In this document: one piece after another, positions 1-64,000 of the stretch
Position numbering within the stretch: the first letter of the stretch is position 1
How the letters are laid out: every line of letters starts with the position of its first letter
Source: Naegleria gruberi
Lineage: Eukaryota
Direction: 5' to 3' (one strand)
DNA length: 64,000 nucleotides
NCBI GenBank assembly: GCA_000004985.1
Contig: GG738876.1
Program-made: the position numbers and the translations under genes
The notes under the pieces: generated by a model
What the model saw: the letters and a program-made list of their open reading frames with translations, nothing else
Database searches by the model: none
What the model was told of the DNA's origin: nothing

Positions 1-24
1 GAACACAACACACATCACAAGGAA

Positions 25-909
25 ATGACTTTGATGAATGAACATACAAAGGCTGACATGTTAGAAAAAATCGCTCACAAACTTGTTGATATTGAAATGA
101 GAAAGAATGATTCTGAAATTTTGAGTGTTAAAGCTTTATACGGACAATTATTGGCTTTCAAATCTACTAAGGATTCTTTGAAGATTTTTGAATTGTTGGA
201 ATTGAAGCACGGAAGAGATGTTAAATATCATTTTAACAGAATTGTTGAAGGTTCATTCTATGAAAAGTTGAAGAGTAATCTTAAATACATTCCTGATGAA
301 GATGCTACCATTGTTGCTATTTACTTTGGAAAGCAAGTTGAAAAGGAAGAAGATGGTCAACAAGTTATGGCTGAAAAGAATGAAACTATCACCTTTGAAG
401 TTAACAAGTCAACAGGAAAGTTGGAACAAATCAAGAAGAACGAACACACTAGGAATTATTACACTTTGAACTATGTTACTCCAATAACCAAGGGACGAAC
501 AGAATTGAACGATTTCAAGATTACCATTGCTAGTTATGTTCCAAATGAAGTTGAACAAGACGAAAAGAAGGCAGAAATTGATTCATTCTTGAGTGGATGT
601 ATTAATACTTGGGATAACCAAAATAATACTCTCAATACTGAATTGTTGAAGAACCCACCAAGCCCTTACAGATTCAAGGGAACTATTGTCAAGTTCAAGA
701 AACACTACCACTCTGAAGATGGTGCTATCAAGGTTACTCTCCACGAAATTCACGATCTTGATACTAAGGCTATCAACTATGAAGTTGTTGTTGTCAGTGA
801 AGAACTTTACAGATACTTGGATGACAAGGAACTGAAGCCAGCTGACAAGAAGAAGAAGTATAAGGAAAGTCTCGAAAAGTTGACTGACTGGTTGTTCACA
901 AACCAATAA
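25..909 (+). CDS. Hypothetical protein (294 aa), no recognisable domain
   Basis: Uninterrupted ORF with strongly biased codon use (AAG much more frequent than AAA, TTG for Leu, C-ending Tyr/Phe/Asn). This bias is shared with the ABCD, acylase and repeat-protein genes of this window. The antisense ORF 583..906 is a shadow. Confidence 0.7.
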   Translation: MTLMNEHTKADMLEKIAHKLVDIEMRKNDSEILSVKALYGQLLAFKSTKDSLKIFELLELKHGRDVKYHFNRIVEGSFYEKLKSNLKYIPDEDATIVAIYFGKQVEKEEDGQQVMAEKNETITFEVNKSTGKLEQIKKNEHTRNYYTLNYVTPITKGRTELNDFKITIASYVPNEVEQDEKKAEIDSFLSGCINTWDNQNNTLNTELLKNPPSPYRFKGTIVKFKKHYHSEDGAIKVTLHEIHDLDTKAINYEVVVVSEELYRYLDDKELKPADKKKKYKESLEKLTDWLFTNQ

Positions 910-1038
910 ATTTACACAACTGCTTGAGTGTTTAATTTATTATCATTTCAATTATCCATTTTTTGTTATCCTATTTCAATTCAGTTTTCAAGTGTGGAGA
1001 ACTTGTGTTCATAGTACTCTGAACTTTAAATCAAAAAA

Positions 1039-1320
1039 ATGACTAACAAGTATAGCCTGCATAGTGACATGAAGATCTTTAGAACTCGTTTATTATTTGT
1101 TGGATGGGTGTTTGTCTTTCTATTCCCACCTGCTGTTCCTTGTCTATTGATGTATTATGAGAAGAGAAAGGTTGAGGCTGAGCACACTGAGACTGGAATT
1201 GGATGTTGTACGAATTATTATTTTGTTTGTGGAATGGTGGATGTTTGTACCATACTGTTGACAATACTAGGTTGGCTTCCTGGTTCAATATTCACAGCAG
1301 TACTATTATCTGGAATATAA
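1039..1320 (+). CDS. Pmp3/RCI2/UPF0057-family small membrane proteolipid, with an internal insertion
   Basis: Start codon preceded by aaaaaaa. There are two hydrophobic helices. FLFPPAV and DVCTILLTILGWLPGSIFTAVLL align to the family motifs (I)FLPP(L)AV and (D)F.INILLT.LGY.PG.IHA. An insertion of about 20 aa (EKRKVEAEHTETGIGCC...) lies between the helices. Confidence 0.6.
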   Translation: MTNKYSLHSDMKIFRTRLLFVGWVFVFLFPPAVPCLLMYYEKRKVEAEHTETGIGCCTNYYFVCGMVDVCTILLTILGWLPGSIFTAVLLSGI

Positions 1321-1553
1321 TCATCTCCAACACAAAATTATACACTCACCCTATGAAAATAATTTGAAGAAAGAATAACAATTTTGAAGAGAATATTTAG
1401 AAAAGAAAATATTGCCATGGAGAACAATTCATAGCAATCATGAAAAAGTACCTTCCGATACCATTTGATCAAGTAATTAATTTGATAATAATAAATATCA
1501 TACGGCAATGATAATTTTAAAAATGATCAAGTATTGGAGATGAACTTAAAAAA

Positions 1554-2867
1554 ATGGAAAAGCAAGAAGAAATAGAAATTACAAACAATAACTTTGATTC
1601 GGAGGAGAGAATGGATCAACGAATGGATCAAGGGAAGGAAGGAATGGCTGATCATTATGGTTCTAGTGAAGATGAAGATACATTGTCTGATCAGTTGGTT
1701 GTTGAAGATGAAGAAGAATATGCTTATTATGATTGGGAAACGGTTGGATCTTCCTTACAAAATCAAGAAGAGGAACTAATTGATTTGTGGATGAGAATTA
1801 ATGATGCCTTTTCCGATAGGAAGAAATCCCTTGTCAACAAGTTTCAAGGAATTTCTAATAATTTGAAAAGAGAATTGGAAAATCAAAAGTTACAACTCAA
1901 ACAAAAGAAGGAAACATTAGTAAGGGAAATGAATCAGCCAGAGAATGTCAAGACCAAGGACAAGTATGCATTTACAATTGGTGTTTTGATTATGGTTTCT
2001 TCAACTTTCCTCTTGGCAAAATATCCCTACCTATTACCAGATTATTACATTGTAATGAGTGTAATTCTGATGGTGATTAGATTCTTTCACTATCATGGAA
2101 TGGGATTCCACTACTTTATGTTAGATTTTTGCTATTTGGCCAACTTTATCTTGATCTTTTATTTGGGATTTTATACAAACAGTCCTCACCTGTTTTTACT
2201 GAACTTTGTAAACAGCAGTGGACCTCTTGCAATTGCCATTGTAATGTGGAGAAATTCATTGGTATTTCATTCGATTGAAAAGGTAACTTCAGTCTTTATA
2301 CACATCTTCCCAGCCATTGTAACATTTGCGTTGAGGTGGTTAATGTTTAATGACAACACTCAAACACCAAAAATTATAACACCAATTGGGGAGAGCTACT
2401 CTATTTGTGTCAATGAAGATTGTTATGTATCATTGGTTGACATTTACGTACCTCACATTTGCTTATTCATATTTTGGCAATTAAGCTATACAATCAAGAC
2501 ACATTTCCTTGACAGAGAATATCTACAAAAACAAAATAATATTCAAACCAGCTACAATTACCTTATCAAGTCTAAAGCGTTCATTCAAACATTGAGTGAC
2601 AAGTTGTATGGAAAGGAACATAGACTTTTAGGATTCATTTCTTTACAATTTTTATTTCATATGTGTACTTTGATTCCTATAAAATTTATGTTTGACCATT
2701 TTTGGGTTCATGTGGCTGTGTTGACAAGTGTATTCTTGGTTTCTGTTTGGAATGGAGCCAACTTTTACTTTGAGAGATTTGCAAAGGTTTATCTTCATGA
2801 CTTGAGAAAGATGGCAGAAAAATTGGAGATGGAAAACAAAGAACAAACTTCAGCAATCACTCAATGA
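1554..2867 (+). CDS. Polytopic membrane protein, probable glycerophosphocholine acyltransferase (Gpc1/GPCAT, DUF2838 family)
   Basis: aaaaaaATG start, acidic N-terminus, then about 8 hydrophobic helices. The motifs KDKYAF, FHYFMLDFCY and GPLAIAIVMWRNSLVFHSIEKVTSVFIHIFP match my recollection of the conserved core of this family. Confidence 0.6.
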   Translation: MEKQEEIEITNNNFDSEERMDQRMDQGKEGMADHYGSSEDEDTLSDQLVVEDEEEYAYYDWETVGSSLQNQEEELIDLWMRINDAFSDRKKSLVNKFQGISNNLKRELENQKLQLKQKKETLVREMNQPENVKTKDKYAFTIGVLIMVSSTFLLAKYPYLLPDYYIVMSVILMVIRFFHYHGMGFHYFMLDFCYLANFILIFYLGFYTNSPHLFLLNFVNSSGPLAIAIVMWRNSLVFHSIEKVTSVFIHIFPAIVTFALRWLMFNDNTQTPKIITPIGESYSICVNEDCYVSLVDIYVPHICLFIFWQLSYTIKTHFLDREYLQKQNNIQTSYNYLIKSKAFIQTLSDKLYGKEHRLLGFISLQFLFHMCTLIPIKFMFDHFWVHVAVLTSVFLVSVWNGANFYFERFAKVYLHDLRKMAEKLEMENKEQTSAITQ

Positions 2868-3106
2868 TAGCGACAAGCAATTTGTAGAGATGACATAATT
2901 TTTTCCAATATTATACTTTTCTAGATAGTACGGTTAAAAAAGCCCTTACAATTTGGAGCTGAAGAACTGATTTTTCTTACTAATTCGTCTAATATTTGCC
3001 ATGGCAGGATTTTTCAGTGATTCTCAGGATGATGCGGTGAGGACACTCTGTAAACTTTTATGAATGTACTCAGGAGTTTGACAGATATTAATAATTCAAA
3101 AAGAAC

Positions 3107-4006
3107 ATGTCGACAAGGGTGACTGAAAGTATTCACAGGTTGCTCTCCTCCTTCAGATCTCTTGACTCTCTGTTGGAATCTTCAGGAGTGGAACACAAAC
3201 ACGAATCACTCAATGTTCTCAAAGGTTATCTTGTAAATAGAAGGAATAGCGAATTGATGGAGTGTATTCTCTTCATCAGAAATTGTAATAATAATGTATA
3301 TACTGTAGATAGTTTCATAGAATTTTATAGAGAGTTTATCAATGTAAATAGTAACAAGTCCTTGAATTTACCAAGCCAAGCAATTCAACAAGCTTTTGAT
3401 CTCTATCAACAATTAACCTGTACAAAAGTCATTTCAAATCATCAATTAATTTCACTCAAGATTGAATCAATTATAAAGAATATTTTCAATCTTATTGAGT
3501 ATCAGATAGATATTGAAATATTACCACAATTCAGAAAGTCAACTGAATACAAGACATATATTTTAGAGAAAGTCATCGAGTTGGGAAGTGATAATCCGCA
3601 ACAACCATCTGGTTTATCTTCTTCACAGAGGGGAAGTTGCCATGACTTGACAGCACATTTAGATGATGCACTTTCGGATTCTGATCAAGATCAGCTCGAT
3701 AAGTCAACAACTATCGAACATATGTTAAAGGAGGGTAACATGTTGGAACATCTCAAAGCATTCCAAAAGAAAAAATTAATTCATCTCTATCAGATTAAAG
3801 ACTTTACAACGCAAGATCTAAAAGACAAGATTGGTATTAAAAAGATTGGACATTTGAAAAGAATTGTACGTCTAGTTAATCAACATTTCAATAATAAACC
3901 CAACGATCTTTCATTGTATTGGTTTGGCTCATTCTCTTTTCACATTTTGTTCCTAACATTTCTCATTGAGAAAGAATGTATTCAGTCTCAATTAGATTCT
4001 GATTGA
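3107..4006 (+). CDS. Hypothetical protein with a C-terminal SAM (sterile alpha motif)-like domain
   Basis: 299-aa ORF. The segment LEHLKAFQKKKLIHLYQIKDFTTQDLKDKIGIKKIGHLKRIVRLV follows the SAM pattern (L..y...F....i....L..Lt..dLk.lGI...GHr.kIl). The extreme C-terminus is hydrophobic and may be mis-extended. Confidence 0.5.
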   Translation: MSTRVTESIHRLLSSFRSLDSLLESSGVEHKHESLNVLKGYLVNRRNSELMECILFIRNCNNNVYTVDSFIEFYREFINVNSNKSLNLPSQAIQQAFDLYQQLTCTKVISNHQLISLKIESIIKNIFNLIEYQIDIEILPQFRKSTEYKTYILEKVIELGSDNPQQPSGLSSSQRGSCHDLTAHLDDALSDSDQDQLDKSTTIEHMLKEGNMLEHLKAFQKKKLIHLYQIKDFTTQDLKDKIGIKKIGHLKRIVRLVNQHFNNKPNDLSLYWFGSFSFHILFLTFLIEKECIQSQLDSD

Positions 4007-4332
4007 TTCTCAAGGTTTTACGATAATTCCTTCCCATTGAACGTTGATATATATTTAAGTAAATAATTCAATTCAAAACTCTCCAAATATTTCATTGTAA
4101 TGGCCAGCTCATTCCAAATCTCAAATGTCTTTCCTTATAAAGGGAGATTTCTGGATGCCCCTAATTACCTTTCTCTACAAATTCAATAAAACGGTAAAAT
4201 CTATTTATTAATACATTATAGAAACTAGATGTATTTACTATTTCACTCCAAAGACCAAATACAAATTGATTCAATTCTGCCTTAAATAGTTCGATTTCCA
4301 GCAAACTATTAGAAAACAACAAAAAAAACAAA

Positions 4333-5310
4333 ATGAAAACAAGTTTAATTATTGCAGCAATTGCAATTCTACTCTTCATTGCAGTTGTACAAGCAACTGA
4401 CAGCTATGCTCCAAAGCCTGACAGTTATGCTCCAAAGCCAGACAGTTACAAGCCACCTGTTAAGAGAGTGTGCAAGAAGAAATGTGTTGCTCACAAGTAT
4501 GTCAATGGAAAGTGTTTGAAACATAAGATTGTTGGTCAAAAGAAGGTCTGTGATAAGTATGCTATTGTTGGTGCTGGAAAATGCTTGAAATACAAAAAGT
4601 TCTCCAAGTGTGACAAGTACAGTAAGCCAATTAAGAAGTGTGTTAAGCATGCATACAAGAAGACTACTTGTGCTAAGAAGAAGTACTGGAAGGTTTGCGA
4701 TTCTTATGGAAGTAAGAAGGTCTGTGCTAAGAAGGCAAGCAAGAAGTATTGTGCCAAGTATGAAAATGTCACCAAGTGTGTCAAACATGCTACCAAGAAG
4801 GTCTGTAAGAAATTCAAGAAGGTTCCAATTAAGAAGTGTGAAAAGAAGAAGGTCTGTGACAAGTACACCACTGATTCATATGCTCCAGCCAAGTGCAAAT
4901 ATGTTAAGAAGTGTAAGGTTGTCTCCTATGCTAAGAAGTGTTGTCAATATAAGAAGATTAAGTATTGTAAGCAAAAGAAGACTTTCAAGAAGTGTTGTCA
5001 ATATAAGACTAAGCATTATTGTGCCAAGCATAAGACTATCAAATTCTGTAAGCACAAGAAGACTTTGAGCAAGTGTATCAAGTACAATAAGAAGAAGTAC
5101 TGTTGTCAATATAAGACCATTCCTTCCAAGTGTATCCATAAGAAGCATTGGAAGAAGTGTGTTAAAAAGTCAAAGGGAAAGAGAATTTGTAAGAAGCACA
5201 AGTTGACTGGTGGAAAGAAGGTCTGTAAGAAGTATGCTCAAAAGAAGGTCTGTGCTAAGAGAAAGAAGGTCTGTAAGAAGGTTGACTCTTATTTTGGTAA
5301 GAAGTGGTAA
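4333..5310 (+). CDS. Secreted, extremely Lys/Cys-rich repetitive protein
   Basis: N-terminal signal peptide (MKTSLIIAAIAILLFIAVVQA). DSYAPKP occurs twice at the N-terminus. After that come dozens of KK(V)C.K(Y/H) units. My hand count is about 106 Lys and about 33 Cys in 325 aa. AAG codon bias is strong. The three overlapping alternative-frame ORFs are shadows. Confidence 0.8.
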   Translation: MKTSLIIAAIAILLFIAVVQATDSYAPKPDSYAPKPDSYKPPVKRVCKKKCVAHKYVNGKCLKHKIVGQKKVCDKYAIVGAGKCLKYKKFSKCDKYSKPIKKCVKHAYKKTTCAKKKYWKVCDSYGSKKVCAKKASKKYCAKYENVTKCVKHATKKVCKKFKKVPIKKCEKKKVCDKYTTDSYAPAKCKYVKKCKVVSYAKKCCQYKKIKYCKQKKTFKKCCQYKTKHYCAKHKTIKFCKHKKTLSKCIKYNKKKYCCQYKTIPSKCIHKKHWKKCVKKSKGKRICKKHKLTGGKKVCKKYAQKKVCAKRKKVCKKVDSYFGKKW

Positions 5311-5417
5311 GGTGAAGGAGATGAAACAATTTTGAAAATTTTGTAATTTTGAAATGAAATAGTGAGAATAAATGTGTTCACCTTAATATATATTCGAAAT
5401 GATCATATCATGCTTCT

Positions 5418-5913
5418 CTAATCAATAATTGATTGTAAACTTTGTAAATGAGCCTCAATTCGAGAAGATTTCTTTTTCATATCTTCAATTTCCTTATTAA
5501 ATTGTTCAGTGAGAGGTTCCACTAGCATCATTTGTGATTTTTCAAATCGGAGTCGTATTGTTTTTTTCTCATTCTCTAGTGAACTAATTACTTTTTGAAT
5601 GGTGGCATGATTTTTTTTGGATTTGATGATTTCCTCTTGTTTTAATTCGAATAGTTCGAGAAGGTTCATTTTGGCGACTGTGTAATTCTCTGCTCGAATG
5701 ATCGTGAATGATTTTAAGTGGTACTTTCACAATAATTACAATTAATTTCGAATAACCTTCCAGCAGATTCCTCCAAAATATTTCGGAATTAATTAATTGA
5801 TCGTGAGTTGATTTGTCGATAGAGAGAATACTTCCAAGATGTTTCACGGAGAGGAATGTAAATATTTCTATTAGAATTTCTGTTGGTAAAGAGATTGACA
5901 TTTTTTTAAACAT
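5418..5913 (-). CDS. F-box protein with a C-terminal coiled coil, two exons
   Basis: ORF 5584..5913 starts with an F-box (LPTEILIEIFTFLSVKHLGSILSIDKSTHDQL), and its likely ATG follows aaaaaaa. The coiled-coil ORF 5418..5669 is in another frame. The frames join with a 67-nt GT-AG intron at 5690..5756 (weak donor gttatt) or a 79-nt variant. The junction is tentative. Confidence 0.55.
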
Positions 5914-6076
5914 GAAAACTAACCTAACACGTTCGAAACTTTAATTTTGAAGGTTTGGATGGCTTCATATCATTTTCTTGTCATGGTGATAGAACATGTA
6001 CCAATTTCTTCAAACACATAATAAACATTTCGTTTTTGTTTCATTGAAATCATAAAGATCTCAAGTACTTAGTTTT

Positions 6077-8014
6077 TTAAAGCTCCTTTTTAATGAAAAC
6101 TGAATGATAGGAACGAAATGGATTTCTAATATCTTGATTTCTTCTATAAGAAGATGATGAGGATGTTTGTTGTGATATCTGATCTACATCTTCACTATAG
6201 TCCACTTCAAATCCATATAATTTTTCACCATCTTGATATTTGAGAGAGCTAATGAGATTGGACCACTCTTCTCTAGATCTATATTCTGCATAGTATTCAG
6301 TGCAAAAATTTGGCATTTCTCTAGGAGAAGACCAAACCATAGAGTACAGTCCGTGCATAATGTCCAACACGAGTGAAATCTCTGTGGGTGTGCAATCGTG
6401 TTCTCTAATAATGAATACACCACCAGGTTCTAAAACTCTGTGAATTTCCTTGATGGTCTCCTCTACATTCTTAATGTGATGAAGAGACATAAGGGCTACC
6501 ACAAGAGAAAACGAATTAGACTCATAGGGAAGCTTATTATTATCCTCACTGATGAGTGTAAAGGTAAATCCTGTTGTGTAACTCTTTCCAATATCTCTGA
6601 CATCGCAGCCGTGAATGTTTTCCTTACTTAATCCCAATTCAGTACCAACTACAGCAGTAATGGATCCTTCTGAACATCCAATGTCTAACATGTTTCTTAT
6701 TTTTGCATTGCTTGGAAGAATTTCCTTAATCTTACTCGATCTATTGTTTGCTCTATATGACGTATCAACAGATGAATCAGATGTCATTTTGGTTAAATTC
6801 ACAGGATTTTCTTGAAGATATTCACGTGATTTGAATATTTCGTTCTGAAACAAGTTGTAAAGTTGATCATAAATTTCCTGATCCTTCTCGTATTGTTCTA
6901 TAATTTTTCCAATCTTGTTTTGTACAATTTCTTGTTGCTTGAAACATTTCCTGAGCATTTGTTTTGAAAGAATTTGAATAAATCTCTTCTTGATATCTCC
7001 AGCAGAATTGAACCAAACATAACTGAATTGTTTTTGGGAGAGTACAGTTGGAAGACCATTCTTATCCAAATCCGTTTCCTTATCTGTATCTGATTCGAGA
7101 ATTGGCAATATAGCTACCATTGTATGGCCATCTTGAATGTTTCTATTTTCAATGATTTTTCTCGTTTTGCATTTTCCCTCTATTTGTTTCACCAGAGCTT
7201 CTGATTCTTCGTCTCTACCTCTGAAAATAAGTAAGGGACATTCTAAATCTTCCAAAATCTCTCTACTCATTTCACAAAGTGAATTAGTTTTGTCCTCAGC
7301 AGATTCGAATAATTTTGTCTTTGAAAAGAGGTCAATGTCAACATATATTATAGATTTGAAATATTCTACTTTTGAGTAGGATTCCCTCATCCAATCCATG
7401 AAATCCTGATTTACACAATTTACCAAATCATTAAATTTGAAGGATTTCAAATTATCTTTCAAACATTCAAATATTTCTCTATTATTTTCTACAGCCACAA
7501 TATTATCAAAGGATCCACTCTTTCTAATTAATAATAAACTTGTAGCTCCAACTCCAGCAAAACCATCTATAAGAGTATTCTTACTTCTACTCTTCTTTGA
7601 ATAGCTGAGTAATGGACAATTTTCATCTCTTACATCCAAAATCCAATTCATCATTAAAAGTTGTGATTCTTCTGGAACGAAACTCTTATAATCCAAACCA
7701 GCCAACTTGGCTAATTTATAATCACGGAATGGAAAGGCATCCTCCAAGTCTCTACATTTACTTGCTCCAATTTTATTCCTCTTATTGTAACTTCCTCTAT
7801 CATTGTGATGAGAAGATGATGAAGAAGAGTAATTCTGTTTCTTTCCATCATGATTATATTCATCTTTATTGTATTTTCCATAATCATCATAATTTCTCTT
7901 CTTATTGTAGGAACCATATGATGATGTCGAGTAATTATTCTTGTTATTACTTCGTCCCGAGGAATTATTGTATGAAGAATTGGATGATGAATTGTGATGA
8001 TAATTTCTTCTCAT
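6077..8014 (-). CDS. Protein with two class I SAM-methyltransferase modules (TGS1/RsmD-like, then Methyltransf_11-like)
   Basis: aaaaaaaaATG start and an N/S/Y-rich N-terminus. Module 1 is LIDGFAGVGATSLLL...IVAVENNREIFECLKDNL...VNQDFMDW (compare TGS1 vvDaFcGvGGN...aiDid...gDf). Module 2 is MLDIGCSEGSITAVVG...LVVALMSLHHI...LEPGGVFIIREHDC. Confidence 0.65.
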   Translation of the reverse strand: MRRNYHHNSSSNSSYNNSSGRSNNKNNYSTSSYGSYNKKRNYDDYGKYNKDEYNHDGKKQNYSSSSSSHHNDRGSYNKRNKIGASKCRDLEDAFPFRDYKLAKLAGLDYKSFVPEESQLLMMNWILDVRDENCPLLSYSKKSRSKNTLIDGFAGVGATSLLLIRKSGSFDNIVAVENNREIFECLKDNLKSFKFNDLVNCVNQDFMDWMRESYSKVEYFKSIIYVDIDLFSKTKLFESAEDKTNSLCEMSREILEDLECPLLIFRGRDEESEALVKQIEGKCKTRKIIENRNIQDGHTMVAILPILESDTDKETDLDKNGLPTVLSQKQFSYVWFNSAGDIKKRFIQILSKQMLRKCFKQQEIVQNKIGKIIEQYEKDQEIYDQLYNLFQNEIFKSREYLQENPVNLTKMTSDSSVDTSYRANNRSSKIKEILPSNAKIRNMLDIGCSEGSITAVVGTELGLSKENIHGCDVRDIGKSYTTGFTFTLISEDNNKLPYESNSFSLVVALMSLHHIKNVEETIKEIHRVLEPGGVFIIREHDCTPTEISLVLDIMHGLYSMVWSSPREMPNFCTEYYAEYRSREEWSNLISSLKYQDGEKLYGFEVDYSEDVDQISQQTSSSSSYRRNQDIRNPFRSYHSVFIKKEL

Positions 8015-8089
8015 TTTTTTTAATAATTAAAAATAGAAATTATTTACAAAATTAAATAATTAAAAGTAAAATAAATATTATAAAATGTA

Positions 8090-9754
8090 TTATATCAAAT
8101 TAACGTAGGATTTCTTTCTATAAATTCTACAATAAATAGTGGTCACTGAAATGATTAGTCCAGCCACCAGTAAAGCTCCAATTATACTAAACGAAACTGA
8201 AAGAGGAACAACTAGATCATTCACTGGACTTGGAGTATAAACTTGGAATGAGAATGAACACTGCTCAGATGGATCAGTACTTGAACATTGCAAAAGGAAT
8301 GCGATATTTTTGGTGGTTTCTGAAATTGGTAAGTTGAATTTTCTCTTTTCTTGTTTTGGTAATAAGGTAAACTTTTCTGAAAAGCTAACAGGAGATGGCA
8401 ATGGAATGCTATCATAAACATCATCTTGGATATAAATTTCCAGTTTTGTTTCATCAGATTTTGAGAGGGTATTGAAATTACCTTCCATAACGAGCTTTCT
8501 TGAATTTGAGATTGGAATTGCAAAGTAAATATTTTCTCCCACCTTGATAGTACCATTGATTTGTTCGTAAACTTTGTGGATGACCGGGGATGGTTTGAAT
8601 TCTGTTTGACCCATGATTGATAGGACAGTTTGATTCTTAATTGGATTCAATTCGAATTGCAAAATTTCAGATGTGTTGGAGGCAAGTTTAGTATAGCTAG
8701 ATTCGTAAAAGACTCCTTCGAATTGTGTAGCTACCAATAAACTATCATCTAGTAAATTCACTTGTTTTCCATTAATATCTGTTCTTGTGTTGTTAATCGA
8801 TTCAAAAGTATACTTGATGGTAAGTCTTGAAATATAATCTGGAATATTTGCTGTTCCATTATCTGTTTTGAAAGTGAATGAAAATGCATCCAGGAAGATA
8901 TACTCTCGATTTCTAAAACGGTGGAATTTCATATCTTTGGAATTGTAAGGGTTAAGATTAAATTGAATTGGAATGCTTGGTTGTGAAAATAATAATCTCA
9001 TTCTTCTATCAGGAAATTGAGTGAGTGGCAATGAGAAGGAAGAATGATAGGATAAATCAACATTCTCTCCCATTTGAATTTCCTTCTCAATTGGCTTACT
9101 ATTAGACACAATTTGAATAGTAATATTTTCAATGTTCCATTTTTCAAGTGCACCCAAATCAAATTGCAAACCATCTTTGAAACTGGAAGAATCTATTATT
9201 TCCTCCTTGTTTCTTACTAGAATTCTCATAGATTTTGGATCCACATTCAATACACCAATTTTATCCCAAACAATAAAACCCATTGTCACATTGTGTGAAT
9301 TATTGAAAGATTCCCTCGGGAAGTAAAATTCATACGAATCCATCAAGTAATAAGTCGAGTTATCAATCATTGAAAAGCATCTCCCTTCACAATTCTTTGT
9401 CGCCTCAAATTCAATGATTGGTTCGGAACTGTTTCCTTCAGGAATTGGAGCTGCAAAGATCAAATTGACACCAGCCAACTCTGACAAGGCAGATGGTAAG
9501 AAGAATAATTCACTCAGTGCCGTTTCATTATTAACACGAAACCATTTTGAAACTCTGCCCAACTCGCCAATATTACACGAATCAGCCTTCACCATATTAT
9601 CCATTCCATTCACTATCATCATCAGCAGCACTATTGCAATCATCAACATGCTTGAAATCACAGAATGCTTTCCCAATCGGTGATAATCAACTAGAGCACG
9701 ATTATTTCCTCTTCTTCTTGTTACAGCAGCTGCTCCGTTAAAATCTTGAATCAT
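8090..9754 (-). CDS. Type I membrane glycoprotein-like protein, unknown family
   Basis: The first ATG is at 9754; the track start at 9760 is TTG. There is an N-terminal hydrophobic signal or anchor (VISSMLMIAIVLLMMIV). A luminal domain of about 480 aa carries many N-x-S/T sites. The C-terminus has a TM helix (LSVSFSIIGALLVAGLIISVTTIY) and a short basic tail. Confidence 0.65.
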   Translation of the reverse strand: MIQDFNGAAAVTRRRGNNRALVDYHRLGKHSVISSMLMIAIVLLMMIVNGMDNMVKADSCNIGELGRVSKWFRVNNETALSELFFLPSALSELAGVNLIFAAPIPEGNSSEPIIEFEATKNCEGRCFSMIDNSTYYLMDSYEFYFPRESFNNSHNVTMGFIVWDKIGVLNVDPKSMRILVRNKEEIIDSSSFKDGLQFDLGALEKWNIENITIQIVSNSKPIEKEIQMGENVDLSYHSSFSLPLTQFPDRRMRLLFSQPSIPIQFNLNPYNSKDMKFHRFRNREYIFLDAFSFTFKTDNGTANIPDYISRLTIKYTFESINNTRTDINGKQVNLLDDSLLVATQFEGVFYESSYTKLASNTSEILQFELNPIKNQTVLSIMGQTEFKPSPVIHKVYEQINGTIKVGENIYFAIPISNSRKLVMEGNFNTLSKSDETKLEIYIQDDVYDSIPLPSPVSFSEKFTLLPKQEKRKFNLPISETTKNIAFLLQCSSTDPSEQCSFSFQVYTPSPVNDLVVPLSVSFSIIGALLVAGLIISVTTIYCRIYRKKSYVNLI

Positions 9755-10053
9755 TTTCAAAGATTTGGTGTGGGACTTTTTTTTTTGGTTTGAGATTTTT
9801 CAAAAATCGTTTTTCTAGAATGCTTCCAATTTGTTTTGACTGAATTTTGATGAGCCAAGCAAAGCGCGTAAAATAGTATTGTAACACAACAAAATTGTTC
9901 CATTGCACAATGAGAAGATATTGAGGGTAACCATCTAAAAGATAGGTTAGGACCTAGATATATGGTATAAGGCAGGTTGACTTGTATTGAAAATAAATAT
10001 TATTTAAATATTTACAATTTAATAAAATTTAAATTAAATATTCCTTTAAAAAA

Positions 10054-11635
10054 ATGAATCAAGATGAAACTCTAGAAAATTCATCACCATCATCATCCGC
10101 TCTACCCAATTCAACTTCCGATATTAATCCTTCAGCTCCTATTATTAACAATGGTAATAAGAGTTTCTTTGCATTTGAAAAGAGTCCCATCGACATTGAT
10201 AGAGTAAAATTAATTCCAACCCAACATGTTCTCCAATCTCAAGTTTATGAAGCCATTTCCATGATGAATGATAAGAATGATTTAAATAATAACAATAATA
10301 ATAAGGAAATATTATCATCATCATTAATGTTGAAGAATTTTCCATTGTTAGAATGTATTCCACGTGTTCCGATGACAACTTCCTCTCATCAGATGGTCTA
10401 CGTTCCGAATATGAGAAGTATTTTAGTATGGGGAGGAGCAAAGGTTGAAATTAGACCTTTGGATTATAATTTATTGAGTGGAAGATATGTTAATGATGAG
10501 AATAGTGAGAAGGAGATTGGATTGAATCATTGGATTGATTCGGATGGATTGAAGATTGATGTTTCTGAAGTGAATGATAATGTCTTGTCGAGTTATTTGG
10601 ATACTTCATTCTCATGTTTGGATTTGAAGAGTGAGAAATGGGAAACTAGGATACATTGCTCTTTTAAAGAGTTTGAATCATCTATTCAAATGGAAAGTGG
10701 AAAATGATGAAAATGTGGAGACTATTTTCAATTGTTCACCAACTTCTTCAAAGACAAGTCATTCATGTATTTACAATGATAAGGATAATTTAATTTATAT
10801 TTTGGGAGGTGTTTCACATGATGTGGAACAAACATTGAAAATATTTACTTTTTCATTACAAAATAGACAGTGGACTTGTTATAATTTCAAAGATACACTC
10901 AATCCTAATATCCCTTCTCCACATTTGAAAGGTCAAGTTGCCACCTATAGACCACAAACAAACACTATCCATGTCTATGGAGGTCAATATATAGATGACT
11001 ATGAATTAATATCAAACGATTGTATTTATGTTTACAATTGCACCACTAGTAAATGGGAAAATAGGTTGGTACCAGACTTACCTATTCTAGGTCGTTCCTT
11101 TTCCACCTGTGCATATTGCAAGAAGGCAGATTCCATGTTTGTATTTGGTGGTGTTCTAAATGTTATTGGAGAATTGACCAATGAATTGTGTCAGTACAGT
11201 TTTTCAGAAAACCAATGGACTGTCTACAAATACGCCTCCTCTAAGCCAATTAAACCAGTTTATGGACATTGTATGTGCTTAATTGACGATCGTTACATGT
11301 TCATTTATGGAGGTTGTGAACAAGCATTGACACCAATTCCTTCCTCTCAGTGTATTGTTTTTGACATTCTTGCTCAGAGATGGTACGATTTGAGTGAAGT
11401 TTTACAATTATTCAATTCAGTAGAAAATCCAGCTCAGATGCCACCTCTCAATTCTTCATCAATAATTTTCGATGAAAATAGTAGAAGAATTATCATTTAC
11501 GGAGGAAATGAAATTGAAAATGGAAACAAGACTTCCAATACCAGATTTTTATTCTTACTCAAAGATGGAAATAACAATTTAGAAAATATGATTGGAAAAC
11601 CAAAACTTTCAGATGTTCTAGTGGAGACCTTATAA
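10054..11635 (+). CDS. Kelch-repeat (beta-propeller) protein; frame break near 10630-10720
   Basis: aaaaaaATG start. Kelch hallmarks are ILVWGG, LIYILGG, IHVYGG, MFVFGG, MFIYGG and IIIYGG, each followed by ...W... strands. ORFs 10054..10707 and 10631..11635 overlap in different frames. Candidate GT-AG introns are 10631..10697 (67 nt) or 10570..10648 (79 nt); an assembly indel is also possible. Confidence 0.65.
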
Positions 11636-11712
11636 AATGTCTATTTTCTATGTGAAATTCTTGATACTTCCAGTATCCACTCGAACTTCGTTCTCATACA
11701 CAAACCAAAAAA

Positions 11713-12213
11713 ATGCCAAAACCTGCACCGAGCAGAACTAAATTAACAACATCAATCGTATCCCATCCCTATGCAAAAAAGAAGGAAGAAATTAATCAAA
11801 TCAATTCAAAAATTCAAAAACTCACCACTTTTCAGAAAAGAGTGTATGTTGCATTAACTAGAATTCCTTCGGGTCGGGTTACAACTTATGCCGGGTTGGC
11901 CAATTACTTGGATTGTAAATCGTCACAAGCAGTTGGTCAGGCATTGAAGAGAAATCCATTTGCTCCTGAAATTCCTTGTCATCGTGTTATAAAATCCAAT
12001 ACGTTTCATATTGGAGGATTTATGGGGAAAACCGAGGGAGATGAAATTGTAAAAAAGACAAGGTTATTGAAAGAGGAAGGAGTTGAATTTGATTCTAGTG
12101 GTGTGTTGATTGATAGAAAATTGATTCATTCCTTTGCAGATGATTCTGAATTGGAGAAGGATGACAAGGAGCTTGATTCACTTCTTTGTGATTTGTTAAA
12201 TTTCAAAAAATAA
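11713..12213 (+). CDS. MGMT: O6-methylguanine-DNA methyltransferase (methylated-DNA-protein-cysteine methyltransferase)
   Basis: The active-site motif PCHRV is present, inside the canonical context TTYAGLANYL...SSQAVGQALKRNPFAPEIPCHRVIKSN...GGF.G. aaaaaaATG start. Confidence 0.9.
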   Translation: MPKPAPSRTKLTTSIVSHPYAKKKEEINQINSKIQKLTTFQKRVYVALTRIPSGRVTTYAGLANYLDCKSSQAVGQALKRNPFAPEIPCHRVIKSNTFHIGGFMGKTEGDEIVKKTRLLKEEGVEFDSSGVLIDRKLIHSFADDSELEKDDKELDSLLCDLLNFKK

Positions 12214-12250
12214 TATTGTAAATAGATTCCAATATTTGTAAATAATTACA

Positions 12251-13326
12251 TTATTTCATTTCCATCTTTTCTTCATACTTTTTATATTCTATAATTTCGT
12301 AGAGCTCGCTTCTAGTTTGCATTGTAGAAAGTACAGGTTCAACAGTTCCATTCTTGGAAATTGATTCGTACACATTCTTTGCAGCTTTAGCCATAGCTCT
12401 AAATGCACTCAATGGGTGGAGAACCATTGAAACACCAACACTAGCCAATTCTTCTCCAGTAAACAGAGGTGTTTTACCTAAAATTTAGATATTGAAATAT
12501 TGAAATTCAAATCTTTGAAATATTCGAAATAATACTTACCAAATTCTGTAATATTGGCCAAAATTGGAACATTTACTTGCTCTACAAAGGCTTTATACTC
12601 TTCCAGAGTTGTGCATGCTTCAGGGAACAACATATCTGCACCAGCATTCACATACTGTTTTGCTCTTTCAATTGCCTTTTCCAATCCTTCAACTGCCAAC
12701 GCATCAGTTCTAGCAATAATGACAAAATCCGAATCCACCCTAGCTTCACAAGCTGCCTTAATTTTCTCCACCATTTCCTCCGTACTAACTATTTGCTTAT
12801 TAGGTAAATGTCCACAACGTTTCACACTTTGAATTTGATCCTCAATATGAATAGCTGCTACTCCAACTCGTTCCATCTCTCTTACACACCTCATCACATT
12901 CAAAACTCCTCCAAATCCTTTTTCAAAATTAATATTTATTTCCATTCAATATAAATATAATATTAAATATAATATAATAAATATAATAATTAAAATATCA
13001 ATTCCATAAAAACACATACCAGTATCCACATCCACAAGTAATGGCAAATTAGTACATGATGTAATTCTCCTTGCATCCTCCAAAACATCACTCAAATTAG
13101 TCATTCCCATGTCTGGTAATCCAAAACTAGCTGTGGCCACACCACTTCCACTCAAATAAATTGCCTGATGACCACATTCTTCTGCTAACAAGGCTGTAAA
13201 TGCATTGATGGTTCCGACAATGTGGAGTGGTTGTTTATTGTTTTGGTTTTGGTTTTGGAGGGAAAGTTTGAATTTCTTCCCTGGAGAGAGTTTGGTAGAG
13301 GGTGATTGGCAAATTGTGTTGAGCAT
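12251..13326 (-). CDS. Methylisocitrate lyase / PEP-mutase-isocitrate-lyase superfamily enzyme (PrpB-like), three exons
   Basis: Exons are 13326..13020, 12917..12540 and 12477..12251. The introns are 12918..13019 (102 nt, gtatgt...aaaaag) and 12478..12539 (62 nt, gtaagt...tttag). Both are phase 1 and split Gly codons. The spliced product reads ...LLVDVDTG|FGGVLNV...KRCGH...ANITEFG|[10 protein letters not shown]..., collinear with bacterial PrpB and including the K-[KR]-C-G-H signature. Confidence 0.85.
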
Positions 13327-13854
13327 TTTTTTTTTGGTTTTGGAAATTTGGAATTGTTTTGAATTTCGAATAGAGGAATCGCTTAATATTTGGAGGATTA
13401 TTTGGTCAATATTCTTGAGGTTAATGAGAAGTGTTGAATTAATAAAGTTAGCTCTTAAAATTTATTCTATTTGTTTCAAGTTCTTGTTTGAACTATGTGA
13501 GGATTAGGATACGAATTTGATGTGGTGCTGTTTTAAACATAAATTCTTATTGGAAAGTTGTTTGATTTAATCAGAAAGGTCAATTGCTAAATTTTGGGTT
13601 TCCGATAGCCAAATTGTGGATTCGAATAGACTTCCTAGACCTGTAAGAACATGGCGACGAACTCTATAGAATTCCATTCCCTCTCCAAGCTCAAGTTCTG
13701 TGCGCTACATGACAACATGTGAAAGAAACTTACTGCAATAAAAACCTTCATATCTGCGTACATTTCGTACCAATAGAAAGAAAACTAAACCAATTTCCAA
13801 ACACCCAAAAAAAAACGAAACAAACTCTCAAGAACCCAACAACAAATTCTCAAA

Positions 13855-15183
13855 ATGAATCATCTTAAACGATTGATTGTTTTGGCTCTTGTAGTTGTAC
13901 TCATGTTTGTCGTCTCACTTTCACATGCTCAAGACGAACAACAGGAAAACAACAATAAGAGACCACCAAGACCTTTACCTTCAGGTAGACCACCAAGACC
14001 ACATCCAGATCATTCTGGAGGGCGACCACCTCGCCCATTCCCATCTGGAGGAAGACCACCACGTCCAGATCATTCAGGAAGAAGACCAAGACCAGATCAT
14101 TCTGGTGAGAGACCACATCCACCAGGTCCACAACCAGATCATTCAGGAAGAAGACCACCAAGACCTGGTCCACATCCTGGTCAATCAGGATTACCACCAC
14201 GTTCTGATGAACAAGATGGTCAAAGTGAAAATAGACCTCGTCCACCAAGACCTCATCCAGAACGTTCAGGTGAAAGACCACATCCAAGACCTTTCCCATC
14301 TGGAGGTAGACCACCAAGACCAGACCACTCAGGAAGAAGACCAGGTCCACATCCAGATCATTCTGGAAGACCACCTCGTCCACATCCAAGACCAGAACCA
14401 TCTTCTGAAGATGACGAACACTCTGATAGACTTGAACAAGGAAACAGACCTCGTCCACCAAGACCAGATCGTTCAGGTTTGCCACCTCGTCCATTCCCAT
14501 CTGGAGGAAGACCACCAAGACCAGATCATTCAGGAAGAAGACCACATCCAAGACCTGAACACTCTGGTGAGAGACCACATCCAAGACCAGCTCACTCTGG
14601 TGAAAGACCACCAAGACCAGATCATTCAGGAAGAAGACCAAGACCAGGTCCACAACCAGACCAATCGGGAAGACCACCTCGTCCTTATCCAGAACATTCT
14701 GGTGAAAGACCAGGCCCACGTCCTCAACCACAAGAATCAACTTCATCCTTAATAGGTGAAAGACCACCAAGACCTGATAGATCTGGAAGACCACCTCGTC
14801 CATTCCCATCTGGAGGCAGACCACCAAGACCAGGCCCATCTGGAGGAAGACCAGGTCCTGGACCAGGTCCACAACCTGATGTTTCATCTGTTGAAGATCC
14901 ACTCATTGATGCTCAAAATAATACCAAGAATGAAATTCCAAATGGACCATCCAATGGTTCTGATGCTTTGGCCATTGTCTTTGGTGTTATTGGTGCAATT
15001 GTTGTCATGGCTGCTATTGCTCTTGTCATTGGAAGTGGAATTGCTGTTTTTGTTTTGAAGAAGAAGGGTTATTCACTCTCATTGAAGAAACATCAAATGT
15101 TGAGAGATGAAGACGAATTTGAATATCCACAACAAGACCAAACTCCAATTTACTCTGTCAATCAACCAGTTGCTCAAAATTAG
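13855..15183 (+). CDS. Type I membrane protein with a Pro/Arg/His/Gly-rich decapeptide-repeat ectodomain
   Basis: Signal peptide (LIVLALVVVLMFVVSLSHA). There are about 30 degenerate units of the types FPSGGRPPRP, DHSGRRPRP and HSGERPHPRP. After these come one TM helix (ALAIVFGVIGAIVVMAAIALVIGSGIAVFVL) and a 50-aa tail beginning KKKGYSL. Confidence 0.8.
   Translation: MNHLKRLIVLALVVVLMFVVSLSHAQDEQQENNNKRPPRPLPSGRPPRPHPDHSGGRPPRPFPSGGRPPRPDHSGRRPRPDHSGERPHPPGPQPDHSGRRPPRPGPHPGQSGLPPRSDEQDGQSENRPRPPRPHPERSGERPHPRPFPSGGRPPRPDHSGRRPGPHPDHSGRPPRPHPRPEPSSEDDEHSDRLEQGNRPRPPRPDRSGLPPRPFPSGGRPPRPDHSGRRPHPRPEHSGERPHPRPAHSGERPPRPDHSGRRPRPGPQPDQSGRPPRPYPEHSGERPGPRPQPQESTSSLIGERPPRPDRSGRPPRPFPSGGRPPRPGPSGGRPGPGPGPQPDVSSVEDPLIDAQNNTKNEIPNGPSNGSDALAIVFGVIGAIVVMAAIALVIGSGIAVFVLKKKGYSLSLKKHQMLRDEDEFEYPQQDQTPIYSVNQPVAQN
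13960..14890 (+). repeat. In-frame degenerate ~30-nt coding repeat array (P/R/H/G-rich)
   Basis: Near-identical nucleotide blocks such as agaccaccaagaccagatcattcaggaagaagacca recur throughout. The lack of stop codons produces long spurious ORFs in another frame and on the opposite strand. Confidence 0.8.
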
Positions 15184-15579
15184 GTTCAATTTAAGTTTTT
15201 CAAAGATTATCGAGCGATAATAACACATTAATTTGCACTACTCTAAAGTGTGCATTCTCTCCTTGTGAGTACAAATTTACAAAATAAATACATTATTTCA
15301 TTGGTAAATTGATTGGTCTGAAAACTTAATTGTAATCTTTCCTTTATTAAAATCTCAAAGTAAAATTCCAACATCATCAATTTAAAAAATTGTCGTTAGA
15401 GCTCCTTCTCTTTGTTCATCATCATCAGTAATAATAATACTTGTGCGTTGAGAAGAATTGTTCTTTTGGTGGATCATCACAATTTGACTTGAGGAATTTA
15501 AATTATCTTTCACAAACAATTCAACGTTTTGATTAAACCTATTGCTTTTTTGTATATTTGTGGAACATTAGGTATTAGG

Positions 15580-17409
15580 ATGAAGAATAGTTATTCCACA
15601 TCAACGAGTGGTGGAATTTTATATAGTTCCGAATTTATTCAAGTTAATTTAGCTGCTGATGCAAAGGGTGATGAAGAAAATGGTTTTCAACCCAAGGCTG
15701 CATGTGTCTCTTGTAGAAAGCTACATCGTCGATGCTCAAAGGAATTTCCGAAATGCTCTGAATGTGTTACTCATCACAGAAAGTGTATTTACATGGATAC
15801 AAAAACAAAAGAAAGAAATCTAGCCTCATCATCATCAACAGATCGCACTACTAGTAGAGATAGTAGGGGTAATAACCAGAATAATAATAACAGCAAACGA
15901 TCAATGAGGAGAGCAGCGTCTACAATTGAAGAACCTCAAATTGCAATCACAGAGGGACTAATTAAGAAAAGTATCAAGAGACAAACGTTCAATGTCTATA
16001 TGGACTTGGTTTGTATGGGACTACCATTCATTACCCCTCAAAATTTTGAAAACATGCTCTTTTCTGAGAATATTCTGAATCAAAACACTAATGCAACCAG
16101 TATTAAGGCATTATTTCTATCAATACAGTCATTGTGTGATCAACGGTTTGGAAGAAGGGATGCTGCTATTGCTGCCTTCAATGAAGCAAAAAGTGAGCTA
16201 CATCAAGTTTTTGAAGATTACGATAACTATCTAAATATTTGTACATATAATAATTTAGCTTACTTTTCTGGTGCTGAGGGAGAGGATCAAATGTCACAAT
16301 GGTTCATGTCACCAGTAGAGTATTACCTATCAAAATATTCTGAATTGAATTTTAATTCCCATAACGAGCTGATAGGACTTGCCTTTGAAAATTTGAACAA
16401 AGGGAGTGGAATAACTAAATTATTTTATTTTGATAATAGATACAAATGGACAAGTCTCACTTTTGGAGATTATATAGGAATACCTTTCAAGTTATCTACT
16501 GGGAAAAGATTACCTCCTGAATTGAAGCAATTGGTGGATCGTGATTTGAATGAAAACACAGCACAAGCTGAGTCAGCAGTTCTTCAATGCATTCTTCAAT
16601 TTATGAAACAACACCATCAAAAGCTTGTGCATTCACCTGGTTTTCTCAACTTGTCTCGCATAGTGGATGTATCTAGTTTTACCAAAACAAGAATAGAATC
16701 ACTCCGAGTACTCTATTCAAAAGCAAATAGCCAAGAAAAGAGAGAGTTATTTTTCAAAGAAATGCTCAATCTTGCAAATACGACTACTGAACTAAGCAAG
16801 GATGATCTATTCCCATACATTTTACCTACCAATATTTTTGGTTTTGCTCTAGCTGCAGAAATTCATTTGGAAGCATTGTCTAATTTTTCTCATTTAGTAT
16901 CTGTTAGCGAAATTTTAGGGCATCTCAAACAAGATTTCCTAGCCCTTACTGTCCTTGCAAGGAAATATGGAAGAGTGCAGAAAGTTTATGGGTACATCTA
17001 TGATGAAATTCAGTCGGTATTGTTAAATAATGGAGTTCCTGCTGAAGAGTTATTGAACCTCATTTCTAATAATTCATTCAAAACACCATCTACCCCTAAA
17101 TTATATCCCCCTATTACTGTAAATAATCAAACCCATACAATTTCTCCCACCAACAACTCAACAGATCAAGTTATAACTTCTGAAAACTCTTCGCCCACTT
17201 CTGAAAATGTATCAAAGAAGAAGGATTTTCCATCGGCAGCTTTTCTTAATAATACGCTTCGTAATTTCAAGAAAACAATTTCCAACCAAGAAATTTGCAC
17301 GATAACTCCTCGAAGTTCTACAACATCAGATAGCCCAATTAATGAGGAAGAAATATCCTGCTTGAAAAATCAAACACTCTCAATACTGCAACAAACATTT
17401 TCAAAATAA
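15580..17409 (+). CDS. Zn(II)2Cys6 binuclear-cluster transcription factor (paralogue 1)
   Basis: CVSCRKLHRRCSKEFPKCSECVTHHRKC has the spacing C-x2-C-x6-C-x6-C-x2-C-x6-C. The first in-frame ATG is at 15580; the track start at 15529 is TTG. The region after the cluster is collinear with the two regulators at 44288..49994. Confidence 0.8.
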   Translation: MKNSYSTSTSGGILYSSEFIQVNLAADAKGDEENGFQPKAACVSCRKLHRRCSKEFPKCSECVTHHRKCIYMDTKTKERNLASSSSTDRTTSRDSRGNNQNNNNSKRSMRRAASTIEEPQIAITEGLIKKSIKRQTFNVYMDLVCMGLPFITPQNFENMLFSENILNQNTNATSIKALFLSIQSLCDQRFGRRDAAIAAFNEAKSELHQVFEDYDNYLNICTYNNLAYFSGAEGEDQMSQWFMSPVEYYLSKYSELNFNSHNELIGLAFENLNKGSGITKLFYFDNRYKWTSLTFGDYIGIPFKLSTGKRLPPELKQLVDRDLNENTAQAESAVLQCILQFMKQHHQKLVHSPGFLNLSRIVDVSSFTKTRIESLRVLYSKANSQEKRELFFKEMLNLANTTTELSKDDLFPYILPTNIFGFALAAEIHLEALSNFSHLVSVSEILGHLKQDFLALTVLARKYGRVQKVYGYIYDEIQSVLLNNGVPAEELLNLISNNSFKTPSTPKLYPPITVNNQTHTISPTNNSTDQVITSENSSPTSENVSKKKDFPSAAFLNNTLRNFKKTISNQEICTITPRSSTTSDSPINEEEISCLKNQTLSILQQTFSK

Positions 17410-18062
17410 TTCATGAAATAATACACCAAGTGACTTGATACATGATTGGTTTCAAGTTGGAGATTTGGAAAAGGAAAGAGAATATGATATTTAAAATAAT
17501 TCTTCCAACAAAATTCTCAGCAACTCATCCCTTCCCTTCTTGTCCAATATAACAAGAGAAAAAGTTTTTGCTGATTTCAGCAAGGAATTGAATTGGAACG
17601 CACGTTTAAAGCTAAAGAAAATTCTATTCCATAGATTATTGTAAAATGTTTTCAATTATACTCTTAATAAAACAAAACTCAAACTGGACCACCCTTTACA
17701 AAATCTTCACAACCTGTACAAAGATTCTCTCTCCTGAATTTCCCGTTGATGTCCTTCAAGCAATTTTTCAGCGATTGGCGACGGAAAATTAAAATCTAAA
17801 CATCGAAAAAAAAAATTCTCTCTCGTTGATTCTGTGTTTTCATCAATCATCACATTATCATTTTGTGCGGAGAGGATATCATCAAGAACAATAACAACAA
17901 CATCATTTCTCTCTCTGTGTGTGTAGACAAAGTAGAACAGGAGAAGATTTTATAGTAACAAAACCCGACGAGTGATTTTGATATCATCACGAAAGATTGT
18001 ATTTTCGATATTATACATCATCAATATAATTTATATAGTAGTACTACATTATTTAAATAAGA

Positions 18063-20207
18063 ATGCCTGCAACACACTCAAAAGTAGAATTGCCAACCAA
18101 GAGTGATTATTGGCTTGAACAAATGATTCTTGATATGATTCATTCGTTTGATGGACTCACCGCTAGGAAAGTACTCACAAGTAAATATACATACATTGCA
18201 ATTGCACTTGCTGTTGCTGTCAAGTTTGGTTCATCCTACTTGTTAAAAAAGAAGAAGAAGAATTTACCAGCACACAACAAACCACGTTCCTCAAATACAT
18301 CAAAAGATTCCACTTTGAAAAAGTTCTGGAGTTTGGTTAAAATTGGTCTTTTTAATCCAAATGGAGCAGGAAATTCTAGTGCAATGAAATATAAAACAGA
18401 TCCTGCCAATGGAAGAGAAATATGGATTATGGTTGGCCTTGCTTCCCTTGTTATCTTCCAAACATATATTGTTAATAGAAACAACAGTGTCAGTGGTGAC
18501 TTGATGGCTAGTTTAGTTGCCAGAGATTCTGCAACTTGTATTTATAGATTACTCCAAATTACAGGTATTTTAATCTTACAATCTCTGGTCAATCCATCCG
18601 TTACATCACTTATTGAAACACTTGCTTTGAGAATGAGAAAGAATTTGACTATGGATATTCATGATCGTTATTATACAGATATGGTTTACTATAAGATTTT
18701 GAATTTGGATAAGAGAGTTGGTGCTCCAGATCAAAGAATTACTCAAGATGTTGAAGTTTTCTGCAAACAATTCTCTGAATTATTTATGGATCTCTTGAAT
18801 CCAATTGTAGAAGTTTTATTGTATACTTACGAGCTTACTAGATTGATTGGTTCTGGTGGTCCACTCAGTATTATTTCATATGTCGTCATTGCCTTTGGTG
18901 TTTTGGGTATGGTCACACCAAACTTTACAAAGATGTCATCTGAAGTTCAAAATAAGGAAGGTAAATTCAGATCCATTCACAATAGATGTAAGAATAATGC
19001 CGAACTTGTTGCCTTCTATGCTGGTGAAGAAACTGAACGTTTGAAGATTGAAAAACAATTCGAAGAATTGACATCATACAGTGACTATGTCATTAACAAG
19101 AATTTCTTATTCGGTGTTGTTAATGATTACTTTACCAAATATTCTCCTCATGCTGTTACCTCAGTCATTGTTGGTATTCCAGTCTTCTTTGGTAGATTAC
19201 GTCCATTGCCAAAGGACAAACTTATGGGTCAATTGAGATATTTAATCTCTGTTGTTGCATTTGAATTCTTTGCTTTGGGTAAAATCATTGAACTTTTCAG
19301 AAAGATTTTGAAATTGTCAGGTATGACACAACGTGTCCACTTGTTGTATCAAGTCATGGATGAACTCAAGCATGGTAACTCTGATAATGTTAACTTTAAG
19401 TTAAAGTCTGCCAAGGCTGGTGGTTCAGGAGGTGAAATTCTTGAAAGTGATGAAATCAAATTTGACAATGTCATTATCAGAACACCAGATAATATTACAT
19501 TGGCTCGTAATTTATCTTTCAATGTTGGTAAGAATCAACACATTGTTATTACTGGTCCAAATGGAGCTGGTAAATCATCATTGTTTAGAATTTTGGGTTC
19601 TTTGTGGCCTCTTCACAGTGGTATTGTCTACAAACCACAAGCTAAGGGTTCAAATGCTCAAGGTTTGCACAAGGAAATCTTCTACTTACCTCAAAAGCCA
19701 TACAATGTTATTGGATCTCTTCGTAGTCAAATTATCTATCCTGATACGCAATTGAAGGATGGATGGAAAGATTCTAATTTGAAGGAACTTTTGGATGACT
19801 TTAGTATTGGTTATTTGGCAGGACGTCACTCAGATGGATTTGATGGTAAACAAGATTGGGACACCTTGTCAAGAGGTGAACAACAAAAATTGGCCATGGT
19901 TCGTCTTTTCTACCACAAGCCAAAGTATGCCATTTTGGACGAATGTACCTCATGTATTTCTGCCGACTCTGAACAAGAATTATACGGAAGATGTGCCAAG
20001 AATGGTATTACTTGTATCACTATTTCACACAGACCAGCCCTCGAAAAGTATCACACTCAAAGACTTGTTTTCAATGGTATGGGTGGTTGGAAATGGGAAG
20101 CCATTAAGGAATGGACTGAAGAAAGTTCTAGTTATGAAGTTAAGGGTGAAGATAATACATTCCGTGACGATAAGGAAGAGGAAGCTGTTGAAGCAACCAA
20201 AGAATAA
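18063..20207 (+). CDS. ABC transporter subfamily D half-transporter (peroxisomal ALDP/PMP70 type)
   Basis: An N-terminal TM domain is followed by one NBD. Walker A is GPNGAGKSS, the signature is LSRGEQQKLAMVR and Walker B is YAILDECTS. LFRILGSLWP and TISHRP are typical of ABCD proteins. Confidence 0.9.
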   Translation: MPATHSKVELPTKSDYWLEQMILDMIHSFDGLTARKVLTSKYTYIAIALAVAVKFGSSYLLKKKKKNLPAHNKPRSSNTSKDSTLKKFWSLVKIGLFNPNGAGNSSAMKYKTDPANGREIWIMVGLASLVIFQTYIVNRNNSVSGDLMASLVARDSATCIYRLLQITGILILQSLVNPSVTSLIETLALRMRKNLTMDIHDRYYTDMVYYKILNLDKRVGAPDQRITQDVEVFCKQFSELFMDLLNPIVEVLLYTYELTRLIGSGGPLSIISYVVIAFGVLGMVTPNFTKMSSEVQNKEGKFRSIHNRCKNNAELVAFYAGEETERLKIEKQFEELTSYSDYVINKNFLFGVVNDYFTKYSPHAVTSVIVGIPVFFGRLRPLPKDKLMGQLRYLISVVAFEFFALGKIIELFRKILKLSGMTQRVHLLYQVMDELKHGNSDNVNFKLKSAKAGGSGGEILESDEIKFDNVIIRTPDNITLARNLSFNVGKNQHIVITGPNGAGKSSLFRILGSLWPLHSGIVYKPQAKGSNAQGLHKEIFYLPQKPYNVIGSLRSQIIYPDTQLKDGWKDSNLKELLDDFSIGYLAGRHSDGFDGKQDWDTLSRGEQQKLAMVRLFYHKPKYAILDECTSCISADSEQELYGRCAKNGITCITISHRPALEKYHTQRLVFNGMGGWKWEAIKEWTEESSSYEVKGEDNTFRDDKEEEAVEATKE

Positions 20208-20235
20208 CTCGATTCAAAAAATACAATTAAATTAT

Positions 20236-22694
20236 TTATTTCAAATTCTCCAATTCATCGAGTGGGATATCCTCCTCATAAATATCTCGATTTCTCTTCT
20301 TTCCAGTTTCTTCGATTTCCAATGAAAAATCAGCATCAAGAGCAGCATTAGGTGAAGTCAATTGAGCAATTTCATCCTCATCATTTTGTTTTGGAATTGT
20401 CTTAATCTCGAGTAATTTGGTCTTTGGAGCTGCTTGTTGCTTCTTAGGTTTGTGGGTTCTATTATTGAGCTTTGTTTCAACAATCGAAAGCTTGTTTGCA
20501 GTTTCATTCATATGAGAAACAACTCCATTCTTCAAATTTTGTAAATCAGTAACACTAACATTTCTACCAAACGTTTCCTCGCAAGATTTTAACAATGCCT
20601 CTTCTGCTTCCAGACCAGAAGAAGCATTTGTTGATAAAATATTTCCAAATGAGCAAATATATGATTCTAAAACATCTGTCAGCACATTGAGGGCACCTGC
20701 TTTAGCTCCTTCAAATCCTTCATGACATAAAATCATTGATGTAATGCAACTGAGAGCAGAATGTGCATTCTCTTTGGAAAGATTTTGCTCTAACATTTCA
20801 TCTGGGCTCGAACTACTAGCTGAACCTTCAGAGCTTGCACTTACTGCTTTAAGGGGAATGAGAAGGTTCTTTTTCTTTTCTCTTAATTGAATAATCTTAT
20901 CTACATTTTGTTTAACTAGAGTATTGCTTGGCGAATAAATAAATGTGTCATCTTCATTGGAAATGGATGAGATTTGTTTCTTTCCTGGTGGTGGTGGACT
21001 TGTTGGCTCTCTACTCATTTGCAATGTTTGCAATAAATTATTACTTCCACTATTGCAAGAATTTTTGAGAATAGTTTGGGCCAAGTTCTGAAGTTTTGGT
21101 TCCTGTTGAGCTTTGTGAGATTGGCTATATATTTTCTTAATGGTTGACACATCTCGTAATCCCAATTTATATCCTAGATTGGAAATTATACTTAATTGTT
21201 GTTTTGCAAAATCTTTTGAGTTGTTTCGTGTTGCTATCGATGTTAAATGTGAATTTGAGAGACTTTCACCATAATCTGGCAATGTCTCATCATATGTATA
21301 TTCTGGGAAAATACATCTACTATTACTACTTAGGTTTTCAAAATAGAATGAGCTTAGAGAGTTCTCGTGGATACATTTTTGAGTTGATTTTTCTCCTCTT
21401 AGTTTCTTTTTAAATTATTGTTAAAATTCAAATAAGCTATATTCAAACTTACTAATTTTGGAAGTCTAACTTGTGCTGTTGATAAATTCCATCTTTCTTC
21501 CCTGTCGAAAATATCTACATTTTTAATTTCTTTTTGATTCTCTTGTTGAATTTTTTCCTTCAAATCTAAATAAATATCCAAATCCTTTGATGGAAGTATT
21601 TCTACAGTATTTACCTTTTGAGCCATCTCTGTATCAATTATATTCCAAGAATCTGGATCTGAATCCTTATCCTGTAAAGTGCTGAGTTTTATCTTTTTTC
21701 TTGGCTTTGATGTTGATGGCACAGTTGGTGTTTGTTCAGATTCAGAATCAGACATTGGTAATACCATAGAGCTGGCATCTTGCATTTTGGAGAGAGCATC
21801 CAATTTTTCCTCGTCATAGATAGCATTTATAGATGTTGTAGGATTATATAAATTAGAAATGATCATTTGATCAATTTGATTATACTTGTAGAGATCCACA
21901 ATATTTGTATTTTCATCATTTTGCAAATGCATATTTTCTAATAAATCCCTATCTTTTTCCAATGTGTGAAATTCACTCATTTGGAAATATGGCAATAAAG
22001 AAATGTCATCATCGTACAATACATGATTTGTTACAAATGAATCGTATAAAATTGATCTCAATCTCAAAGATAATTCCATAATTAAATTATGTGACACTTC
22101 TCCAGAGGCTTGATTATTGTTCCAGAAATTACCAAATGTATCCTTATTCACAGTAACTTGTTGATACAATTTATACAATTTATCATTGCTAGCTTGTTGA
22201 AAAATGTTGGAAATCTTCTTTTTAGGAGATCGATCCAATTCTTGAACAAGTGAAAACCACTGATCAGATGATGATGTTTGTAGCATACAAGGAGAACAAC
22301 AAGAAGACGAAGTAGGTGAATAATCAGATGGTGATACAACAGCTCTCCTTCCTCCAACAACAATACCTCCCGACGATGATAACAGTGGTGTATTATTATT
22401 ACCAGGCTTTCTCTTTCTTCGTGTATTTGGTGTTTTCAATTGTGTATTATTATTATTACTAATGCTGCTACTACCACAACTCGTTGAAGATGGTGGAGTA
22501 TTATTTCCACCTCCTTGTTGTTGTTGCAATGTTGTAGTACCATGAATACCACTTGTATTGACCGTCAGTTGATGCTGTTGCTGTTGTTGCTGAAGTAAAG
22601 AAGAAGCTTCGCCAACTTCTTTGCCCGTTATTATTGTTGGTGTTGCTTCATGTAAATGGTTGGGCATTTTTTGGAAATGATAGGTTGGCGCCAA
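20236..22694 (-). CDS. Q/N/S-rich nuclear-type protein with a possible BTP/histone-fold (TAF8/TAF3-like) segment; two exons
   Basis: ORFs 21399..22694 and 20236..21282 join in frame once a 47-nt intron at 21406..21452 is removed. The donor is gtaagt directly after ...RLPKL, and the acceptor is ttaaaaag. The downstream frame is open right up to the acceptor and has no ATG near its 5' end. Exon 1 is 22694..21453 and exon 2 is 21405..20236. LSCITSMILCHEGFEGAKAGALNVLTDVLESYICSFGNIL is a weak BTP-like match. Confidence 0.6.
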
Positions 22695-22902
22695 ATAATA
22701 TTTTCCTTTTCTCTTCTTGCTTCTTGTGATGGTGATGATGAATTAATTGTCATCATATTGAACAAGAGGATAGATATAATTTGATATGTATGTTAGGAAG
22801 ATGGTTGCTGAAGAAGAATTTTAATGTGAGGATTTGAATTTTGAGTTTTTTGCTTCACCTTCAAGAGAGAAGGTTCTTCATTGAAAAATTAAAGTTAAAA
22901 AA

Positions 22903-24499
22903 ATGTATTGCAATAGTATGTAGGAGATGTTTTTGAAGATTGTTCTAATGTGTTGTGTTATTAATCCTTGTTGTTGTTTGTATTGTGTGATGCGGATTCT
23001 AGTTAGTGAAACAGCACCACTTCATCCTGTAATTTCTAAAAAGACTGGACACTTGTTTGAAAAGAGTTTGATCTTAAAGTATATTGAAGAACACGGAAAG
23101 TGTCCAATTACTGGACAAGATTTAACTCCTAATGATTTAATTGATGTAATTTGTAGGTATCGGATCTTTAATTTCTCTCATCATTGATCATCTTGTATTA
23201 TTGTTCATCTGAATAATTGTTTTAATAGATAAGAAAGGCACTGAATCATCGGTGAAGCCTAGTCAAGCTATTGCCAGTATTCCAAGCATGTTACAAACAT
23301 TCCAAAATGAATGGGACTCTGTAATGTTGGAAACTTTTACTTTGAGACAACAATTGGATAAATCAAGAAAGGAACTTTCACACTCACTTTATCAACATGA
23401 TGCTGCTTGCAGAGTTATTGCAAGATTAATGAAGGATAATGATGACACAAAGAGTATTCTCAGAAAAAATCAAAATAATATGGAAGATGAAACTTCTAAT
23501 ACTCTCTCAGAGACTGTTTCAGAAAGACTTACAAATACTGCAGAAATTCTCTCATCAAATAGAAAACAAAGAACTATTTCACCATCTCTTAAATCACCAG
23601 AGGAAATGTCAAATTCCAACACTCGTTTGTTAAATAGTGAATACAGACTCCATCAAGGAAAGGGTATTCAATCCATTGACGTTTTAAATTCATTGATTTT
23701 AACTGGAGGTAGAGATGGATCAATTTCAGTTTTTGATAAGCAATATAATACTTGTATTGGAGAGTTGAATTCTAATTCTGGACCTGTAAATTGTGCCATT
23801 TTCCACAATACTCCTGAATTTGCCTTTTCAAGTCACAATAGAGATGTTAAAATATGGTCTCTTAAGGATTCTACCTGTCTTCACACTATGGAAAAACTTC
23901 ATTTGGAACGTGTTACTGGACTTGCCTTGCATCAATCTGGTCACTACTTCTTGACATCATCTCTCGATCAGACATGGTCTTTCTGTGAAATTGAAACTGG
24001 AACTAGTTTGTTAAAGAGTAGCAATGATGAATCAGGATATACTTGTATTCAATTCCATCCAGATGGTTTATTATTTGGTACTGGTCTTCAAAATAATGCT
24101 GTAAAGATTTGGGACGTCAAGTCTCAACAAGTAGCTGCTACATTACAAGGACACTCTGGAGAAGTTACCTCACTTTCATTCTCTGAAAATGGTTACTATC
24201 TCGCTTCTTCATCAAAGGATAAGACTGTTCGTATTTGGGATTTAAGAAAAGTGGTACCTCTGCACACATTGCAATTCAATTCACCAGTTAGCAATGCTTC
24301 CTTCGACTATTCTGGTATTTATCTAGGTGCAACCTGTACTGATGGTACTGTTGGAGTTTATCAAGCTAAGGTTTGGACTGAACTCATTAATACAACAGTT
24401 CCAAACACCTGTTCTCCATCAAGCATTCGCTTTGGACCTAATGCTAGTTTTATTGCTGTTTCCGGATTGGAGGACAGCACTTTGCGATTCATTGAATAA
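22903..24499 (+). CDS. PRP19: Pre-mRNA-processing factor 19 (U-box E3 ligase with WD40 repeats), three exons
   Basis: Exons are 22903..22915, 23003..23152 and 23229..24499. Introns are 22916..23002 (87 nt, gtatgt...tctag) and 23153..23228 (76 nt, gtaggt...aatag). The spliced N-terminus MYCN|ISETAPLHPVISKKTGHLFEKSLILKYIEEHGKCPITGQDL matches the Prp19 U-box. SIPSMLQTFQNEWDSVMLETFTLRQQL...LYQHDAACRVIARL is the Prp19 coiled-coil signature. WD40 repeats follow. Confidence 0.9.
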
Positions 24500-24559
24500 A
24501 AAGAAATTGTAAAGTAAACGAATTTAACACGAACTTCGAGATCAAAAAACAAGAAAAAA

Positions 24560-25478
24560 ATGGGTGTAGACGTTACCGTGCTAATGGTCAATCTGGACCA
24601 ATTTGAAGATTTGGGTATGCATCTACTTTTTTACTTTATTATTTAATACTTTGTAAATAGCTGAGAAACTTGTCTCCGATGAAACAGAAGATCCATCTTC
24701 CTACAAACAAGATTTGTTAGAATTAGATAGCAGATTTTATATTAACAGTTTCCGCTTGAGAGCTGCCGGTGAATTAGCAAAATTTGCAGCTAAATTCGGA
24801 TTATCAGAAACTTGGTCTGATTCAACCCAATTAGATGAATTGTTGTGTAGTATTGGCACATTTAGACAAGACAGTACAATCATACTAACTCAGGAAAACT
24901 CTGATGAAGTGGAGGAATATGTTGAATTTCCTAACTTGATTGAGTTGGGAGAAGCTTACCAATCAGTTGCAGAGTACACTTTCACATTCATTCATCCACT
25001 TTTGATTGCAGAATTGAGTGCTCATTTCGAACATCAAAATAGCATTCCTATTGAATTATTGGAAAAAGTATTCGAAAATGAATATGAAGAATATGTTCGT
25101 CCAAAGAAATTGAGAAAACCAAATTCCAATGAAGAAAGCATCGATGGAATAAGAGAATGGTTAAGCCATAATGATGAATATGTATTCTTCACCAATATCC
25201 TATTGTATTACAATACACCTGAACGTGTCTTTTCTCTTTTGGAAAAACCAAAAATTGGAAAGGAAAAAGTGAAAAATATTTTACAACCACTGCTGATGAA
25301 ATTTGAAGATATTGCAGATGAATATTGGATTTTAATTATGGAATTTATTGAAGATCCATTTTCATTGACAAGATTTGGAATGGCTCATTCGAAATTCTAC
25401 AATATTCTTTGTAAGAATCGAAAAGAATGGTATGCAGAATTCAAAAGAAATATTGGATTATTCTCATACCTGAGCTAA
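24560..25478 (+). CDS. Hypothetical acidic protein, two exons
   Basis: aaaaaaaATG start. Exon 1 is 24560..24614, the intron is 24615..24660 (46 nt, gtatgc...aaatag), and exon 2 is 24661..25478, in frame with ORF 24714..25478. No confident domain. Confidence 0.6.
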
Positions 25479-25603
25479 TTACCCTTCAAATGTTCTTCAC
25501 ATTGTACGAATTAGTTCTTGTTTTGCTAGATCATTAAATTTATTAAAGCATTCTCTAATAATTTGTAAGAAAGTATTCAATTAATTTAAAAAGAGTTCCA
25601 GCA

Positions 25604-26338
25604 ATGTATGTTGCTAATCAAGCTGTATTGGCATTGTATTCATCTGGAAAGACTAATGGAATGGTTATGGATTCAAGAGATGGAATTACACATGCTGTTC
25701 CAATTAATGATGGATTTGCCGTTTCAGATGCAATTGTGAGTTTAGAATTGGCAGGCAGTGACATTACTGATTGTTTAATGGAAATGTTGAAGGGGAAAGG
25801 GTTTCCTCAACTCCAATCCTTAACAAACGAAAGAAGAATCTTTAGAGATATTAAGGAGAAGCACTGTTATATTTCTCTTGATTTCAATACTGAAATGGTA
25901 AATGAAACATCTTTATCTATTCAAAGAGAATATGAACTACCAGATGGGTCTATCATTCCAATTGATAAAGAACGATTCAAATGCACAGAAGTTCTTTTCC
26001 AACCAAATTTGATGGAATTAGAATGTGCCTCCATTCATGAAACTATTCTCAGCTCAATTGGTAAATGTAATATTGAAATGAGAAAGAATTTGTTCAGTAA
26101 CATTCATATATCAGGTGGAAATACAATGTTTGAGGGAATTTCTGAACTATTGACCAAGGAACTGACTGCACTAGCTCCATCTGCAATGAATGTTAAGATT
26201 ATTGCTCCTCCTAAGAGGAAATATTCTGTTTGGATTGGTGGTTCGATTCTTGCGAGTTTTATTGAACATGATATGTGGCTTTCGAAAGAGAATTATGAAG
26301 AATTTGGATATGAAGTTGTTCATAGAAAGTGTTATTGA
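25604..26338 (+). CDS. 5'-truncated divergent actin paralogue (equivalent to actin residues ~132-375 only); possibly a pseudogene or neo-gene
   Basis: The 244-aa ORF is collinear with the C-terminal two thirds of actin, from MYVA.QAVL to the terminal HRKC(F/Y). About half the positions are identical by eye. The codons just upstream of the ATG still read ..R-V-P-A-, matching actin N-V-P-A-M-Y-V, and are then cut off by an in-frame TAA at 25559. Confidence 0.7.
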   Translation: MYVANQAVLALYSSGKTNGMVMDSRDGITHAVPINDGFAVSDAIVSLELAGSDITDCLMEMLKGKGFPQLQSLTNERRIFRDIKEKHCYISLDFNTEMVNETSLSIQREYELPDGSIIPIDKERFKCTEVLFQPNLMELECASIHETILSSIGKCNIEMRKNLFSNIHISGGNTMFEGISELLTKELTALAPSAMNVKIIAPPKRKYSVWIGGSILASFIEHDMWLSKENYEEFGYEVVHRKCY

Positions 26339-26720
26339 GTTCAGTATTCTTCTTGCTGGAATACTATTGATCACCATTCAGAGATGTCAGATGCGAAGAA
26401 CGCAGAAGTGTTTGTTGTTTGTAAAAATTATTACGGAAATATTTACTGAAATTTGTTTTAGTTATTCGAAAGAAATGCATTTACGAATCCACAAAGATGC
26501 ATCATCATATCTTAAAGGATAATAATGCCGATCCAGTAGGGCGGCAATCCTCTTATTTCTAACAATTTGTACGAAACCAAGTTGAAATTGTAGAATCTTG
26601 TTTGTAAATGGAAAGAGATGGTATTTTACAAATTAATTTAAACTGTCCCTAGTACGTACATTTTGTTTGAAATGATTGAAAGAAAGTAAGAGTAAAGGGT
26701 TTATTAATCATTCAAAAAGA

Positions 26721-28520
26721 ATGTCAACAATACTTTCGAATAGTTTATTCATCATTACTTTACTCTTGCTTGTTGTTTCGAATAGTTACCAATCAACCAA
26801 CAACAGCAACTTGACAACCGTTACTTCATTCTACTACCCACAATACGAATGTCTCAAACACACTCCAGTCAACCAATTCTACTATCCTTTCATGTTCACT
26901 CTCGATACTCCCTTCTATGATTATTGTAAATTGCCAACGATTGGAAATGCACCACAAGATTTCTATAAGGACTCTCAATTGATCAGTTCATTATTGGATG
27001 GTTCATTCTCTTGTGTTGATTTCCTGTGTTCCAATGACAAGGAATGGAACCTTTCGAATAAGACTCAGCTCACTACACTTGGAGTCATGTGGAATTATTG
27101 TTTTTATTGTAATACTGAGGGAAGAAATTCATCATCAATTAATTCGACAAGTGAAATATTTAGAGAAAAACTAATGTTGGGTCAATGTGATGCATTTTCA
27201 ATTGCAAATTCATCGTTGAATTTCTTGGAGAATTTCAATCGAGTTTCGAATAGGCATTGTAATGGAGATAGCTATGTGGAGAGACGTCATTTACCATTCC
27301 TTGAATATTACTTTTTCCAAACAGATTACTTTATCAATTCGTTTGCTAGATATAGAAAGAATAATTTCAATGAAGTTTATTCTGATGCAAAGACTTACAT
27401 TTCCAAAGTTAAACTTCAATCCATTCTCACCTTTTATTTTAAAGATTTATTCGAAAGGTCAACACTTGATTCAGCCCCTCTCAACATTCCAGTTTCATGT
27501 TGGTGTGATTATGGATCTAGCTCCAAAACCATTGGTTTTCAATGCTACGATTATTATCAGGGATGGCAATTATTATGTACCTATAGAATATGTGTTGTGA
27601 TATTTACTCTATTATATGGCAGTTGTTCATTGTTTTATTCATTGGTTTTGGTGGTACCGAGAATTGTGGAGAGAATTTCCTCATTCAAACAGAGAAATGA
27701 TATTAGATTAATGGAAACTAATTGTAAGAAACCTCTCTATTTCATTAGACATTTTTTAGATATTGTAACACAACCTCCAATTTTCTTTACATTATCTGCA
27801 TTCTTTGGAATGTTGGAAAACTGTTTCAGATTTCTATTTAATTTTAGTGTTTTTAATGGATTTTTCAATTCTTTCTATTCGGGAATTTTTAGATCGATTT
27901 CAATTGGTTTGGCATGTTGTGGATATTCTGCATTGGTTATTTCATGGGCTCATGTGATTGATTTGGCAAAGAGAAAGACATCCTCTGCTCCCTTTTCAAG
28001 TCAATTGTCAAAATTGAATGTTGTAATCTTGACAATTTGTTACATTGGCATGTTAATATCAGGAATTGTGAGTGCAATCATTTTGATTGTTGTGAAGAAC
28101 TCATCTACTGGTTATATCTTCTTGACAGTTGCTGTACTGATCTATCTCTTTACATTTGTAGTTGGCTTTGCATTTTATGGAATCAAGATTTTACTTTCCC
28201 TCAGAAAAACCTCAGATACTAGCTCAATTATTGAGTATCGTTTCACCAAATTCATTCTATTAGAAACGGTCTTCTTCCTTATTGGTTGGATTGTTTCACT
28301 CTTCATGTTAGTTTCGTACGTGTTTGGTTTCGATTCGATGGGACTTTTCTGGGGACTCAATAGAAATATTTTCATGGATACCATGTTGAATGCAGTTTCC
28401 ATTCTCTCATGTTACATTACTTTCAATAGGAATGCATTCGAAATGGTGTATGGAAAGAAGTTTCTTTCATTGTGTTCATGTGAAAAGAATAATGATACTA
28501 CAAGTGATAATAAACAATAA
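26721..28520 (+). CDS. Seven-transmembrane receptor-like protein with a Cys-rich N-terminal ectodomain
   Basis: The ATG at 26721 follows aaaaaga. There is a signal peptide (LFIITLLLLVVSNSYQS). An ectodomain of about 270 aa has many Cys residues and N-x-S/T sites. Seven hydrophobic helices follow. No family could be assigned by eye. Confidence 0.6.
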   Translation: MSTILSNSLFIITLLLLVVSNSYQSTNNSNLTTVTSFYYPQYECLKHTPVNQFYYPFMFTLDTPFYDYCKLPTIGNAPQDFYKDSQLISSLLDGSFSCVDFLCSNDKEWNLSNKTQLTTLGVMWNYCFYCNTEGRNSSSINSTSEIFREKLMLGQCDAFSIANSSLNFLENFNRVSNRHCNGDSYVERRHLPFLEYYFFQTDYFINSFARYRKNNFNEVYSDAKTYISKVKLQSILTFYFKDLFERSTLDSAPLNIPVSCWCDYGSSSKTIGFQCYDYYQGWQLLCTYRICVVIFTLLYGSCSLFYSLVLVVPRIVERISSFKQRNDIRLMETNCKKPLYFIRHFLDIVTQPPIFFTLSAFFGMLENCFRFLFNFSVFNGFFNSFYSGIFRSISIGLACCGYSALVISWAHVIDLAKRKTSSAPFSSQLSKLNVVILTICYIGMLISGIVSAIILIVVKNSSTGYIFLTVAVLIYLFTFVVGFAFYGIKILLSLRKTSDTSSIIEYRFTKFILLETVFFLIGWIVSLFMLVSYVFGFDSMGLFWGLNRNIFMDTMLNAVSILSCYITFNRNAFEMVYGKKFLSLCSCEKNNDTTSDNKQ

Positions 28521-29047
28521 TGTGATTGGTAAAGGATTGAATATTCTTGATCTCTGTTTCAATTTTCGTTCAAACTTGCACCTCATCTCCCATTTTCCTT
28601 GAAATTCAATTGTTCGGAGATGAGTGGGAGTTATTAATTGAAAATTCCGCAGTAGTAAGCACAATCTGTTCACAAGTCCATTACTTCTCCTCATGAAATC
28701 ATCAATTAATATTGAAAATTATTTGGATGTAGATATTGCAATTTCCTTCGTGTTCTCCATCTTTATTTCTCTGTGCATTATCAAAAACTACACACAGGTG
28801 CGCCCAATGATTGATCAATATTGAACCTTTTTTCATTCCTCCCACACGTGTGTGCTCCCTATCAATCATTAAGAGCATCAACATGATCCATTCAACAAAT
28901 GCAAGAGAGGCTCTCTTGAAAATTTTGGCGCGCAACTAAAATCTATGTGATTGTGTATTTGAGACTGATGGGAAGATGCTTTGAAAAAATATCTTTTTAA
29001 AATAATTTTAAATAAATTATTGTTGAAGAAAATTGATTCTAGAAAAA

Positions 29048-32017
29048 ATGTCTTCGTACGGAACGCACGGCGATGGTGGAGATGGGTTGGAATCGAGTAA
29101 ACAACTCAATGTGCTCCAAAAGATTGCTAGAAATAGAGTGGTGAATATTGTTGGTGCGATAATATTATCAATTATTTTATTATTGAGTATTGGATGTTGT
29201 GTTGTTGTTGGTGTGCTTCATTCACATTTGCTTTTCCAATGTGGATTTGCTGAATTTATATTTATGTTACTTCTTGAAGGCGCTACATTCTTCTTCTGTA
29301 TTTATCACTTGTACAATATTTACAAGTTTTTCAAGACTAGAGCACGACACTCTGGTAAGAAGGGAATTTCCGCTATTGTTGCTGCTTTATGTTCATCAGA
29401 AGTAAATCAATACAATGCATATTCTGATTCCAGACAAGGAAATGAAGAAGATGATTTTGATGATGAAGAAGATGATGAAGATGACGAAGAAGAGGAGGAA
29501 GAAGAAAGCAAATTTTCCAAGTTTGTTGTCGGCTTTTTGAAGATTGCTGCCAATGCTATTGCTGTTTTATGTTTCATCATTTTGGTACTTTTCACAGTTG
29601 TTGTCGTTCCATTGCAACAACAAACCTACCCAACTTATAACGGTACTCTTAAACTTCCAAAGTTTACACCAAAGGGATCTTCTGCTCCTACAATTTCACG
29701 TGAAAGTAATGGTGTTGTTCACATCAAGGCTTCACACGATTATGATTTATATTTCGCACAAGGTGTAGCTGTTGCTCAAGATCGTTTGTGGCAATTGGAA
29801 TTTAATCGTAGATTGTCAAATGGTATTTTGGCTGAAGTTGCTGGTGCTGATGCTGTCAATGTTGACAGTTGGTTCAGAACTCTCGGATTTGCTCGTTCTG
29901 CTGCCAACATTTTACCAACCATTGATGCTGAAACTCTTTCATTCATTCAAGCATATTGTGATGGTATTAACTCTTATATTAATAGTAATCCACCACTTCA
30001 ACCTGAATTTGTTCTCCTCAACACTAAACCAGTTGAATGGACTCCAAGTGATGTTATTGCTTATATGAAGTTTGTTTCATTCTCTCTTTCTGATAATATG
30101 GAAAAGGAAGTTTGGAGATTCAAGATGATGCAAAGAAATATCACAAAGGACAGAGTTAACGAATTGGTTCCTTTCTACCCAACTGATATGCCAACTATTT
30201 TGAGTTTGGAAGAAATGAATTTGCAAAACGTTCCAGTTGAAGAAAGAGAAAAGATTGAAAAGGCTCAACAAGATGATTCTGCTGCTTTTATTCCAAAGGC
30301 TATTCACAATTTGACCATGTCTGTCATGGAAGAAATGTTCGCTTCATTGGAAGAATCTGGTGAATGGGGTAAACAAGCTGTCAGATCAGTTTTGAAGGGT
30401 ATGGTTGCTCCAGATATCACTGGTAACAAGGCCTCAAACAATTGGGTTCTCGGAACCAAGATTACAGCAAACAATGGATCATTGTTGGCTAACGATCCTC
30501 ATTTGGATTTGACTGCTCCAGGTATTTGGTATTTGGCTCATTTGGAAGGTCCAACTCACAATGTTATTGGTTCTACTTTTGTTGGTCTTCCAGGTATTGT
30601 TATTGGTAAGAATGATTTCATTTCATGGGGTGTTACTACTGGTCTTGTTGATGCTCAAGATTTGTACGTCATGTCCGAAGTTGAAGAAGGTAAAACTTAC
30701 AACTACAATGGTAAAGTTCTCCAATATGAAACTCGTACCGAAACTATTAATGTTAAGGGAGCTGCTGCCAAGACTATTACTGTTAAGGAATCTGTCTACG
30801 GTCCAGTTATTAATGACCACTACCAAGTTGATGGTAACGTTTTGTGTTTGAAGTCTTTGACTACCTACACTAATGATACCACACTCCAAGCTTTCCTCAA
30901 GTTGAACAGAGAAGCTAAGGATTGGAACTCATTTGTTGATGTTGTCTCCTTGTTCGTTTCCCCATCCCAAAACTTTGTCTTTGCTGACAAGAGTGGTAAC
31001 ATTGGTTACTATTTGGCTGGTTTGGTTCCAATTAGAAAGGAAGGTCACAATGGTAGATTCCCAGTTATTGGTGATGGTAGCTATGATTGGCAAGGATTTA
31101 TTCCAGCTGCTGAAAAGCCAAGCGTTTACAATCCAAAGAAGGATTACATTGCTTCTGCAAACAACAGAGTTACTCCTGTTGGTTACAAGTACAGTATTAC
31201 CCAAGATTGGTACTCTTTCTATAGAGCTAGCAGAATTGTCTCATTGATTGAAACTGCTATTGAAAAGGGAACTCCACTCAATTTTGAATACATGAAGAAG
31301 ATGCAACACGACGTTCACTCACCAGTCTTTGATCAATTCAAGTTTGTTTTTGAAGCTATTCCAAAGTTCAGAAATCTCACTGAAAATAAGGAAAAGTTGA
31401 GAGAAAAGTTGATTAATTGGGACGGTGATGAAATTTTGTACTCTCAATCTGCTTCCATCTTTGAAATGTGGTACAAGATTATGGGTAACCTCACCAAGGT
31501 TGAAACTGTCAATAGATGGTCTTTCGGTCCATATCTTTACAATGCCTTGAAGAATGGTGATAGTGCTTGTGAAAATTATCACAACACTACTTGTATGTTG
31601 TTCGCTATTGACAGCTTTGAAAATGCCATTGATGCTCTTGAAGCCACTTACGGTTCTATTCCATTGTGGGGTTCTGATATTCACGAATCTGAATTCCCTA
31701 ACCCGGTAATGGATAATACTGTTCTCAAATGTTTGGCTGGAGCTACTCGTACTACTGTTGGTGGTTCTTCAACCATTAATGTTGGTGAAACTCAATATCC
31801 TGCCCTCAATTCAAGATGGGGTGTTTCTTATAGACAAGTTGTTGATTGGCGAGGCAATCAAGCTTCATTCATCATTCCACTCGGTCAATCTGGTAACTTC
31901 TTATCTCCTCTTTACACCAACTTGTTAGAAATGTGGTCTGACCCAACTGGTCAATACTTGGACATGAAATCTGCTGGTTACACTGCAACCAATACCCTTT
32001 CTCTTTCCTCTCAATAA
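29048..32017 (+). CDS. Penicillin/acyl-homoserine-lactone acylase family Ntn-hydrolase (peptidase S45), anchored by three N-terminal TM helices
   Basis: The ATG at 29048 follows agaaaaa. Family motifs are YFAQGVAVAQDRLWQLEFNRR and the beta-chain start S-NNWVLG...LLANDPHLDLTAPGIWYLAHL. The nucleophile Ser codon is at 30434..30436. Three N-terminal TM helices flank an acidic run (EEDDFDDEEDDEDDEEEEEEE). Codon use is typical of the host. Confidence 0.85.
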   Translation: MSSYGTHGDGGDGLESSKQLNVLQKIARNRVVNIVGAIILSIILLLSIGCCVVVGVLHSHLLFQCGFAEFIFMLLLEGATFFFCIYHLYNIYKFFKTRARHSGKKGISAIVAALCSSEVNQYNAYSDSRQGNEEDDFDDEEDDEDDEEEEEEESKFSKFVVGFLKIAANAIAVLCFIILVLFTVVVVPLQQQTYPTYNGTLKLPKFTPKGSSAPTISRESNGVVHIKASHDYDLYFAQGVAVAQDRLWQLEFNRRLSNGILAEVAGADAVNVDSWFRTLGFARSAANILPTIDAETLSFIQAYCDGINSYINSNPPLQPEFVLLNTKPVEWTPSDVIAYMKFVSFSLSDNMEKEVWRFKMMQRNITKDRVNELVPFYPTDMPTILSLEEMNLQNVPVEEREKIEKAQQDDSAAFIPKAIHNLTMSVMEEMFASLEESGEWGKQAVRSVLKGMVAPDITGNKASNNWVLGTKITANNGSLLANDPHLDLTAPGIWYLAHLEGPTHNVIGSTFVGLPGIVIGKNDFISWGVTTGLVDAQDLYVMSEVEEGKTYNYNGKVLQYETRTETINVKGAAAKTITVKESVYGPVINDHYQVDGNVLCLKSLTTYTNDTTLQAFLKLNREAKDWNSFVDVVSLFVSPSQNFVFADKSGNIGYYLAGLVPIRKEGHNGRFPVIGDGSYDWQGFIPAAEKPSVYNPKKDYIASANNRVTPVGYKYSITQDWYSFYRASRIVSLIETAIEKGTPLNFEYMKKMQHDVHSPVFDQFKFVFEAIPKFRNLTENKEKLREKLINWDGDEILYSQSASIFEMWYKIMGNLTKVETVNRWSFGPYLYNALKNGDSACENYHNTTCMLFAIDSFENAIDALEATYGSIPLWGSDIHESEFPNPVMDNTVLKCLAGATRTTVGGSSTINVGETQYPALNSRWGVSYRQVVDWRGNQASFIIPLGQSGNFLSPLYTNLLEMWSDPTGQYLDMKSAGYTATNTLSLSSQ

Positions 32018-32195
32018 TTTAAAGTCATTATTAAATAAATAATCTAGTTTGTATATATTTACTGTTGTTGTTAATATGAAAGAAGCGTTTCTGTGGCGAA
32101 ATTCAACATCTTCAACTGGATTCACTGAGGTTTGATCATTGTCACTTTTCAATATCTTCCTGAAAAGGGCACAAACTAAAGTTGAAAAAAACAAA

Positions 32196-33590
32196 ATGAC
32201 CAATGCCAGTTCTTCCACAACACGAACAACAAGTGCAAGCTACAGACAGCAAAAATTGAAAAGTAAACAAATAGATAATCAACTGTACGGAAATTTATCA
32301 GCACAACTTGTCTCCACCAACAACAATCAGCTCCAACTTGAACAATTACAAAAAACAACGAGACCTCTTCGAATATTATTGATGGGACCAAGAAATTGCG
32401 GAATTAAAACCTTTCTAATGAATGCTCTTGATATGGAAGCTGATGATTTCATGATTCGAACCATGTTATCAATGTCTCATAGAGTGAATCAAATTTCGAA
32501 TAGTAATCTTGCTGGACTTGATGATACAGAACTTACACGTCCATTGACTTTTCAACAAAAGGCAGAGGGTCTCTTTTCAGAGAAGAATAGAAATCTGACG
32601 CTCAATGTGTACATGTATATTTGTAGAGGAATCAAAGTTTTTGTAAAATGGGAATGGAAATATTTTGAAAGATTGAAGAGGAAAATTCATGAAAATTATG
32701 AACATCATCATTATCATGAGGAACATTTTGATTTGGTTTATAATTGGGAAGGTGACGAAGATGGTAAATTATTGGATGAGTTGATAAATGATTGTCGAGA
32801 GCAGAAACAATTGAATTCCAAAATTATTTCAATTTATTCCAAAATTGTGAATTATGGAAAAAAGGAAGTAATGAACGAATTTTACAATTCATTATTAAGA
32901 TCGACAAATATTAGATATTTGGATAATATTCAATAGTATGTTTGTCATAAGTTCAAATTTCATTCAAAAAATTTCAGTTTTTTCACACTTGATGCTTTCA
33001 ATAGAATTACTTCCAATGATTACAAGCCACTCAACCAAGATTTGCTCAAATCTCATCATCCAGACGATAAGGGAATTATTTCAATTCGGAGGGATGAGTT
33101 TGAATTTATTGACATTACAGGTCAATTGAATGAAAGAAGAAAGTGGATTCATCAATTTTCCAACTCTATTGATGTTATAATGTTCTTCATTCCAATTTCA
33201 GATTACAATCTAATCAATCCACTGACTGGAATGAATAGACTTGATGAGGCTTTTCATTTATACAATGAAATTCAAACAACGAAACTTTTTGAGAGAGCTG
33301 ACATTTCAATCATGTTAACAAAAATGGATTTGTTTAAAAAGAAACTAGTTTTGGATCCAATTTCGAATTATTTTGAAAAGTTTCAAGCGTCGAATGGAAA
33401 TTTAAAAGAAACTATGGAAGTGATGAGAGGAATATTTAGTCAAAATTTTGGGGAAGATTCGAATTATAGGAGACTGTTTGTGCATCAGGTTGATTTGACT
33501 GATGTGAATGATTTTAAAGTGGTTTATAGAGGAATTTCCAGTTCTCTTCGATTGGGAACTTTCATTTCAATTTTTGCTAGAAGGAGATGA
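32196..33590 (+). CDS. Divergent heterotrimeric G-protein alpha-subunit-like protein, two exons
   Basis: The ATG at 32196 follows aaaaaaacaaa. Exon 1 is 32196..32935, the intron is 32936..32977 (42 nt, gtatgt...tttcag) and exon 2 is 32978..33590. The splice restores ...RYLDNIQ|YFFTLDAFNRITSNDYKPLNQDLLKSHH...FEFIDITGQLNERRKWIHQF...DVIMFFIPISDYN...NRLDEAFHLYNEI...MLTKMDLFKKKL. This is collinear with G-alpha (DVGGQRSERKKWIHCF, NRM.ES, NK.DLF). Confidence 0.8.
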
Positions 33591-33613
33591 AACCTTTCGA
33601 ATAATTTACAATT

Positions 33614-35056
33614 TTATTGAGAATTTTGATGTTTCATAACCAAACCATGAATCTTTTTAACTCTCATTTCCTTGAGGAATTCCATCGAAAGTTTGAACCT
33701 GTAATGAGAATCCAACATTACAATTTCAATTTCCTTCTCCAAGAAATCAAACAAATCGTCTGGAAGCGACGAAATTTGACGATTCTTATACAATTCAATT
33801 TGAAACAAAACATCATGTGTGGACTTCTTATCAATATTTACAGATTTAGGGCCATTAACATTCAGGAATTCTTCATATATTTCCTGAGCTAATTGGAATT
33901 TCTTTGCTTCAACAACTTCTAATTCAGTTTCGAGTTCTTGAGTAGTTGAAAGATTTTTCTTTCTCTTGGTTGTTGGTTGACCAACACTGAGAGAAGTATT
34001 GGATTTGGAAGACTGATCAACAACAGAGATGGTGGAAGGAGTTGCGTTATTGGAAACTTCAGATAATTCGAAAGAAACGCTACCTAAACTATTAGAACTT
34101 TCAGTTTCTTCACTCAATGTTTGAACCAATTCAATTTGATATTCACACAATCGCTTGTACTGCTGAACTTTTTCAAGGAATTCAAAGTTTTCAGAGTTAA
34201 ATTCCTTCTTACAATGATTCTTAAAGAGATTTCTCAATCTGTCATTATTCATGGTGTGTGAAATGTCAACTGCTAGTGCTTCTCTTAATTTTTGAACATT
34301 GTTGGAGTCTGATCTAATAGCCAACCCAAAAACAAAGATAATGACTGGAACTGTAACTACAACTGCCAAGCAAATAATTGATAATGAAGTTATGGACATA
34401 GCATTAGTGATTTTTGACACTTGTTCTTGAGAAGCAAGTACATAATCAAGTACAACATCTTGTGCAGTTCTAAAAGTGTTTCTTCTTGCGATATAAGTGG
34501 CGGAAGTAAGCAATCGAACAGCTTCCGTAAAGTTTCCATCTCTAATATTCGAAACAGCTTGAGAATCAGTATCAGTCAAATAATTAACAATTCCCTGCAA
34601 ATTATTTCTATACTGCTGCGAAATACTCTGAGGTATCTTTTGAAGCATATTTTCAGTCAACTCATCATTCACTTTCGAATAATTATTATAATAAGCCAAA
34701 TATCCCTCATTTCCCGAATAGGCAGCCACCAACGTATAAGCTTGAATATAGGCAGTATACGTAGATACCTTCGCTCTAGTAGCCAACAAATCAATATCCT
34801 CATTCATCTGACTATTTTCACTATAAATCAGCAAACCAAGGAGAATGAGGAAAGTAATGGTATTGAGGACCATGGCAACCATTGCAAAGATTTTAATGAA
34901 ATTCAATTCGAGTTTGAAGAAACAGCAGTGGACTGTGAAGGTTTTTGGCTGTTTTTGATGTTTACGAAAGGAATCGTCGAGAGAGGATTGCTGGCGTTTG
35001 AGAGGAGGTGAAGATTCAATGCTTGTTTCGATTGGTTTCTTTGTTTCGTTTTCCAT
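33614..35056 (-). CDS. Membrane receptor-like RGS protein (TM, ~140-aa ectodomain, TM, RGS domain)
   Basis: The hydrophobic helices are at about aa 55-78 and 219-246. The RGS box is at about aa 268-460. Its start is LRNLFKNHCKKEFNSENFEFLEKVQQYKRL and its end is AQEIYEEFLNVNGPKSVNIDKKS...IEIVMLDSHYRFKLS. A Ser/Thr-rich insert of about 70 aa splits the box. Confidence 0.85.
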   Translation of the reverse strand: MENETKKPIETSIESSPPLKRQQSSLDDSFRKHQKQPKTFTVHCCFFKLELNFIKIFAMVAMVLNTITFLILLGLLIYSENSQMNEDIDLLATRAKVSTYTAYIQAYTLVAAYSGNEGYLAYYNNYSKVNDELTENMLQKIPQSISQQYRNNLQGIVNYLTDTDSQAVSNIRDGNFTEAVRLLTSATYIARRNTFRTAQDVVLDYVLASQEQVSKITNAMSITSLSIICLAVVVTVPVIIFVFGLAIRSDSNNVQKLREALAVDISHTMNNDRLRNLFKNHCKKEFNSENFEFLEKVQQYKRLCEYQIELVQTLSEETESSNSLGSVSFELSEVSNNATPSTISVVDQSSKSNTSLSVGQPTTKRKKNLSTTQELETELEVVEAKKFQLAQEIYEEFLNVNGPKSVNIDKKSTHDVLFQIELYKNRQISSLPDDLFDFLEKEIEIVMLDSHYRFKLSMEFLKEMRVKKIHGLVMKHQNSQ

Positions 35057-35980
35057 TGTGTAAGGTGAGAAGAGATGAATTTGGAGAGAAGTAATGCAAA
35101 TGTGTTGCTTAATTTGTTATTGTTGTTGTGGAGGAGGAGTGAATTTGTTTTTTTCAATGTGGAAATTAATTTTTTAACTTTTTAACATGGAGGTATTAAT
35201 AATATGGTGAGAATGAGGATGAGGATTGTAATTTTGGATTTTATATAATCCGAGGGTCTTTCAACTTACATTCTGGTAATACTTCTCGATATCCTGATAA
35301 AAATCAAAAGATTTAAAAAGTTGACCCCGAGTATCTCTCACACGTATGGAGTCAACTAAGGACTTTCCCAAAATGGATATCAATAACGATGAAAAATTAT
35401 TATACATTCCACATTTGAAAATTGTTGAATTTTATCAGTCTGTTCATTCAGCACGTTTCTTTTATTGTGAAATCCGTTTGTTGACTTTTGGCAGCCAGTT
35501 CTGTAACCAGTATACTTGAGGAGCAGATCATGCACACATAACCATCAAGAATGCAATCTTCGTAGCCGGTGATTATATCCTCAATATTAATAAATGTCAA
35601 GTGCCAATCACAATTTCCAATTCAAGAAAATTACGACAACTAACTTATTTCAAGTATAGAACATGAACATATGGACAGTAAAGTATTGGAGGTAGAATAC
35701 CATACTGTTTAATTTGTACAGCTTTTCATATTAGGACACCTAATTGCTTTTAGTGTAAAACCACATACAATTTCATATCCATAAGTTTCCAACACTTTCA
35801 ACTGTAAATCTTTCAAAAACACATTTGTAAACTGTTTTTTTTACCATCATTCTCCTCTGTTGATTAGTCAAAATCAACTTCACCACATTCACCAATTTCA
35901 TGACAAGTTCCAATCATCACCAACACTCATTGTAATGATGATGAACTATTCTAAAATTTTACAATAATTCAAAAAAAAAA

Positions 35981-36970
35981 ATGCAAAATCATACTTCACA
36001 AGTACAGGGTGATTCTTTCTCATTGCCACCTTCTTCATCACCACCACCACCACCACAAGAAGTCTCTACACAACAGCAAACATCGTACTATTCATGGAGT
36101 CCAACTAGTCTTTCAGAAGCTGCCAAACAACAGCAAACAGAGTATTACAGTGGAGGTTCTCCAAGCTATTCACCAACTTCACCGAGCTATTCACCAACTA
36201 CACCCGTCTATGCTCCAACTTCACCAGCATATTCACCAACTTATACTCCAACCTCTCCTTGTTATTCTTATACCTCTCCATATTATAGTACGATTTTTTA
36301 TCTTCCGAGAGAGACAGTGCTGAGTTTTGATTTGGATCAAAGTGTATTGGAAAGGATTGAGAAGGAAACAAGAAATTGGGGAGTGTTGAGGTGGAGAAAT
36401 CCAGAGTTGGGTGAAAGATTTTGGGGACATGTTTATATGAGTGTTGATTCAAAGATTGTGGAAATTATTAGAGAACATTATGGACCGAAGGGATTAATTA
36501 CTAAAGTTAGGGAATTGTTGGGAGAGGTAGGAGAATCGCACTCTACGGTTGAGTATAATGCATTCTTGTTGCCAACACATTTTACTGTAATTGGGAGTAA
36601 GGAGTGGCAACAGGCATTCTTGGGATTGGAGAAGGAGGTTGAGTATTTTACAGTTAAAAATCCTGCAGAAAATGTATTCGAAAGTTCAATTGAGTTTGTG
36701 AATAGTCCATATAAGAGTTATTCAAAATTGTTTAAGGAAGAGAAAATTCAGGAATTGTGCAATTTTACCTATTTTACAAGATCTGGATTTGCAAATTCAC
36801 TTCCCAACGAAATTGTATCCCACATTAAACAATTTCTAATCATTGATCTGAAAGAAAGTGGACGAAAGGTTAAATTCTCAATCACTGGCCAAATTAGTTT
36901 AGTTCCAAGACAGTTTGGAGAAAAGCTTGGTTTCATTCTCCATGTCGATTGTCCAGAAATGAATAATTGA
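35981..36970 (+). CDS. Hypothetical protein with an N-terminal RNA polymerase II CTD-like heptad tract
   Basis: aaaaaaaaaaATG start. After a poly-Pro/Gln region comes [48 protein letters not shown]-terminal region of about 225 aa has no domain I recognise. Confidence 0.75.
36146..36289 (+). repeat. CTD-type heptad repeats (consensus YSPTSPS), about 6 units
   Basis: Direct translation of codons 36146..36289. One unit is the exact consensus YSPTSPS, and the neighbouring units differ at 1-3 positions. Confidence 0.85.
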
Positions 36971-37238
36971 GAGAGAATACGGATTCCAAAGTATGGACTA
37001 TTCCATTCCTTTAGGACTTGATTGGCGTGATTACAAGTATCCTCAATTACCAAAAAAGGTAGTTATTAAGAATTTTTCAAAGAAGAGAACTCGTGACACA
37101 TTTGAAGAATGCAATATTAAATAAAATCTAAAAGCTTTTTAATAATCCATTTTGGTGGAAAACAAAGCAGTATTATTGGAAACTATTTAGAATATTGATG
37201 ATAAATAACACTTGAATAGCAATTTGTAATATTTGAGT

Positions 37239-38905
37239 TTATTCGAAATTTAGATCATCATAACATTCCACAAATTCATCAGAATACCAAAGTGCTCTGA
37301 GAAGAATCTTTCTTGGAAGATTCATCATTTCAGCTTCTTTCAACATTTCCTCAACAATTTGATTCAATTCCAATAGAAATTCTCCCATTCTGTCATAGAG
37401 TGAAGAATTGACTGATAACTCCTCAAGATGATTGGATGCTCTGTTCCAAGCAACTACAGCCTTGTTGAATAATTCATCTTCTTCTCCTACTAAACTGGAA
37501 TAGGTCTGAATAACTTCACTATATTTGTCAAGAACTGATCTTTTGGCCAACTTGAAACTTCCTTTTCTGTTGATGGAATCAATTAATTGGACCAGTTTAG
37601 TTCTGTTTTGTTGAGAATGTTCTGCTGGAGAGTTCAAAACACATTCACAATAATCAATCATAAGTTGGTCAACTGGAAATTCTGGAAGTGGATGCTCTAC
37701 AAAATTGTTGATTTGTTTGTAAACTTGATTTTGTAAAGTGATGAGGGAATAATCTTTTGGAAATAGCTCTTCACTCAAGTCATTTAACATGATGAAATTC
37801 TTTCTCTTCTTTCTACTACTTTCGAATGGTTTAAAAGAAACCTTTGCATTTGGAAAGAGTAATCTAAATGCAAAAGAAATGCTTCCACACACGAAAGGAT
37901 GAGATTCAGGAGAGTGAATCAAATTAATCTGATTAATCTTGGATGGAATCTCCTGCAATGCATATTTAGCAATGTGAAATAATTTGAAACAACTTTCAGA
38001 AATGGTCAACTCTTCACAATTTGGAAACATTTTAGCAATTTGCTTCATTCTAACCCCTTGTCCTTGAAATCAAAATCAAAGTCACCAACTGACAATTTCT
38101 TGACACTTGGCAGTATCTTGTCAACTGAACCAAGGTAATCAACTTTCAAGGTACATGGATTGGAATGTACATGTTCAATAGATGGTACACTGATACTTTC
38201 CATATTTTTGGCACAAGGTGGTACTTTGAAATTTTGTTTTTGGTTGAGGAATTTGACATTTCTGAGATTTCCAATACTTGCTTGAACTAATTTACAATCT
38301 TCTTCAGAAATTGGAGAGTTAAAGACGAGTTTTCTATATTGGGATGATTTCATATCCAAGAATTGAACGATCGAATTGAATGGATTGTGTTCTCTTTGGT
38401 AAACATTCTTAAATGAGATGGATGATAAGGTTGGGGTAATTCTGACAGGTTGTCTCTTTGGCAGTTGACTTGTGTCACATTGGCTATTGCTGAAATGCAA
38501 TTTTCTTAAATTGCAATCATGTGGATTGAGAATGGAGAGTAAAATTCTTGGATTAATTTCACATCCTTCAAATTCGAGTTCTGTAAAACGATTGATAAGT
38601 GACACATGCTTTTCCTTCAGCTGATCAACACCTGACAGTATCAGCTTGGCATCCATTGCAAATTTCTTCAATCCCAAATAATTTCCAACACATTCAATAT
38701 CTTTAACTGTACAACAAGTCAATTCTTCCCTTTCTCTCAACATTTTCCTAATATAGGATTGTTGAGAAGTAATTCCATCACATGCTCGATGACACAAACC
38801 AACCATTCTTCTCAACATGATCAAAATTGCATCATTTGGAATGAAACTCAATATTTGACATGCAATTTCTGGAACGAATAGAATAGAATAATTAATAGAA
38901 TGCAT
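37239..38905 (-). CDS. F-box-like protein, probably one gene made of two ORFs (38045..38905 and 37239..38048)
   Basis: The upstream ORF begins with an F-box-like segment (VPEIACQILSFIPNDAILIMLRRMVGLCHRACDGI). The two ORFs overlap by 4 nt (ATGA). A 47-nt GT-AG intron at 38043..38089 (weak donor gttggt, acceptor atgaag) would join ...SVKKLS|QIAKMFPN... in frame. An assembly indel would do the same. Confidence 0.5.
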
Positions 38906-39483
38906 TCTTTTCTAATATTAATAATATATTAATAAATAGCAGTAGATATATTAATAAAGCAGATCACTGATTGTCTGTTTTTTTTGTGATTTGAAAATCG
39001 AGAAAGTTTGCTTGAGCAAGGTATTTAAAAGGATTTTCATTATTTGTTGTGAATTCAAACGTGATGACGCCAATTTATTTTCGGAAGAGCAAATGTTCAC
39101 GTGAACAAAGCAAAACAAGCAAGAGTGGGAAACGTGTGAATTGGCAATGTTTGAAAAACGAGATGGAAATTAGGAATACATATCAATAGAGCTTTCAAAA
39201 ATATTCATTTCTATCAATATTTGACTTTGAAATGAATCATTGGAAGGTACTGTTGATAGTTTTGTTCAAAAAAGAGCAAATTTCAAAAGAAGAAACTTTT
39301 AAGAACTTGGAACTATTTAATGTTACAAGCAGTGAATTCATTGAAAGTAATCTTAAGATTGCCACACGAGATTGTCACCCTAGATACGCCATTTGGCAAT
39401 AAAAAAGAACAAGGAACATTTCCCATATGAATAAATACCACTTTCGAATAACATTCTTCAACACAACAACAATCAAAAAAAAA

Positions 39484-40068
39484 ATGTACAATCCAATCAT
39501 GCATATCATTCTCAATAAACCAAACACGAATCAAATCTGGACCACCACAAAACTCTACGATCCTCTCTTATTAAAATCCTTGGAATCTTTCAGAGAATTG
39601 ATAATTGCGGAATTTTATAGAGAACAATTTTTACAAGAATCATCATTGAAAGAGTTTGAGATTCTTGTGGTGAAGGTAAAGATGGAAGATGGCAATTACA
39701 AGACATTGAATGATGAATTGGAATGGGAACAATTTGTTCAACAAATTGTAAAGATGGGTCAAACTTTACAATTTCAAGTAAAATTAAAACCTGCTAGAAA
39801 AGTTTACAAAAAGCAATTGAGGGAAATTGAGCAACGTTTGAAGGAATTGGAACATGAAACTCAACTATTGAAATTGAAAAAGAAGATTATAGAGTTGAGT
39901 AAGATTAAATCTGAAGAGAAACCTCAAGATCCAAGAGATACACTATTGGAAAGTATTAGAAATGGAAAGAAACTCAAGAAAACTCCAACTAGCACCAAAA
40001 TTATAACAAATCCAAGAGATTTGTTGATGAATAGCATCAAGCAGCGTTCCAATAATTCTGAAAATTGA
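39484..40068 (+). CDS. Coiled-coil protein with two C-terminal WH2 (actin-monomer-binding) motifs
   Basis: The ATG at 39484 follows aaaaaaaaa; the track start at 39427 is less likely. The WH2 motifs are RDTLLESIRNGKKLKKT and RDLLMNSIKQRS (pattern LL..I..G..LKK), at about nt 39931..40050. Confidence 0.6.
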   Translation: MYNPIMHIILNKPNTNQIWTTTKLYDPLLLKSLESFRELIIAEFYREQFLQESSLKEFEILVVKVKMEDGNYKTLNDELEWEQFVQQIVKMGQTLQFQVKLKPARKVYKKQLREIEQRLKELEHETQLLKLKKKIIELSKIKSEEKPQDPRDTLLESIRNGKKLKKTPTSTKIITNPRDLLMNSIKQRSNNSEN

Positions 40069-40235
40069 AATTTCCATTCATTTTCCTCATTGTAAATATG
40101 TAAATATAAATTCTTTATTATTCGAATCATTGATTTGCAGAAATGTTTCACAAGTTGTGGAGTGTGTGCACATTATCTTATTGAGATACCTTTTTGGTCA
40201 GTTTGTGATTATAATCATCTTGTCGAAAGTCATCA

Positions 40236-41946
40236 ATGTTTAAAAAAATGAAAAAACAAGTTTCGTCCACTTTCTTACTGGTTATTTATTGTATTTTCGC
40301 TGCTTGTTTCTTGCTCAGTTCTGCTGAAGGATTAGTTCCATCCACACAACCATACTTTTTATGGCCTAATCCACAAACAGGAGAAGCAACAGTTTATTTT
40401 AAAAACGGAGGTTCGAAACCAGTCGAAACTTTGTGGGTTGGTTATGCTGCTTGGAAAGATGCCCCACAAGTTAAAAGCAAAATTTCCAATTTGATTTCAA
40501 GAGGAATTGTTCCATTCATGTAGGTTTTGATTAACTTATTTTATTGGAAATATTATTGGAAAGTCAATCTTATCATTTTGGAGATAATGGACTCAGAGGA
40601 CAATTCGAATTAGCTCTTGCTTTTGATAGAGAAATTGCTAGTGCTATTGGAAACTCTTTTGCCATTGTAAATTTGGAACCAGAATGGGATGTTGATGTTG
40701 TTTTGAATTTATTCAAATCTTCTCAAGGAACTCAATCATTATTGAATAGAATTCAAACATTTAAGAGTCTGGCTCCAAATTCAGTGGTTGTGAGTACTCC
40801 AGGATTGTGGAAATCAGCTCAGGACTATTCATTCTTTAGCTCTGTAGATTCCAAATTGAATGCTCGTGCCATGTTGATGCATGTTGTGAATTCTGGAGAT
40901 GCATCATGTGCTAAGAAACAAGATGGATCATTGTGGCCATATGGTGTAAAATCTTTGAGTGAGGGAATTTCAATGGTCAAGAGTAAGATTGATGAAAATT
41001 TGAACAAGATGACACAAGCTTGGGGTGGTTCTTTACCATTTGAGTGGATTTTGAGTGATGTTGGTGTTACTAGTTGTGGATGGGGAGCTGATGGACAAGC
41101 TGCTATTGTTAATGAATTGATTAAGGTGAGTAATTTTTTATATAACAATGAATATTCGAATTATTGAAATATTGTGGAATTATTTATAATATCAGAATTT
41201 GGATTGTTTATATGCTAGTGGATTCCGTGGATTTAATTTGAGAAATTCAGGTCCATCTGATTTATGGGAAAGAGCTATGGGTATCAACAATGAAGGAATG
41301 TTCACATTCACCACAAGTGCAGCAACCATGAATGTTATTAAAACTGGATTGACCAAGGTTAATGCATTCCTTGTCAATGGCCAAAAACCTTCATGCTCTT
41401 CAAATAATGGTGGATCAAATTCTGGTTCAACTTCCTCATACAAGGTCAATGTCATTAGTGGAAGTAATGATTGGTGGACTCAAATTGAAGTTTTGCCAAC
41501 TTCATCTGTTCAAACAGTTGTCTTGAAATGTGGATCTGCATCAACTTCATTGGAAAGACCAGCTTGGTCCCAAACTCAATTTGTCAAAGGACTTTCCGCA
41601 CAATGCCCAATGGGATCAGATATTCAAGTTATTGTCAACTCAAAATATACCTATCCTATCAAGTATACTGTTGGAGCTAGCTCTGCAAATACTCTCAGCG
41701 ATATGCCACCTCTATTCCAAAATTCTCCAACCAAATANNNNNNNNNNNNNNNNNNNNNNNNNNNNNNNNNNNNNNNNNNNNNNNNNNAGTTTGAAGCAAA
41801 TTAGTGAAAATACTTGGGAAGGTGAAATGCAAAATGGTTTTTGCCCAATTGGTGCCAATGTTCAATTGTTTGTAGTGTTGAGAAATGGACATGTTGAAAG
41901 ATATGATATTATTTATGGTTATGATAATGTTGCCAGATTGTATTAA
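40236..41946 (+). CDS. Secreted protein: N-terminal enzyme-like domain (possible glycoside hydrolase) plus two C-terminal expansin/CBM63-like modules; interrupted by an assembly gap
   Basis: Signal peptide (FLLVIYCIFAACFLLSSAEG). Exons are 40236..40519, 40564..41125 and 41196 up to the gap. Introns are 40520..40563 (44 nt, gtaggt...gaaag) and 41126..41195 (70 nt, gtgagt...atcag). SGSNDWWTQIEVLPTSSVQTVVLKCG...RPAWSQTQF resembles expansin domain 2. A second similar module (NTWEGEMQNGFCPIGANVQLFVVLRNG) follows the gap in a different frame and ends at 41946. The catalytic family is not assigned; an NLEPEWD motif is present. Confidence 0.5.
41738..41787. other. Assembly gap (50 N)
   Basis: A run of exactly 50 N inside the coding region of the 40236..41946 gene. 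The reading frame differs on the two sides of the gap. Confidence 1.
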
Positions 41947-41991
41947 TAAATATCATTAGATTTTTCAATATTCCTTTGATTTGCCAAGTCT

Positions 41992-43323
41992 CTATTGGTA
42001 TGTCTCATCAATTGGTGAAATGCATGTTTCATGTTTCTTCCCAAACAAAAAACCAATTGTTTCAAAGACAGTCGCAAGAGTAACAGGTGCAAATGTGAAA
42101 TAAGAACAATGACCACAACCAAGTATTGCCAAACTGACACCTAAAGCAAAACGAGACAGTCCAAAAAAACCTACTTTAAGTTTCTCCTTAATATATAGGG
42201 CATTCACTTCCCAACTATCGGCCAATAGTGTGACTGCTATTGGAAGAGCACTCAAACATCCACCTCCCAATTTATAACACGACACTCCCAAGAATAGGGA
42301 TATTATATAATTTGATAGTAAGCTTTGGATAGTAACTGTTGGTGGCACAATCATTTTGAAAATCTTTTTCAACTCACTGATGCTTACAACTCCCAAATAA
42401 ATCCAAATTGGGAAGGAAAGATAATAATTGATCGTATTTACAAGTATATGGGAATAGCTCATCTCAATTCCAAGTATACTATACAGTAATGACTTTACAG
42501 AATACATTCCATATCCATTAAATAGTAGAATGAGTCCAGCAAATACAGGTATTGCCAAATTGGCAACGAATAAATTGACATCCTTATGAAATTTAGTGGT
42601 AAATCTATGAATATTCAATTTTCTCAATATTCCAATCCCTCTTAATAGTGAAAATGCTGTAAATCCACACCAAACACCTCCCAATAGAGTTTGCACGACG
42701 GCAAAGCAATACGGAATCCACCAAAACACTCCATTCCAATCTTTTTCACCAACCTGGTTACTGGAATACTGTCCAACACAAACCTGAGCAGCAATACTCA
42801 TCAATGTGAGTATCACACCAAACAGTACAGTTGGATCTCTCTTTGCCACACGTGCAATCAGCTCCTGAACTTTTCTATCAAAAGCAGAAAATTTAACATC
42901 CATTCTAGCAAAATAAAAAGCATTCACCAATTTCTCCTTTGAATTCAGTGCCATTCTACATTCCTCTCTCTTCTCCTCCTCACTTTTAATTTGCCTCTCT
43001 ATTATGGTGGCAGTGGAGGAGGAGGCGGTCCAGTAATCTCTCACCAAATCATAGATGGTTCCAAATGGTCGTTTTATCAATTTTTCAAATAAGAAACCCC
43101 TTCTCAAGTATTCACTTGTTTCAATCTTGATCATCTCGAATAGATTTATCGATTGATCATCATTTGTACTACTATTACTTGTATTGGAGAGAGAATTTTC
43201 AACAAGTTTTTCAAATCTCCGACAAGTATGAGATAATATGATTAAATCTCTTGGATTCCGAGAGGTAAAATTCAATATGGTGAGGAGCATTTCATCAGGC
43301 AATTCGAGTAGTGGTTGCTTCAT
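41992..43323 (-). CDS. F-box domain fused to a polytopic (~8 TM) membrane domain
   Basis: aaaaaaaaATG start. The N-terminal F-box is LELPDEMLLTILNFTSRNPRDLIILSHTCRRFEKLV. After about aa 165 there is a series of hydrophobic helices running to the C-terminus. Confidence 0.7.
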   Translation of the reverse strand: MKQPLLELPDEMLLTILNFTSRNPRDLIILSHTCRRFEKLVENSLSNTSNSSTNDDQSINLFEMIKIETSEYLRRGFLFEKLIKRPFGTIYDLVRDYWTASSSTATIIERQIKSEEEKREECRMALNSKEKLVNAFYFARMDVKFSAFDRKVQELIARVAKRDPTVLFGVILTLMSIAAQVCVGQYSSNQVGEKDWNGVFWWIPYCFAVVQTLLGGVWCGFTAFSLLRGIGILRKLNIHRFTTKFHKDVNLFVANLAIPVFAGLILLFNGYGMYSVKSLLYSILGIEMSYSHILVNTINYYLSFPIWIYLGVVSISELKKIFKMIVPPTVTIQSLLSNYIISLFLGVSCYKLGGGCLSALPIAVTLLADSWEVNALYIKEKLKVGFFGLSRFALGVSLAILGCGHCSYFTFAPVTLATVFETIGFLFGKKHETCISPIDETYQ

Positions 43324-43444
43324 TTTTTTTTGCTATTGTATGAACTTGTAAAGTTTACAATATTTTAAATATTTATTAAATATAATTAAATTCAATTATC
43401 CATATTAATACAAAAGAAATAATTTTTTAAATTAAAAAAAAAAA

Positions 43445-44275
43445 ATGGCCACACGTTCCGTGATGAAAATATTCATGAAGAGTTATATGCAATTTGCAAA
43501 TCGATACTATGTACCTTTCATGTTCAGGTTTGCATTGAAAAAGGCTTTGAAATTTGATCCGAATGTGATGAGTGGTCGACAATTATTGAAAGATATCAAG
43601 GATGAACAGGATATTTTGCTCCGATCACAAACTACAAGGAGTTTCATGGAGAAGGAAGCTCGTGAGAGGAATATGACTGATGATAGTTGGTTGCCTTTGG
43701 TTTGTCAATATATTGCATCGAATAAGGTGTTGGCTAGGGGGTTATTTGAAGGTGATGAAGCAAAAGCCATGTTGTATATTAATGATAGAGCTATTTCACC
43801 TCCTGTGGAAAGAATGATGCAATTGGTTTTGGGAAAAAAGAATCAGAAAGGTTTACTAGGTGGAATGTTATTTAGAAAGGATGAACAGAATGAAAATTCG
43901 GATGTTTTGGGAAATATGTGGACATTGATGTGTGTTACAAATGAAATGTTGCAATGTTGGATATTATCTCACGAAATTTATAATGAAATTTCTGAGCAGG
44001 ATGGTCATGTACATAGGGTATCTTCAATTAAGGTTCACGACTGTATGCTCAATAGATTTTTCAGAGAGCATGAGGCAACTCATTTGATGCCAGTAATTTG
44101 CTCTTTTGACTCTGTGTGGGCTAGGAATGCTTTTGAGAATACTGGATACAAATACAGAAGAAATCAAACACTCAGCTTGGGAGGAAATCATTGTGCGTTT
44201 GATTTTTCGAAAGGTTTCGAAGAGAATGAGAAGGATGTAGTATTGGATGAATTGGAAAAAATAAGAAAACAATAA
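43445..44275 (+). CDS. Hypothetical protein, possibly ATC-hydrolase-like (L-2-amino-thiazoline-4-carboxylate hydrolase family)
   Basis: aaaaaaaaaaaATG start. The C-terminal segment VICSFDSVWARNAFENTGYKYRRNQTLSLGGNHCAFDF resembles the family pattern C..D.......g...R..Tl..G...CdF. This is a weak assignment made by eye. Confidence 0.35.
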   Translation: MATRSVMKIFMKSYMQFANRYYVPFMFRFALKKALKFDPNVMSGRQLLKDIKDEQDILLRSQTTRSFMEKEARERNMTDDSWLPLVCQYIASNKVLARGLFEGDEAKAMLYINDRAISPPVERMMQLVLGKKNQKGLLGGMLFRKDEQNENSDVLGNMWTLMCVTNEMLQCWILSHEIYNEISEQDGHVHRVSSIKVHDCMLNRFFREHEATHLMPVICSFDSVWARNAFENTGYKYRRNQTLSLGGNHCAFDFSKGFEENEKDVVLDELEKIRKQ

Positions 44276-44287
44276 TGAAAATGACAA

Positions 44288-47200
44288 TTAATTTAATTTG
44301 TTCTTTTCCATTTCACTTTTAAGGATATTGGCCAACTTGTAAATATCAGGAAGTTGGAGATTTTGCTGTATCTCTTGAGGTATGTTTAGGGAGTAGTTGT
44401 CCTCGTGATTGTAAGAGTTGTTAAATAAATTATTTGGGTGTGACTGAAATTGAATACTTTCAAATAATTGGTTAGATCTTCTTTGCTTGAACAGTTCCAT
44501 TCTTTCAATAAGATAGGCATACTTATCATTTCCGTATCTATCTTTCCATGTATTTAGCGCATTAATATCCAAATCTATCATATCCAAGAGTTGCTGCTCG
44601 AATTGTGATATAACTTGTTTGTGAGCTAATGGATTTTGAATATCTTGTGCACTGAAAGTTGAACCAAAGTAATTTGAAAGCTCCAAAGTTTCTACAATGG
44701 AAGCAAATGGAAGTTGTGAAATTTCTGAAAGTGCCTCCAACAATTCTAAATGAACCTCAGCCGCACTCGCAACTGAATTCATCAAGTTTGGTTTCAACAA
44801 TTCAAAATTCTCAATAGTGGTACATTTTGTAACAACATTGGAGAGTTTTAAAATTTCAGAATTGAGAAAATGTAAAACTCCCTTATTTGTCATTGTGGAA
44901 TTAGGGGAGGAGTTCTTTTGGGTTGCTTTGGTCTTTCTGTATACTTCCTTAACAAGGAATAACTTGGTACCAAAGACAAACAAGTTGAAAATACACAAGG
45001 CCAATGGTAGCTGTAAATCATTGAATTTTCTTCTCTTTTCATGTTCTCTGTAAATCTTGGAGAGGTTATCGATTATTTCCATGTATGAGGATAGATTGTC
45101 TAGGGTTGGTTGTACCTCTGTTAACATGTGAAGTACATGCTTAGGGATTCTGCCTGTGATATATAAATGCATATCAGCCAAAATTTTACAAAAGTAAGAA
45201 CTGAAAGAATATCTCTTGAAATTGGATGAGTCCATCTTTACAAGTCCATCAGAGAGATGAAAAGTACCCTCTGGACTGACTTTACCCAACAGTGACAAGT
45301 CATTTGATGTTTCTGGTGATTTGATAGCAAATGGTGGATCGATACGTAACATGACAGGATATTGATCCTTGCCACATGCATCAAGAGTAATTCCACACAA
45401 AATTCTAAATTTGAGCAATTTAAAATCAGCCTCCTTTGGAAGTCTCTCATAAATGTGACGAGTAGGTGATGATTGAGTATTTCGAAGTAAGAGCTCAGTT
45501 GAATTAATTCCCAAATTTTGCATAATATTCTTAATATTAGGATCGTCAGCATGTTTGGTCATTAAATCCCTCAAAGAATTATCATTTGAATCTATTACAT
45601 ATTCTTCCAGTCTATCAAAGTCAATCTTGTGTCTATTTCCAAAGTAAAAATCAACAAAGTTCAAATAAAATTTTGCTGTATCAGAATCTCCCTTGCTTGC
45701 GCAATAAACAGACAAATGACAATATGTAGTAGCAACCAAAATATTTGACCAAGAATCAAAGAAATTAGCAAGGCAATTCTTTGCCTTTTGGAATGATAAA
45801 AATCCCTGTTGATCGTGTCCCAATGCCTGACAAGTTACAGCATGAATAGAGTATAACAGAGAAAGAATTTCAGGAGAGTAGTTTGAATTACTGTCAATAC
45901 TTTCGCTCTCAAATAAAGCTTGCTCTATTAAATTAATGTCTACAAGTGAATATCCTAGAGAAATTACTCCTTCATAAAGTTCAATAGTTTTCTTCCTATA
46001 AGCAGCAATATTCAATTTTTCAGCAATTTGATTTTGGAAAAATGGTAATTGTGAAGTGTTTGATAGCATTTCAGTCCAGTTAATTCCATGTTGATCCAAA
46101 TTATTTGAAAATCCCATTTGTGAGGCAAGAATTCGTTTAAGCTCATCTGTAAACTCTAAATGAACATCATTATTCTTACTTGTTTGTGGATATGGTTGAT
46201 ATCTAGAGTTATTGCTGTTGTTTGTAGTTGCTACCACTGTTGTTGATGAACTAGCTTTGGCTGATTTAGTATTTGATTGATTATTATGTCTTCCCTTCTT
46301 TTTTGGTGACCTGTAAAGACAATCAACACCTCTTTTTGTGCATTGCGAACAAGAAGGCCACATTTTATCACACTTTAAAGTAATAAATATTAATTTGTTG
46401 TTAAATTGTTATTCACTTACCTTTTTGTGCCTACTTCTGCAGTTAACACAAGCAATTGGGAAATACATCTTCTCAGGATCTTGATTCAACTCGAGTGAAC
46501 CAGGATGTGGCACGTGTTCATCTTGATTATTATCCATAGGCTTTTCTGTCAAACTTCCATTACTGCTGCTTGTAATCATTTGGTTATCATTTAAATTGGT
46601 AACATCCAAACTAGGGTTTTGGTTATTATTATTAAACATATTGGATGAATTAGATGTCGTTACTGTTGTTGGTTGAAGAGTGTTAATGATTTGTTGTAGT
46701 ATCTCATCGTTTGAATTATTCATATTTACTGTTGATACATTGTCGTTCGGTTTCATATAATTATTTACATCAGAAAGTAATAATTGTGTCATATTATCCA
46801 TATTATTGTTGTTATTCATATTATTGTAATTGTTATTATTATTATTAGAAGGGAAATATTGATTTGTTGATTGTAACAATTGGTTTAAATCGAGATTATT
46901 CAATAAATTATTATTAGTGGAGGGGTTTGGTTGATTAATGGCTTTAGGAGTTTGTAATCCCATCATTAAATTTTGAACAATACTTGATGAATCCATAGTA
47001 CGAGAATTTAATTGACCATTTGATGTTGATGATGGAATTAAGTTATTGTTACTACTTGAATATTCTCCACCATTTTGCTGTTGTTGTTGTTGAGAGAATA
47101 ACAAATTGATGAGCATATCCTGTTGATTGTTTGTTGTATTCATCATTGATTGTCCTCCAACAGTGTTATTATTATTGCTTTGATTTGTTTTAAAGGAGGA

Positions 47201-47623
47201 AGGAGTATTGCCGATGATGTTTTCCAATGATAATGCTCTATTCATAGAAGAGGAGGTTGCTGTTGGATTGTTTAGTTGTGTGGATGGAGATAGAAATTGT
47301 TGGTGTACACTCGACGATAGATTCAAAGTATTGGTGAGTTGGCTGTTCAATCCATGTGGTGGACTATTTTGGGTGTTCGTAAATTGTTGACTATTAATTA
47401 GGTTTTGGAGTTGCTGTTCGAGCAATAAATTTTTATTATTGTTATTACTCAAAGATCCATTATTATTATTATTCAACAGTGTCGTTGTTGTTGATATGGA
47501 CGAATTGTTTGTCGTGAGCATCTGTGATGATGAGGAATGCTGCAGCGATTGTTGCTGTTGTTGTCCAGAGTTTGATGGTTGTTGGTTTGTCCTCATTTTT
47601 TTTTGATGATGTGAAACAATCAT
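44288..47623 (-). CDS. Zn(II)2Cys6 transcription factor (paralogue A), two exons
   Basis: Exon 1 is 47623..46431 and is N/Q/S-rich. A likelier ATG is at 47596, which follows aaaaaaaa. The intron is 46373..46430 (58 nt, gtaagt...tttaaag) and exon 2 is 46372..44288. The splice rebuilds CVNCRSRHKK|CDKMWPSCSQCTKRGVDC (C-x2-C-x6-C-x6-C-x2-C-x6-C). Confidence 0.8.
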
Positions 47624-47805
47624 GGAAAGGATAAACGTATTTTTGTGGCCAAATTTTCCAGTTTCTATTTTTTTCCTAGAACATATTGGGCATTACATAC
47701 TATTTGAAAACAAGTGGACACATAAAGAAAGTAAGGAACAAAGTTTGGTAAGGATCCTTCTGTGTAATGGAAGAAGAACTAAGCTGGTTGGCCCACTCTA
47801 TGTTA

Positions 47806-49994
47806 CTAACGAGTATGTAAAAATCTGTGAGGATGATTTCTCTTGGTTTCTTCATAAACTTCCAAACAAAATCCAACATGCATTTGAAGGTGAAGATATC
47901 TTCTGTGTAAAAGTGGTGACCTCTCTGTCATTTGTTTGAGGTTTCTCAGGTCTTGATAGAGATATTGAGCGAGCTCTTCTACGTAATCATACAATAAATT
48001 AATGCTTGGATCATTTAGTAGATTGGATAACACATCATAGTGAATCTTGGCAGCAACTTCAACTGAGTAAATAACAGGGAGTTGGCAATACTTGAAAAAT
48101 GGTAATTGGGTTACCTTGGTAATTTCATTGGCGGCAGAGGTTATATCTGCCGAAGAAGATATTCTGTACTTGTGTTGTTTGAATAGAATCAAAGCTTTAA
48201 CTCCAAGACAAACAACAAGGAATGTGTAGGTACGATCAGAATTCATACTTGAAAATACCTTCACAATCATGTCCAATTTTGTCATTATTTGTTGAACTGG
48301 TTCTTCCAAGCTGAAAAGTTGTGGCCTTCCAGAGTGGGACATAATAGATGACCTAAGTTGGTTGAATGTAGGACTGCTCACAGCAGTATTGAGACACGCA
48401 ATGTGCTTCTCAACAACAAATTTAGAATACTCATCAAAATCTAAAATGTCACCAAATGTCAAATTGTTGACAATTTTCTTATTAATTGCATCAATCTCAC
48501 TTTCCACAACATCTGTTAGTGAGGATAATTAGAAAATTAATAACCAAAATTTAACAACATACCACTCAAATAGAATAATTCTGAAACACATAGACCTTGT
48601 CTAATAAAACTACAATGTTCATCCATGTCCTTTTCTCTTTCTTTCAAATACCATGTGCAAATAGAATAGAAATATTTGGATCTTGCCACACAATCCAAAT
48701 AACATTTAGAGTTGGCTGCTTTTGAACATGCTGTGGCTGAAGAACATTTGGATGGACTTTTGCATTCAGCACTCAATAGATAGTATGCCATCAACGTGTA
48801 CGTATAAATGACAGAACTGTCATTGGTTTGATCGAAACACTTGGAAATGTGATCTCTTCCCTTCTCGAAAAATATTTTAGCAAATCCCATATTACCAATC
48901 CTGAAGAATGAAATAGCATGCATTAAAAACAAGAATGCCAGCTTGGAGTTTCCTAGGGGCTCTCTAGGGTCAATCTTGTCTTCCAGCTCGCTCTCTAGGT
49001 CAGTTTTTCCTGTAATAGAAACACTGAGCCAATACATTAATTCATCTCTGTTGGATGGTGGGACCATAGAATAGGAAAGACTCTTATACACATCTAATGA
49101 AATATTGTCAAAATATTTTCTATCAAGCTCAATTTGTCGTAAGTTATTGAGATAGGCTCTTTCATTGATATACCTTGATTCTCTTTTCACTGGAATTGGA
49201 ACTGATGGAGGTGATTCCTTCCTTTTGGATATTGTTTTGCTCTTTCTCTCAGTAATTACAGATGAGTCATCAACAAATTGATACTCTACAACACCTGTCA
49301 ATGAATTATTCGAATTTAGTATGGTTTTTGGACCTCTTTTTCTTGCTTGAGCATAAACACATTGCTTTTGTGAACGTAGACAATTGGAGCAACCAGGATA
49401 AGCCACACGGTCACACTTTTTGTGATTCAACTTGCAAAAGATACAAGCATTATTCATCAATACAACATCTACATTTGTTGATTGAGCTGTTATTGAATCT
49501 ATATTTGAAGGACTTGTTTTATCACATGAATTAGAGGCTTTAGAAGATGCTGTAAATGTTGATGAACTCTCGGATGAGTTGTGTACAAGTAAACCTGTAT
49601 TCAGCATTGTGAATGGAGTATTTACCTGTGTAAGATTGAAGAAGTGATCAGTTGTATTGTTGGTAGTGTTTGTTGGTAATGTTGGAGTCTTCTTCTTCGT
49701 ACTTACAAAGGCTGGATTGAAATTGTTTTCCATTTGATTATTACTCCTCATCACATCACTTGATGAAGTGGCTGATGAGGTTGCATGATGATTAGATTGT
49801 TGCGCCATCATTTGTGTGATGTTATTGTTGGAGAACATGTTTTGTGAATTAAATAAGAGGTTTGAGCCAACATTAGGAAGAGTCACCCTTTCGCTCTGAC
49901 CAGTCCAGGAATTTGTCTGTTGGCATGTTGACGAAGAAGGCTGCTGATGCAAGTTCAAATTAAATTGCTGATGTTGTTGTTGATGATGTTGCAT
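47806..49994 (-). CDS. Zn(II)2Cys6 transcription factor (paralogue B), two exons
   Basis: The ATG is at 49994; the track start at 50000 is TTG. Exon 1 is 49994..48563, the intron is 48513..48562 (50 nt, gtatgt...ctaacag) and exon 2 is 48512..47806, joining ...ELFYLS|DVVESEIDAINKK. The cluster is CIFCKLNHKKCDRVAYPGCSNCLRSQKQC (C-x2-C-x6-C-x7-C-x2-C-x6-C). Confidence 0.8.
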
Positions 49995-50557
49995 TATCAA
50001 AGGCTTCCGAAATGTGTGTTGATAACGATGAAAAATCTAATGGTGAACACCTCCTAAAAGATATATTAACAAATCGCAAGATGCAGCTGTATGCAGATTC
50101 GCTTTTTTAGAGAGAGGTACAGCTGATGAGAGCAAGAGAGCTTGGAACTTGTATTTTTTTGTTGGAAATCGCCGTTACTCTCGTGGCCAGCAACTCCATG
50201 CTTTGTGTCAGATTGTATCTGAAAATTTCACTATTTTGGAGTTTGAAAGGTGAGATTCAATTTTTTTAAGAGATAAAACAGACGCTTCGTTAGGTTGAAA
50301 TACAATACTAAAAAAGATCTTTTTTTTTTATATAAAACAAAAACTTGGTGAACCGAGTTTTTGAATTATCGACAATTGTATTCAATGTTTGAATAGGAAT
50401 TAACTTTAACGTGAGATATTCCATATTGGAATCAAAGTTATGTTATTATTGGTGATCAAGCTCATTATGAAAAGAATTCTTAATTAGCAACCATTCCAAG
50501 CTAATAAGTTGCCAAGTTGTGATCGAAATTTAGGAGTTTATTGATTTTCGATATGAA

Positions 50558-50932
50558 TTACTTGTCAACTGACTTGGACATCTTTTTGAGAGTTTTCTTG
50601 AATGCTTTTGATGATTCATCCAAACATTGATTTGCTTTCTTTTCAGTTTCTGCATGAAGAATGCATTGTGCCATTGGTAAACTCAAAGCTGATTTACAAT
50701 AATCCAAACAGCTCTGTTGCCATTTCTTCATGGAATCTCCCGATTGTTCTTGAATGGCTTGATGAGATGATTTTTTAATATTTAAAATCTCCTCTCTGAG
50801 TGTTACTTGTTTGTTCTTATCATAGAGAAGGGGAACGAGATGAGAACAAACTGTTTCGCATTGATCTTGGTTGGTTCCTGTTCTTCTCAATTGCTCCTTC
50901 ACTTCTTTGGTGTTCTTTTTGTCTTTGCCCAT
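50558..50932 (-). CDS. Small basic Cys-containing protein (124 aa), unknown function
   Basis: aaaaaaaaaATG start (MGKDKKNTKE...). There are 8 Cys residues, including CETVC, CLDYC and MAQC...ANQC pairs. No family assigned. Confidence 0.55.
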   Translation of the reverse strand: MGKDKKNTKEVKEQLRRTGTNQDQCETVCSHLVPLLYDKNKQVTLREEILNIKKSSHQAIQEQSGDSMKKWQQSCLDYCKSALSLPMAQCILHAETEKKANQCLDESSKAFKKTLKKMSKSVDK

Positions 50933-51064
50933 TTTTTTTTTGAAAAGATTGTTGTTTGAAGGGATCGTCCATTTTGGGTTTAACTTGATTTGTGTGTTTC
51001 GTATTTGTTGATTTACTTAATGAATTAAAAACCTTACATAGCATTTTCCAACAAGTATAAAGCT

Positions 51065-51070
51065 AAAAAA
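51065..51070 (-). terminator. Pol III terminator (T6) downstream of tRNA-Lys
   Basis: The minus strand reads gttgtaaTTTTTTagc, starting 8 nt after the tRNA 3' end. Confidence 0.7.
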
Positions 51071-51077
51071 TTACAAC

Positions 51078-51150
51078 CGCCCCACGTGGGGCTCGAACCC
51101 ACGACCGTTGGATTAAAAGTCCAACGCTCTACCGACTGAGCTAGCGGGGC
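51078..51150 (-). tRNA. tRNA-Lys(UUU): tRNA-Lys (anticodon UUU)
   Basis: The minus strand reads GCCCCGC TA GCTC AGTCGGTA GAGC G TTGGA CTTTTAA TCCAA CGGTC GTGGG TTCGAGC CCCAC GTGGGGC G. This is a 73-nt cloverleaf in which all four stems pair. No intron and no encoded CCA. Confidence 0.95.
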
Positions 51151-51292
51151 TGCTCATGAGTAATGAAAATTAATGTTTCTTGAGGCTAATAACGAAACTA
51201 ACTCTGAATTATTACGTTGCAATTGGTTTGTTATGTCTGAAATTACAAATTATTGCTATTTGGTATCTTCATATGAATAATAGTTTGAAAAA

Positions 51293-51847
51293 ATGATGCG
51301 TAAAGCCACCGTGGAAACGGAACAACCTCTTCATGTACAAACTTTTGATAAAATAATAGAAGATGTGATGAGCAAGGAAGAAATTACTCTCCCAATCGGA
51401 TTGTGTATTGAAGATTTGGAAATTTTGTGTGAGGCAATTAGTAATGTTTCTACTCTCCGAAAATTGACCTTCATCGGAGAACTTTCTGGCATACAACAAC
51501 AAGAATCTAGTTTTGTTGATGAGGAACAATTTGAATTAATTTCAAAATCAATTTTAGGAGGAGCCAGTAGCTTGCAATCCATCGGGTTCTTGGCAATGCA
51601 CTTGAGAGATGATCATTTAAATTTCTTCTTGAATATTGCTAAAAGTTTGTCAGAAACTAGCTTGCCTGTTTCTTCATTGGAATCGATTGTTTTTTGTGGA
51701 AATGAATTTACTGCTGAAATGACAACAACAGCCACTTTGCAAATTAAAGAAATCTTTAAGAATGTTAAGGAAATACATATGGATGAAACAACAAGAGTGG
51801 ATGAATCTGCCTCTATTTCTCAACAAGTTTCAAACTTGGAGCTCTAA
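51293..51847 (+). CDS. Small RNI-type leucine-rich-repeat protein
   Basis: aaaaaATG start. The 184-aa ORF has repeats of about 28 aa of the ribonuclease-inhibitor LRR type (L..L.F.....i......l...l...sL.si.f). Confidence 0.55.
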   Translation: MMRKATVETEQPLHVQTFDKIIEDVMSKEEITLPIGLCIEDLEILCEAISNVSTLRKLTFIGELSGIQQQESSFVDEEQFELISKSILGGASSLQSIGFLAMHLRDDHLNFFLNIAKSLSETSLPVSSLESIVFCGNEFTAEMTTTATLQIKEIFKNVKEIHMDETTRVDESASISQQVSNLEL

Positions 51848-52345
51848 TACATTTATATTCTTTAGTTCAAATTATAATACATGTTTCAAAAATTATGCAG
51901 ATTCTATTCCAACATGTTATGGAAATAACTCTTATTCTTGCTTCCTATCTATCTCTTTTCAAGGAGCTGGAAAGTTTTCATCTTTTGGATTACGATACAA
52001 CTCAAAGTTTAATCCATTCTAATTGGAATAATTCTAATCCTCACCAATAATCTGTAAAGACATTTTAAAGTGGTGTAAATAATTATTTGAAAAACTGATA
52101 ATACAATCACTTTCCAAAAACATCCTTACAATTCTTCCTTCCTTTCATGGCTTTCTTTTTAAATTACGAATGTTGACAACAGCAAACCCAAAAAAAACAA
52201 TCGTTCATTACGACGACAATTAATCATCTGTTTTCGTTCTGTGGAAGTGACATTGTTTTCCATCTTACCACACAATCCATTATTCAACAATTGTGTTCGA
52301 GGTGTCAACCACAAGTGTTGTTAGTTGACCATCATCATCAAAAGC

Positions 52346-55300
52346 ATGGGCAACAAGGCCACAAAATTCGAACCAACTCCTAACAACAATCATCATGAGG
52401 AAACTCCACTATCTTCCCTAAGAAAATCCTCCACTACTACTAATAACAACAACAACTCAACCCGATCCTTTCGTTCCAACTTATCGAGAGCAAACACCAA
52501 TTCACTCTCAAGACCAGGAGGACTCACTTCAAGTCGTTCTCAGCCTACATTGGTTCGTTTCAGAGAGAATACTACTGATGATGAAGATAGCAGTGATGAG
52601 GATGAAGACAAAAACCGCCAAAATTCTGAAACTCTAAAAAGAAAAACACCAACAGGTTCATCGCCAGCGGCTGTTACTGATAATTCTTCTTCCTCTTCAC
52701 CATCAAGATCTTCCGTGTCTTCGCCAGCAGCTAGGAACAAACGACGTTCAATTTTATTGTTTTTAGGAAGGAATAATGAAGATGAACAACAACAGGAACA
52801 ACAACAAAATGGGATGCAATATTTGGGGAATGATATAGTGATGAGTGATAAGGTGATGGATAGGAGTACGGAATTGAATGAATCGTTTCTGAGGCAAATG
52901 AAGAGAAGAACATTGAATTTGGGTTCTGCATTGTTTAATAGAAAATTAGTTTCTAATAACTCACCATCTTCGAGCAGTGGTAGGTTACAATCACCTCTCA
53001 CAGCATTGAATAGTTCTACCGTTAGTGTGCTTGCACAAATGCCACTTTCGGATGATGATTCGGATATGGAGGAAGAAACTCCAAAAACACCAACAAATAA
53101 CAGATTATCACTTGTGATAGAGAATGTTCCTACAGTTTCAAGCCCAAATTCTTCTCCTACAACAAATACAATGAATTACAGTGGTGAACAATCAGTCATT
53201 TCCTCTCCTCTTAGTGGTCCAAATAACAAACAACTCAATTCACCTGGTAACAGAAAGAGTCAACTCTTACTCAACCTAGTTATGATGGGCAGAAAGAATG
53301 TGAAAAATGTGGAATCAGCATCTGAAAGTAGTGGAAATTTGAATCAGAAAACAGTTGTGGAGCTAATTCAAATGGAAAATGAAAACCTGTCAAGGACTCC
53401 ACCTTCTCCTTCTGGATCTTCAACAAATTCATCCACATCAATGAACTCTATCCAGATGACATTTAGTCAAGCACAATCGAACAACAAACTTCCATCTCCC
53501 ACTCCTTTGCATGCTACAACATCTAGCTCAAACCTTACAAGACAACATTCCCAGTTGTCCTCTCGAAGAAAGAGTATTGGTGCTTTTGTTTTTGAGCCAT
53601 TAAGATTCAACAAAATTTCCAATCATTCTATATCACCAAATACCAACAGTATCACTTCCTCTCCTAATATTAATAACAGTAATTCTAAAACTACAATTAC
53701 AAATGATGTATCCACTACTAACAGTCCTTTTAGTAATTCTTTACATACCTTACCAACAAGTACTACTCGTAACACTAGTCCTTCAACCTCTACATCTATC
53801 ATTTCTTCACCTAACATTGTCAAGAATACAAGTGCTAACAATCTATTGACAATCAATTTTCCAAGTCATGCAACATTGACACCTACAACATCTCAAAACT
53901 CTATTTCACCTTTATCTCCTAGGTCACCAAGATCACCAATCGATAGAACTCTTGGTGAATCAAGAATAGAGCTTAGAAAGAAAGTCTTCTCAGTTCGTCT
54001 TGAAAATAAGGAAGGATCCAATAATTCTCTCGTTTCACTTGCATTCAATGGAAAGGCAATAGACGAAACCAACCATTCGCATCATCATGAAGGTGTATCA
54101 GATCAGGAGGCTGCAGAAATTGATCATGCCAACCTGATAGATTACAAGTTCCACTTTTTATTTTCAATGAGTACAACTGAAGGACTAATTGATAAACAGT
54201 TGGACTTGGAGGATTTGGAAAATTCATCACTCTCTGGAACTATAGAGACCGACTCACACCGATTGAATCAGAGTATGATATTTCTCTCATCTGCCAGTAA
54301 CTTCCACGATAGGAATAGTAGAAAGGCCTCATACATCAAGGGATTGCAAACCATATTCGAGAAATTATACAAAACCCAAATGAATTTGAACGAGAGCCAT
54401 GTGGAAGATTATGAAATTCACCAACAAGACAGAGATACATTCAAGATGACTCTCATGTTAGGTATTCCTCACCTTGCCGACAAGATGATCAAATCAGAAT
54501 TGGATCAAGTTCTTCAATTTAATGGAGAATATGAAACCTATGTGGAGAAAAAGAGAAAGGAGAAGAGAGACCTAACTATTGCTTTACAAAAAATGGTGCC
54601 CAACACAACAGAATACGAGTTTACAAAGGGTAAAATTGATAACTTTTTAATTTTGAAGAGGGAAGAATTTTTCCTTGCTGGAAGTGATGTTGAATCTTCC
54701 AAGGTTTCTTCAAAAGACAACTCATCCAACAACTTACTAATTGACACTTCAAATGTTTTCAGAATTGATAGAATCGATTCGACATCTAACTTTATTTCTG
54801 AGAAGGAACGAGTTTTAATTGAGCAAGACCAAATCAAGCTCAAACATCCAATCAAATTATTTATCCTCTTTACAACTAACAATAACCAAATTACAAATGC
54901 TCCTAATGTTCCAGGAACATTTGTAAATTCTAAATTTTTCATCAAGTTGTTATCCAAGATTGGTAAGATTACTGGTCTTTTGCCACAGTTTGGATTTTTG
55001 CACATGTCTTTGATAGTATCATCAATGAGATTTGATTGGCTAGATAGTGAGCTGTGTGTTCCAAAGACCAAACTCAAGTCCATGAGGGCTATTGCTTGTG
55101 TGGAGGTTGGATCTGTTGACAACTTTTCAGATTTAAAGAAGGTGACCAAAATTATGGGCAGCAAAATTAGTTTCTGGAATAGAAATATTCACTATTGCAG
55201 AGGAATTGGATATCACTATAACACTAGTACAGTGGAAGAGAAGGCCAATCATCAAGGTAGTTGTCATCAATTTGTATTTGATCTGTTGGATTCTCTCAGT

Positions 55301-56251
55301 TCTGATATTACACTAGTATCAGAAAAACCATCTATTATTGGTATGCACGATTTGTTGAAAGACGATTTGCTGCTGGGAAAGAAAGGATGTATTGGGTCAT
55401 ATCTCGATTGGTGTGCCAATAATCTGGTTAGAGATTCACCTCAACCAGACAATTCAGAATGGTGCAGAATAGAATTGGGTGAAGCAAGGAGAAAGCAATT
55501 TGCCCCTCTACTTAGAAACAAGATTAACCAACTCTCCTCTCAGATGATTATTGATGAAGAGGAAGATGATTCTAGAGAAATCCAACTCACGAGCTATAAC
55601 AAGACTCTCAACTTGATTCTATTTGGTAATTCGTTTATTTCCAGTCAAAAGAGGAGAAAATCCAGAGCTCTTTCGATTGGCATAGTTAGATCTCCAACCT
55701 CCTCTCCATCAACACCATTATCTGAGGATTCTCCACGTAAAAAGAAGAAGAGTGATTCTGTTTCGAGTGGAACTGTTGTTATTTGTTTCCCAACTCATTC
55801 CTCTTTGGATGAATTTGTACGGGATATGGTTGAAGTTTCCAAAGATGAGCAAAAACCATTCAGTATTACTCCAGAATTTTACTTGTTGAAGAGTTTTGAT
55901 AGAGCTCTTTGGTTGAGAAATAATTTTGACAAGAATAAGATTTGTAGAGATTTGGACAATTCTAAACTCCCAACTCATGAATTTCTTGTTGGTGACAATA
56001 GAAAACGAATCATTCAAGGCAAAGACCCTCTTACCTCTCTAGATTATTTAGATGAATTATTGTACAATGATGAGGAAGATTCTGCTCTGGAATTGATTAA
56101 ATCACTCAAGAATGAACCAGCTAAAATCAGAATTTCAAATTCCAAGAACAATGGAAAGGCCAGTTTACCGACTATGAAATGTTTGTGCCCATTCGGTGAC
56201 CCTAGAAGAGAACTTCCCTTCATAGAAAATGCCACAATTCCAACTGATTAA
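52346..56251 (+). CDS. Large (~1300 aa) low-complexity protein with an N-myristoylation-type start and a conserved-looking C-terminal half
   Basis: The ATG at 52346 gives MGNKATK (Gly2, Thr6). The N-terminal ~560 aa are S/T/N/P-rich. The C-terminal half is ordered and contains FGFLHMSLIV (His codon 55001) and GSCHQFVFDLLDSL (Cys codon 55262). Confidence 0.7.
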   Translation: MGNKATKFEPTPNNNHHEETPLSSLRKSSTTTNNNNNSTRSFRSNLSRANTNSLSRPGGLTSSRSQPTLVRFRENTTDDEDSSDEDEDKNRQNSETLKRKTPTGSSPAAVTDNSSSSSPSRSSVSSPAARNKRRSILLFLGRNNEDEQQQEQQQNGMQYLGNDIVMSDKVMDRSTELNESFLRQMKRRTLNLGSALFNRKLVSNNSPSSSSGRLQSPLTALNSSTVSVLAQMPLSDDDSDMEEETPKTPTNNRLSLVIENVPTVSSPNSSPTTNTMNYSGEQSVISSPLSGPNNKQLNSPGNRKSQLLLNLVMMGRKNVKNVESASESSGNLNQKTVVELIQMENENLSRTPPSPSGSSTNSSTSMNSIQMTFSQAQSNNKLPSPTPLHATTSSSNLTRQHSQLSSRRKSIGAFVFEPLRFNKISNHSISPNTNSITSSPNINNSNSKTTITNDVSTTNSPFSNSLHTLPTSTTRNTSPSTSTSIISSPNIVKNTSANNLLTINFPSHATLTPTTSQNSISPLSPRSPRSPIDRTLGESRIELRKKVFSVRLENKEGSNNSLVSLAFNGKAIDETNHSHHHEGVSDQEAAEIDHANLIDYKFHFLFSMSTTEGLIDKQLDLEDLENSSLSGTIETDSHRLNQSMIFLSSASNFHDRNSRKASYIKGLQTIFEKLYKTQMNLNESHVEDYEIHQQDRDTFKMTLMLGIPHLADKMIKSELDQVLQFNGEYETYVEKKRKEKRDLTIALQKMVPNTTEYEFTKGKIDNFLILKREEFFLAGSDVESSKVSSKDNSSNNLLIDTSNVFRIDRIDSTSNFISEKERVLIEQDQIKLKHPIKLFILFTTNNNQITNAPNVPGTFVNSKFFIKLLSKIGKITGLLPQFGFLHMSLIVSSMRFDWLDSELCVPKTKLKSMRAIACVEVGSVDNFSDLKKVTKIMGSKISFWNRNIHYCRGIGYHYNTSTVEEKANHQGSCHQFVFDLLDSLSSDITLVSEKPSIIGMHDLLKDDLLLGKKGCIGSYLDWCANNLVRDSPQPDNSEWCRIELGEARRKQFAPLLRNKINQLSSQMIIDEEEDDSREIQLTSYNKTLNLILFGNSFISSQKRRKSRALSIGIVRSPTSSPSTPLSEDSPRKKKKSDSVSSGTVVICFPTHSSLDEFVRDMVEVSKDEQKPFSITPEFYLLKSFDRALWLRNNFDKNKICRDLDNSKLPTHEFLVGDNRKRIIQGKDPLTSLDYLDELLYNDEEDSALELIKSLKNEPAKIRISNSKNNGKASLPTMKCLCPFGDPRRELPFIENATIPTD

Positions 56252-56306
56252 TAATTTAGTCTAAAATTTACAAGTAATGATCCAATAAAATAGAAAGCTC
56301 TAAAAT

Positions 56307-57611
56307 TTATACTCTACTAAGCCAAATATCACTCTTACCAACTCCATTGATAATAAATCTGGCTATTTGATCGTAGGTTGGATTGATAAAGGTTTGGGAA
56401 GGAGCTCTCTTAACGAAAAATCCCCAAACATAACGAGGCTCTTCCAAAACTGTTATTTTGTTAAAACCTGCTTTCATCAAAGCTCCCAAAACATTCAAAG
56501 TATATCTGGTAATTTCCACAACAGTATTATCAACGAGTGGGAGTAATTGTTTACCACCTTCAATCACAGATCCTTCATTTCCTTCAACATCAATTTTAAG
56601 AATTGTAATTCTCTTCTGTTTTTTAATGTGCTCACTGAATGCATCATCCAAGGATACTGATAATATTTGATCATTTGAAACTGTAGTACTCTCAAATGCA
56701 TAGGCAGATCCCTTATTTTGATCATCTCCATATCCAAATGAGAATGATTTACCAGAAACCTATATTACATCCAAAATTTAATTTCCACATTGCAAAATGT
56801 TAAATAATTGTGAATAAATAGATGAATTATTGCTAAAACTTACACTAGTTACAGCATTATTATGGACTTGAATATTCTTAAATCCATTAATTGTAGCAGA
56901 AGCTTTAATTCTCTCAACCATTTCAGGTTGAACTTCAAAAGTAGAAACTTGACATCCATAAGCTGCACTCAACAAGGAGAAGAATCCTAAATTTCCACCC
57001 ACATCAATCATATTACACTCAACATTTGGTTTCTTGAATACGTCATCCAACACTTCCTCAAATGTTTTTTCAATAGCACTTTCCCACCATCCTCTACGAA
57101 CTAATTGATTAGAAATCCAAACATCACTCTTCGGAGATAGTGTCAAAATCAAGAATGAAGGATTTGTATTCGTCTTGACCAAATACAAACTCTCCTTATT
57201 CTTATTAGCATAGACTGGACCTGCCATCTCTACGGCCCAATCAGGTCCATTATACACATAAATAAACCATCTCAATATGAACAAAATTATAAAAACAATT
57301 AATAGGAGAATGAATAATCCCTTTCGAGTACAGAGCAAACTTCTCAACATGCCTCCAATCCTACGCGGAAGTGTTGATGTTTTAATTTGATCGTATTGTC
57401 TTGTTGATGATGATGATACTGATGAAAAACTCTCGGAACGTTGTGTTGATGATGACGGCATATTCTTTTCAATATCGAAAAGTTCATCACCGACATGTTG
57501 TTGTTGTTGTTTGGAGTGATTCTCATCATCCGTATTGGTGTAATTATTCTGATGAGGAGGGTTGTTGTTGGATGATGATGGGGTGATGGTAGAGTTTCGT
57601 TGTTGCAACAT
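56307..57611 (-). CDS. FkbM-family SAM-dependent methyltransferase with an N-terminal membrane anchor, two exons
   Basis: aaaaaaATG start. Exon 1 is 57611..56844, the intron is 56760..56843 (84 nt, gtaagt...atatag) and exon 2 is 56759..56307. There is a TM anchor (GLFILLLIVFIILFILRWFIYV). FkbM motifs are MIDVGGNLGFFSLL, TFEVQPEM and ILKIDVEGNEGSVIEGG. Confidence 0.8.
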
Positions 57612-57733
57612 TTTTTTGTCTTTTGAAATGTTGGTGGATTACAAAATTGATCAGTGATTTGAAAAAGAAAAGAATGTTTTAAATCAGGATAGGTTGATCA
57701 GTTTTCATAAAATTGGTTTAAGGGAGATAAGTG

Positions 57734-57739
57734 AAAAAA
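57734..57739 (-). terminator. Pol III terminator (T6) downstream of tRNA-Ala
   Basis: The minus strand reads aacattgTTTTTTcac, starting 8 nt after the tRNA 3' end. Confidence 0.7.
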
Positions 57740-57746
57740 CAATGTT

Positions 57747-57819
57747 TGGAGATGCGGGGTATCGATCCCCGTACCTCTTCCATGCTAAAGAAGCGCTCTA
57801 CCATGTGAGCTACATCCCC
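57747..57819 (-). tRNA. tRNA-Ala(AGC): tRNA-Ala (anticodon AGC)
   Basis: The minus strand reads GGGGATG TA GCTC ACATGGTA GAGC G CTTCT TTAGCAT GGAAG AGGTA CGGGG ATCGATA CCCCG CATCTCC A, 73 nt. The G3:U70 alanine identity pair is present. No encoded CCA. Confidence 0.95.
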
Positions 57820-57887
57820 TTACATTCATTTTGCAAAAAAAGAACAAAATAGACTTGTTGCCTTAATAAATTACCTTTTGTTTTTTA

Positions 57888-58978
57888 TTAATATACACTG
57901 ATGGAGTTGATAATTTCAATGATTAGATTCTCAATTTTATAACCTAGTTGAGAAATGTCAGATGAGCTGCTCAATCTCTTTCTATATTCAATAATACACA
58001 TTCTATTACTCTTTCTTGGATCAATTCTGAATGAAGCCATTGAAATAAACATGTGCAAACCTTCTCTAGAGGTGAATGTCCACTTATCAATTGTACTTCT
58101 ATCAGAGAGACACTCATTCGATATCTGACTCTGAATATCTTTAGAGCGAGCAATGTTTTTGCAAGATCCATTCGAATCCTCATCCATTTCTCTTTTCAAT
58201 TCAACCACTTTACTATCTTCATTCACAATCATGATATTGAAAATGTCATACTCCAATGAGGCATCTTTCTTTGAGATAACCTCAAATGTGTTGGAGCATC
58301 CAGATGCTGTTGCACAATGTTCCAACATGTGAAAATTGGAAGGAAGCATAAAGTTGTATCCACTAATGGCATGCATTTCCATGGATGCTTGGTTTCTCTT
58401 TCGAAGTGATTTAGTTGGAGCTGATGTTTCATTGAGTGAGAGAGTGAAATGTACTTGGCATGCATTCAATGGTGCTGATGTTGATGCTTTCCTATTACAT
58501 GATGTAGATGGAGTGAGACCTAATAATTGGTCAAGAACAATTCCCTTATCACTTGATGCAGATGGAAATAAATCATTCATGGAGAATGTCATCATTCCCT
58601 CAAACATGTTCTCATTCTAATGCATCATCAAATTTTGAAACGAATTAACACATGTGAAAAACTATTTTTGAAATAACTACTTACTTTTTTGATAAACATT
58701 TTGGTGCATTCCTTGTAAAGTGCAATTGATATGGAATGTGAATGATTTCCTTTGAGAAAGACTTGATATTTAGTCTGAATAGGAACCTTCTCTTCATGAA
58801 CAGGCGAATTGACCAAGTTCATCTTTCCAAACTGTTCCAACGAATAGTTCCACACATGAATCGAGTCCACACAAATCTCCAACTGATACGGTTTCATATC
58901 AAAACTCCAATTCCTACCCTTGAACATTCTCTTATCCATGAATTGCAACACCAATGAATGAACATTAATATTCAACAT
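57888..58978 (-). CDS. Hypothetical protein, two exons
   Basis: The first ATG is at 58978; the track start at 58987 is TTG. Exon 1 is 58978..58685, the intron is 58617..58684 (68 nt, gtaagt...cattag) and exon 2 is 58616..57888, joining ...MFIKK|NENMFEGMM in frame. No domain recognised. Confidence 0.6.
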
Positions 58979-59194
58979 GTTGTTCAATTATTATTCAGTT
59001 GTTGCTTTCTTTTTTTTTGAAAAGATAACTGAATGAATGGAATGCACATGTGTTCCAATGGATAACACATTTTGCTAGCATGGGAATACATCATTTTGGC
59101 AGATTGTCCAAATGTGGAAGTTGCATTTTTCAATACAATGACCAAATATTCACAGACATGGACAAATGGTGGCGTTGAGAGATACTGCTTCCAT

Positions 59195-60076
59195 TCATGG
59201 AAATTTGAATTTCTTCAAGTGAATTTTCAAGCCATGGATGCATGTTACATCAATATCTTCTTCCTTAAACTCCTCTTCTTTCTGTATTAAGGTTTCATGT
59301 TGTTTTGTTTTCTCCTCCGCATTGCCATCCCTATTACTCACATGATGTTGTAATTGATGATGTTCATGATGATGAGTATTCACCATTGGATTGATAGAGT
59401 ATTTTCTCCTATGAAAATCAATGCTATTACTTGTAAATATGTTAGTGGATTGAAAGTTGACATAACTTGCATGCAATAAACCTTCCTCTGATGCTGATAT
59501 GAATGGTAAAGATGAGGAAGGTATCTCCTCTCGTACTGGTTCTTGTACAGTAGAAGCAGCAGTTGCAGTAGCTGAAGATGCCTCAACATCCTCTGTACTA
59601 CTACAGGAGTATAGCAGAGGAGAGGATCCATCATACTGACTCTCACTGAGTGTATTGGTGGAAGAGTATTTGCTGTTTGATGTGGAGGATGAGGTCTTGG
59701 TGGCTATAGATGCATCCTCTATGGAAATAGATTCGGATGATGTCTGAACATGTGGTTCATTCACAACTTGGACTCCAGGAGATGCACTATGAAACCCTAG
59801 GACCATTTGTTTCTTGGAAGAGGATGCTTGTTCAACATTCTCTAAAGTAGCATTCATCTCGTAATGATTAGTGGAATCATCATCTTGTTGGTCTGTAATG
59901 TCTTTTTGAATAACATTCTCTTGATGTTCAGGAGTATTAATTGATGCAATTGTTTCAAACATAAGGAAGGATGAGAATCGACTGACCACTTGTCTGCCGA
60001 AACTCGATAAACCAAACACCAAGAGCAGCATGATTGAGCAAACTCCCTTAATAAACCTCTCTATCCAAACTATCAT
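59195..60076 (-). CDS. Hypothetical Ser-rich membrane-anchored protein
   Basis: The first ATG is at 60076; the track start at 60130 is TTG. There is an N-terminal hydrophobic helix (GVCSIMLLLVFGLSSF), a Ser/Thr-rich middle and a His-rich patch (HHHEHHQLQHH). Confidence 0.5.
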   Translation of the reverse strand: MIVWIERFIKGVCSIMLLLVFGLSSFGRQVVSRFSSFLMFETIASINTPEHQENVIQKDITDQQDDDSTNHYEMNATLENVEQASSSKKQMVLGFHSASPGVQVVNEPHVQTSSESISIEDASIATKTSSSTSNSKYSSTNTLSESQYDGSSPLLYSCSSTEDVEASSATATAASTVQEPVREEIPSSSLPFISASEEGLLHASYVNFQSTNIFTSNSIDFHRRKYSINPMVNTHHHEHHQLQHHVSNRDGNAEEKTKQHETLIQKEEEFKEEDIDVTCIHGLKIHLKKFKFP

Positions 60077-60966
60077 GTAAATATGTAAAAAATTGATGTG
60101 ATGATTGTTATAAGTGAAGATATTGAACAATCAAGTTGAAGAAAAGAGAGAGTGCGTTGATACTTTTTTAAATACACACTTGTGTGTGAAACAGAATATT
60201 GCGTGTCGTTGTTGATAATCTCGTTTTGTGTCTGTGTGTTGTGGTGTGAGAATTTAACAACCAACAACAACAACCAACTGTTTATGTACAATATGAGACT
60301 GTAAATGCATCATCTTATCAGCATCACACGAAATGGAGACCTTTGAGGGATTATTTGTTAATCATCCTCAAAGTGAAAATACGAATGGCGAAAGCATGAA
60401 TTAATTGGATTCAAAGAAAACATGCAGGGATCATGGCAAGTATATTTGGCAAGTCAAACGCCTTAAAATGTATAAAACAACTTTCCAAAAAAGCATCCCC
60501 TTACTTGCCTTAATAAATTATCTGACCTATCTAACACACTCGGGCTAATAAATTGTATCACCCTTCGCATTCCAATTTGTTATAGCATACATGAAATCCA
60601 TATTGAAACAACAAGCTTATATTTGATGACGAGATTCGGTCATTCGTTTACTTTATACTTTATAGGCGGGTGTTTGATTTTGGATCATGAAATTATCTAA
60701 TAAAGGTTGAATAATTTCCCAATTCATCAATTCATTCATTTCAATAATTATTTGTAGACCTGAAGAAGAATCTACAGCAAGAGAGTGTGATCTTTGACAT
60801 TTTCACATGTAGAGCAATTGGTATTCCTTAAATTTTCTCACATTTGTGAAATTAGAAGAAGAAGATTAACCTATTTCTTTAATCAATTCTATCAATTTAA
60901 TCAGTAATAATCTCAAAGATTATCAATTTCAAATTTTCTAAATTTTGATTAAAGTGTTTAAAAAAA

Positions 60967-62418
60967 ATGGAAATTGCTCATCAAGAAGCGCTCAATGTTG
61001 CTAATTTTCTCGTCATTGATGATATTATTTATGAGGTAATGACCTTTTTACATTCGGAATTTATCATTCGGAATTGTTTGATGGTTTCTAGGCAGTGGTA
61101 TGGTGTGGTGAGGAGAGTTTCTTTAGAATTGAATATTAAAAATTCTGATCAATTAAATTTATTAATTGATGGCTATGATGATGGACTGAATCCAAGAATG
61201 GGTCGATTAAATATTCTGCCACAAGTGAATAGGTTTATTTATGAGTATTATTCAAAACTTGGAAAGGATTTGGTGAGGAAAATAACAAATTCGATGAAGA
61301 ATTTGAGAGAATTGGTACTTGTTGGAGTTGAGTTAGAAATTGATGATGTTAAATGCTTGGTAAATAGTCAATTGACCAGTTTGGATGTTTGCGACAATAG
61401 TATTGGAGATGAAGGGGTTACTCTAATAGCTAATTCATTAAAGCAATTAACAAAATTAGGAATTGGACAAGTAGGAGTTGGAGATGAAGGTGTTAGACAG
61501 TTAGAAAAATTAACTCAACTTACAGAACTCGATGCTAGTTGTAACGATTTCACAATATCTGTTCTTGTACAGGTTATAGATAACTCTCTGAAGCAATTGA
61601 AAACACTTTCAGTTTATTCATGTAACATAGAAGATGAGCATATGAAAGATATTACCACTCTCTCCCAGTTGACATCCCTCTCGGTCGGTATCAATAGAAT
61701 AACCGGAAATTCATTGAAACTTATAGGATATTCAATGAAGGACTTAACATATTTGGAAGTTGCAAATAATGAAATTGGAGATGCAGGTACTGAATACCTT
61801 TGTAATTTGAAAAAATTGAAGGAGCTCAGTATTTCCTCAAACAAGATTAGCCAGTTAGGATTTGAACATATAAAATCCATGGACCAGTTGAGAATACTTC
61901 AATGCAATAACACCAACATAATGAACCAAGTATCTACAATGTCTCATTTGGAAACACTAGTCGTTATTAGCGATTGCAAAATTAATATTGAAATATTTGA
62001 AAGCATGAGCAAGAATATGAAAAGCTTGACGAAATTAAATCTATACAAAAATGCTATCAATGACATGGACTTTGTGAGGTTTATTGCTTCTATTCAGCAT
62101 TTACGTGAGCTGCACCTCGAAAGCTGTTCTATTAACGATAATTCAGTAGAAATTATTAGCTCAATCCAAAATTTAAGAGGTTTATTTGTCCCTTCAAATG
62201 ACATTACAGATGGCGGTGTAAAGCATTTAACAAAATTGACCAGTCTCAGAGAGCTGGACATTTACTGTAATCCTATTGGCCTTGAAGGTGTGAAAATTAT
62301 TAGTTCAGGATTAAAAGGATTGACCTCACTAACCATTAGCAAGAAAGATATTGGAGAAAGGGGACAATATTTGATTCGTTTAATGAATTTGGATACACTT
62401 ACTTATGTGGATAAATGA
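60967..62418 (+). CDS. F-box-like / RNI-type leucine-rich-repeat protein
   Basis: aaaaaaATG start. The N-terminal F-box-like segment is IDDIIYEVMTFLHSEFIIRNCLMVSRQWYGVV. It is followed by about 13 LRRs of the L..L.v..N.IgdeG type. Confidence 0.75.
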   Translation: MEIAHQEALNVANFLVIDDIIYEVMTFLHSEFIIRNCLMVSRQWYGVVRRVSLELNIKNSDQLNLLIDGYDDGLNPRMGRLNILPQVNRFIYEYYSKLGKDLVRKITNSMKNLRELVLVGVELEIDDVKCLVNSQLTSLDVCDNSIGDEGVTLIANSLKQLTKLGIGQVGVGDEGVRQLEKLTQLTELDASCNDFTISVLVQVIDNSLKQLKTLSVYSCNIEDEHMKDITTLSQLTSLSVGINRITGNSLKLIGYSMKDLTYLEVANNEIGDAGTEYLCNLKKLKELSISSNKISQLGFEHIKSMDQLRILQCNNTNIMNQVSTMSHLETLVVISDCKINIEIFESMSKNMKSLTKLNLYKNAINDMDFVRFIASIQHLRELHLESCSINDNSVEIISSIQNLRGLFVPSNDITDGGVKHLTKLTSLRELDIYCNPIGLEGVKIISSGLKGLTSLTISKKDIGERGQYLIRLMNLDTLTYVDK

Positions 62419-62980
62419 AAAACAAATTGTAAGATGTAGTTTAATGAGCTGGACTAGTGGCAAAACTATTTATTTTGGAAACATTTCACAAAAAATGGGA
62501 AACAATTCTCAAATCTTGAAGTGAGGTATAGCAAACATTTTGATGAATCAGATGATGATTATGAAACCTCTCTTAAATATTAGTAAGAACCAACTTTTAA
62601 TTTTCCTTGCCATTGGTGAATAGAAAGTTCTTGAAGATTCTTCTAACTTTCTTTGAAACATAGTAAATAGTTGAATTGGTAGCATGTTTTATCCAATACA
62701 GCATTCTCTTAATGTTGCACTTTTCTGCAATGGTAGCATACAGCATGAGATTGTGGCATAGCTCATTTGTGCAAGGAGATTCATCCATGATTTTAAGGTC
62801 TGCCCTTCATTGAATCTTCCCAAATCTATGCCAGCAAAATGACACAAATAGTCCAACATGAATGTTTTGACATTATTTTCAACTCAAAGTTTGGCGAAAC
62901 ATTTGTCGAATAATTTTTGAAAGATGTATGTTTTAATTCGGAAAATTTTAAATCTACATGTGTCCAGTTTACAAAAGATT

Positions 62981-63250
62981 TCAAGTACCAACTCTATAAA
63001 TTTCACTACTCATCAATTTCTTCCGCTGTTTTGCTTTCTTTTCCTGCAAATCTTCAGCAAATTCAAAAAAATCGGAACGAGTGCAAATAATTAGCAAATC
63101 AGAAAATTTCCCAAATTTGAAATTTTCTTCTTCCTCTTCTTGAACTTGCTGAAATAATTTGGTTTTAAATTGAAATTTGGAGTACATTTCCAACATTTCG
63201 GTGAAATAAATTGGTGCACTTCCTATGCAAATATGAACAATTGGTCTCAT
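62981..63250 (-). CDS. Hypothetical protein, probably the first exon of a longer spliced gene
   Basis: aaaaaaaaATG start at 63250. The 89-aa ORF ends just after a possible donor (aga|gttggt). The downstream minus-strand ORF 62597..62788 could be a later exon, but I could not place an unambiguous junction. Confidence 0.4.
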   Translation of the reverse strand: MRPIVHICIGSAPIYFTEMLEMYSKFQFKTKLFQQVQEEEEENFKFGKFSDLLIICTRSDFFEFAEDLQEKKAKQRKKLMSSEIYRVGT

Positions 63251-63440
63251 TTTTTTTTAATATTTAATTAAATTAAATATTTAAGTAGTATAATTTTGTT
63301 GTAAAGTATTGCTGCTTCAATTTAGCTCAACACATGTCCAAGCGCGTATTAATTCATTTTCATAAAATTCTATTACAATAAAATAATTAATACGTACTTC
63401 AAATTCTTAAAATGTAAGATCAACAACATTTCAAAAAAAA

Positions 63441-64000
63441 ATGAAAGCACAAGTCATTAATGATTATCTACAACCTTCTGAATTTAAATCTGATTGGGAA
63501 TTGCCAACATTCGATCCAAAGAGTGACCAAGTGATGGTTCGAATGAAATCATCTTCCATGAATCGTGGCGATTACACAATTAGAAGTGGAGCAGTCAAGA
63601 CTTTTGTTTCCTTAAAGTTTCCATATATTTTGGGAAAGGAAGGCAGTGGTATTGTGGAGAGAGTTGGAGAGAAGGTAAAATCAATTCAGATTGGTGAGCA
63701 AGTTGCTGGAATTTTTGGTGAGGTCACTAAAAATGGAACATTTGCAGAGTTTGCAGTTTTTAAAGAGAAGGAATTGGTTAGAAAACCTGATTGTCTGGAT
63801 TTTGATCAAGCTTCGATAATGCCTGCTATTGGAATGGCTATTGTGGAAATGTGTCGATCACATGATTGGATTTTACCAATTATTGAAAGAGAGGCAGATA
63901 GAATTGCCAATGGTCAAGGGCTGACACCAGAATATGATGAATCTGAAAAGAAATCCATGACCATTGTTGTGATTGGAGCTAGTTCAGGAACTGGATGTAT
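63441..64000 (+). CDS. Medium-chain dehydrogenase/reductase (zeta-crystallin / quinone oxidoreductase-like), 5' part; runs off the window
   Basis: This gene is not in the ORF track because there is no stop before the window end. aaaaaaaaATG start at 63441. Hand translation gives MKAQVINDY...DQVMVRMKSSSMNRGDYTIRSG...FPYILGKEGSGIVERVGEKVKSIQIGEQVAG...GTFAEFAVFKEKELVRKP...MTIVVIGASSGTGC. This matches the MDR GroES-like domain plus the start of a Rossmann fold. Confidence 0.75.
   Translation, partial: MKAQVINDYLQPSEFKSDWELPTFDPKSDQVMVRMKSSSMNRGDYTIRSGAVKTFVSLKFPYILGKEGSGIVERVGEKVKSIQIGEQVAGIFGEVTKNGTFAEFAVFKEKELVRKPDCLDFDQASIMPAIGMAIVEMCRSHDWILPIIEREADRIANGQGLTPEYDESEKKSMTIVVIGASSGTGC

Follow-up and report, generated by a model that had tools for sequence, protein, structure and literature searches.

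What is a protein for when one-third of its residues are lysine and one-tenth are cysteine? The question is raised by a single open reading frame (ORF) of Naegleria gruberi (assembly GCA_000004985.1, contig GG738876.1), located in the 64,000-nucleotide stretch analyzed here (the window). An earlier reading of the letters and their ORFs (the sequence-only reading) had described a secreted protein made almost entirely of Lys and Cys spacing units. Here, we report a mirror symmetry in the placement of its cysteines, and we propose, with a probability of roughly 0.4 for the statement as a whole, that the protein is a Naegleria-type, lineage-restricted rod with a structural-matrix function.

The ORF ran uninterrupted from a start codon and signal peptide to a stop codon, encoding 325 aa, and its ends were consistent with homologue alignments that start in the signal peptide and reach the C-terminal tail (Table 1). 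Counts gave 106 Lys (32.6%), 33 Cys (10.2%), 25 Tyr, 3 Trp, and 6 Phe, confirming the earlier hand estimates of one residue in three, one in ten, and roughly 33 Cys. For the mature protein (303 aa, about 35.5 kDa), the net charge was about +97; Leu, Ile, Phe, and Trp together made up about 7% of its chain. Lys was encoded by AAG in 95 of 106 cases, a fraction (0.90) not reached by any other of the 34 window ORFs with 200 or more aa (most others, 0.3 to 0.65). The biased codon set described earlier thus held for Lys; the remaining codons were without clear bias (TAC for just 32% of Tyr). DNA repeats detected with Tandem Repeats Finder were limited to a 21-nt heptad repeat (2.4 copies) and one 54/81-nt duplication, and the Lys/Cys pattern is not a DNA-repeat artefact. 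The duplication gave rise to the three CCQYK units; the second Cys of each CC doublet was not conserved among homologues.

TABLE 1 Coordinates of the gene and of its known and predicted parts (positions in the window; aa numbering from the initiator Met)
Feature	Position	Strand	Protein segment	Basis
Complete single-exon CDS, Lys/Cys-rich protein (predicted secreted)	4333..5310	+	325 codons + TAA	ORF list, translation
Likely signal peptide	4333..4398	+	aa 1-22 (MKTSLIIAAIAILLFIAVVQAT)	Sole hydrophobic segment; equivalent N-terminus in homologues
N-terminal tail, three D-S-Y-x-P heptads	4399..4458	+	aa 23-42	21-nt tandem repeat (2.4 copies), translation
Arm 1 of Cys ladder (predicted)	4471..4857	+	aa 47-175, 15 Cys	Mirror pairing with arm 2; predicted beta strand
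Tip loop (predicted), one DSY-x-P	4858..4893	+	aa 176-187 (DKYTTDSYAPAK)	Mirror centre; non-strand in model
Arm 2 of Cys ladder (predicted)	4894..5274	+	aa 188-314, 18 Cys	15 mirror partners + 3 extra
Internal 54/81-nt duplication	4933..5117	+		Tandem Repeats Finder periods 27, 54, 81
C-terminal tail, one DSY	5275..5307	+	aa 315-325 (KKVDSYFGKKW)	Translation; pLDDT below 50

The N-terminus (MKTSLIIAAIAILLFIAVVQA, followed by TD) was the sole hydrophobic segment (Kyte-Doolittle, 15-residue window; maximum of 3.49 at aa 5 and no more than 0.53 beyond aa 25), and an equivalent signal-type N-terminus was found in those full-length homologues whose N-terminus is kept. Cleavage is likely after VQA, between aa 21 and 22. 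Secretion, as the sequence-only reading had it, fits a conserved cleavable-type signal peptide, the lack of a second hydrophobic segment, and a dense, conserved Cys pattern of the kind expected for an ER-folded protein. The run DSYAPKP-DSYAPKP-DSYKPP that had been described behind the signal peptide was seen in the translation (heptads at aa 23 to 42). This tail is probably flexible, because its AlphaFold pLDDT is below 50. The same heptad tandem was present at the N- or C-terminus of homologues P0008, P0021, P0023, and P0028; tandems in homologues reached up to four (V/I)D(S/T)YKP units, and homologue C-terminal tails carried D-[ST]-Y-K-P repeats. Concatenated D-[ST]-Y-x-P heptads had no match at E <= 1 among 5.8 billion clusters.

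Residue patterns around these motifs were partly as first described. All nine Asp lay within D-[S/K]-Y and only two Glu occurred elsewhere, so acidic residues are indeed nearly confined to such motifs; beyond the N-terminal heptads, DSY recurred at three sites (aa 123, 181, and 318) rather than four. Lys was found at position -1 or -2 of 28 of the 33 Cys (19.5 +/- 2.8 in shuffles), bearing out the Lys said to precede nearly every Cys, whereas the sequence said to follow it, C-[AVC]-K-[KHY], was matched by only 7 of 33 (C-x-K, 20; C-x-x-[K/H/Y/F/W], 29). One quoted string, KYCAKHK, does not occur; the actual strings are HYCAKHK and KYCAKYE. The Cys spacing, for which a check of periodicity had been suggested, had a 9-residue period (16 pairs at lag 9, where 3.3 would be expected; z = 7.8), and harmonics appeared at 18, 27, and 36. 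Of 32 gaps between successive Cys, 25 measured 9 to 13 residues, and the others were three CC doublets, two 8-residue gaps tied to doublets, and gaps of 4, 6, 6, and 7. The protein is not simply low complexity but a member of a small family.

In 5.8 billion clusters, searches found first 6 and then 11 homologues, and 1.84 billion representative proteins yielded 23 matches; profile searches retrieved the same set. Significant matches included P0002 (E = 4e-64, 45% identity, 88% coverage) and P0004 (E = 2.6e-36). Named members were restricted to proteins of N. gruberi (NAEGRDRAFT_67458 and NAEGRDRAFT_64980) and N. lovaniensis (C9374_009239), annotated as "predicted protein" or "hypothetical protein" and without a Pfam entry. 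The family is multi-paralogue (27 to 73% identity among members) and was found in at least two Naegleria species and several environmental assemblies. P0022, P0026, and P0027 (E = 2e-13, 1e-7, and 9e-4) were discounted as unrelated Cys-periodic repeat proteins. N. gruberi P0003, in which a C-terminal half of the Lys/Cys family is fused to SAM and PB1 domains, is probably a mis-joined gene model; it was set aside as evidence of synteny, its SAM region being just 29% identical to the SAM-domain ORF upstream in the window. The neighbours of P0012, on a 6.4-kb ENA contig, were uninformative. Look-ups by exact sequence gave no recorded entry for the window protein, a methyltransferase encoded next to it, P0002, or P0003.

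No Pfam family matched the window protein at E <= 0.1, six homologues likewise gave only noise, and neither the protein nor the family profile had a match among PDB sequences at E <= 10. The family that the sequence-only reading did not recognise is thus without a Pfam, PDB-sequence, or fold relative, and it fell into no known cyst-wall or metallothionein class, the outcome which that reading had set against its own proposal. In the literature, we found no paper on the family (by accessions, motifs, or Lys-/Cys-rich secreted proteins), no expression, localisation, or biochemical data for any member, and no Naegleria cyst-wall proteome.

Members shared an architecture of signal peptide, one or more D-x-Y/Pro tails, and a Cys ladder (Cys-gap vectors of nine members), with conserved gap series 4,10,12,11,9,10,9... 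and ...10,12,9,7. In the eight long sequences compared, 24 of the 33 Cys columns were invariant, among them 13 of the 15 in arm 1 (Cys 47 and 169 vary); the three extra Cys of arm 2, in CC doublets at aa 204, 222, and 258, were specific to this copy. Across seven long homologues, conservation was 85% for Cys, 77% for Gly, 54% for Pro, 37% for Lys, and 5 to 37% for other residues (His, 16%), and Lys content across members ranged from 13 to 33%. Judged by these alignments, the defining trait of the family is its conserved mirror-symmetric Cys ladder, not its Lys richness, and selection appears to act on structure rather than composition.

The mirror symmetry itself is a new finding, absent from the earlier reading. 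In the window protein, 15 Cys pairs with position sums (i + j) of 358 to 363 are mirrored around the central loop, between arms of near-equal length (129 and 127 aa). Mirror pairing was found in all full-length homologues (in P0004, ten consecutive pairs all sum to 398). The mirror score exceeded all 60 gap-order shuffles in nine of ten members (z = 3.4 to 5.9), and mirror alignment of the two halves outscored direct alignment in nine of nine, tests that are not independent since the homologues are related. Half lengths were correlated (r = 0.99), as were inter-rung segment lengths, arm against arm (r = 0.97; n = 103). Segments of 9 residues faced each other in 49 of 50 cases, and long inserts were matched across the arms (17|18, 34|33, and 32|30). 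Tandem duplication is unable to produce such symmetry; antiparallel pairing is able to. As a statement of topology alone, it is probable that the two halves pair antiparallel through their mirror-placed Cys.

AlphaFold with 18 sequences gave an all-beta model (mean pLDDT, 78.9; 90 residues at 90 or above), although with a pTM of only 0.25, superseding an earlier run with 6 sequences (pLDDT, 54). Arm 1 had pLDDT values mostly of 74 to 93, and strand breaks were mirrored in the model (68-69|293-294, 80-83|280-282, and 97-99|264-266). A structure search with the model gave no fold match; the sole structural neighbours, all weak, were long beta-hairpin stems of pore toxins. In an antiparallel ribbon, cross-strand disulfides are rare at hydrogen-bonded positions. 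An odd rung spacing of 9 residues would place alternate Cys pairs at exactly such positions if the ribbon were regular, and the actual geometry must therefore contain bulges or differ in detail. Many Lys also neighbour Lys across the strands, an arrangement that electrostatics would disfavour unless a polyanion partner were present.

In the structure that we propose, the signal peptide would be removed and the chain would double back at the tip loop, bringing residues 47 to 175 antiparallel to residues 188 to 314 as a single, very long two-stranded beta-ribbon. Cys in mirror register, 15 per arm, would form about 15 cross-strand disulfide rungs, one per 9 residues. The product would be a stiff, Lys-coated rod whose length, if straight, would reach about 40 nm, with kinks at three mirrored Gly/Pro sites. 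The N- and C-terminal tails would adjoin where the predicted hairpin opens, placing D-S-Y-x-P motifs at both rod ends (one at the tip; three N-terminal plus one C-terminal at the opposite, open end). Such a rod may play a structural part outside the cell, most likely in the cyst wall or in some other surface matrix, where its Lys coat would bind polyanionic polymers and where end-to-end cross-linking could proceed via the Tyr motifs and unpaired Cys. This functional role is suggested by the rod-plus-reactive-ends design and the terminal tandem Tyr/Lys/Pro heptads, and two further points were counted in its favour: this copy has an odd Cys count (33), and its strong AAG preference is compatible with high expression. 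Against it, no carbohydrate-binding module was detected with Pfam in the window protein or six homologues.

The sequence-only reading had put forward three candidate roles, namely a polyanion-binding wall or matrix component, an adhesive, and an antimicrobial or nucleic-acid binder. Other explanations were weighed against the structural one. A bacterivorous amoeba might instead release the protein into phagosomes or the medium as an antimicrobial or prey-binding effector, a giant cationic, disulfide-braced beta-hairpin that would bind, agglutinate, or permeabilise anionic bacterial surfaces. The signal peptide, the charge of about +97, and the predicted disulfide-stapled antiparallel hairpin all suit that role, as do the small apolar positions around each Cys (V/I/Y at -1, aromatic at +3) and a multi-paralogue, fast-evolving family (27 to 73% identity) typical of effector genes. 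Yet the mature chain, at 303 aa, far exceeds the 17 to 21 aa of known peptides of this kind, its low content of Leu, Ile, Phe, and Trp (about 7%) makes membrane insertion doubtful, the conserved rod geometry and terminal Tyr/Pro heptads are foreign to such peptides, and Pfam and PDB-sequence searches found no homology to any antimicrobial family. We regard the effector role as unlikely, and a cross-linkable wall or matrix component is favoured over an antimicrobial binder. Pairing could also be intermolecular, with two antiparallel chains, or many staggered ones, joined by interchain disulfides into covalent dimers or fibres. An antiparallel homodimer requires the identical mirror symmetry of Cys, which the pattern fits equally well, and the odd Cys counts of several members (33, 35, 37, 37, and 69) mean that each must have at least one thiol that is free or bonded between molecules. 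Against interchain pairing, every member has a Cys-free or Cys-poor loop of 12 to 47 residues at the centre of symmetry (its length differs between homologues), rich in Pro, Gly, and D-x-Y as expected for a hairpin tip, and the AlphaFold monomer packs its halves together with high local confidence; we consider it a good deal less probable than intramolecular pairing, and unlikely enough to rank below the effector.

The remaining explanations fared worse. Were the thiols to stay reduced and chelate metals, the protein would be a metallothionein-like binder or redox buffer, and its high Cys and Lys contents and several C-x-x-H spacings give it a superficial similarity to that class. Metallothioneins, however, are small and cytosolic, with clustered Cys and typically no aromatic residues. 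The window protein has 325 aa, a signal-type N-terminus that would send it into the oxidising secretory pathway, abundant aromatic residues (25 Tyr, 3 Trp, and 6 Phe), and isolated Cys at 9-residue spacing in place of C-x-C or C-x-x-C clusters; its His positions are conserved at only 16%, it has no Pfam metallothionein match, and a metal-binding role is highly improbable. We give equally little credence to a polyprotein precursor cut by a kexin-type protease at dibasic sites into short Cys peptides. KK sites are many and KR or RK occurs at aa 44-45, 284-285, and 309-311, but kexin cuts poorly at K-K, homologues do not keep the KR sites, and cleavage every 9 residues would ruin a mirror register conserved over a 268-residue domain. 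That the ORF arose by chance or represents unexpressed low-complexity DNA, as its extreme composition and the lack of expression data in the literature might suggest, is scarcely credible given an intact reading frame (start codon, signal peptide, stop codon) and homologues of 27 to 73% identity that keep Cys, Gly, Pro, and architecture.

If the topology of the proposed rod is right, the protein would be an extreme natural disulfide-stapled beta-ribbon, a monomeric rod about 10 times longer than any known cystine-ladder hairpin, of interest for fold space and for biomaterials as a stiff, polycationic, and probably protease-resistant nanorod. The mirror register predicts 15 explicit disulfide pairs: 47-314, 51-307, 61-298, 73-286, 84-276, 93-267, 103-257/258, 113-248, 122-239, 131-230, 140-221, 149-212, 158-203/204, 169-194, and 175-188. 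Only tentatively, and with the odds against it, do we suggest that this is an undescribed architecture, a single hairpin rod tens of nanometres long with arms of about 130 residues and about 15 rungs, serving as a polycationic, end-cross-linkable building block of a Naegleria wall or matrix; if so, the fold would be a new class with no relative in the PDB, and the family would supply the first molecule put forward for the proteinaceous part of the Naegleria cyst wall or coat. To our knowledge, hardly any of the proteins that make up the extracellular structures of Naegleria have been characterised. N. fowleri, a lethal pathogen, belongs to this genus, and a lineage-restricted, probably abundant secreted family would be a candidate as a structural component, diagnostic antigen, or target.

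The proposed rod was also compared with known systems. Abundant cyst-wall proteins of Acanthamoeba include a Thr/Lys/Cys-rich domain in Jonah(1) and a basic Thr/Lys/His-rich spacer in Leo(TKH) (PMC6541295), a precedent for the structural-matrix role. Like the family described here, for which secretion is predicted, Acanthamoeba Leo and Jonah, Entamoeba Jacob and Jessie, Cryptosporidium COWP, and Giardia CWP and HCNCp are secreted, multi-paralogue, lineage-specific, and Cys-rich proteins of cyst-forming protists; they differ in having compact 6- or 8-Cys lectin domains, CBM49/CAA domains, or leucine-rich repeats (LRRs) where this family has a continuous 9-residue Cys ladder. In Pfam comparisons of the window protein and six homologues, none of the Jacob/Jessie chitin-binding, COWP, Giardia CWP LRR, or CBM49/CAA models matched at E <= 1. 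We know of no Pfam model for the Leo 8-Cys domain.

Tachyplesin, protegrin, arenicin, and theta-defensin resemble the window protein as cationic antiparallel beta-hairpins with cross-strand disulfides, made in the secretory pathway (predicted features in the present case). Such peptides are amphipathic and have 17 to 21 residues with 1 to 3 rungs placed 2 to 4 residues apart, in contrast to about 129 residues per arm, about 15 rungs 9 residues apart, and Tyr/Pro tails here. The protein far exceeds a single short hairpin of 17 to 25 residues (mature chain, 303 aa; ladder domain, 268 aa), has few large hydrophobic residues, and showed no sequence relationship to these peptides. Short tandem Tyr/Lys/Pro repeats are also found in secreted mussel foot protein 1 (AKPSYPPTYK), plant proline-rich proteins (PRPs; PPVYK), and extensins, which are cross-linked via Tyr derivatives. 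The window protein, with three N-terminal heptads and three isolated DSY motifs, has repeats similar to these in composition, but they form only short tails on a Cys-ladder core, their consensus differs, and they have an invariant Asp two residues before Tyr that the others lack.

Cnidarian minicollagens combine a rod core with reactive end modules and build a tough wall by covalent cross-links. Their rod is a collagen triple helix with Cys-rich ends, whereas the rod predicted here is Cys-rich with Tyr/Pro ends, and the likeness is a functional analogy only, without homology. The antifreeze protein of Tenebrio molitor, a compact 84-residue beta-solenoid with disulfides within its coils, shares with the family a short period (12 versus 9 residues) in which regular Cys staple a repetitive beta structure; its symmetry is direct and its sequence Thr-rich, whereas the family described here is mirror symmetric and Lys-rich.

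When the Cys positions of the window protein, the predicted secreted product of an intact Lys/Cys-rich open reading frame (ORF), were aligned to their own reverse, they fell into 15 mirror pairs, comprising outer pairs (47-314, 51-307, 61-298, 73-286, 84-276, 93-267, 103-258, 113-248) and inner pairs (122-239, 131-230, 140-221, 149-212, 158-204, 169-194, 175-188), with i+j between 358 and 363 throughout. The symmetry centre was the loop C-DKYTTDSYAPAK-C. Mirror pairing was found in every full-length homologue, with i+j of 398 in P0004 (ten consecutive pairs), 378 in P0007, and 464 in P0006 (nine pairs). Mirror scores exceeded all 60 gap-order shuffles in 9 of 10 members (z = 3.4 to 5.9), the lone failing member being N-terminally truncated, and the two halves aligned better in mirror than in direct orientation in 9/9 members. 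Half lengths were nearly equal (r = 0.99; 129/127, 120/116, 144/147, 137/139, 156/158, and others), and 7 of 9 members had the same number of Cys in each half. Inter-Cys spacing correlated between each arm and the mirrored arm (r = 0.97, n = 103; 87% within ±1), 9-residue segments faced 9-residue segments in 49 of 50 cases, and irregular segments were paired across arms (12/12, 17/18, 34/33, 32/30). P0006 and P0009 carried large, matched D-x-Y/Pro-rich inserts on each arm, and Gly/Pro irregularities were opposed in the window protein (IVGQ versus GGT, GAG versus KGK, SKPI versus IPSK).

Antiparallel pairing of both halves would be the constraint that accounts for all of these mirror features. 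Internal duplication was rejected as their origin, since it would give direct, not mirror, symmetry. AlphaFold performed poorly with 6 sequences (pLDDT, 54); with 18, mean pLDDT was 78.9 (90 residues at ≥90) and the model was all-beta, with unbroken strand runs (100-175 and 188-263), strand breaks in mirror pairs (68-69/293-294, 80-83/280-282, 97-99/264-266), and low-confidence N- and C-terminal tails. Its pTM of 0.25 would fit an elongated object. Sequence symmetry and model alike favour a single giant ribbon of two antiparallel strands, with ~15 predicted disulfide rungs and a length of up to ~40 nm, if straight. An antiparallel intermolecular dimer, instead of a hairpin, would satisfy the same symmetry and predicts an identical mirror arrangement of Cys. 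Disulfides avoid hydrogen-bonded positions, and the odd rung spacing would place alternate rungs at such positions, a caveat on the geometry of the hairpin ribbon. What is new here is the mirror-register cystine ladder, which converts what had looked like an odd composition into a structure prediction that is specific and testable and has no solved relative; the member sequences themselves had been deposited before, as predicted proteins lacking annotation.

Among 5.8 billion protein clusters, six matched (three N. gruberi "predicted proteins" and three environmental sequences). Searching 1.84 billion representatives with a profile returned only 23 matches, and N. lovaniensis C9374_009239 came from a further profile search. 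Cluster look-up supplied the member names NAEGRDRAFT_67458 and NAEGRDRAFT_64980. The three matches that were weakest or most aberrant (P0022, P0026, P0027) were set aside as unrelated Cys-periodic repeat proteins. Closest to the window protein were environmental fragments (70-73% identity) and the C-terminal half of N. gruberi P0003; exact-sequence look-ups found no record of the window protein or of its neighbour. Pfam gave no domain in any member examined, PDB chains gave zero matches to the window sequence or the family profile, and searches of the literature library found no paper mentioning member accessions and no expression or localisation data for any member, in keeping with a sequence-only reading that had not recognised the family. 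Judged by sequence comparison, the gene belongs to a real, conserved, lineage-restricted family. Among window-protein residues of the Cys domain scored in seven long homologues, Cys (85%), Gly (77%), and Pro (54%) were retained most, against 37% for Lys, 37% for Tyr, and 5-31% for the remainder; Lys content ranged from 13 to 33%, the window protein being the extreme. What defines the family is thus a Cys/Gly/Pro scaffold, and Lys richness is no defining trait. In each CC doublet, the second Cys (aa 204, 222, 258) was present in the window copy alone and came in with the internal duplication.

The public model of N. gruberi P0003 (443 aa) fuses a ladder member's C-terminal half (68% identity over 119 aa, window-protein aa 198-316) with SAM and PB1 domains. 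It lacks a signal peptide and arm 1, and the probable explanation is that the model was wrongly joined or truncated at a short scaffold. A 713-aa relative (P0012; L001 3836-5977, an ENA metagenome contig) has 13% Lys and, N-terminal to its ladder, ~360 residues of another Cys-rich repeat (CP....CP.G.. units; no Pfam match), which shows that other modules can be attached to the ladder and that Lys richness is dispensable.

Exact counts (106 Lys, 32.6%; 33 Cys, 10.2%; 25 Tyr; 9 Asp; 2 Glu) bore out the earlier hand tallies of Lys and Cys. The mature chain (35.5 kDa) has K+R of 108 and D+E of 11 (net charge, ~+97). The sole hydrophobic segment of the protein, at the N terminus (MKTSLIIAAIAILLFIAVVQA/TD), precedes DSYAPKP-DSYAPKP-DSYKPP, and the earlier proposal of a secreted protein was supported as a prediction. 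All nine Asp lie within D-[S/K]-Y, six of them in DSY and three in C-D-K-Y; beyond the N-terminal heptads there are three further DSY motifs, where four had been reported. Patterning of Cys and Lys exceeded chance: K stood at −1 or −2 of 28/33 Cys (19.5 ± 2.8 in shuffles), and Cys autocorrelation was highest at lag 9 (16 versus an expected 3.3, z = 7.8) and showed harmonics at lags 18, 27, and 36. The strict C-[AVC]-K-[KHY] context proposed from the sequence matched just 7/33 Cys, and its example KYCAKHK does not occur literally; the looser C-x-K and C-x-x-[K/H/Y/F/W] matched 20/33 and 29/33. Tandem Repeats Finder detected only the 21-nt heptad (DSY-x-P) repeat and one duplication over the gene, and a DNA microsatellite artefact was rejected on that basis. 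The strong codon bias noted earlier held for Lys (AAG, 95/106; fraction 0.90, the highest among 34 window ORFs of ≥200 aa, most others 0.3-0.65) and did not extend comparably to Tyr. Antisense ORFs were Leu-rich, as would be expected opposite AAG-rich coding sequence, the complement of AAG being CTT. The tRNA-Lys(UUU) in the window reads AAA, the Lys codon that the gene nearly avoids.

Surrounding genes form an ordinary eukaryotic set (SAM-domain protein, F-box-like protein, methyltransferases, peroxisomal-type ABC transporter, Zn2Cys6 factor). Just downstream lie two overlapping minus-strand ORFs, which may belong to a single gene as separate exons or frames, with an intron or a frameshift between them; the longer has an F-box-like motif at its start (PF12937, E = 3.7e-5). 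After its repeat units, the 442-aa ORF continues into a single transmembrane helix, with a short tail on the cytosolic side; Pfam gave no match, and the product resembles a type I surface protein of extensin- or mucin-like kind. Penicillin amidases are a typically bacterial enzyme family; the 989-aa ORF that matches them is surrounded by eukaryotic, Naegleria-like genes and has an AAG fraction of 0.83, unusually high within the window, and its horizontal acquisition is therefore possible.

Coordinates of features in the window
Feature	Position	Strand	Remarks
Lys/Cys-rich ORF	4333..5310	+	325 codons, intact (ORF list, translation)
54/81-nt duplication	4933..5117		Within Lys/Cys-rich gene
AATAAA hexamer	5367..5372	+	Read from sequence; 57 nt past stop of Lys/Cys-rich gene; possible polyadenylation signal
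Downstream ORF, shorter	5418..5669	-	Overlaps the next
Downstream ORF, longer	5584..5913	-	
442-aa ORF	13855..15183	+	Signal peptide; ~30 Pro/Arg/His-rich units (GRPPRPDHSG, ERPHPRP)
Overlapping ORF	13895..14752	+	Probable artefact of repeat region
Overlapping ORF	13901..14902	-	Probable artefact of repeat region
Penicillin amidase ORF	29048..32014	+	989 aa; PF01804, E = 8.6e-180
tRNA-Lys(UUU)	51078..51150	-	
tRNA-Ala(AGC)	57747..57819	-	

The window protein would be a stiff, Lys-coated rod with Tyr/Pro motifs at both ends, the N- and C-terminal tails lying together where the hairpin opens and one DSY-x-P at the tip; this copy adds three spare Cys. Several homologues have longer C-terminal heptad arrays (KVDTYKPP ×4 in P0028, IDSYKP ×4 in P0008). 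Rod, Tyr/Pro ends, and spare Cys suggest a structural extracellular element that could bind polyanionic polymers and be cross-linked. The main functional rival, an outsize counterpart of the cationic beta-hairpin antimicrobial peptides that would be aimed at bacterial prey, is made less likely by the low hydrophobicity of the protein and the conserved rod-plus-tails design. A metallothionein-like protein, a polyprotein precursor, and a chance ORF are all unlikely. Architecturally, the proposed rod is a remote variation on disulfide-braced beta-hairpins and may represent a new fold class. The Acanthamoeba cyst wall contains abundant proteins with Thr/Lys/Cys-rich domains and basic Thr/Lys/His-rich spacers (PMC6541295), a precedent in composition, not homology.

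What the first reader, a model, noticed from the sequence alone, without database searches (positions are those of the whole stretch)
25559..26338. Actin paralogue truncated exactly at residue ~132, with relic actin codons upstream of its ATG
Seen in the sequence:
- The 244-aa ORF is collinear with actin residues ~132-375, from MYVANQAVLALYSSG to IAPPKRKYSVWIGGSILAS...VHRKCY.
- The whole N-terminal third (phosphate-1 loop, DNase-I loop) is missing.
- The four codons before the ATG read R-V-P-A, matching actin's N-V-P-A-M-Y-V. Homology therefore continues past the start until an in-frame TAA at 25559..25561.
- A possible acceptor (ttaaaaag|a) sits at 25586..25593.
- The phosphate-2 motif is altered from DSGDG to DSRDG.
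- The 125 bp upstream up to the previous gene contain no actin-like exon.

This is either a decaying duplicate, an N-terminally truncated actin-fold protein made from an internal Met, or the 3' exon of a chimeric gene.
Basis: partly seen in the sequence, partly recalled or inferred. Interest (0 to 1): 0.55.

Follow-up and report, generated by a model that had tools for sequence, protein, structure and literature searches.

The report
Truncated actin gene copy in Naegleria
This is a divergent extra copy of the actin gene in the amoeba Naegleria gruberi that has lost its first third; it is most likely a recently disabled leftover of that species' very large actin gene family, not a new kind of protein, although an expressed "half-actin" cannot yet be ruled out.

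Summary
The window is Naegleria gruberi. ORF 25604..26338 (244 aa) is the deposited model NAEGRDRAFT_69091. It aligns collinearly with actin residues 132-375 at about 56% identity. Nucleotide homology to canonical actin begins abruptly at 25594/25595, so the V-P-A codons before the ATG are a real relic. No coding sequence for actin residues 1-128 exists anywhere in the 64 kb.

The chimera reading is disfavoured. The upstream ORF is a separate, unannotated Naegleria-specific gene (putative F-box-like), and its last 22 codons and stop position are conserved in relatives. A missed upstream actin exon is also unlikely, because the N. fowleri and N. lovaniensis actin genes examined are intronless.

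The fragment is not an old decaying pseudogene: omega is about 0.22, codon positions differ by 0.29/0.16/0.47, and a fully neutral route to this divergence keeps the ORF open in about 0.1% of simulations. Parts that only make sense in a full-length actin remain conserved, and the untranslated V-P-A relic has barely drifted.

Best reading: a long-constrained divergent paralogue that lost its 5' third recently, within a family counted at 64-78 members. Expression is undetermined. It is an ordinary gene-family relic of modest interest.

The parts
25595..26338 (+). Actin-homologous segment, from the V129 codon to the TGA stop; corresponds to actin subdomains 3 and 4 plus the residue 129-144 and 338-375 pieces of subdomain 1
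   Evidence: tblastn hit 25595..26335, 56% identity, E 4e-92; nucleotide homology onset; PDB mapping to residues 132-375
25604..26338 (+). Open reading frame of 244 codons starting at the conserved actin Met132 codon; identical to GenBank model NAEGRDRAFT_69091 (EFC42977.1 / XP_002675721.1)
25595..25603 (+). Relic codons GTT CCA GCA (V129-P130-A131) upstream of the ATG; untranslatable from this locus without splicing
   Evidence: 8/9 nt identical to canonical N. gruberi actin mRNA; P about 0.03 if drifting like third positions
25592..25595 (+). Homology breakpoint (25594|25595) with two overlapping AG dinucleotides (25592-93, 25594-95) that resemble intron acceptors
   Evidence: the context AATTTAAAAAG resembles the acceptor of a probable real intron ending at 21406
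25559..25561 (+). In-frame TAA that closes the actin reading frame 14 codons upstream of the ATG; no in-frame ATG lies between
25479..25594 (+). Spacer of 116 nt (GC 0.26 over 25479-25603) with no actin homology in any frame; presumably the 3' UTR of the upstream gene and/or the promoter of the fragment
25670..25684 (+). Phosphate-2 loop codons reading D-S-R-D-G (G156R)
24560..25478 (+). Context: separate upstream gene, unannotated, 290 aa. Exon 1 is 24560-24614, the 46-nt intron is 24615-24660, exon 2 is 24661-25478. Member of a Naegleria-specific putative F-box-like family
25411..25416 (+). GTAAGA candidate donor inside the upstream gene that would give an in-frame chimera; judged not used constitutively
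   Evidence: conservation of the downstream codons
25490..25509 (+). Speculative leader mini-exon ATGTTCTTCACATT followed by the GTACGA donor; spliced to the AG at 25592-93 it would give MFFTL-VPA-MYV...
   Evidence: 19% of shuffled spacers give an equivalent model, so it is not significant
25554..25572 (+). Upstream copy of a 19-nt direct repeat (17/19) that brackets the fragment; possible target-site duplication
   Evidence: 11/1000 shuffles and 8/400 real-sequence controls reach its score
26558..26576 (+). Downstream copy of the same 19-nt direct repeat

Best explanation
A lineage-specific, strongly diverged actin paralogue of Naegleria gruberi existed for most of its history as a longer, probably full-length, gene under relaxed but real purifying selection. 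It then lost its 5' third (codons 1-128, and presumably its promoter) through a rearrangement or partial-copy event with a breakpoint at 25594/25595. What remains stays open because the loss is recent. It looks like a gene because the first in-frame ATG after the breakpoint is actin's conserved Met132 codon, which the annotation pipeline took as a start. A product made from it would lack the phosphate-1 loop, the DNase-I loop and most of subdomain 1, and it carries G156R in the phosphate-2 loop, so it could neither bind ATP nor polymerise as an actin. I therefore regard it as a young gene relic of the birth-and-death turnover of the expanded N. gruberi actin family.

Shown: the truncation, the sharp breakpoint, the absence of the N-terminal coding sequence within 64 kb, the independence of the upstream gene, and past purifying selection.

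Inferred: that the truncation is recent, and that the product is non-functional.
For: Truncation and sharp breakpoint.

Past constraint: codon-position differences 0.294/0.163/0.473, dN 0.273, dS 1.245, omega about 0.22. A fully neutral path to 56% identity leaves the ORF open in about 0.1% of simulations, and the ORF tolerates only about 0.08 substitutions per site of neutral drift at P >= 0.05.

Features that only matter in a full-length actin are still conserved. The subdomain-1 remnants are 67% identical, against 58% for subdomain 3 and 54% for subdomain 4, and 15 of 19 nucleotide-binding or catalytic residues are retained. The untranslated V-P-A relic is 8/9 nt identical to canonical actin, P about 0.03 under third-position-like drift.

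The upstream gene is independent: its C-terminus and stop are conserved in relatives of 211-363 aa without an actin domain. The Naegleria actin genes examined are intronless.

Family context: N. gruberi has >=30 actins and 78 actins plus Arps (10.1101/2020.05.12.091538), or 64 'Actin-1' genes against 4 in N. lovaniensis (PMC9928731). This locus is counted among them. Partial actin-domain loci in Dictyostelium were classed as pseudogenes (PMC2441452).
Against: No disabling mutation lies inside the 244 codons, and GC by codon position is that of an ordinary coding gene. Continuing selection on a truncated product explains the intact ORF equally well.

The recency argument rests on small numbers: 9 relic nucleotides, and a non-significant subdomain contrast (Fisher P = 0.16).

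No parent or sister copy closer than 59% identity was found, so the event cannot be dated or polarised. No orthologue or synteny is available. Expression status is unknown. A spacer of 125 bp is enough for independent transcription here, since the neighbouring PRP19-like and F-box-like genes are only 60 bp apart.
Confidence: 0.5

Rival explanations
1. A functional, expressed N-terminally truncated actin-fold protein: translation starts at Met132, or at a short acquired leader exon. The product consists of subdomains 3 and 4 plus the C-terminal helices. It does not bind nucleotide. It acts through retained actin surfaces, for example by binding actin monomers, filament ends or actin-binding proteins as a modulator or decoy.
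For: Intact 244-codon ORF with omega about 0.22 and no lesions. Coding-like GC1 > GC2 > GC3. Retained surface motifs such as YELPDG, RKYSVWIGGSILAS and VHRKC. G156R and T303N are what one would expect once nucleotide binding is irrelevant. Short intergenic spacers are normal in this window. A leader-exon model (ATG 25490, donor 25504, acceptor 25592-93) would keep V-P-A coding and explain its conservation.
Against: No orthologue or close relative in any other genome or transcriptome. No transcript or peptide evidence was found, although the controls show that this absence is uninformative. About 50 residues of subdomain 1 would be left without their folding partners, yet they are the best-conserved part. 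Nucleotide-contact residues are mostly retained although useless in such a protein. The leader-exon model arises by chance in 19% of shuffles and uses an atypical GTACGA donor. The ATG context is poor in A compared with most starts in the window.
Confidence: 0.27
2. The 3' exon of a chimeric gene: the upstream putative F-box-like gene is spliced from the GTAAGA donor at 25411 to the AG at 25594-95 (185-nt intron), fusing about 268 residues to actin residues 130-375.
For: The donor/acceptor pair is in frame and gives a 513-aa ORF. GTAAGA is close to the local donor consensus. Homology ends exactly at an AG.
Against: The 22 codons between the donor and the stop at 25476-78 are conserved as protein, and the stop position matches the N. 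lovaniensis relative (...DIGLFCYLS* versus ...NIGLFSYLS*). All four relatives end there and have no actin domain. With two GTA(A/T)G donors and three AGs near the boundary, an in-frame pair is likely by chance. The best-supported introns in the window are 42-88 nt, not 185 nt. No chimeric protein is present in any collection.
Confidence: 0.06
3. The gene is really complete. Either the N-terminal third lies elsewhere and is joined at the RNA level (a distant exon or trans-splicing of a split gene), or the truncation is a mis-join in the Sanger draft assembly.
For: Homology ends exactly at an acceptor-like AG in a context resembling real acceptors. Nucleotide-binding residues and subdomain-1 remnants are conserved as if the N-terminal part were still present.
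Against: No actin residues 1-129 within 25 kb upstream or 38 kb downstream on either strand. The N. fowleri and N. lovaniensis actin genes examined are intronless. Two unrelated genes occupy the upstream 2.7 kb on the same strand. There is no gap or N run at the junction. I know of no report of trans-splicing of split genes in Naegleria (my own knowledge, not tested).
Confidence: 0.1

Closest known systems
Partial actin-domain pseudogenes of Dictyostelium discoideum (act34_ps to act39_ps; Joseph et al. 2008, PMC2441452)
   Same: Fragments of actin genes in an amoeba with a greatly expanded actin family; only part of the actin domain remains; by-products of family turnover.
   Different: Those fragments are shorter (41-135 aa). 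Here 247 codons of homology survive as one uninterrupted ORF with a measurable signature of purifying selection, and the sequence is far from any other family member (56-59% identity).
Conventional Naegleria actins (e.g. NAEGRDRAFT_55094, N. fowleri Actin-1)
   Same: Collinear over residues 129-375, 56-59% amino-acid identity, same C-terminal motifs.
   Different: Lacks residues 1-128. dN to canonical actin is about 18 times the dN between N. gruberi and N. lovaniensis actins (0.273 versus 0.015). G156R lies in the phosphate-2 loop. Codon bias is lost (GC3 0.25 versus 0.40).
NAEGRDRAFT_54894 (second N. gruberi model of 244 aa starting at Met132)
   Same: Same apparent start at the conserved Met132 and the same length.
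   Different: 242/244 identical to full-length NAEGRDRAFT_48298 and located on a 4,096-bp scaffold. It is probably a very recent partial duplicate or an assembly fragment, not a diverged lineage.
Actin-containing chimeric genes (e.g. primate POTE-actin fusions; recalled from my own knowledge)
   Same: An actin-derived coding segment lies directly downstream of an unrelated gene on the same strand, with a formally possible in-frame splice.
   Different: In POTE-actin a complete actin retrocopy is fused and transcribed with the host gene. Here only two thirds of actin is present, and the upstream gene's own C-terminus and stop are conserved, which argues against fusion.

Membership tests
Actin (Pfam PF00022; conventional actin) | Significant sequence match to the actin family profile | tested here: met
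   PF00022 E 8e-69, 232.7 bits; E 2e-88 to solved actins
Actin (Pfam PF00022; conventional actin) | Complete actin fold: both halves (subdomains 1-2 and 3-4), about 375 residues | tested here: not met
   The match covers only profile positions 126-409 of 410, i.e. residues 132-375. No coding sequence for residues 1-129 in the 64 kb
Actin (Pfam PF00022; conventional actin) | Phosphate-1 loop (residues 11-18) and DNase-I-binding loop | tested here: not met
   Absent with the missing N-terminal third
Actin (Pfam PF00022; conventional actin) | Phosphate-2 loop D-S-G-D-G (154-158) | tested here: not met
   Reads D-S-R-D-G, while G156 is invariant in all 12 Naegleria/Willaertia actins aligned
Actin (Pfam PF00022; conventional actin) | Adenosine-pocket and catalytic residues of the C-terminal two thirds (Q137, H161, R210, K213, E214, G301, G302, M305, K336) | tested here: met
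   All retained; T303N and R183S are changed
Pseudogene (non-functional gene relic) | Loss of an essential part of the coding sequence | tested here: met
   Codons 1-128 are missing, with a sharp breakpoint at 25594/25595
Pseudogene (non-functional gene relic) | Internal disablements (stops, frameshifts) | tested here: not met
   None in 244 codons; only three in-frame indels relative to actin
Pseudogene (non-functional gene relic) | Neutral evolution (omega about 1, equal divergence at all codon positions) | tested here: not met
   Omega about 0.22 and position differences 0.29/0.16/0.47 over the whole history. A short recent neutral phase of up to about 0.08 substitutions per site cannot be excluded
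Pseudogene (non-functional gene relic) | No transcription or translation | tested here: inconclusive
   Not found in Logan transcript contigs or the stored part of a proteome table, but two neighbouring control genes are also absent
Chimeric / fusion gene with the upstream ORF | Upstream gene lacks its own conserved terminus and is spliced in frame to the actin segment | tested here: not met
   An in-frame GT/AG pair exists, but the C-terminal 22 residues and the stop are conserved in relatives without an actin domain
Ordinary multi-exon actin gene with a missed 5' exon | An exon encoding residues 1-128 upstream on the same strand | tested here: not met
   No such sequence in the window on either strand. 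N. fowleri and N. lovaniensis actin genes are single-exon. The rest of the genome is not testable with these tools

The most novel reading that the evidence does not exclude
The locus encodes a stably expressed 'half-actin' made of subdomains 3 and 4 plus the C-terminal helices. This product has been kept by selection in the truncated state. It would work without nucleotide, either as a decoy or modulator of actin or actin-binding proteins, or as one half of a split actin whose N-terminal partner is encoded elsewhere in the genome.
Probability: 0.2. Interest if true: 0.65.

Novelty: new member of a known kind. Interest (0 to 1): 0.25.

Why it matters
Mostly for bookkeeping. This fragment is deposited as a protein (XP_002675721.1, labelled 'Actin' in UniRef) and is counted in the published tally of 64 N. 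gruberi actin genes (PMC9928731). At least some of that striking expansion therefore consists of incomplete copies. It also gives a datable example of birth-and-death turnover in the family. Separately, it exposes an unannotated neighbouring gene. If the minority reading were true, and a selected, expressed actin lacking subdomain 2 and most of subdomain 1 exists, it would be a natural experiment on whether half of the actin fold can fold and function alone. Nothing found here requires that reading.

Tried and rejected
1. Search for the missing N-terminal third: tblastn of actin residues 1-135 against the window at E up to 1000, plus a gapped DNA local alignment of the first 390 nt of canonical actin against both flanks and both strands. 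Scores were no better than shuffled sequence.
2. Chimera with the upstream ORF: mechanically possible but rejected on conservation of the upstream gene's terminus.
3. Inherited intron at codon 129: rejected for the canonical genes examined, which are intronless.
4. A 29-31-nt intron from GTAAGA at 25565: too short compared with real introns in the window (42 nt and longer), and the upstream frame has no ATG.
5. Leader mini-exon (ATG 25490): not significant, since 19% of shuffles give an equivalent model.
6. Synteny with N. lovaniensis to date the event: no conserved neighbours beyond the upstream gene's relative itself.
7. Expression evidence: exact-product look-ups in Logan/NCBI contigs were uninformative because two control neighbours are absent too. 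Supplements of five papers/preprints were searched. The only hit is orthogroup membership.
8. Literature search for the locus tag: no paper mentions it.
9. AlphaFold2 with a 13-sequence alignment gave mean pLDDT 37, which is unusable. I did not repeat it with a deep actin alignment, because a confident actin-like model would only restate the homology.
10. Target-site duplication: the 17/19 repeat bracketing the fragment is marginal (P about 0.01-0.02) and there is no poly(A) relic. Kept as a lead only.
11. DNA of the second Met132-start model (NAEGRDRAFT_54894) could not be retrieved.

Full report
**Identity of the window and of the feature.** The 64-kb window is AT-rich (GC about 0.33) with long, intron-poor eukaryotic ORFs. 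The 244-aa ORF at 25604..26338 is 100% identical over its full length to GenBank protein NAEGRDRAFT_69091 of Naegleria gruberi (EFC42977.1 / XP_002675721.1; UniRef D2VJM4, named 'Actin'), from a 396,977-bp scaffold. No paper in the searchable library mentions the locus tag.

**Checking the observation.**
- The ORF matches Pfam Actin over profile positions 126-409 of 410 (E 8e-69).
- It aligns end to end with residues 132-375 of solved 375-residue actins (E about 2e-88).
- tblastn with a canonical actin finds one hit in the window, 25595..26335, at 56% identity (E 4e-92). A deliberately permissive search with residues 1-135 finds nothing better than E > 1 on either strand.
- The in-frame TAA at 25559-61, the R-V-P-A codons, the ttaaaaag at 25586-93, the 125-bp spacer to the previous stop (25476-78) and the DSRDG motif are all as described.
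- I aligned the locus with a canonical N. gruberi actin mRNA contig (L001, Logan run SRR3922091). Nucleotide homology starts abruptly at 25594/25595. The first 36 nt are 33/36 identical, and identity immediately upstream is about 27%, the random level. V-P-A is therefore a real relic (8/9 nt identical); the preceding R codon is not.

**Is there a missed exon or a chimera?** The upstream ORF (24714..25478 in the mechanical list) has no early ATG.
- It resolves into a two-exon gene: exon 1 at 24560-24614, a 46-nt GTATGC...AG intron, and exon 2 at 24661-25478, giving 290 aa.
- This protein has no hit, not even a self-hit, in the 5.8-billion-protein collection, so it is unannotated.
- An exhaustive HMMER search finds four relatives (E 1e-37 to 4e-9): N. 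lovaniensis C9374_013243 and C9374_009080, N. gruberi NAEGRDRAFT_73009, and an environmental sequence.
- They share the predicted N-terminus (MG.D....NL) and end at the same place as the window ORF...K.DIGLF.YLS then a stop. Only a sub-threshold F-box-like match supports a name for the family.
- An enumeration of splice possibilities does find an in-frame pair. Donor GTAAGA at 25411 and the AG at 25594-95 give a 185-nt intron and would fuse this gene to the actin segment.
- That splice would discard 22 codons that are conserved as protein in all relatives, together with a conserved stop position, and none of the relatives carries an actin domain. With two GTA(A/T)G donors and three AGs near the boundary, an in-frame pair is also expected by chance. 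The chimera is therefore disfavoured.
- An inherited intron at this codon is not supported either. The N. fowleri and N. lovaniensis actin genes examined are single exons: 373 aa in 1122 nt and 375 aa in 1128 nt.
- A speculative leader exon (ATG 25490, GTACGA donor 25504, acceptor 25592-93) would read MFFTL-VPA-MYV..., but 19% of shuffled spacers yield an equivalent model.

**Has the sequence been under selection?** Measured against the canonical N. gruberi actin:
- The three codon positions differ by 0.294, 0.163 and 0.473.
- dN = 0.273 and dS = 1.245, so omega is about 0.22.
- Canonical actins compared between Naegleria species have dN 0.015-0.06 and omega about 0.035-0.08.
- The copy is thus greatly accelerated but clearly not neutral over its history.
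- In simulations that mutate the canonical sequence with the window's base composition, reaching 56% amino-acid identity takes about 0.27 substitutions per site and leaves the frame open in about 0.1% of runs, before counting indels. An open frame is retained with P >= 0.05 only up to about 0.08 substitutions per site.
- GC at codon positions 1, 2 and 3 (0.42/0.35/0.25) is that of ordinary genes in the window. GC3 has fallen from the 0.40 of the highly expressed canonical actin.
- No protein in any genome or transcriptome is closer than 59% identical. There is therefore neither an orthologue nor a recent parent copy among predicted proteins.

**How old is the truncation?** Three weak but concordant observations suggest it is recent relative to the copy's divergence.
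1. The pieces of subdomain 1 that remain (residues 129-144 and 338-375) would have nothing to pack against in a truncated protein. They are nonetheless the best-conserved part: 67% identical, against 58% for subdomain 3 and 54% for subdomain 4. The contrast is not significant (Fisher P = 0.16).
2. Fifteen of 19 residues that contact the nucleotide or serve catalysis are retained, although the other half of the site is gone. The changes are G156R, V159I, R183S and T303N.
3. The nine relic nucleotides upstream of the ATG cannot be translated from this locus without splicing. They are 8/9 identical to canonical actin, which has P about 0.03 if they had drifted like third codon positions.

G156R, at a glycine invariant in all aligned Naegleria actins, is the kind of change expected once nucleotide binding no longer matters.

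[quoted passage not shown] EFC42977.1 appears in that study's actin orthogroup list, so this fragment is counted as an actin gene. In Dictyostelium, the other well-studied amoeboid actin expansion, six partial actin-domain loci of 41-135 aa were classed as pseudogenes (PMC2441452). A second N. gruberi model of 244 aa, NAEGRDRAFT_54894, also starts at Met132. It is 242/244 identical to the full-length NAEGRDRAFT_48298 and lies on a 4-kb scaffold. The conserved Met132 evidently serves as a default start codon for truncated copies.

**Expression.** This is undetermined. The exact product is not on record in Logan transcript contigs, whereas canonical actin is. Two neighbouring single-exon genes are not on record either, so the absence carries no weight. 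The stored part of one proteome table does not list the protein, and other supplements were not held or had no hit. The 125-bp spacer is no argument against independent transcription, because the two genes immediately upstream are separated by only 60 bp. The ATG context has 3 A in positions -10 to -1. That is at the low end of the starts surveyed in the window (range 1-10), and some of those may not be true starts.

**Conclusion.**
- Most likely (about 0.5): a recently 5'-truncated, formerly constrained, divergent actin paralogue. It is a young relic of family turnover, and its ATG is simply actin's Met132.
- Not excluded (about 0.27): a truncated actin-fold protein that is expressed and selected.
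- Chimera with the upstream gene: about 0.06.
- A complete gene hidden by distant or trans-splicing, or by mis-assembly: about 0.1.

**Other leads.** The origin of the breakpoint is unresolved. It coincides with an acceptor-like AG. A marginal 17/19 direct repeat (25554-72 and 26558-76; 11/1000 shuffles and 8/400 real-sequence controls reach its score) brackets a 985-nt segment that contains the fragment. No synteny with N. lovaniensis is available to polarise the event. A structure prediction with a shallow alignment was unusable (mean pLDDT 37).

Noticed in passing
window 24560-25478 (+): A two-exon, 290-aa gene that appears to be unannotated in N. gruberi: there is no self-hit in the protein collections. 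It belongs to a small Naegleria-specific family (N. lovaniensis C9374_013243 and C9374_009080, N. gruberi NAEGRDRAFT_73009) with a conserved MG.D..NL N-terminus and a conserved ...DIGLF.YLS C-terminus. Only a sub-threshold F-box-like match (E 0.02) was found in one relative.
   Followed up: yes
not in the window: GenBank EFC35479.1 / NAEGRDRAFT_54894, on a 4,096-bp scaffold: A second N. gruberi gene model of exactly 244 aa starting at actin Met132, 242/244 identical to full-length NAEGRDRAFT_48298. It is either a very recent partial duplicate or a scaffold-edge or haplotig fragment. This suggests that several of the '64 actin genes' are incomplete copies.
   Followed up: partly
window 25554-25572 and 26558-26576 (+): A 19-nt direct repeat (17/19 identical) brackets a 985-nt segment containing the actin fragment. 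Only about 1-2% of shuffled or real-sequence controls reach its score. It could be a target-site duplication, but no poly(A) relic precedes the downstream copy.
   Followed up: partly
window 29048-32017 (+): A 989-aa protein with a full-length penicillin amidase domain (PF01804, E 9e-180) behind an N-terminal hydrophobic and acidic extension. This is a bacterial-type enzyme family in a eukaryotic genome, and its origin was not examined.
   Followed up: no
window 22927-24499 (+): A PRP19-like gene (Prp19 domain plus WD40 propeller) with a probable short intron near 23146-23233. Its stop lies only 60 bp before the ATG of the next gene, which shows how compact same-strand spacing is here.
   Followed up: partly
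window 51078-51150 (-) and 57747-57819 (-): Two tRNA genes, tRNA-Lys(TTT) and tRNA-Ala(AGC). These were the only Rfam matches at gathering threshold in the window.
   Followed up: no
window 46373-46420, 48513-48562, 21406-21452 (all -), 24615-24660 and 32936-32977 (+): Probable introns that join long ORFs are very short (42-50 nt), with GTAAGT, GTATGT or GTATGC donors. Two of them end in ...TTTAAAG or ...TTTAAAAAG, which resembles the sequence at the actin homology breakpoint.
   Followed up: partly
window 14001-16000: A local GC rise to 0.41 against a background of about 0.33; not examined.
   Followed up: no

What the first reader, a model, noticed from the sequence alone, without database searches (positions are those of the whole stretch)
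29048..32017. Membrane-anchored penicillin/AHL-acylase (Ntn-hydrolase S45) in a eukaryote, with its catalytic serine intact
Seen in the sequence:
- The catalytic region carries the family hallmarks AQDRLWQLEFNRR and the autoprocessing/nucleophile site ...GNKA|SNNWVLG...LLANDPHLDLTAPGIWY. The Ser codon is at 30434..30436.
- In place of a bacterial signal peptide there are three TM helices with a poly-Asp/Glu linker (nt ~29440..29505).
- Codon use matches the host's strongly biased set (AAG, GGT, CCA, GTT, TCT, TTG), and there is an A-run before the ATG.

Established knowledge: this family is overwhelmingly bacterial. It includes penicillin G acylase, cephalosporin acylases, and the PvdQ/QuiP/AhlM acyl-homoserine-lactone acylases.

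Inference: this is an ancient, fully domesticated horizontal acquisition. In a bacterivore it could degrade AHL quorum signals or beta-lactam and lipopeptide compounds at the cell or phagosome surface.
Basis: partly seen in the sequence, partly recalled or inferred. Interest (0 to 1): 0.6.

Follow-up and report, generated by a model that had tools for sequence, protein, structure and literature searches.

The report
Membrane-tethered penicillin-acylase homologue in Naegleria
This is a real, intact gene of the amoeba Naegleria gruberi for a bacterial-type "penicillin acylase" enzyme tied to a membrane by three helices; the gene is already annotated, but the membrane module, shared by many uncultured eukaryotes, appears undescribed.

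Summary
Window 29048..32017 (+) is one intron-less 989-codon ORF. It matches Pfam Penicil_amidase at E = 8.6e-180, and Ser463 (TCA, 30434-30436) aligns with the nucleophile Ser beta-1 of solved penicillin G acylases.

The His, Asn, Arg and Ca-site Asp residues are all conserved. An AlphaFold2 model (pLDDT 87.8) matches solved S45 structures.

The contig is eukaryotic. Its neighbours are Prp19, an intron-split G-alpha gene and an RGS gene, and codon use is host-like.

The gene is not new. The database holds it as 'penicillin amidase [Naegleria gruberi]', in a 917-aa model that lacks the first 72 residues. Orthologues exist in N. fowleri and Willaertia magna, and papers mention them.

What I add:
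- The three-helix N-terminal module marks a broad clade, 57 of the 148 nearest 50%-identity cluster representatives analysed.
- Three clade members checked lie next to eukaryote-type genes.
- The clade has two private conserved cysteines, Cys65 in the TM1-TM2 turn and Cys895 in the beta subunit, which suggests a tethering disulfide.

The closest bacterial relatives are Deinococcota-type and cyanobacterial-type acylases (41-44% identity for the former). A bacterial origin is plausible, but my trees do not resolve it. The substrate is unknown.

The parts
29041..29047 (+). A-rich leader (AGAAAAA) directly before the start codon
   Evidence: Sequence read.
29048..32017 (+). Complete intron-less CDS of a 989-aa S45 (penicillin amidase family) precursor, stop codon included
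   Evidence: ORF. Pfam PF01804 E = 8.6e-180. 100% identical over 917 aa to 'penicillin amidase [Naegleria gruberi]'.
29144..29218 (+). TM1 (about aa 33-57), predicted to run from cytosol to outside
   Evidence: Kyte-Doolittle peak 3.01. Model helix 30-64. 4 K/R in the 15 residues before it and none in the following loop.
29240..29242 (+). Cys65 codon in the short turn between TM1 and TM2; a clade-specific conserved cysteine
   Evidence: Cys in 54 of 65 aligned eukaryote-type sequences; the column is absent in 70 bacterial ones. Nearly invariant C25 in alignment A3. Most apparent gaps have a Cys on inspection.
29240..29311 (+). TM2 (about aa 65-88), weaker hydrophobicity with a Glu inside, predicted to return to the cytosol
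   Evidence: Kyte-Doolittle 1.65-1.95. Model helix 67-101. 4 K/R in the 15 residues after it.
29264..29266 (+). Met73, where the public 917-aa gene model starts (inside TM2); that model lacks the first 72 residues
   Evidence: P0001 begins MLLLEGATFFF. The N. fowleri and W. magna proteins begin MSSYGTH / MSGYGTH, like the ATG at 29048.
29312..29524 (+). Predicted cytosolic linker (aa 89-159): basic stretch, short helix, then a disordered acidic run
   Evidence: 9 K/R and 22 D/E. pLDDT below 50 at aa 116-145. Length and composition vary across the clade.
29444..29506 (+). Poly-Asp/Glu run (aa 133-153)
   Evidence: Long D/E runs occur only in the heterolobosean-like group.
29525..29617 (+). TM3 (about aa 160-190), a signal-anchor placed where bacterial relatives have their single N-terminal hydrophobic segment
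   Evidence: Kyte-Doolittle peak 3.24. Model helix 155-191. Comparison of N-termini.
29633..30307 (+). Alpha-subunit part of the S45 domain (about aa 196-420), includes AQDRLWQLEFNRR
   Evidence: Matches PGA and cephalosporin-acylase alpha chains. pLDDT above 90.
30308..30433 (+). Probable spacer (pro-peptide) between the alpha and beta parts (about aa 421-462), ending in the Ala462 | Ser463 processing site
   Evidence: Low pLDDT (48-55) with two short helices. Poorly conserved in A1/A4. The residue before Ser463 is Ala or Gly throughout the alignment.
30434..30436 (+). Ser463 codon (TCA): N-terminal nucleophile of the beta subunit
   Evidence: Aligns to residue 1 of E. coli PGA beta chains. 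Invariant in 120, 148 and 138 sequences.
30434..32014 (+). Beta subunit (aa 463-989)
   Evidence: pLDDT mostly above 95.
30500..30502 (+). His485, at the position of Gln beta-23 of E. coli PGA
   Evidence: Ungapped alignment to PGA beta. 64/65 and 70/70 conserved.
30650..30661 (+). Asp535 and Asp538 (first and last codons of this span), at the positions of the Ca-site Asp beta-73 and beta-76
   Evidence: 65/65 conserved for both in the eukaryote-type set.
31160..31162 (+). Asn705, at the position of the oxyanion-hole Asn beta-241
   Evidence: Invariant in A1. 64/65 and 70/70 conserved.
31223..31234 (+). Arg726 (aligns with Arg beta-263) and Arg729 (first and last codons of this span) in the YRASRI motif
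   Evidence: MAFFT alignment with PGA beta. R726 invariant and R729 near-invariant.
31568..31594 (+). Cys841 and Cys849 (first and last codons of this span), a cysteine pair shared with bacterial relatives (probably a disulfide)
   Evidence: 59/65 eukaryote-type for both; 55/70 and 54/70 bacterial.
31730..31732 (+). Cys895 (VLKCLAG): cysteine conserved only in the eukaryote-type clade; proposed partner of Cys65
   Evidence: 61/65 against 0/70. The two clade members with Ser here (P0197, P0237) also lack the hairpin Cys.

Best explanation
What it is. This is the Naegleria gruberi gene for an active, membrane-tethered Ntn-hydrolase of peptidase family S45 (the penicillin amidase family).

Shown here:
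- The catalytic domain is complete and folds like solved S45 enzymes.
- The gene sits among eukaryotic genes and uses host codons.
- The same three-helix N-terminal module is conserved in a large clade, and the three further members whose context I checked lie next to eukaryote-type genes.

Inferred mechanism:
1. The 110.5-kDa precursor inserts with its N-terminus in the cytosol.
2. TM1 crosses outward. A very short turn carrying Cys65 faces the lumen or the cell exterior. TM2 returns to the cytosol.
3. A basic-then-acidic disordered linker stays in the cytosol.
4. TM3 acts as a signal-anchor, so the 89-kDa enzyme domain (aa 196-989, which holds all eight N-glycosylation sequons) lies outside the cytosol.
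5. As in bacterial family members, the precursor should cleave itself between Ala462 and Ser463. This frees Ser463 as nucleophile and opens the active-site cleft that the spacer occupies.
6. The alpha part (51.7 kDa with the helices and spacer) stays anchored by TM3. The 58.9-kDa beta part is held by the usual alpha/beta interface and, as I propose, by a Cys65-Cys895 disulfide to the hairpin.
7. The enzyme then hydrolyses an amide bond between an acyl group and an amine, in a compartment that meets bacterial products (cell surface, phagosome or lysosome).

Substrate. It is not known. An N-acyl compound with an aliphatic chain (acyl-homoserine lactone, lipopeptide or similar) fits the aliphatic pocket residues better than benzylpenicillin does.

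Origin. Most likely a bacterial gene acquired before the heterolobosean radiation, not by Naegleria itself.
For: Family and chemistry:
- Pfam E = 8.6e-180.
- Best solved relatives are D-succinylase 7eby (E = 3.6e-57), penicillin G acylases and cephalosporin acylases.
- Ser463 = beta-Ser1, His485 = beta-23, Asp535/Asp538/Asp720 = the Ca-site Asp beta-73, beta-76 and beta-252, Asn705 = beta-Asn241.
- Arg726 = beta-Arg263.
- These residues are invariant or nearly so in 65 eukaryote-type and 70 bacterial sequences.

Fold:
- AlphaFold2 mean pLDDT 87.8, pTM 0.85.
- Foldseek probability 1.00 to S45 structures, target TM-scores 0.78-0.86 for the best of them.

Eukaryotic gene:
- Prp19, a G-alpha gene with a GTATGT...AG intron, and an RGS gene as neighbours.
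- Host-like codon use.
- Orthologues in N. fowleri and W. magna with the same N-terminus.
- The N. fowleri protein was detected by mass spectrometry.

Topology:
- Hydropathy and model helices agree.
- 4 K/R before TM1, 0 in the turn, 4 after TM2.

Clade and module:
- 57 of the 148 representatives analysed carry a multi-helix N-terminal extension.
- They group together in neighbour-joining trees.
- Three further members lie beside CENP-C/IFT57, Snf7/phosphodiesterase, and cohesin STAG/synaptobrevin genes.
- None of the best 80 bacterial genome hits extends N-terminal of query residue 154.

Cysteine pair.
Against: - No experiment shows autoprocessing, activity, topology or localisation.
- TM2 is only weakly hydrophobic and contains a Glu. 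No dedicated topology predictor was available.
- The disulfide could not be checked, because the structure tool returns no coordinates. The covariation rests on only two double-loss sequences.
- The N. fowleri protein was found in gel bands of about 100 and 140 kDa. That is at or above precursor size rather than subunit size. Those bands also held proteins such as actin, so this says little either way.
- Bootstrap support for monophyly of the eukaryote-type clade, and for its attachment to bacteria, is very low (0.23; 0.015-0.02 with outgroups).
- The lineages of most clade members are unknown.
Confidence: 0.8

Rival explanations
1. The stretch is bacterial contamination of the assembly, or a bacterial gene mis-joined to eukaryotic DNA.
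For: The family is overwhelmingly bacterial: 17,482 cluster representatives at E < 0.001, most of them of bacterial type.
Against: - G+C, GC3 and codon use match the neighbours.
- The neighbours are Prp19, an intron-containing G-alpha gene and an RGS gene.
- Orthologues with 73% and 55% identity exist in N. fowleri and W. magna on contigs of 730 kb and 188 kb.
- The N-terminal hairpin is absent from the best 80 bacterial genome hits.
Confidence: 0.01
2. A recent horizontal transfer specific to Naegleria, from a bacterium it feeds on.
For: Naegleria is a bacterivore. The best bacterial genome hit is 40% identical (Meiothermus).
Against: - The gene is shared with Willaertia and with more distant heterolobosean-like metagenome sequences at 41-47% identity.
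- N. fowleri has a second, 33%-identical paralogue with the same architecture.
- Dozens of 50%-identity clusters share the module and the two private cysteines.
- Codon use is fully adapted to the host.
Confidence: 0.04
3. The eukaryote-type clade is not derived from bacteria by a single transfer. Either it is an old eukaryotic gene inherited vertically with many losses, or it has spread between eukaryotes, or there were several independent transfers.
For: - The clade is deep and diverse, with many members only 30-36% identical to Naegleria.
- Neighbour-joining trees do not nest it in any bacterial group with support.
- With midpoint rooting the root falls inside it.
Against: - Bacterial diversity of the family is far larger and includes all the distant branches (PGA, cephalosporin acylases, PvdQ).
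- With PGA as outgroup, the point estimate nests the clade among bacteria, next to the Deinococcota-type and cyanobacterial-type group.
- The Deinococcota-type group is consistently the nearest by identity: 41-44% to Naegleria against 31-35% for other bacteria, and 37-43% to P0015.
- The shared module and cysteine pair argue against several independent transfers.
- No relatives were found in viral contigs that could have carried the gene between hosts.
Confidence: 0.12
4. The enzyme is specifically a quorum-quenching acyl-homoserine-lactone acylase that destroys prey signals.
For: - Many members of this ~800-aa branch of the family are annotated or characterised as AHL acylases.
- Characterised AHL acylases exist in Deinococcus (QqaR) and Anabaena (AiiC), the phyla of the nearest bacterial group. 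This is a lead only, because those sequences were not compared here.
- Pocket positions are aliphatic: Leu486, Ile519, Val529.
Against: - NCBIfam PvdQ equivalog scores 47.7 bits against a cut-off of 950.
- PvdQ and MacQ are among the weaker structural matches.
- The best solved relative is a D-succinylase.
- The 2017 AHL-acylase review lists no characterised eukaryotic S45 AHL acylase.
Confidence: 0.25
5. The enzyme is a true penicillin G acylase (beta-lactam side-chain hydrolase), as its database name says.
For: The database name, and significant similarity to PGA beta chains (E about 1e-37).
Against: - The residues that line the phenylacetyl pocket of E. coli PGA are replaced: beta-Phe24 to Leu486, beta-Phe57 to Ile519, beta-Ser67 to Val529, beta-Ala69 to Thr531.
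- Identity to PGA is only about 22%.
- The name comes from the Pfam family, not from an assay.
Confidence: 0.05
6. The protein has lost enzymatic function and serves as a membrane receptor or structural protein.
For: The added membrane module and long cytosolic linker could suggest signalling.
Against: Nucleophile, His, oxyanion Asn, both Arg and the Ca-site Asp residues are kept in essentially all 65 clade members. That is the pattern expected under selection for catalysis.
Confidence: 0.03

Closest known systems
D-succinylase (DSA) of Cupriavidus sp. P4-10-C, PDB 7eby/7ea4
   Same: Best solved relative by sequence (E = 3.6e-57) and by fold (Foldseek E = 3e-46, target TM-score about 0.8). It is a single-chain precursor with the same Ser nucleophile, the LANDPH motif, and the Asn and Arg residues.
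   Different: Only 23-24% identical. It is a soluble bacterial enzyme without the three-helix module, and its N-succinyl-D-amino-acid specificity cannot be transferred to this protein.
Bacterial ~760-840-aa 'penicillin acylase family proteins' of Deinococcota (Meiothermus, Oceanithermus), Rubrobacter and cyanobacteria
   Same: These are the nearest bacterial sequences. The Deinococcota-type and Rubrobacter sequences are 41-44% identical to the Naegleria domain, and a Meiothermus genome hit is 40%; cyanobacterial members are somewhat lower. Domain order is the same, with a single N-terminal hydrophobic segment where TM3 lies.
   Different: They have no TM1-TM2 hairpin, no cytosolic linker and no Cys at position 895. 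They are mostly uncharacterised. The one locus inspected sits beside a MacB-type exporter.
E. coli / Kluyvera penicillin G acylase (EC 3.5.1.11)
   Same: Same family, fold and catalytic scheme: autoprocessed alpha/beta heterodimer, Ser beta-1, Asn beta-241, Arg beta-263 and a Ca site.
   Different: About 22% identical. It has Gln rather than His at beta-23, the aromatic phenylacetyl pocket is not conserved, and it is a soluble periplasmic enzyme.
AHL acylases PvdQ, QuiP, HacB (Pseudomonas) and MacQ (Acidovorax)
   Same: Same family. Like the protein here, PvdQ has a residue aligned with Ser beta-1 and the surrounding motifs. These enzymes face the outside of the cytoplasmic membrane.
   Different: The protein is far below the PvdQ equivalog threshold. 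These are weaker structural matches. They use signal peptides, not a multi-helix anchor.
Penicillin-amidase genes reported in other eukaryotes (N. fowleri Q25548, Willaertia magna K01434, Mnemiopsis ML02771a, Rhynchopus diplonemids)
   Same: Same Pfam family in eukaryotes, and in the last two cases interpreted as horizontally acquired. N. fowleri and W. magna are true orthologues with the same architecture.
   Different: None of those papers describes the membrane module, the clade or any activity. I could not check whether the ctenophore and diplonemid genes belong to the same clade.

Membership tests
Peptidase S45 / Pfam PF01804 Penicil_amidase | Full-length match to the family profile above the curated threshold | tested here: met
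   600.5 bits against a cut-off of 21.3, profile positions 3-667 of 675.
Peptidase S45 / Pfam PF01804 Penicil_amidase | Ser nucleophile that becomes the N-terminus of the beta subunit | tested here: met
   Ser463 aligns to residue 1 of many PGA and cephalosporin-acylase beta chains. Invariant in all alignments.
Peptidase S45 / Pfam PF01804 Penicil_amidase | Oxyanion-hole Asn (beta-241 in E. coli PGA) and Arg beta-263 | tested here: met
   Asn705 and Arg726 align to them. Both are invariant or near-invariant.
Peptidase S45 / Pfam PF01804 Penicil_amidase | Calcium-site acidic residues (beta-Asp73, beta-Asp76, beta-Asp252) | tested here: met
   Asp535, Asp538 and Asp720. Conserved 65/65, 65/65 and 58/65 in the clade.
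Peptidase S45 / Pfam PF01804 Penicil_amidase | Ntn-hydrolase fold of the S45 type | tested here: met
   Model pLDDT 87.8. Foldseek probability 1.00 to 50 or more S45 chains.
Peptidase S45 / Pfam PF01804 Penicil_amidase | Autoproteolytic maturation into an alpha/beta heterodimer | not testable with these tools
   Only the sequence requirements are met: Ala-Ser junction and a low-confidence spacer.
PvdQ-type AHL acylase (NCBIfam NF051460 equivalog) | Score above the equivalog cut-off | tested here: not met
   47.7 bits against 950, and only aa 460-661 match.
AHL acylases in general (functional class) | Hydrolysis of N-acyl-homoserine lactones | not testable with these tools
   Needs an enzyme assay. 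The 2017 review lists no characterised eukaryotic S45 example.
Penicillin G acylase (EC 3.5.1.11) | Phenylacetyl-binding pocket residues beta-Phe24, beta-Phe57, beta-Ser67 and beta-Ala69. That these four define the pocket is from my own knowledge of the E. coli enzyme. | tested here: not met
   Replaced by Leu486, Ile519, Val529 and Thr531.
Eukaryote-type three-helix S45 clade (defined here) | TM1-turn-TM2 hairpin plus a variable linker plus TM3, all before the S45 domain | tested here: met
Eukaryote-type three-helix S45 clade (defined here) | Private cysteines in the hairpin turn and at the position of Cys895 | tested here: met
   Cys65 and Cys895 are present. Frequencies are 54/65 and 61/65 in the clade against 0/70 in bacteria.

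The most novel reading that the evidence does not exclude
Microbial eukaryotes possess an old, widespread and so far undescribed family of membrane-tethered S45 acylases. In this family a dedicated two-helix hairpin is disulfide-bonded (Cys65-Cys895) to the beta subunit. After self-cleavage, both halves of the enzyme would then stay fixed to the outer face of the plasma, phagosomal or lysosomal membrane. There the enzyme would strip acyl chains from bacterial signals or lipopeptides met during feeding.
Probability: 0.25. Interest if true: 0.55.

Novelty: new variant of a known kind. Interest (0 to 1): 0.3.

Why it matters
The gene itself adds nothing new. It is an already annotated member of a well-understood enzyme family, and bacterial-type enzymes are common in Naegleria.

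Three things are worth a note:
- The public N. gruberi gene model is 72 residues too short and hides the membrane hairpin.
- The three-helix architecture and two private cysteines define a large eukaryote-type branch of a family treated as bacterial.
- The 2017 AHL-acylase review lists no eukaryotic S45 enzyme, and I found no paper that assays one. An assay of the Naegleria or N. fowleri ectodomain would show what phagotrophic protists do with this enzyme.

The N. fowleri orthologue is found in extracellular vesicles and in antigenic gel bands, which gives a small medical angle.

Tried and rejected
- Exact look-up of the 989-aa protein found nothing, because the public model is shorter.
- Cluster look-ups gave no organism names for the metagenome members.
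- The contig of P0022 could not be read.
- A scan of viral contigs found no relative, so giant viruses are not supported as carriers.
- A search with the IFT57-like part of a neighbour gene on contig L001, meant to name the organism, returned two unnamed hits.
- The AlphaFold-database fold library that would have given organism names was not available.
- Neighbour-joining bootstraps were too weak to use. The split between eukaryote-type and bacterial sequences had support 0.23. With PGA and D-succinylase as outgroups, on 251 columns, clade support was 0.015-0.02. I therefore rely on the shared architecture and cysteines, not on the tree, for the unity of the clade.
- The HMMER pairwise alignment placed Arg729 one residue off from beta-Arg263. 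MAFFT placed Arg726 opposite it, and I adopted the latter.
- The gene neighbourhood of the closest bacterial homologue (Yip1 and a HlyD/MacB-type exporter) gave no firm clue to the substrate.
- In alignment A2 the hairpin column was misaligned, so its cysteine counts were ignored.

Full report
**1. The observation**

The region holds one uninterrupted ORF on the + strand. It runs from the first ATG after an upstream stop (29048) to TAA at 32015-32017 and encodes 989 residues.

- AQDRLWQLEFNRR is at aa 243-255.
- GNKA|SNNWVLG is at aa 459-469, with the Ser463 codon TCA at 30434-30436.
- LLANDPHLDLTAPGIWY is at aa 479-495.
- The 21-residue Asp/Glu run is at nt 29444-29506.
- AGAAAAA precedes the ATG.

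Kyte-Doolittle hydropathy gives three hydrophobic segments, at about aa 33-57, 65-88 and 160-190. Codon use is host-like. RSCU correlates at r = 0.84 with the other long ORFs of the window (their own range is 0.73-0.96) and GC3 is 0.31. The AAG preference (0.83) is stronger than in most neighbours, which may reflect high expression.

**2. What it is**

The protein matches Pfam Penicil_amidase (PF01804) almost end to end, with E = 8.6e-180 over aa 215-974. Against solved structures, the best sequence relatives are D-succinylase 7eby (E = 3.6e-57), then penicillin G acylases, cephalosporin acylases and, weakly, PvdQ.

In an ungapped alignment with the E. coli penicillin G acylase beta chain, the key positions correspond as follows:

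| This protein | E. coli PGA position | Role |
|---|---|---|
| Ser463 | Ser beta-1 | nucleophile |
| His485 | beta-23 | Gln in E. coli PGA |
| Asp535, Asp538, Asp720 | Asp beta-73, beta-76, beta-252 | calcium site |
| Asn705 | Asn beta-241 | oxyanion hole |
| Arg726 | Arg beta-263 | aligned with MAFFT |

All of these are invariant or nearly so in alignments of 120, 148 and 138 homologues.

An AlphaFold2 model built on 120 sequences has mean pLDDT 87.8 and pTM 0.85. Low confidence is confined to the N-terminal tail, the acidic linker and a stretch just before Ser463. Foldseek matches the model to S45 structures with probability 1.00, again with D-succinylase first. The catalytic machinery is therefore intact, and the low-confidence stretch at about aa 421-462 has the position of the spacer peptide that other family members excise.

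**3. Whose gene it is**

The protein is 100% identical over 917 residues to 'penicillin amidase [Naegleria gruberi]'. The window's G+C of about 33% is uniform.

The neighbours are eukaryotic:
- a Prp19 splicing factor (23288-24496);
- a G-alpha gene whose two exons (32196-32936 and 33042-33590) are separated by a short GTATGT...AG intron;
- an RGS protein on the opposite strand (33617-35056).

Contamination is excluded.

The public model starts at Met73, inside the second helix. The N. fowleri (1002 aa, 73% identical) and Willaertia magna (1008 aa, 55%) proteins start MSSYGTH / MSGYGTH, exactly like the ATG at 29048. The N. gruberi model is therefore 72 residues too short.

**4. Already known**

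- The N. fowleri homologue is an old UniProt entry, Q25548 'penicillin amidase homolog'. Mass spectrometry found it in a ~140-kDa band of extracellular vesicles and a 100-kDa antigenic band.
- Two W. magna papers mention the gene.
- A diplonemid preprint says the gene occurs in several protists.
- A ctenophore study lists a penicillin acylase among its horizontal transfers.
- None of these describes architecture, clade or activity.
- A 2017 review of AHL acylases lists no eukaryotic S45 enzyme.

**5. The membrane module is a clade character**

Bacterial relatives have one hydrophobic segment directly before the domain. The Naegleria protein has TM3 at that place, preceded by a TM1-TM2 hairpin and a linker.

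A full scan of 1.84 billion cluster representatives found 17,482 family members at E < 0.001. I analysed 148 sequences: most of the 150 best representatives plus a few named relatives. Of these, 57 carry a multi-helix extension of 95-400 residues and 69 are of the bacterial one-segment type. The two kinds separate almost cleanly in neighbour-joining trees.

Three further members of the extended kind lie next to eukaryote-type genes:
- CENP-C and IFT57 on a 563-kb contig;
- Snf7 and a cyclic-nucleotide phosphodiesterase;
- cohesin STAG and synaptobrevin.

A fourth member comes from EukProt. None of the best 80 bacterial genome hits extends beyond query residue 154 towards the hairpin. Long Asp/Glu runs occur only in the heterolobosean-like group; elsewhere the linker is variable.

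**6. Two private cysteines**

| Cysteine | Location | Eukaryote-type clade | Bacteria |
|---|---|---|---|
| Cys65 | turn between TM1 and TM2 | 54/65 aligned | column absent in 70 |
| Cys895 | beta subunit | 61/65 | 0/70 |
| Cys841 / Cys849 | beta subunit | 59/65 each | 55/70 and 54/70 |

Most of the apparently missing Cys65 cases have a cysteine there on inspection. The only two clade members with Ser at position 895 (P0197, P0237) also lack the hairpin cysteine.

The flanks of TM1 and TM2 follow the positive-inside rule: 4 K/R before TM1, none in the turn, 4 after TM2. The turn and the catalytic domain should therefore lie on the same, non-cytosolic side.

I propose a Cys65-Cys895 disulfide that keeps the beta subunit on the membrane after self-cleavage. 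This is an inference. The structure tool gives no coordinates, so I could not measure the distance.

**7. Origin**

The closest bacterial sequences are ~760-840-aa acylases of Deinococcota, Rubrobacter and cyanobacteria. The Deinococcota-type and Rubrobacter sequences are 41-44% identical to Naegleria, against 31-35% for proteobacterial ones. They are 37-43% identical to a distant clade member. The best GTDB genome hit is a Meiothermus MAG at 40%.

With penicillin G acylase and D-succinylase as outgroups, the point estimate nests the eukaryote-type clade among bacteria, next to that group. Bootstrap values are close to zero. Without outgroups, the split between the two kinds has support 0.23.

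A bacterial origin before the heterolobosean radiation is the most economical reading, but these tools have not demonstrated it. No relatives were found in viral contigs.

**8. Function**

The chemistry (amide hydrolysis by an N-terminal Ser) is secure by homology. The substrate is not.
- The protein is far below the PvdQ equivalog threshold.
- It has aliphatic residues where penicillin G acylase has its aromatic pocket.
- Its best solved relative is a D-succinylase at 23-24% identity.
- The nearest bacterial locus inspected lies beside a MacB-type exporter, which is suggestive at most.

An N-acyl compound of bacterial origin, met at the cell surface or in the phagosome, is my preferred guess. 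An acyl-homoserine lactone is one candidate (about 0.25).

**9. Verdict**

The finding is accurate but describes an annotated gene of a well-known family, so its interest is modest. The parts that appear unreported are the truncated public model, the breadth of the eukaryote-type clade, and the conserved hairpin with its cysteine pair.

Noticed in passing
window 29048-29263 (compared with the public model, which starts at 29264): The public N. gruberi 'penicillin amidase' model (917 aa) starts at Met73, inside the second helix. The in-frame ATG 216 nt upstream gives an N-terminus matching N. fowleri and W. magna, so the model is truncated by 72 residues.
   Followed up: yes
window 13855-15183 (+): A 442-aa ORF with a signal-peptide-like start, about 300 residues of Pro/Arg/His-rich repeats (GGRPPRPDHSGRRP...) and a C-terminal hydrophobic anchor. 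It causes the local G+C peak (0.41-0.47) and has GC3 of only 0.13. An antisense ORF at 13901-14887 is probably an artefact of the repeat.
   Followed up: partly
window 32196-33590 (+) and 33617-35056 (-): A G-alpha gene (two exons, short GTATGT...AG intron at about 32937-32977) lies tail to tail with a gene for an RGS-domain protein that has hydrophobic segments. The two are only about 25 nt apart, a possibly functional pairing.
   Followed up: partly
window 26721-28520 (+): A 599-aa ORF just upstream has a Cys-rich N-terminal part and several hydrophobic segments but no Pfam match at E < 0.001. It may be a lineage-specific receptor-like membrane protein.
   Followed up: no
P0013 (N. fowleri FDP41_002730, 1236 aa) and P0177: N. 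fowleri has a second, 33%-identical paralogue with the same hairpin motif (HNHLLFVCG) and a ~290-residue extra N-terminal tail. I did not check whether N. gruberi has it.
   Followed up: no
L003 (ENA contig ctg95888l), around 10001-13102: This eukaryote-type acylase gene sits among ankyrin-repeat genes, a KilA-N domain gene and many short unknown ORFs. That pattern recalls giant-virus-derived regions, although the viral contig scan found no acylase relatives.
   Followed up: partly
L005 (Meiothermus MAG), 5869-12171: The closest bacterial homologue is followed on the same strand by a Yip1-domain gene and a HlyD / ABC / MacB-type exporter. From my own knowledge, this resembles the pvdQ - pvdRT-opmQ arrangement in Pseudomonas.
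   Followed up: partly
P0243 (907 aa) and P0254 (1277 aa): Two sequences inside the bacterial part of the tree also carry multi-helix N-terminal extensions (3 and 8 segments) but lack both private cysteines. These appear to be independent fusions of an S45 domain to membrane modules.
   Followed up: partly

What the first reader, a model, noticed from the sequence alone, without database searches (positions are those of the whole stretch)
36146..36289. RNA polymerase II CTD-type heptads (YSPTSPS) in a small protein that is not a polymerase
Direct translation gives [47 protein letters not shown] further partial unit, YYSWSPTS, lies upstream. The tract sits in a 329-aa protein whose remaining ~225 aa have no polymerase features.

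Established knowledge: the tandem YSPTSPS heptad is the signature of the Rpb1 C-terminal domain. It is the docking platform for CTD kinases, phosphatases, capping and processing factors.

Inference: a free-standing protein carrying about six such heptads could act in three ways. It could be a CTD mimic or decoy, a substrate of the same kinases, or an adaptor that recruits CTD-binding factors. It is not a fragment of Rpb1, because the ORF has its own A-run/ATG start and a unique globular C-terminus.
Basis: partly seen in the sequence, partly recalled or inferred. Interest (0 to 1): 0.65.

Follow-up and report, generated by a model that had tools for sequence, protein, structure and literature searches.

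The report
CTD-like heptads on 2H-domain protein
A small Naegleria gruberi protein really carries six RNA-polymerase-II-tail-type YSPTSPx repeats; they sit in front of a degenerate 2H (RNA-end phosphoesterase) domain in a small family seen only in Naegleria and Willaertia, and what this uncharacterised fusion does is so far only inferred.

Summary
Window 36146-36289 encodes six YSPTSPx-type heptads inside the 329-aa ORF 35981-36970. This ORF is an annotated Naegleria gruberi 'predicted protein'.

- **Not chance:** no composition-preserving shuffle out of 200,000 reached the observed in-register match. The isolated tract passes Pfam's Rpb1-repeat model.
- **Not an Rpb1 fragment.**
- **The 'unique' C-terminus is a known domain type.** It is a divergent 2H-SAK ('Swiss Army Knife') 2H-phosphoesterase domain.
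- **Small family.** It is shared with one N. gruberi paralogue, one N. lovaniensis protein, three Willaertia magna proteins and environmental contigs.
- **Heptads are conserved.** Seven of the eight distinct members carry 2-7 heptads directly N-terminal to the domain. The consensus is Y-S-P-T-S-P-x.
- **Probably not an enzyme in Naegleria.** Two Willaertia members keep both catalytic HxT/S motifs. All Naegleria members have lost motif 2.
- **Truncated gene model.** A +1 frameshift cuts off about 52 conserved codons, including a K/R-rich, nuclear-localisation-like tail.

Best inference (0.4): the heptads are a portable docking and phosphorylation tail. They would link an RNA-end-binding 2H module to nuclear CTD-reading machinery. 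Function is untested.

The parts
35981..36970 (+). Annotated ORF, 329 aa, 100% identical to a Naegleria gruberi 'predicted protein' (P0001). ATG follows an A11 run.
35981..36145 (+). Copy-specific N-terminal low-complexity leader (SSSPPPPP, Q-rich). It includes the isolated partial unit YYSWSPTS at 36086-36109. The N. gruberi paralogue and the Willaertia and N. lovaniensis members have no such leader.
36146..36289 (+). CTD-type heptad tract: [28 protein letters not shown], (YSPT), [16 protein letters not shown]. The equivalent N-terminal region of the paralogue model is low-confidence (pLDDT below 50), as expected for disorder.
36164..36242 (+). 21-nt tandem DNA repeat (3.8 copies, 80% matches) underlying the four best heptads. 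This is the signature of expansion by slippage or unequal exchange.
36296..36967 (+). Globular domain homologous to 2H-SAK (PF22547) 2H phosphoesterase domains. It starts with the strand LSFDL (36320-36334). It contains the non-catalytic WGHVYM strand (36422-36439).
36578..36589 (+). 2H motif 1, H-F-T-V (His200). The His is invariant in the family, in the context LP[TSP]H[FIV][TS]VI.
36962..36970 (+). Frameshift site and annotated TGA stop (…GAA ATG AAT AAT TGA). All relatives read on here with EL..LR..YGF.
36963..37124 (+). 53 open codons in the +1 frame ([21 protein letters not shown]…KKRTRDTFEECNIK). The tblastn match to the paralogue's C-terminal tail covers 36966-37106 (58% identity, E=2e-11). 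This is the missing end of the domain plus the tail.
36996..37016 (+). Position equivalent to 2H motif 2. The window has DYSIPLG where bona fide 2H-SAK has DFHI[ST]LG and Willaertia P0065 and P0069 have EFHYTIG. The catalytic His and Thr are replaced by Ser and Pro.
37053..37097 (+). K/R-rich cluster (KKVVIKNFSKKRTRD) that looks like a nuclear localisation signal. The N. gruberi paralogue, the N. lovaniensis member and two Willaertia members have similar clusters. Here it lies downstream of the frameshift.
   Evidence: the NLS reading is inference

Best explanation
**Shown.** The locus encodes a member of a small heterolobosean (Naegleria/Willaertia) protein family with three parts:
1. an N-terminal disordered array of 2-7 Pol II CTD-type heptads (consensus Y-S-P-T-S-P-x);
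2. immediately after it, a divergent 2H-SAK-type 2H phosphoesterase domain;
3. usually, a C-terminal K/R-rich tail.

The heptad number changes by slippage of a 21-nt unit. The window copy has the second-largest array, with 6 heptads. Two Willaertia paralogues keep both catalytic HxT/S motifs. All Naegleria members, including this one, have lost motif 2.

**Inferred.** The heptad array is a portable CTD-type docking and phosphorylation tail. Proline-directed CTD kinases would phosphorylate it. CTD readers would bind it: CID-type domains, capping enzyme, and Ess1/Pin1-type isomerases. It might also co-partition with CTD-type condensates. Either way it would bring the attached 2H module to nuclear sites of transcription-coupled RNA processing. 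In Willaertia the 2H module may be an RNA-end or cyclic-phosphate enzyme. In Naegleria it is probably only a binding module. So the tail acts as an adaptor or address tag rather than as part of a polymerase.
For: - **Real heptads:** (PF05001 26.2 bits against a cut-off of 20.3).
- **Family membership:** the exhaustive phmmer search with the domain alone found only 8 proteins in 1.84 billion. Seven of these belong to the family. The eighth is a weak 1,910-aa repetitive hit. Sources are N. gruberi x2, N. lovaniensis, W. magna x3 and ENA contigs.
- **Heptads are conserved across a diverged family:** the domains are only 26-33% identical, yet seven of the eight distinct members keep heptads at the same place, just upstream of the first domain strand.
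- **The constraint pattern matches a real CTD:** over the motif hits tabulated, Y1, P3, S/T5 and P6 are nearly fixed, S2 and T4 predominate, and position 7 is free.
- **Domain identity:**
  - PF22547 scores above its gathering score on P0065 (30.4 against 27) and sub-threshold on four other members.
  - The family profile finds a bona fide tandem 2H-SAK protein, P0070 (Pfam 103.8 bits), at E=1.4e-4 database-wide.
  - hhalign gives probability 95.6%, E=1e-8.
  - The best BFVD hit is a phage 'Swiss Army Knife 2H' protein.
- **Disorder:** the tail of the paralogue model has pLDDT below 50.
- **K/R cluster:** present at the C-terminus of five of seven complete members.
- **Background knowledge:** 2H enzymes act on RNA ends and cyclic phosphates, and CTD heptads are docking sites for RNA-processing factors.
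Against: - There are no expression, localisation, phosphorylation or binding data.
- The window copy is frameshifted. As annotated, it lacks the last helix and strand of the domain and the K/R tail.
- The closest relative with a long array (environmental contigs L003 and L006) also carries in-frame stops. The long-array copies may therefore be decaying.
- One Willaertia paralogue (P0066) has no heptads at all.
- Naegleria members lack catalytic motif 2, so what the domain contributes is unclear.
- Six heptads are fewer than the minimum needed for CTD function on Rpb1 in yeast (background knowledge).
- N. gruberi's own Rpb1 tail is reported to lack heptad repeats (PMC3646058). If that is so, it is not established that canonical heptad readers exist in this organism.
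- S/T-P motifs are generic CDK and MAPK sites.
Confidence: 0.4

Rival explanations
1. Generic proline-directed phospho-regulated or disordered linker. The Y-S-P-x-S-P units would be CDK/MAPK-type sites or a flexible spacer. They would have arisen by tandem duplication of a 21-nt unit and resemble the CTD by convergence, with no link to CTD readers or transcription.
For: The 21-nt DNA repeat shows recent slippage. Copy number varies from 0 to 7 between members. Many unrelated non-Rpb1 proteins in the databases carry PF05001-type arrays next to assorted domains: RING, synaptobrevin, USP7/MATH, Slu7. Such arrays therefore arise repeatedly. N. gruberi Rpb1 is reported to lack heptad structure.
Against: The full Y1/P3/S5/P6 pattern and the 7-residue register are retained across members whose globular domains are only about 30% identical. 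An SP-site linker needs only S/T-P, not Tyr at a fixed phase. The position-7 variability mirrors real CTDs.
Confidence: 0.27
2. The window copy is a decaying paralogue or pseudogene, and its large heptad number is neutral repeat expansion. Any function resides in the intact paralogue (P0002, 2 heptads).
For: There is a frameshift 52 codons before the family's normal end. Catalytic motif 2 is lost. There is a copy-specific low-complexity leader. The most similar long-array sequences (L003, L006) carry one or two in-frame stops.
Against: The 53 codons after the frameshift are still open. That has a chance of about 0.02 at this base composition. They are also 58% identical to the paralogue. The shift is therefore very recent or an assembly error. 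The rest of the ORF is intact and 74% identical to P0002 over 249 residues. Loss of motif 2 is shared by all Naegleria members, so it is old and compatible with a retained non-catalytic role.
Confidence: 0.2
3. Decoy: the free heptad array competes with Pol II for CTD kinases, phosphatases or readers and so down-regulates transcription-coupled events. On this view the 2H domain is incidental.
For: The sequence matches the CTD consensus. The idea follows from background knowledge of CTD-binding factors.
Against: An array of 2-7 heptads on a presumably low-abundance protein is a poor competitor. The fusion to the same domain is strictly conserved in every member, which argues that tail and domain act together. 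The N. gruberi Rpb1 tail is reportedly non-repetitive.
Confidence: 0.08
4. Fragment or mis-assembly of the RPB1 gene, or a Tyr/Pro-rich structural (extensin-like) wall protein.
For: Only the superficial similarity of the repeat, and the SSSPPPPP run upstream.
Against: There are no polymerase domains. The tract is N-terminal to a conserved unrelated domain in three species. The protein is the annotated product of a 397-kb N. gruberi scaffold. No family member shows an N-terminal signal-peptide-like hydrophobic segment by eye. That differs from the genuinely secreted Pro-rich repeat protein at 13855-15183.
Confidence: 0.02

Closest known systems
[quoted passage not shown]
   Same: Both are tandem 7-residue units with consensus Y-S-P-T-S-P-x. 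Y1, P3, S5 and P6 are nearly fixed and position 7 is free. Both are predicted to be disordered. The isolated tract passes the Pfam gathering score.
   Different: There are only about 6 units (2-7 across the family) against roughly 15-52 in Rpb1. The tract is at the N-terminus of a small non-polymerase protein. No Rpb1 domains are present. Whether the same kinases and readers act on it is unknown.
2H-SAK domain (Pfam PF22547, 'Swiss Army Knife' 2H phosphoesterase) and the wider 2H superfamily (LigT/ThpR, Usb1, CPDase, Acb1, AKAP7, CNPase)
   Different: Motif 2 (DFHI[ST]LG) survives only in two Willaertia members. In the window gene it reads DYSIPLG and lies after a frameshift. There is a roughly 60-80-residue, largely helical insertion between the two halves. 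Neither the annotated window protein nor a frameshift-corrected version reaches any Pfam threshold. No other 2H protein that I found carries CTD heptads (P0070 has none).
CTD mimics on non-polymerase proteins, such as the Nrd1-interacting motif (NIM) of yeast Trf4, which binds the CTD-interacting domain (CID) of Nrd1
   Same: The concept is the same: a non-polymerase RNA-processing protein carries a CTD-like element so that it can use a CTD reader (PMC4186968, listed; details from background knowledge).
   Different: NIMs are single short motifs that only loosely resemble a phospho-heptad. Here there is a true tandem heptad array. No binding partner is known.
Spt5 C-terminal repeat region (CTR)
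   Same: It is a repetitive, kinase-targeted, disordered tail on a non-polymerase transcription factor that recruits processing factors (background knowledge).
   Different: Spt5 repeats have a different sequence and period. Spt5 is a universal elongation factor, not a lineage-specific 2H protein.
Sporadic non-Rpb1 proteins with PF05001-type arrays in public databases (P0023, P0041, P0053, P0057, P0058, Mytilus 'USP7')
   Same: They carry free-standing YSPTSPS-like arrays next to unrelated domains.
   Different: They are unrelated to this family. Most are single unverified gene models. None has a 2H domain, and none is shown to be conserved across genera as this one is.

Membership tests
Rpb1 CTD (PF05001) | Tandem heptads matching Y1-S2-P3-T4-S5-P6-S7 | tested here: met
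   26 of 36 residues match in register, and 0 of 200,000 shuffles reach this. The isolated tract scores 26.2 bits against a gathering score of 20.3. There is no hit when the whole protein is scanned.
Rpb1 CTD (PF05001) | Lies at the C-terminus of Rpb1, after the conserved polymerase domains (PF04997…PF04990) | tested here: not met
   There are no polymerase domains in the ORF. The tract is N-terminal to a 2H-type domain.
Rpb1 CTD (PF05001) | Long array (typically 15-52 units) | tested here: not met
   About 6 units here and 0-7 across the family.
Rpb1 CTD (PF05001) | Phosphorylated by CTD kinases and bound by CTD readers | not testable with these tools
   Needs phosphoproteomics or binding assays.
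2H-SAK / 2H phosphoesterase superfamily (PF22547) | Match to the PF22547 profile at the gathering score | tested here: not met
   The window protein, annotated or frameshift-corrected, gives no hit. Family member P0065 passes (30.4 against 27). P0069, P0066, P0064 and P0002 are sub-threshold.
2H-SAK / 2H phosphoesterase superfamily (PF22547) | Profile-level homology to bona fide members | tested here: met
   The family profile hits P0070 (Pfam 2H-SAK, 103.8 bits) at E=1.4e-4 database-wide. hhalign gives 92-96% probability and E=1e-8 over the C-terminal half.
2H-SAK / 2H phosphoesterase superfamily (PF22547) | Two-lobed alpha+beta 2H fold | tested here: inconclusive
2H-SAK / 2H phosphoesterase superfamily (PF22547) | Catalytic motif 1, H-x-[TS]-x | tested here: met
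   H200-F-T-V (36578-36589). The His is invariant in all members.
2H-SAK / 2H phosphoesterase superfamily (PF22547) | Catalytic motif 2, H-x-[TS]-x | tested here: not met
   The aligned position reads S-I-P-L in both N. gruberi copies (in the window, after the frameshift at 36996-37016). It reads V-L-C-V in N. lovaniensis and V-Y-C-V in P0063. It is kept as H-Y-T-I only in W. magna P0065 and P0069.
CTD mimic / CID ligand (Trf4-NIM type) | Direct binding to a CTD-interacting domain | not testable with these tools
   No binding data. This is a functional analogy only.

The most novel reading that the evidence does not exclude
In these heteroloboseans the canonical heptad code may have been uncoupled from the polymerase. 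Rpb1's own tail is reported to be non-repetitive in N. gruberi. Regular YSPTSPx arrays would then persist on a lineage-specific family of 2H-domain proteins. These proteins would be genuine clients of the ancestral CTD kinases and readers, supplying heptads 'in trans' to connect RNA-end repair or processing with transcription.
Probability: 0.08. Interest if true: 0.85.

Novelty: new variant of a known kind. Interest (0 to 1): 0.5.

Why it matters
CTD heptads are normally treated as the private signature of Rpb1. Here there is a conserved, genus-spanning family in which a short heptad array is fused to an RNA-end-type (2H) domain. That makes it a natural experiment on whether a few heptads are enough to address a protein to CTD readers.

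The family also contains paired versions: ones that look catalytically competent (Willaertia) and ones that look dead (Naegleria). This makes the question directly testable.

If N. gruberi's own Pol II tail really lacks heptads, the family would also bear on how the CTD code evolved in Discoba.

On the practical side, the work corrects a truncated gene model and assigns a domain to several 'predicted proteins'.

Tried and rejected
- **Pfam on the whole protein:** no hit. A frameshift-corrected version also gave none.
- **PDB sequence search with the family profile:** noise only.
- **Foldseek against the PDB:** nothing significant. The afdb50 library was not available.
- **hhalign of the family against E. 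coli ThpR/LigT:** only a 14-column, 0.75%-probability match of the first strand and helix. This is not usable.
- **My first guess at the catalytic histidines was wrong.** I thought WGHVYM and FILHVDC were the catalytic His strands. Alignment to bona fide 2H-SAK rejected this. These histidines align to Phe and Ala in SAK. The true motif 2 lies further downstream.
- **Second AF2 model (P0065):** too poor to use (pLDDT 53).
- **Viral origin:** no relative in IMG/VR.
- **Paralogue DNA:** could not be retrieved, so there is no codon-level comparison and no check for extra upstream heptads in P0002.
- **Synteny:** the immediate gene neighbours listed for the N. lovaniensis locus (L005) and the W. 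magna locus (L001) carry different Pfam domains from the window's neighbours.
- **N. gruberi Rpb1 sequence:** could not be obtained. Yang & Stiller 2014 (PMC4000794) is not held. Four literature searches on the Naegleria CTD gave only PMC3646058.
- **Literature on '2H-SAK' / Swiss Army Knife:** nothing in the library. The RNA-repair context of SAK proteins rests on my recollection of Burroughs & Aravind 2016 and on the Pfam name.
- **Intron spanning the stop codon:** rejected. There is no GT…AG pair of plausible length, and splicing there would remove the conserved PEMN.

Full report
**1. What is in the sequence**

The window is AT-rich (about 33-35% G+C). The ORF 35981-36970 (+) is 100% identical to a 329-aa 'predicted protein' of Naegleria gruberi. 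The upstream partial unit YYSWSPTS is at 36086-36109.

Tyrosines fall at residues 56, 63, 70, 77 and 84 with a strict period of 7. A 4-residue partial unit breaks the register once.

The DNA is itself a 21-nt tandem repeat over 36164-36242, with 3.8 copies at 80% identity.

The pattern is not a by-product of S/P/T/Y richness. In 200,000 shuffles of the 36-residue core, none reached the observed in-register match to YSPTSPS (26 of 36).

Scanned alone, the tract passes Pfam's Rpb1-repeat model at 26.2 bits against a cut-off of 20.3. Within the full protein, HMMER reports nothing.

No other such tandem exists in any frame of the window.

**2. The protein is not alone, and the heptads are a family trait**

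An exhaustive phmmer search of 1.84 billion representative proteins, using only the globular part (36290-36967), returned eight proteins. Two profile searches added one more family member and one outside relative. The members are:
- an N. gruberi paralogue, P0002 (303 aa, 74-78% identical in the domain);
- N. lovaniensis C9374_009765, P0064;
- three Willaertia magna proteins, P0065, P0066 and P0069;
- environmental contigs, P0063 and P0062/P0067 (loci L003, L004, L006).

The globular domains are only 26-33% identical between genera. Even so, heptads sit just upstream of the first domain strand in seven of the eight distinct members:

| Member | N-terminal tract |
|---|---|
| P0002 | …TPSYSPSSPAYAPS |
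| P0063 | SPTSPY YSPTFPY YSPTSPR YTPTSPN YSP |
| P0064 | YSPTTPY YLPSSPP YGPPHSPP |
| P0065 | [14 protein letters not shown] |
| P0069 | YEPTSPI … YSPA YTPVSPS |
| L006 | [49 protein letters not shown] |
| P0066 | none |

Over the motif hits tabulated, Y1, P3, S/T5 and P6 are nearly fixed. S2 and T4 predominate and position 7 is free. This is the same constraint profile as authentic CTDs.

Copy number is labile, at 0-7, which fits the 21-nt slippage signature.

**3. The 'unique' C-terminus is a divergent 2H-SAK domain**

- Pfam PF22547 (2H-SAK, 'Swiss Army Knife 2H phosphoesterase') hits P0065 above its gathering score (30.4 against 27). It hits P0069, P0066, P0064 and P0002 below the gathering score.
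- The family profile (A5) finds a bona fide tandem 2H-SAK protein, P0070 (Pfam 103.8 bits), at E=1.4e-4 against 5.8 billion sequences.
- hhalign against its two repeats gives 95.6% probability and E=1e-8.
- Foldseek is not significant against the PDB. Its top BFVD hit is a phage 'Swiss Army Knife 2H' protein at E=0.05.

Taken together, homology to 2H-SAK is well supported. Direct membership of the window protein at Pfam thresholds is not.

**4. Catalytic status**

The alignment to P0070 fixes the two 2H motifs.

Motif 1 (SAK GAHISV) corresponds to LP[TSP]H[FIV][TS]VI, which keeps an invariant His in the family. In the window it is H200-F-T-V at 36578-36589.

Motif 2 (SAK DFHI[ST]LG) follows the conserved S-P-E-L..L-R..Y-G-F helix:

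| Member | Sequence at motif 2 | HxT status |
|---|---|---|
| W. magna P0065, P0069 | EFHYTIG | kept |
| W. magna P0066 | EFYYFLG | lost |
| P0063 | LDFVYCVG | lost |
| N. lovaniensis P0064 | MDFVLCVG | lost |
| N. gruberi P0002 | MEFSIPLG | lost |
| Window | MDYSIPLG | lost |

The two other conserved histidines (WGHVY, FLHVxS) align to Phe and Ala in SAK, so they are not catalytic.

Since 2H catalysis uses both histidines (background knowledge), the Naegleria proteins are probably non-catalytic. The two Willaertia paralogues may be active enzymes.

**5. The gene model is truncated**

Every relative reads through the position of the window's stop codon (36968-36970) with EL..LR..YGF. In the window, the homologous sequence continues in the +1 frame as [21 protein letters not shown]…VIKNFSKKRTRDTFEECNIK. 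It runs 53 open codons over 36963-37124.

tblastn with the paralogue gives 58% identity and E=2e-11 for this tail. The chance of 53 open codons at this base composition is about 0.02. No plausible intron spans the site.

So there is a one-base indel near AATAATT. It is either an assembly error or a very recent frameshift.

As annotated, the product lacks the last helix and strand of the domain. It also lacks a K/R cluster (KKRTRD) that recurs at the C-terminus of five of seven complete members and looks like a classical nuclear localisation signal (inference).

The nearest long-array relative also shows damage. L006 has one in-frame TGA and L003 has two stops. A decaying-paralogue reading of the window copy therefore cannot be dismissed.

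**6. How it most likely works**

Shown:
- a disordered, CTD-consensus heptad array fused to a 2H-SAK-type domain;
- the fusion conserved across Naegleria and Willaertia;
- motif 2 lost in Naegleria.

Inferred:
- the array is an address or docking tail, phosphorylated by proline-directed CTD kinases;
- CTD readers recognise it, or it is recruited into CTD-type condensates;
- this places an RNA-end or cyclic-phosphate-recognising module at sites of nuclear RNA processing.

I give this 0.4. The rivals are:
- a generic SP-site or disordered linker that resembles the CTD by convergence (0.27);
- neutral expansion in a dying paralogue (0.2);
- a competitive decoy (0.08);
- an Rpb1 fragment or a wall protein (0.02; refuted).

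One complication remains. Stump & Ostrozhynska (PMC3646058) state that the N. gruberi Rpb1 C-terminal extension is Ser/Pro-rich but 'lacks repeat structure'. I could not retrieve the Rpb1 sequence to check. None of the 61 database hits to the full protein was a Naegleria Rpb1, which is only weakly consistent with the claim. If it is true, the family would hold the only regular heptads known in this organism. That weakens the reading 'mimic of its own CTD' and raises the more novel reading given in the section on the most novel reading.

**7. Comparison with what is known, and novelty**

The tract works like, and scores as, a CTD repeat. It fails the features that define membership of the Rpb1 CTD: location on Rpb1 and array length.

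The domain is a homologue of 2H-SAK/2H phosphoesterases but fails one defining catalytic motif.

Functional analogues are CTD mimics such as the Trf4 NIM (PMC4186968) and the Spt5 CTR (background knowledge).

Isolated PF05001-type arrays also appear next to unrelated domains in scattered database proteins. A free-standing heptad array is therefore not unprecedented as a sequence feature. I found no description of a conserved heptad-plus-2H family. All members are annotated 'predicted' or 'hypothetical' protein.

I classify it as a new variant of known kinds, with moderate interest (0.5). Function is wholly inferred, and the particular copy in this window may be damaged.

**8. Genomic context**

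Neighbouring genes are ordinary and unrelated:
- an RGS-domain membrane protein (33614-35056);
- an ABC transporter;
- methyltransferases;
- a Zn2Cys6 protein;
- an F-box protein;
- a penicillin amidase.

The immediate gene neighbours listed for the N. lovaniensis and W. magna loci carry different Pfam domains from these.

Noticed in passing
window 36962-37124: The public 329-aa gene model ends at a stop created by a one-base frameshift. 53 further codons in the +1 frame are homologous to the C-terminus of all relatives. They include the degenerate 2H motif 2 and a KKRTRD basic cluster. This is either an assembly error or a very recent frameshift.
   Followed up: yes
window 13855-15183 (+): A 442-aa ORF in a local 41% G+C island. 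It has a signal-peptide-like N-terminus, then about 350 aa of Pro/Arg-rich 'HSG(R/E)RP(P/H)PRP' repeats, then a transmembrane segment and a short tail. There is no Pfam hit. ORFs are open in several frames because of the repeat.
   Followed up: partly
window 29033-32017 (+): A 994-aa ORF with a full-length penicillin amidase domain (PF01804, 600 bits), in a stretch of raised G+C (0.39 against about 0.33). This is a bacterial-type enzyme in an amoeboflagellate genome and a possible horizontal acquisition.
   Followed up: no
L003 1105-1533 and L006 1105-1959 (ENA metagenome contigs): Two contigs from different samples are identical for 1383 nt, including the 7-heptad N-terminus. They then differ at 24 of the next 150 positions. 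L003 has TAA and TGA where L006 has GAA and GGA. L006 has its own in-frame TGA and ends in Illumina adapter sequence. Possible causes are chimeric assembly, paralogue mixing or pseudogenes.
   Followed up: partly
L001 4896-5885 and 7048-11352 (Willaertia magna): The W. magna family member P0065 has two notable neighbours. One is a 329-aa ORF that is almost entirely K/R/V/A repeats behind a signal-peptide-like start. The other is a 1434-aa Sen1/Upf1-type SF1 helicase (AAA_11/AAA_12). Adjacency in a eukaryote is probably coincidental.
   Followed up: no
family alignment A5, columns ~290-305 (window 37020-37050 in the +1 frame): Several members have a weak YSP-like motif C-terminal to the domain as well: P0063 HYPSYSYTPSFTP, P0064 RYSPC, P0065 VYSPRYDPFY, window YKYPQLP. 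There may be a degenerate heptad on both sides of the domain.
   Followed up: no
P0066 (Willaertia magna ABC040_007000 family member): This is the only member without heptads. It is also the only one to have lost both non-catalytic conserved histidines (GNVY, LLPIKS), and it has lost motif 2. It looks like a degenerate paralogue. With a single example, no correlation can be claimed.
   Followed up: partly
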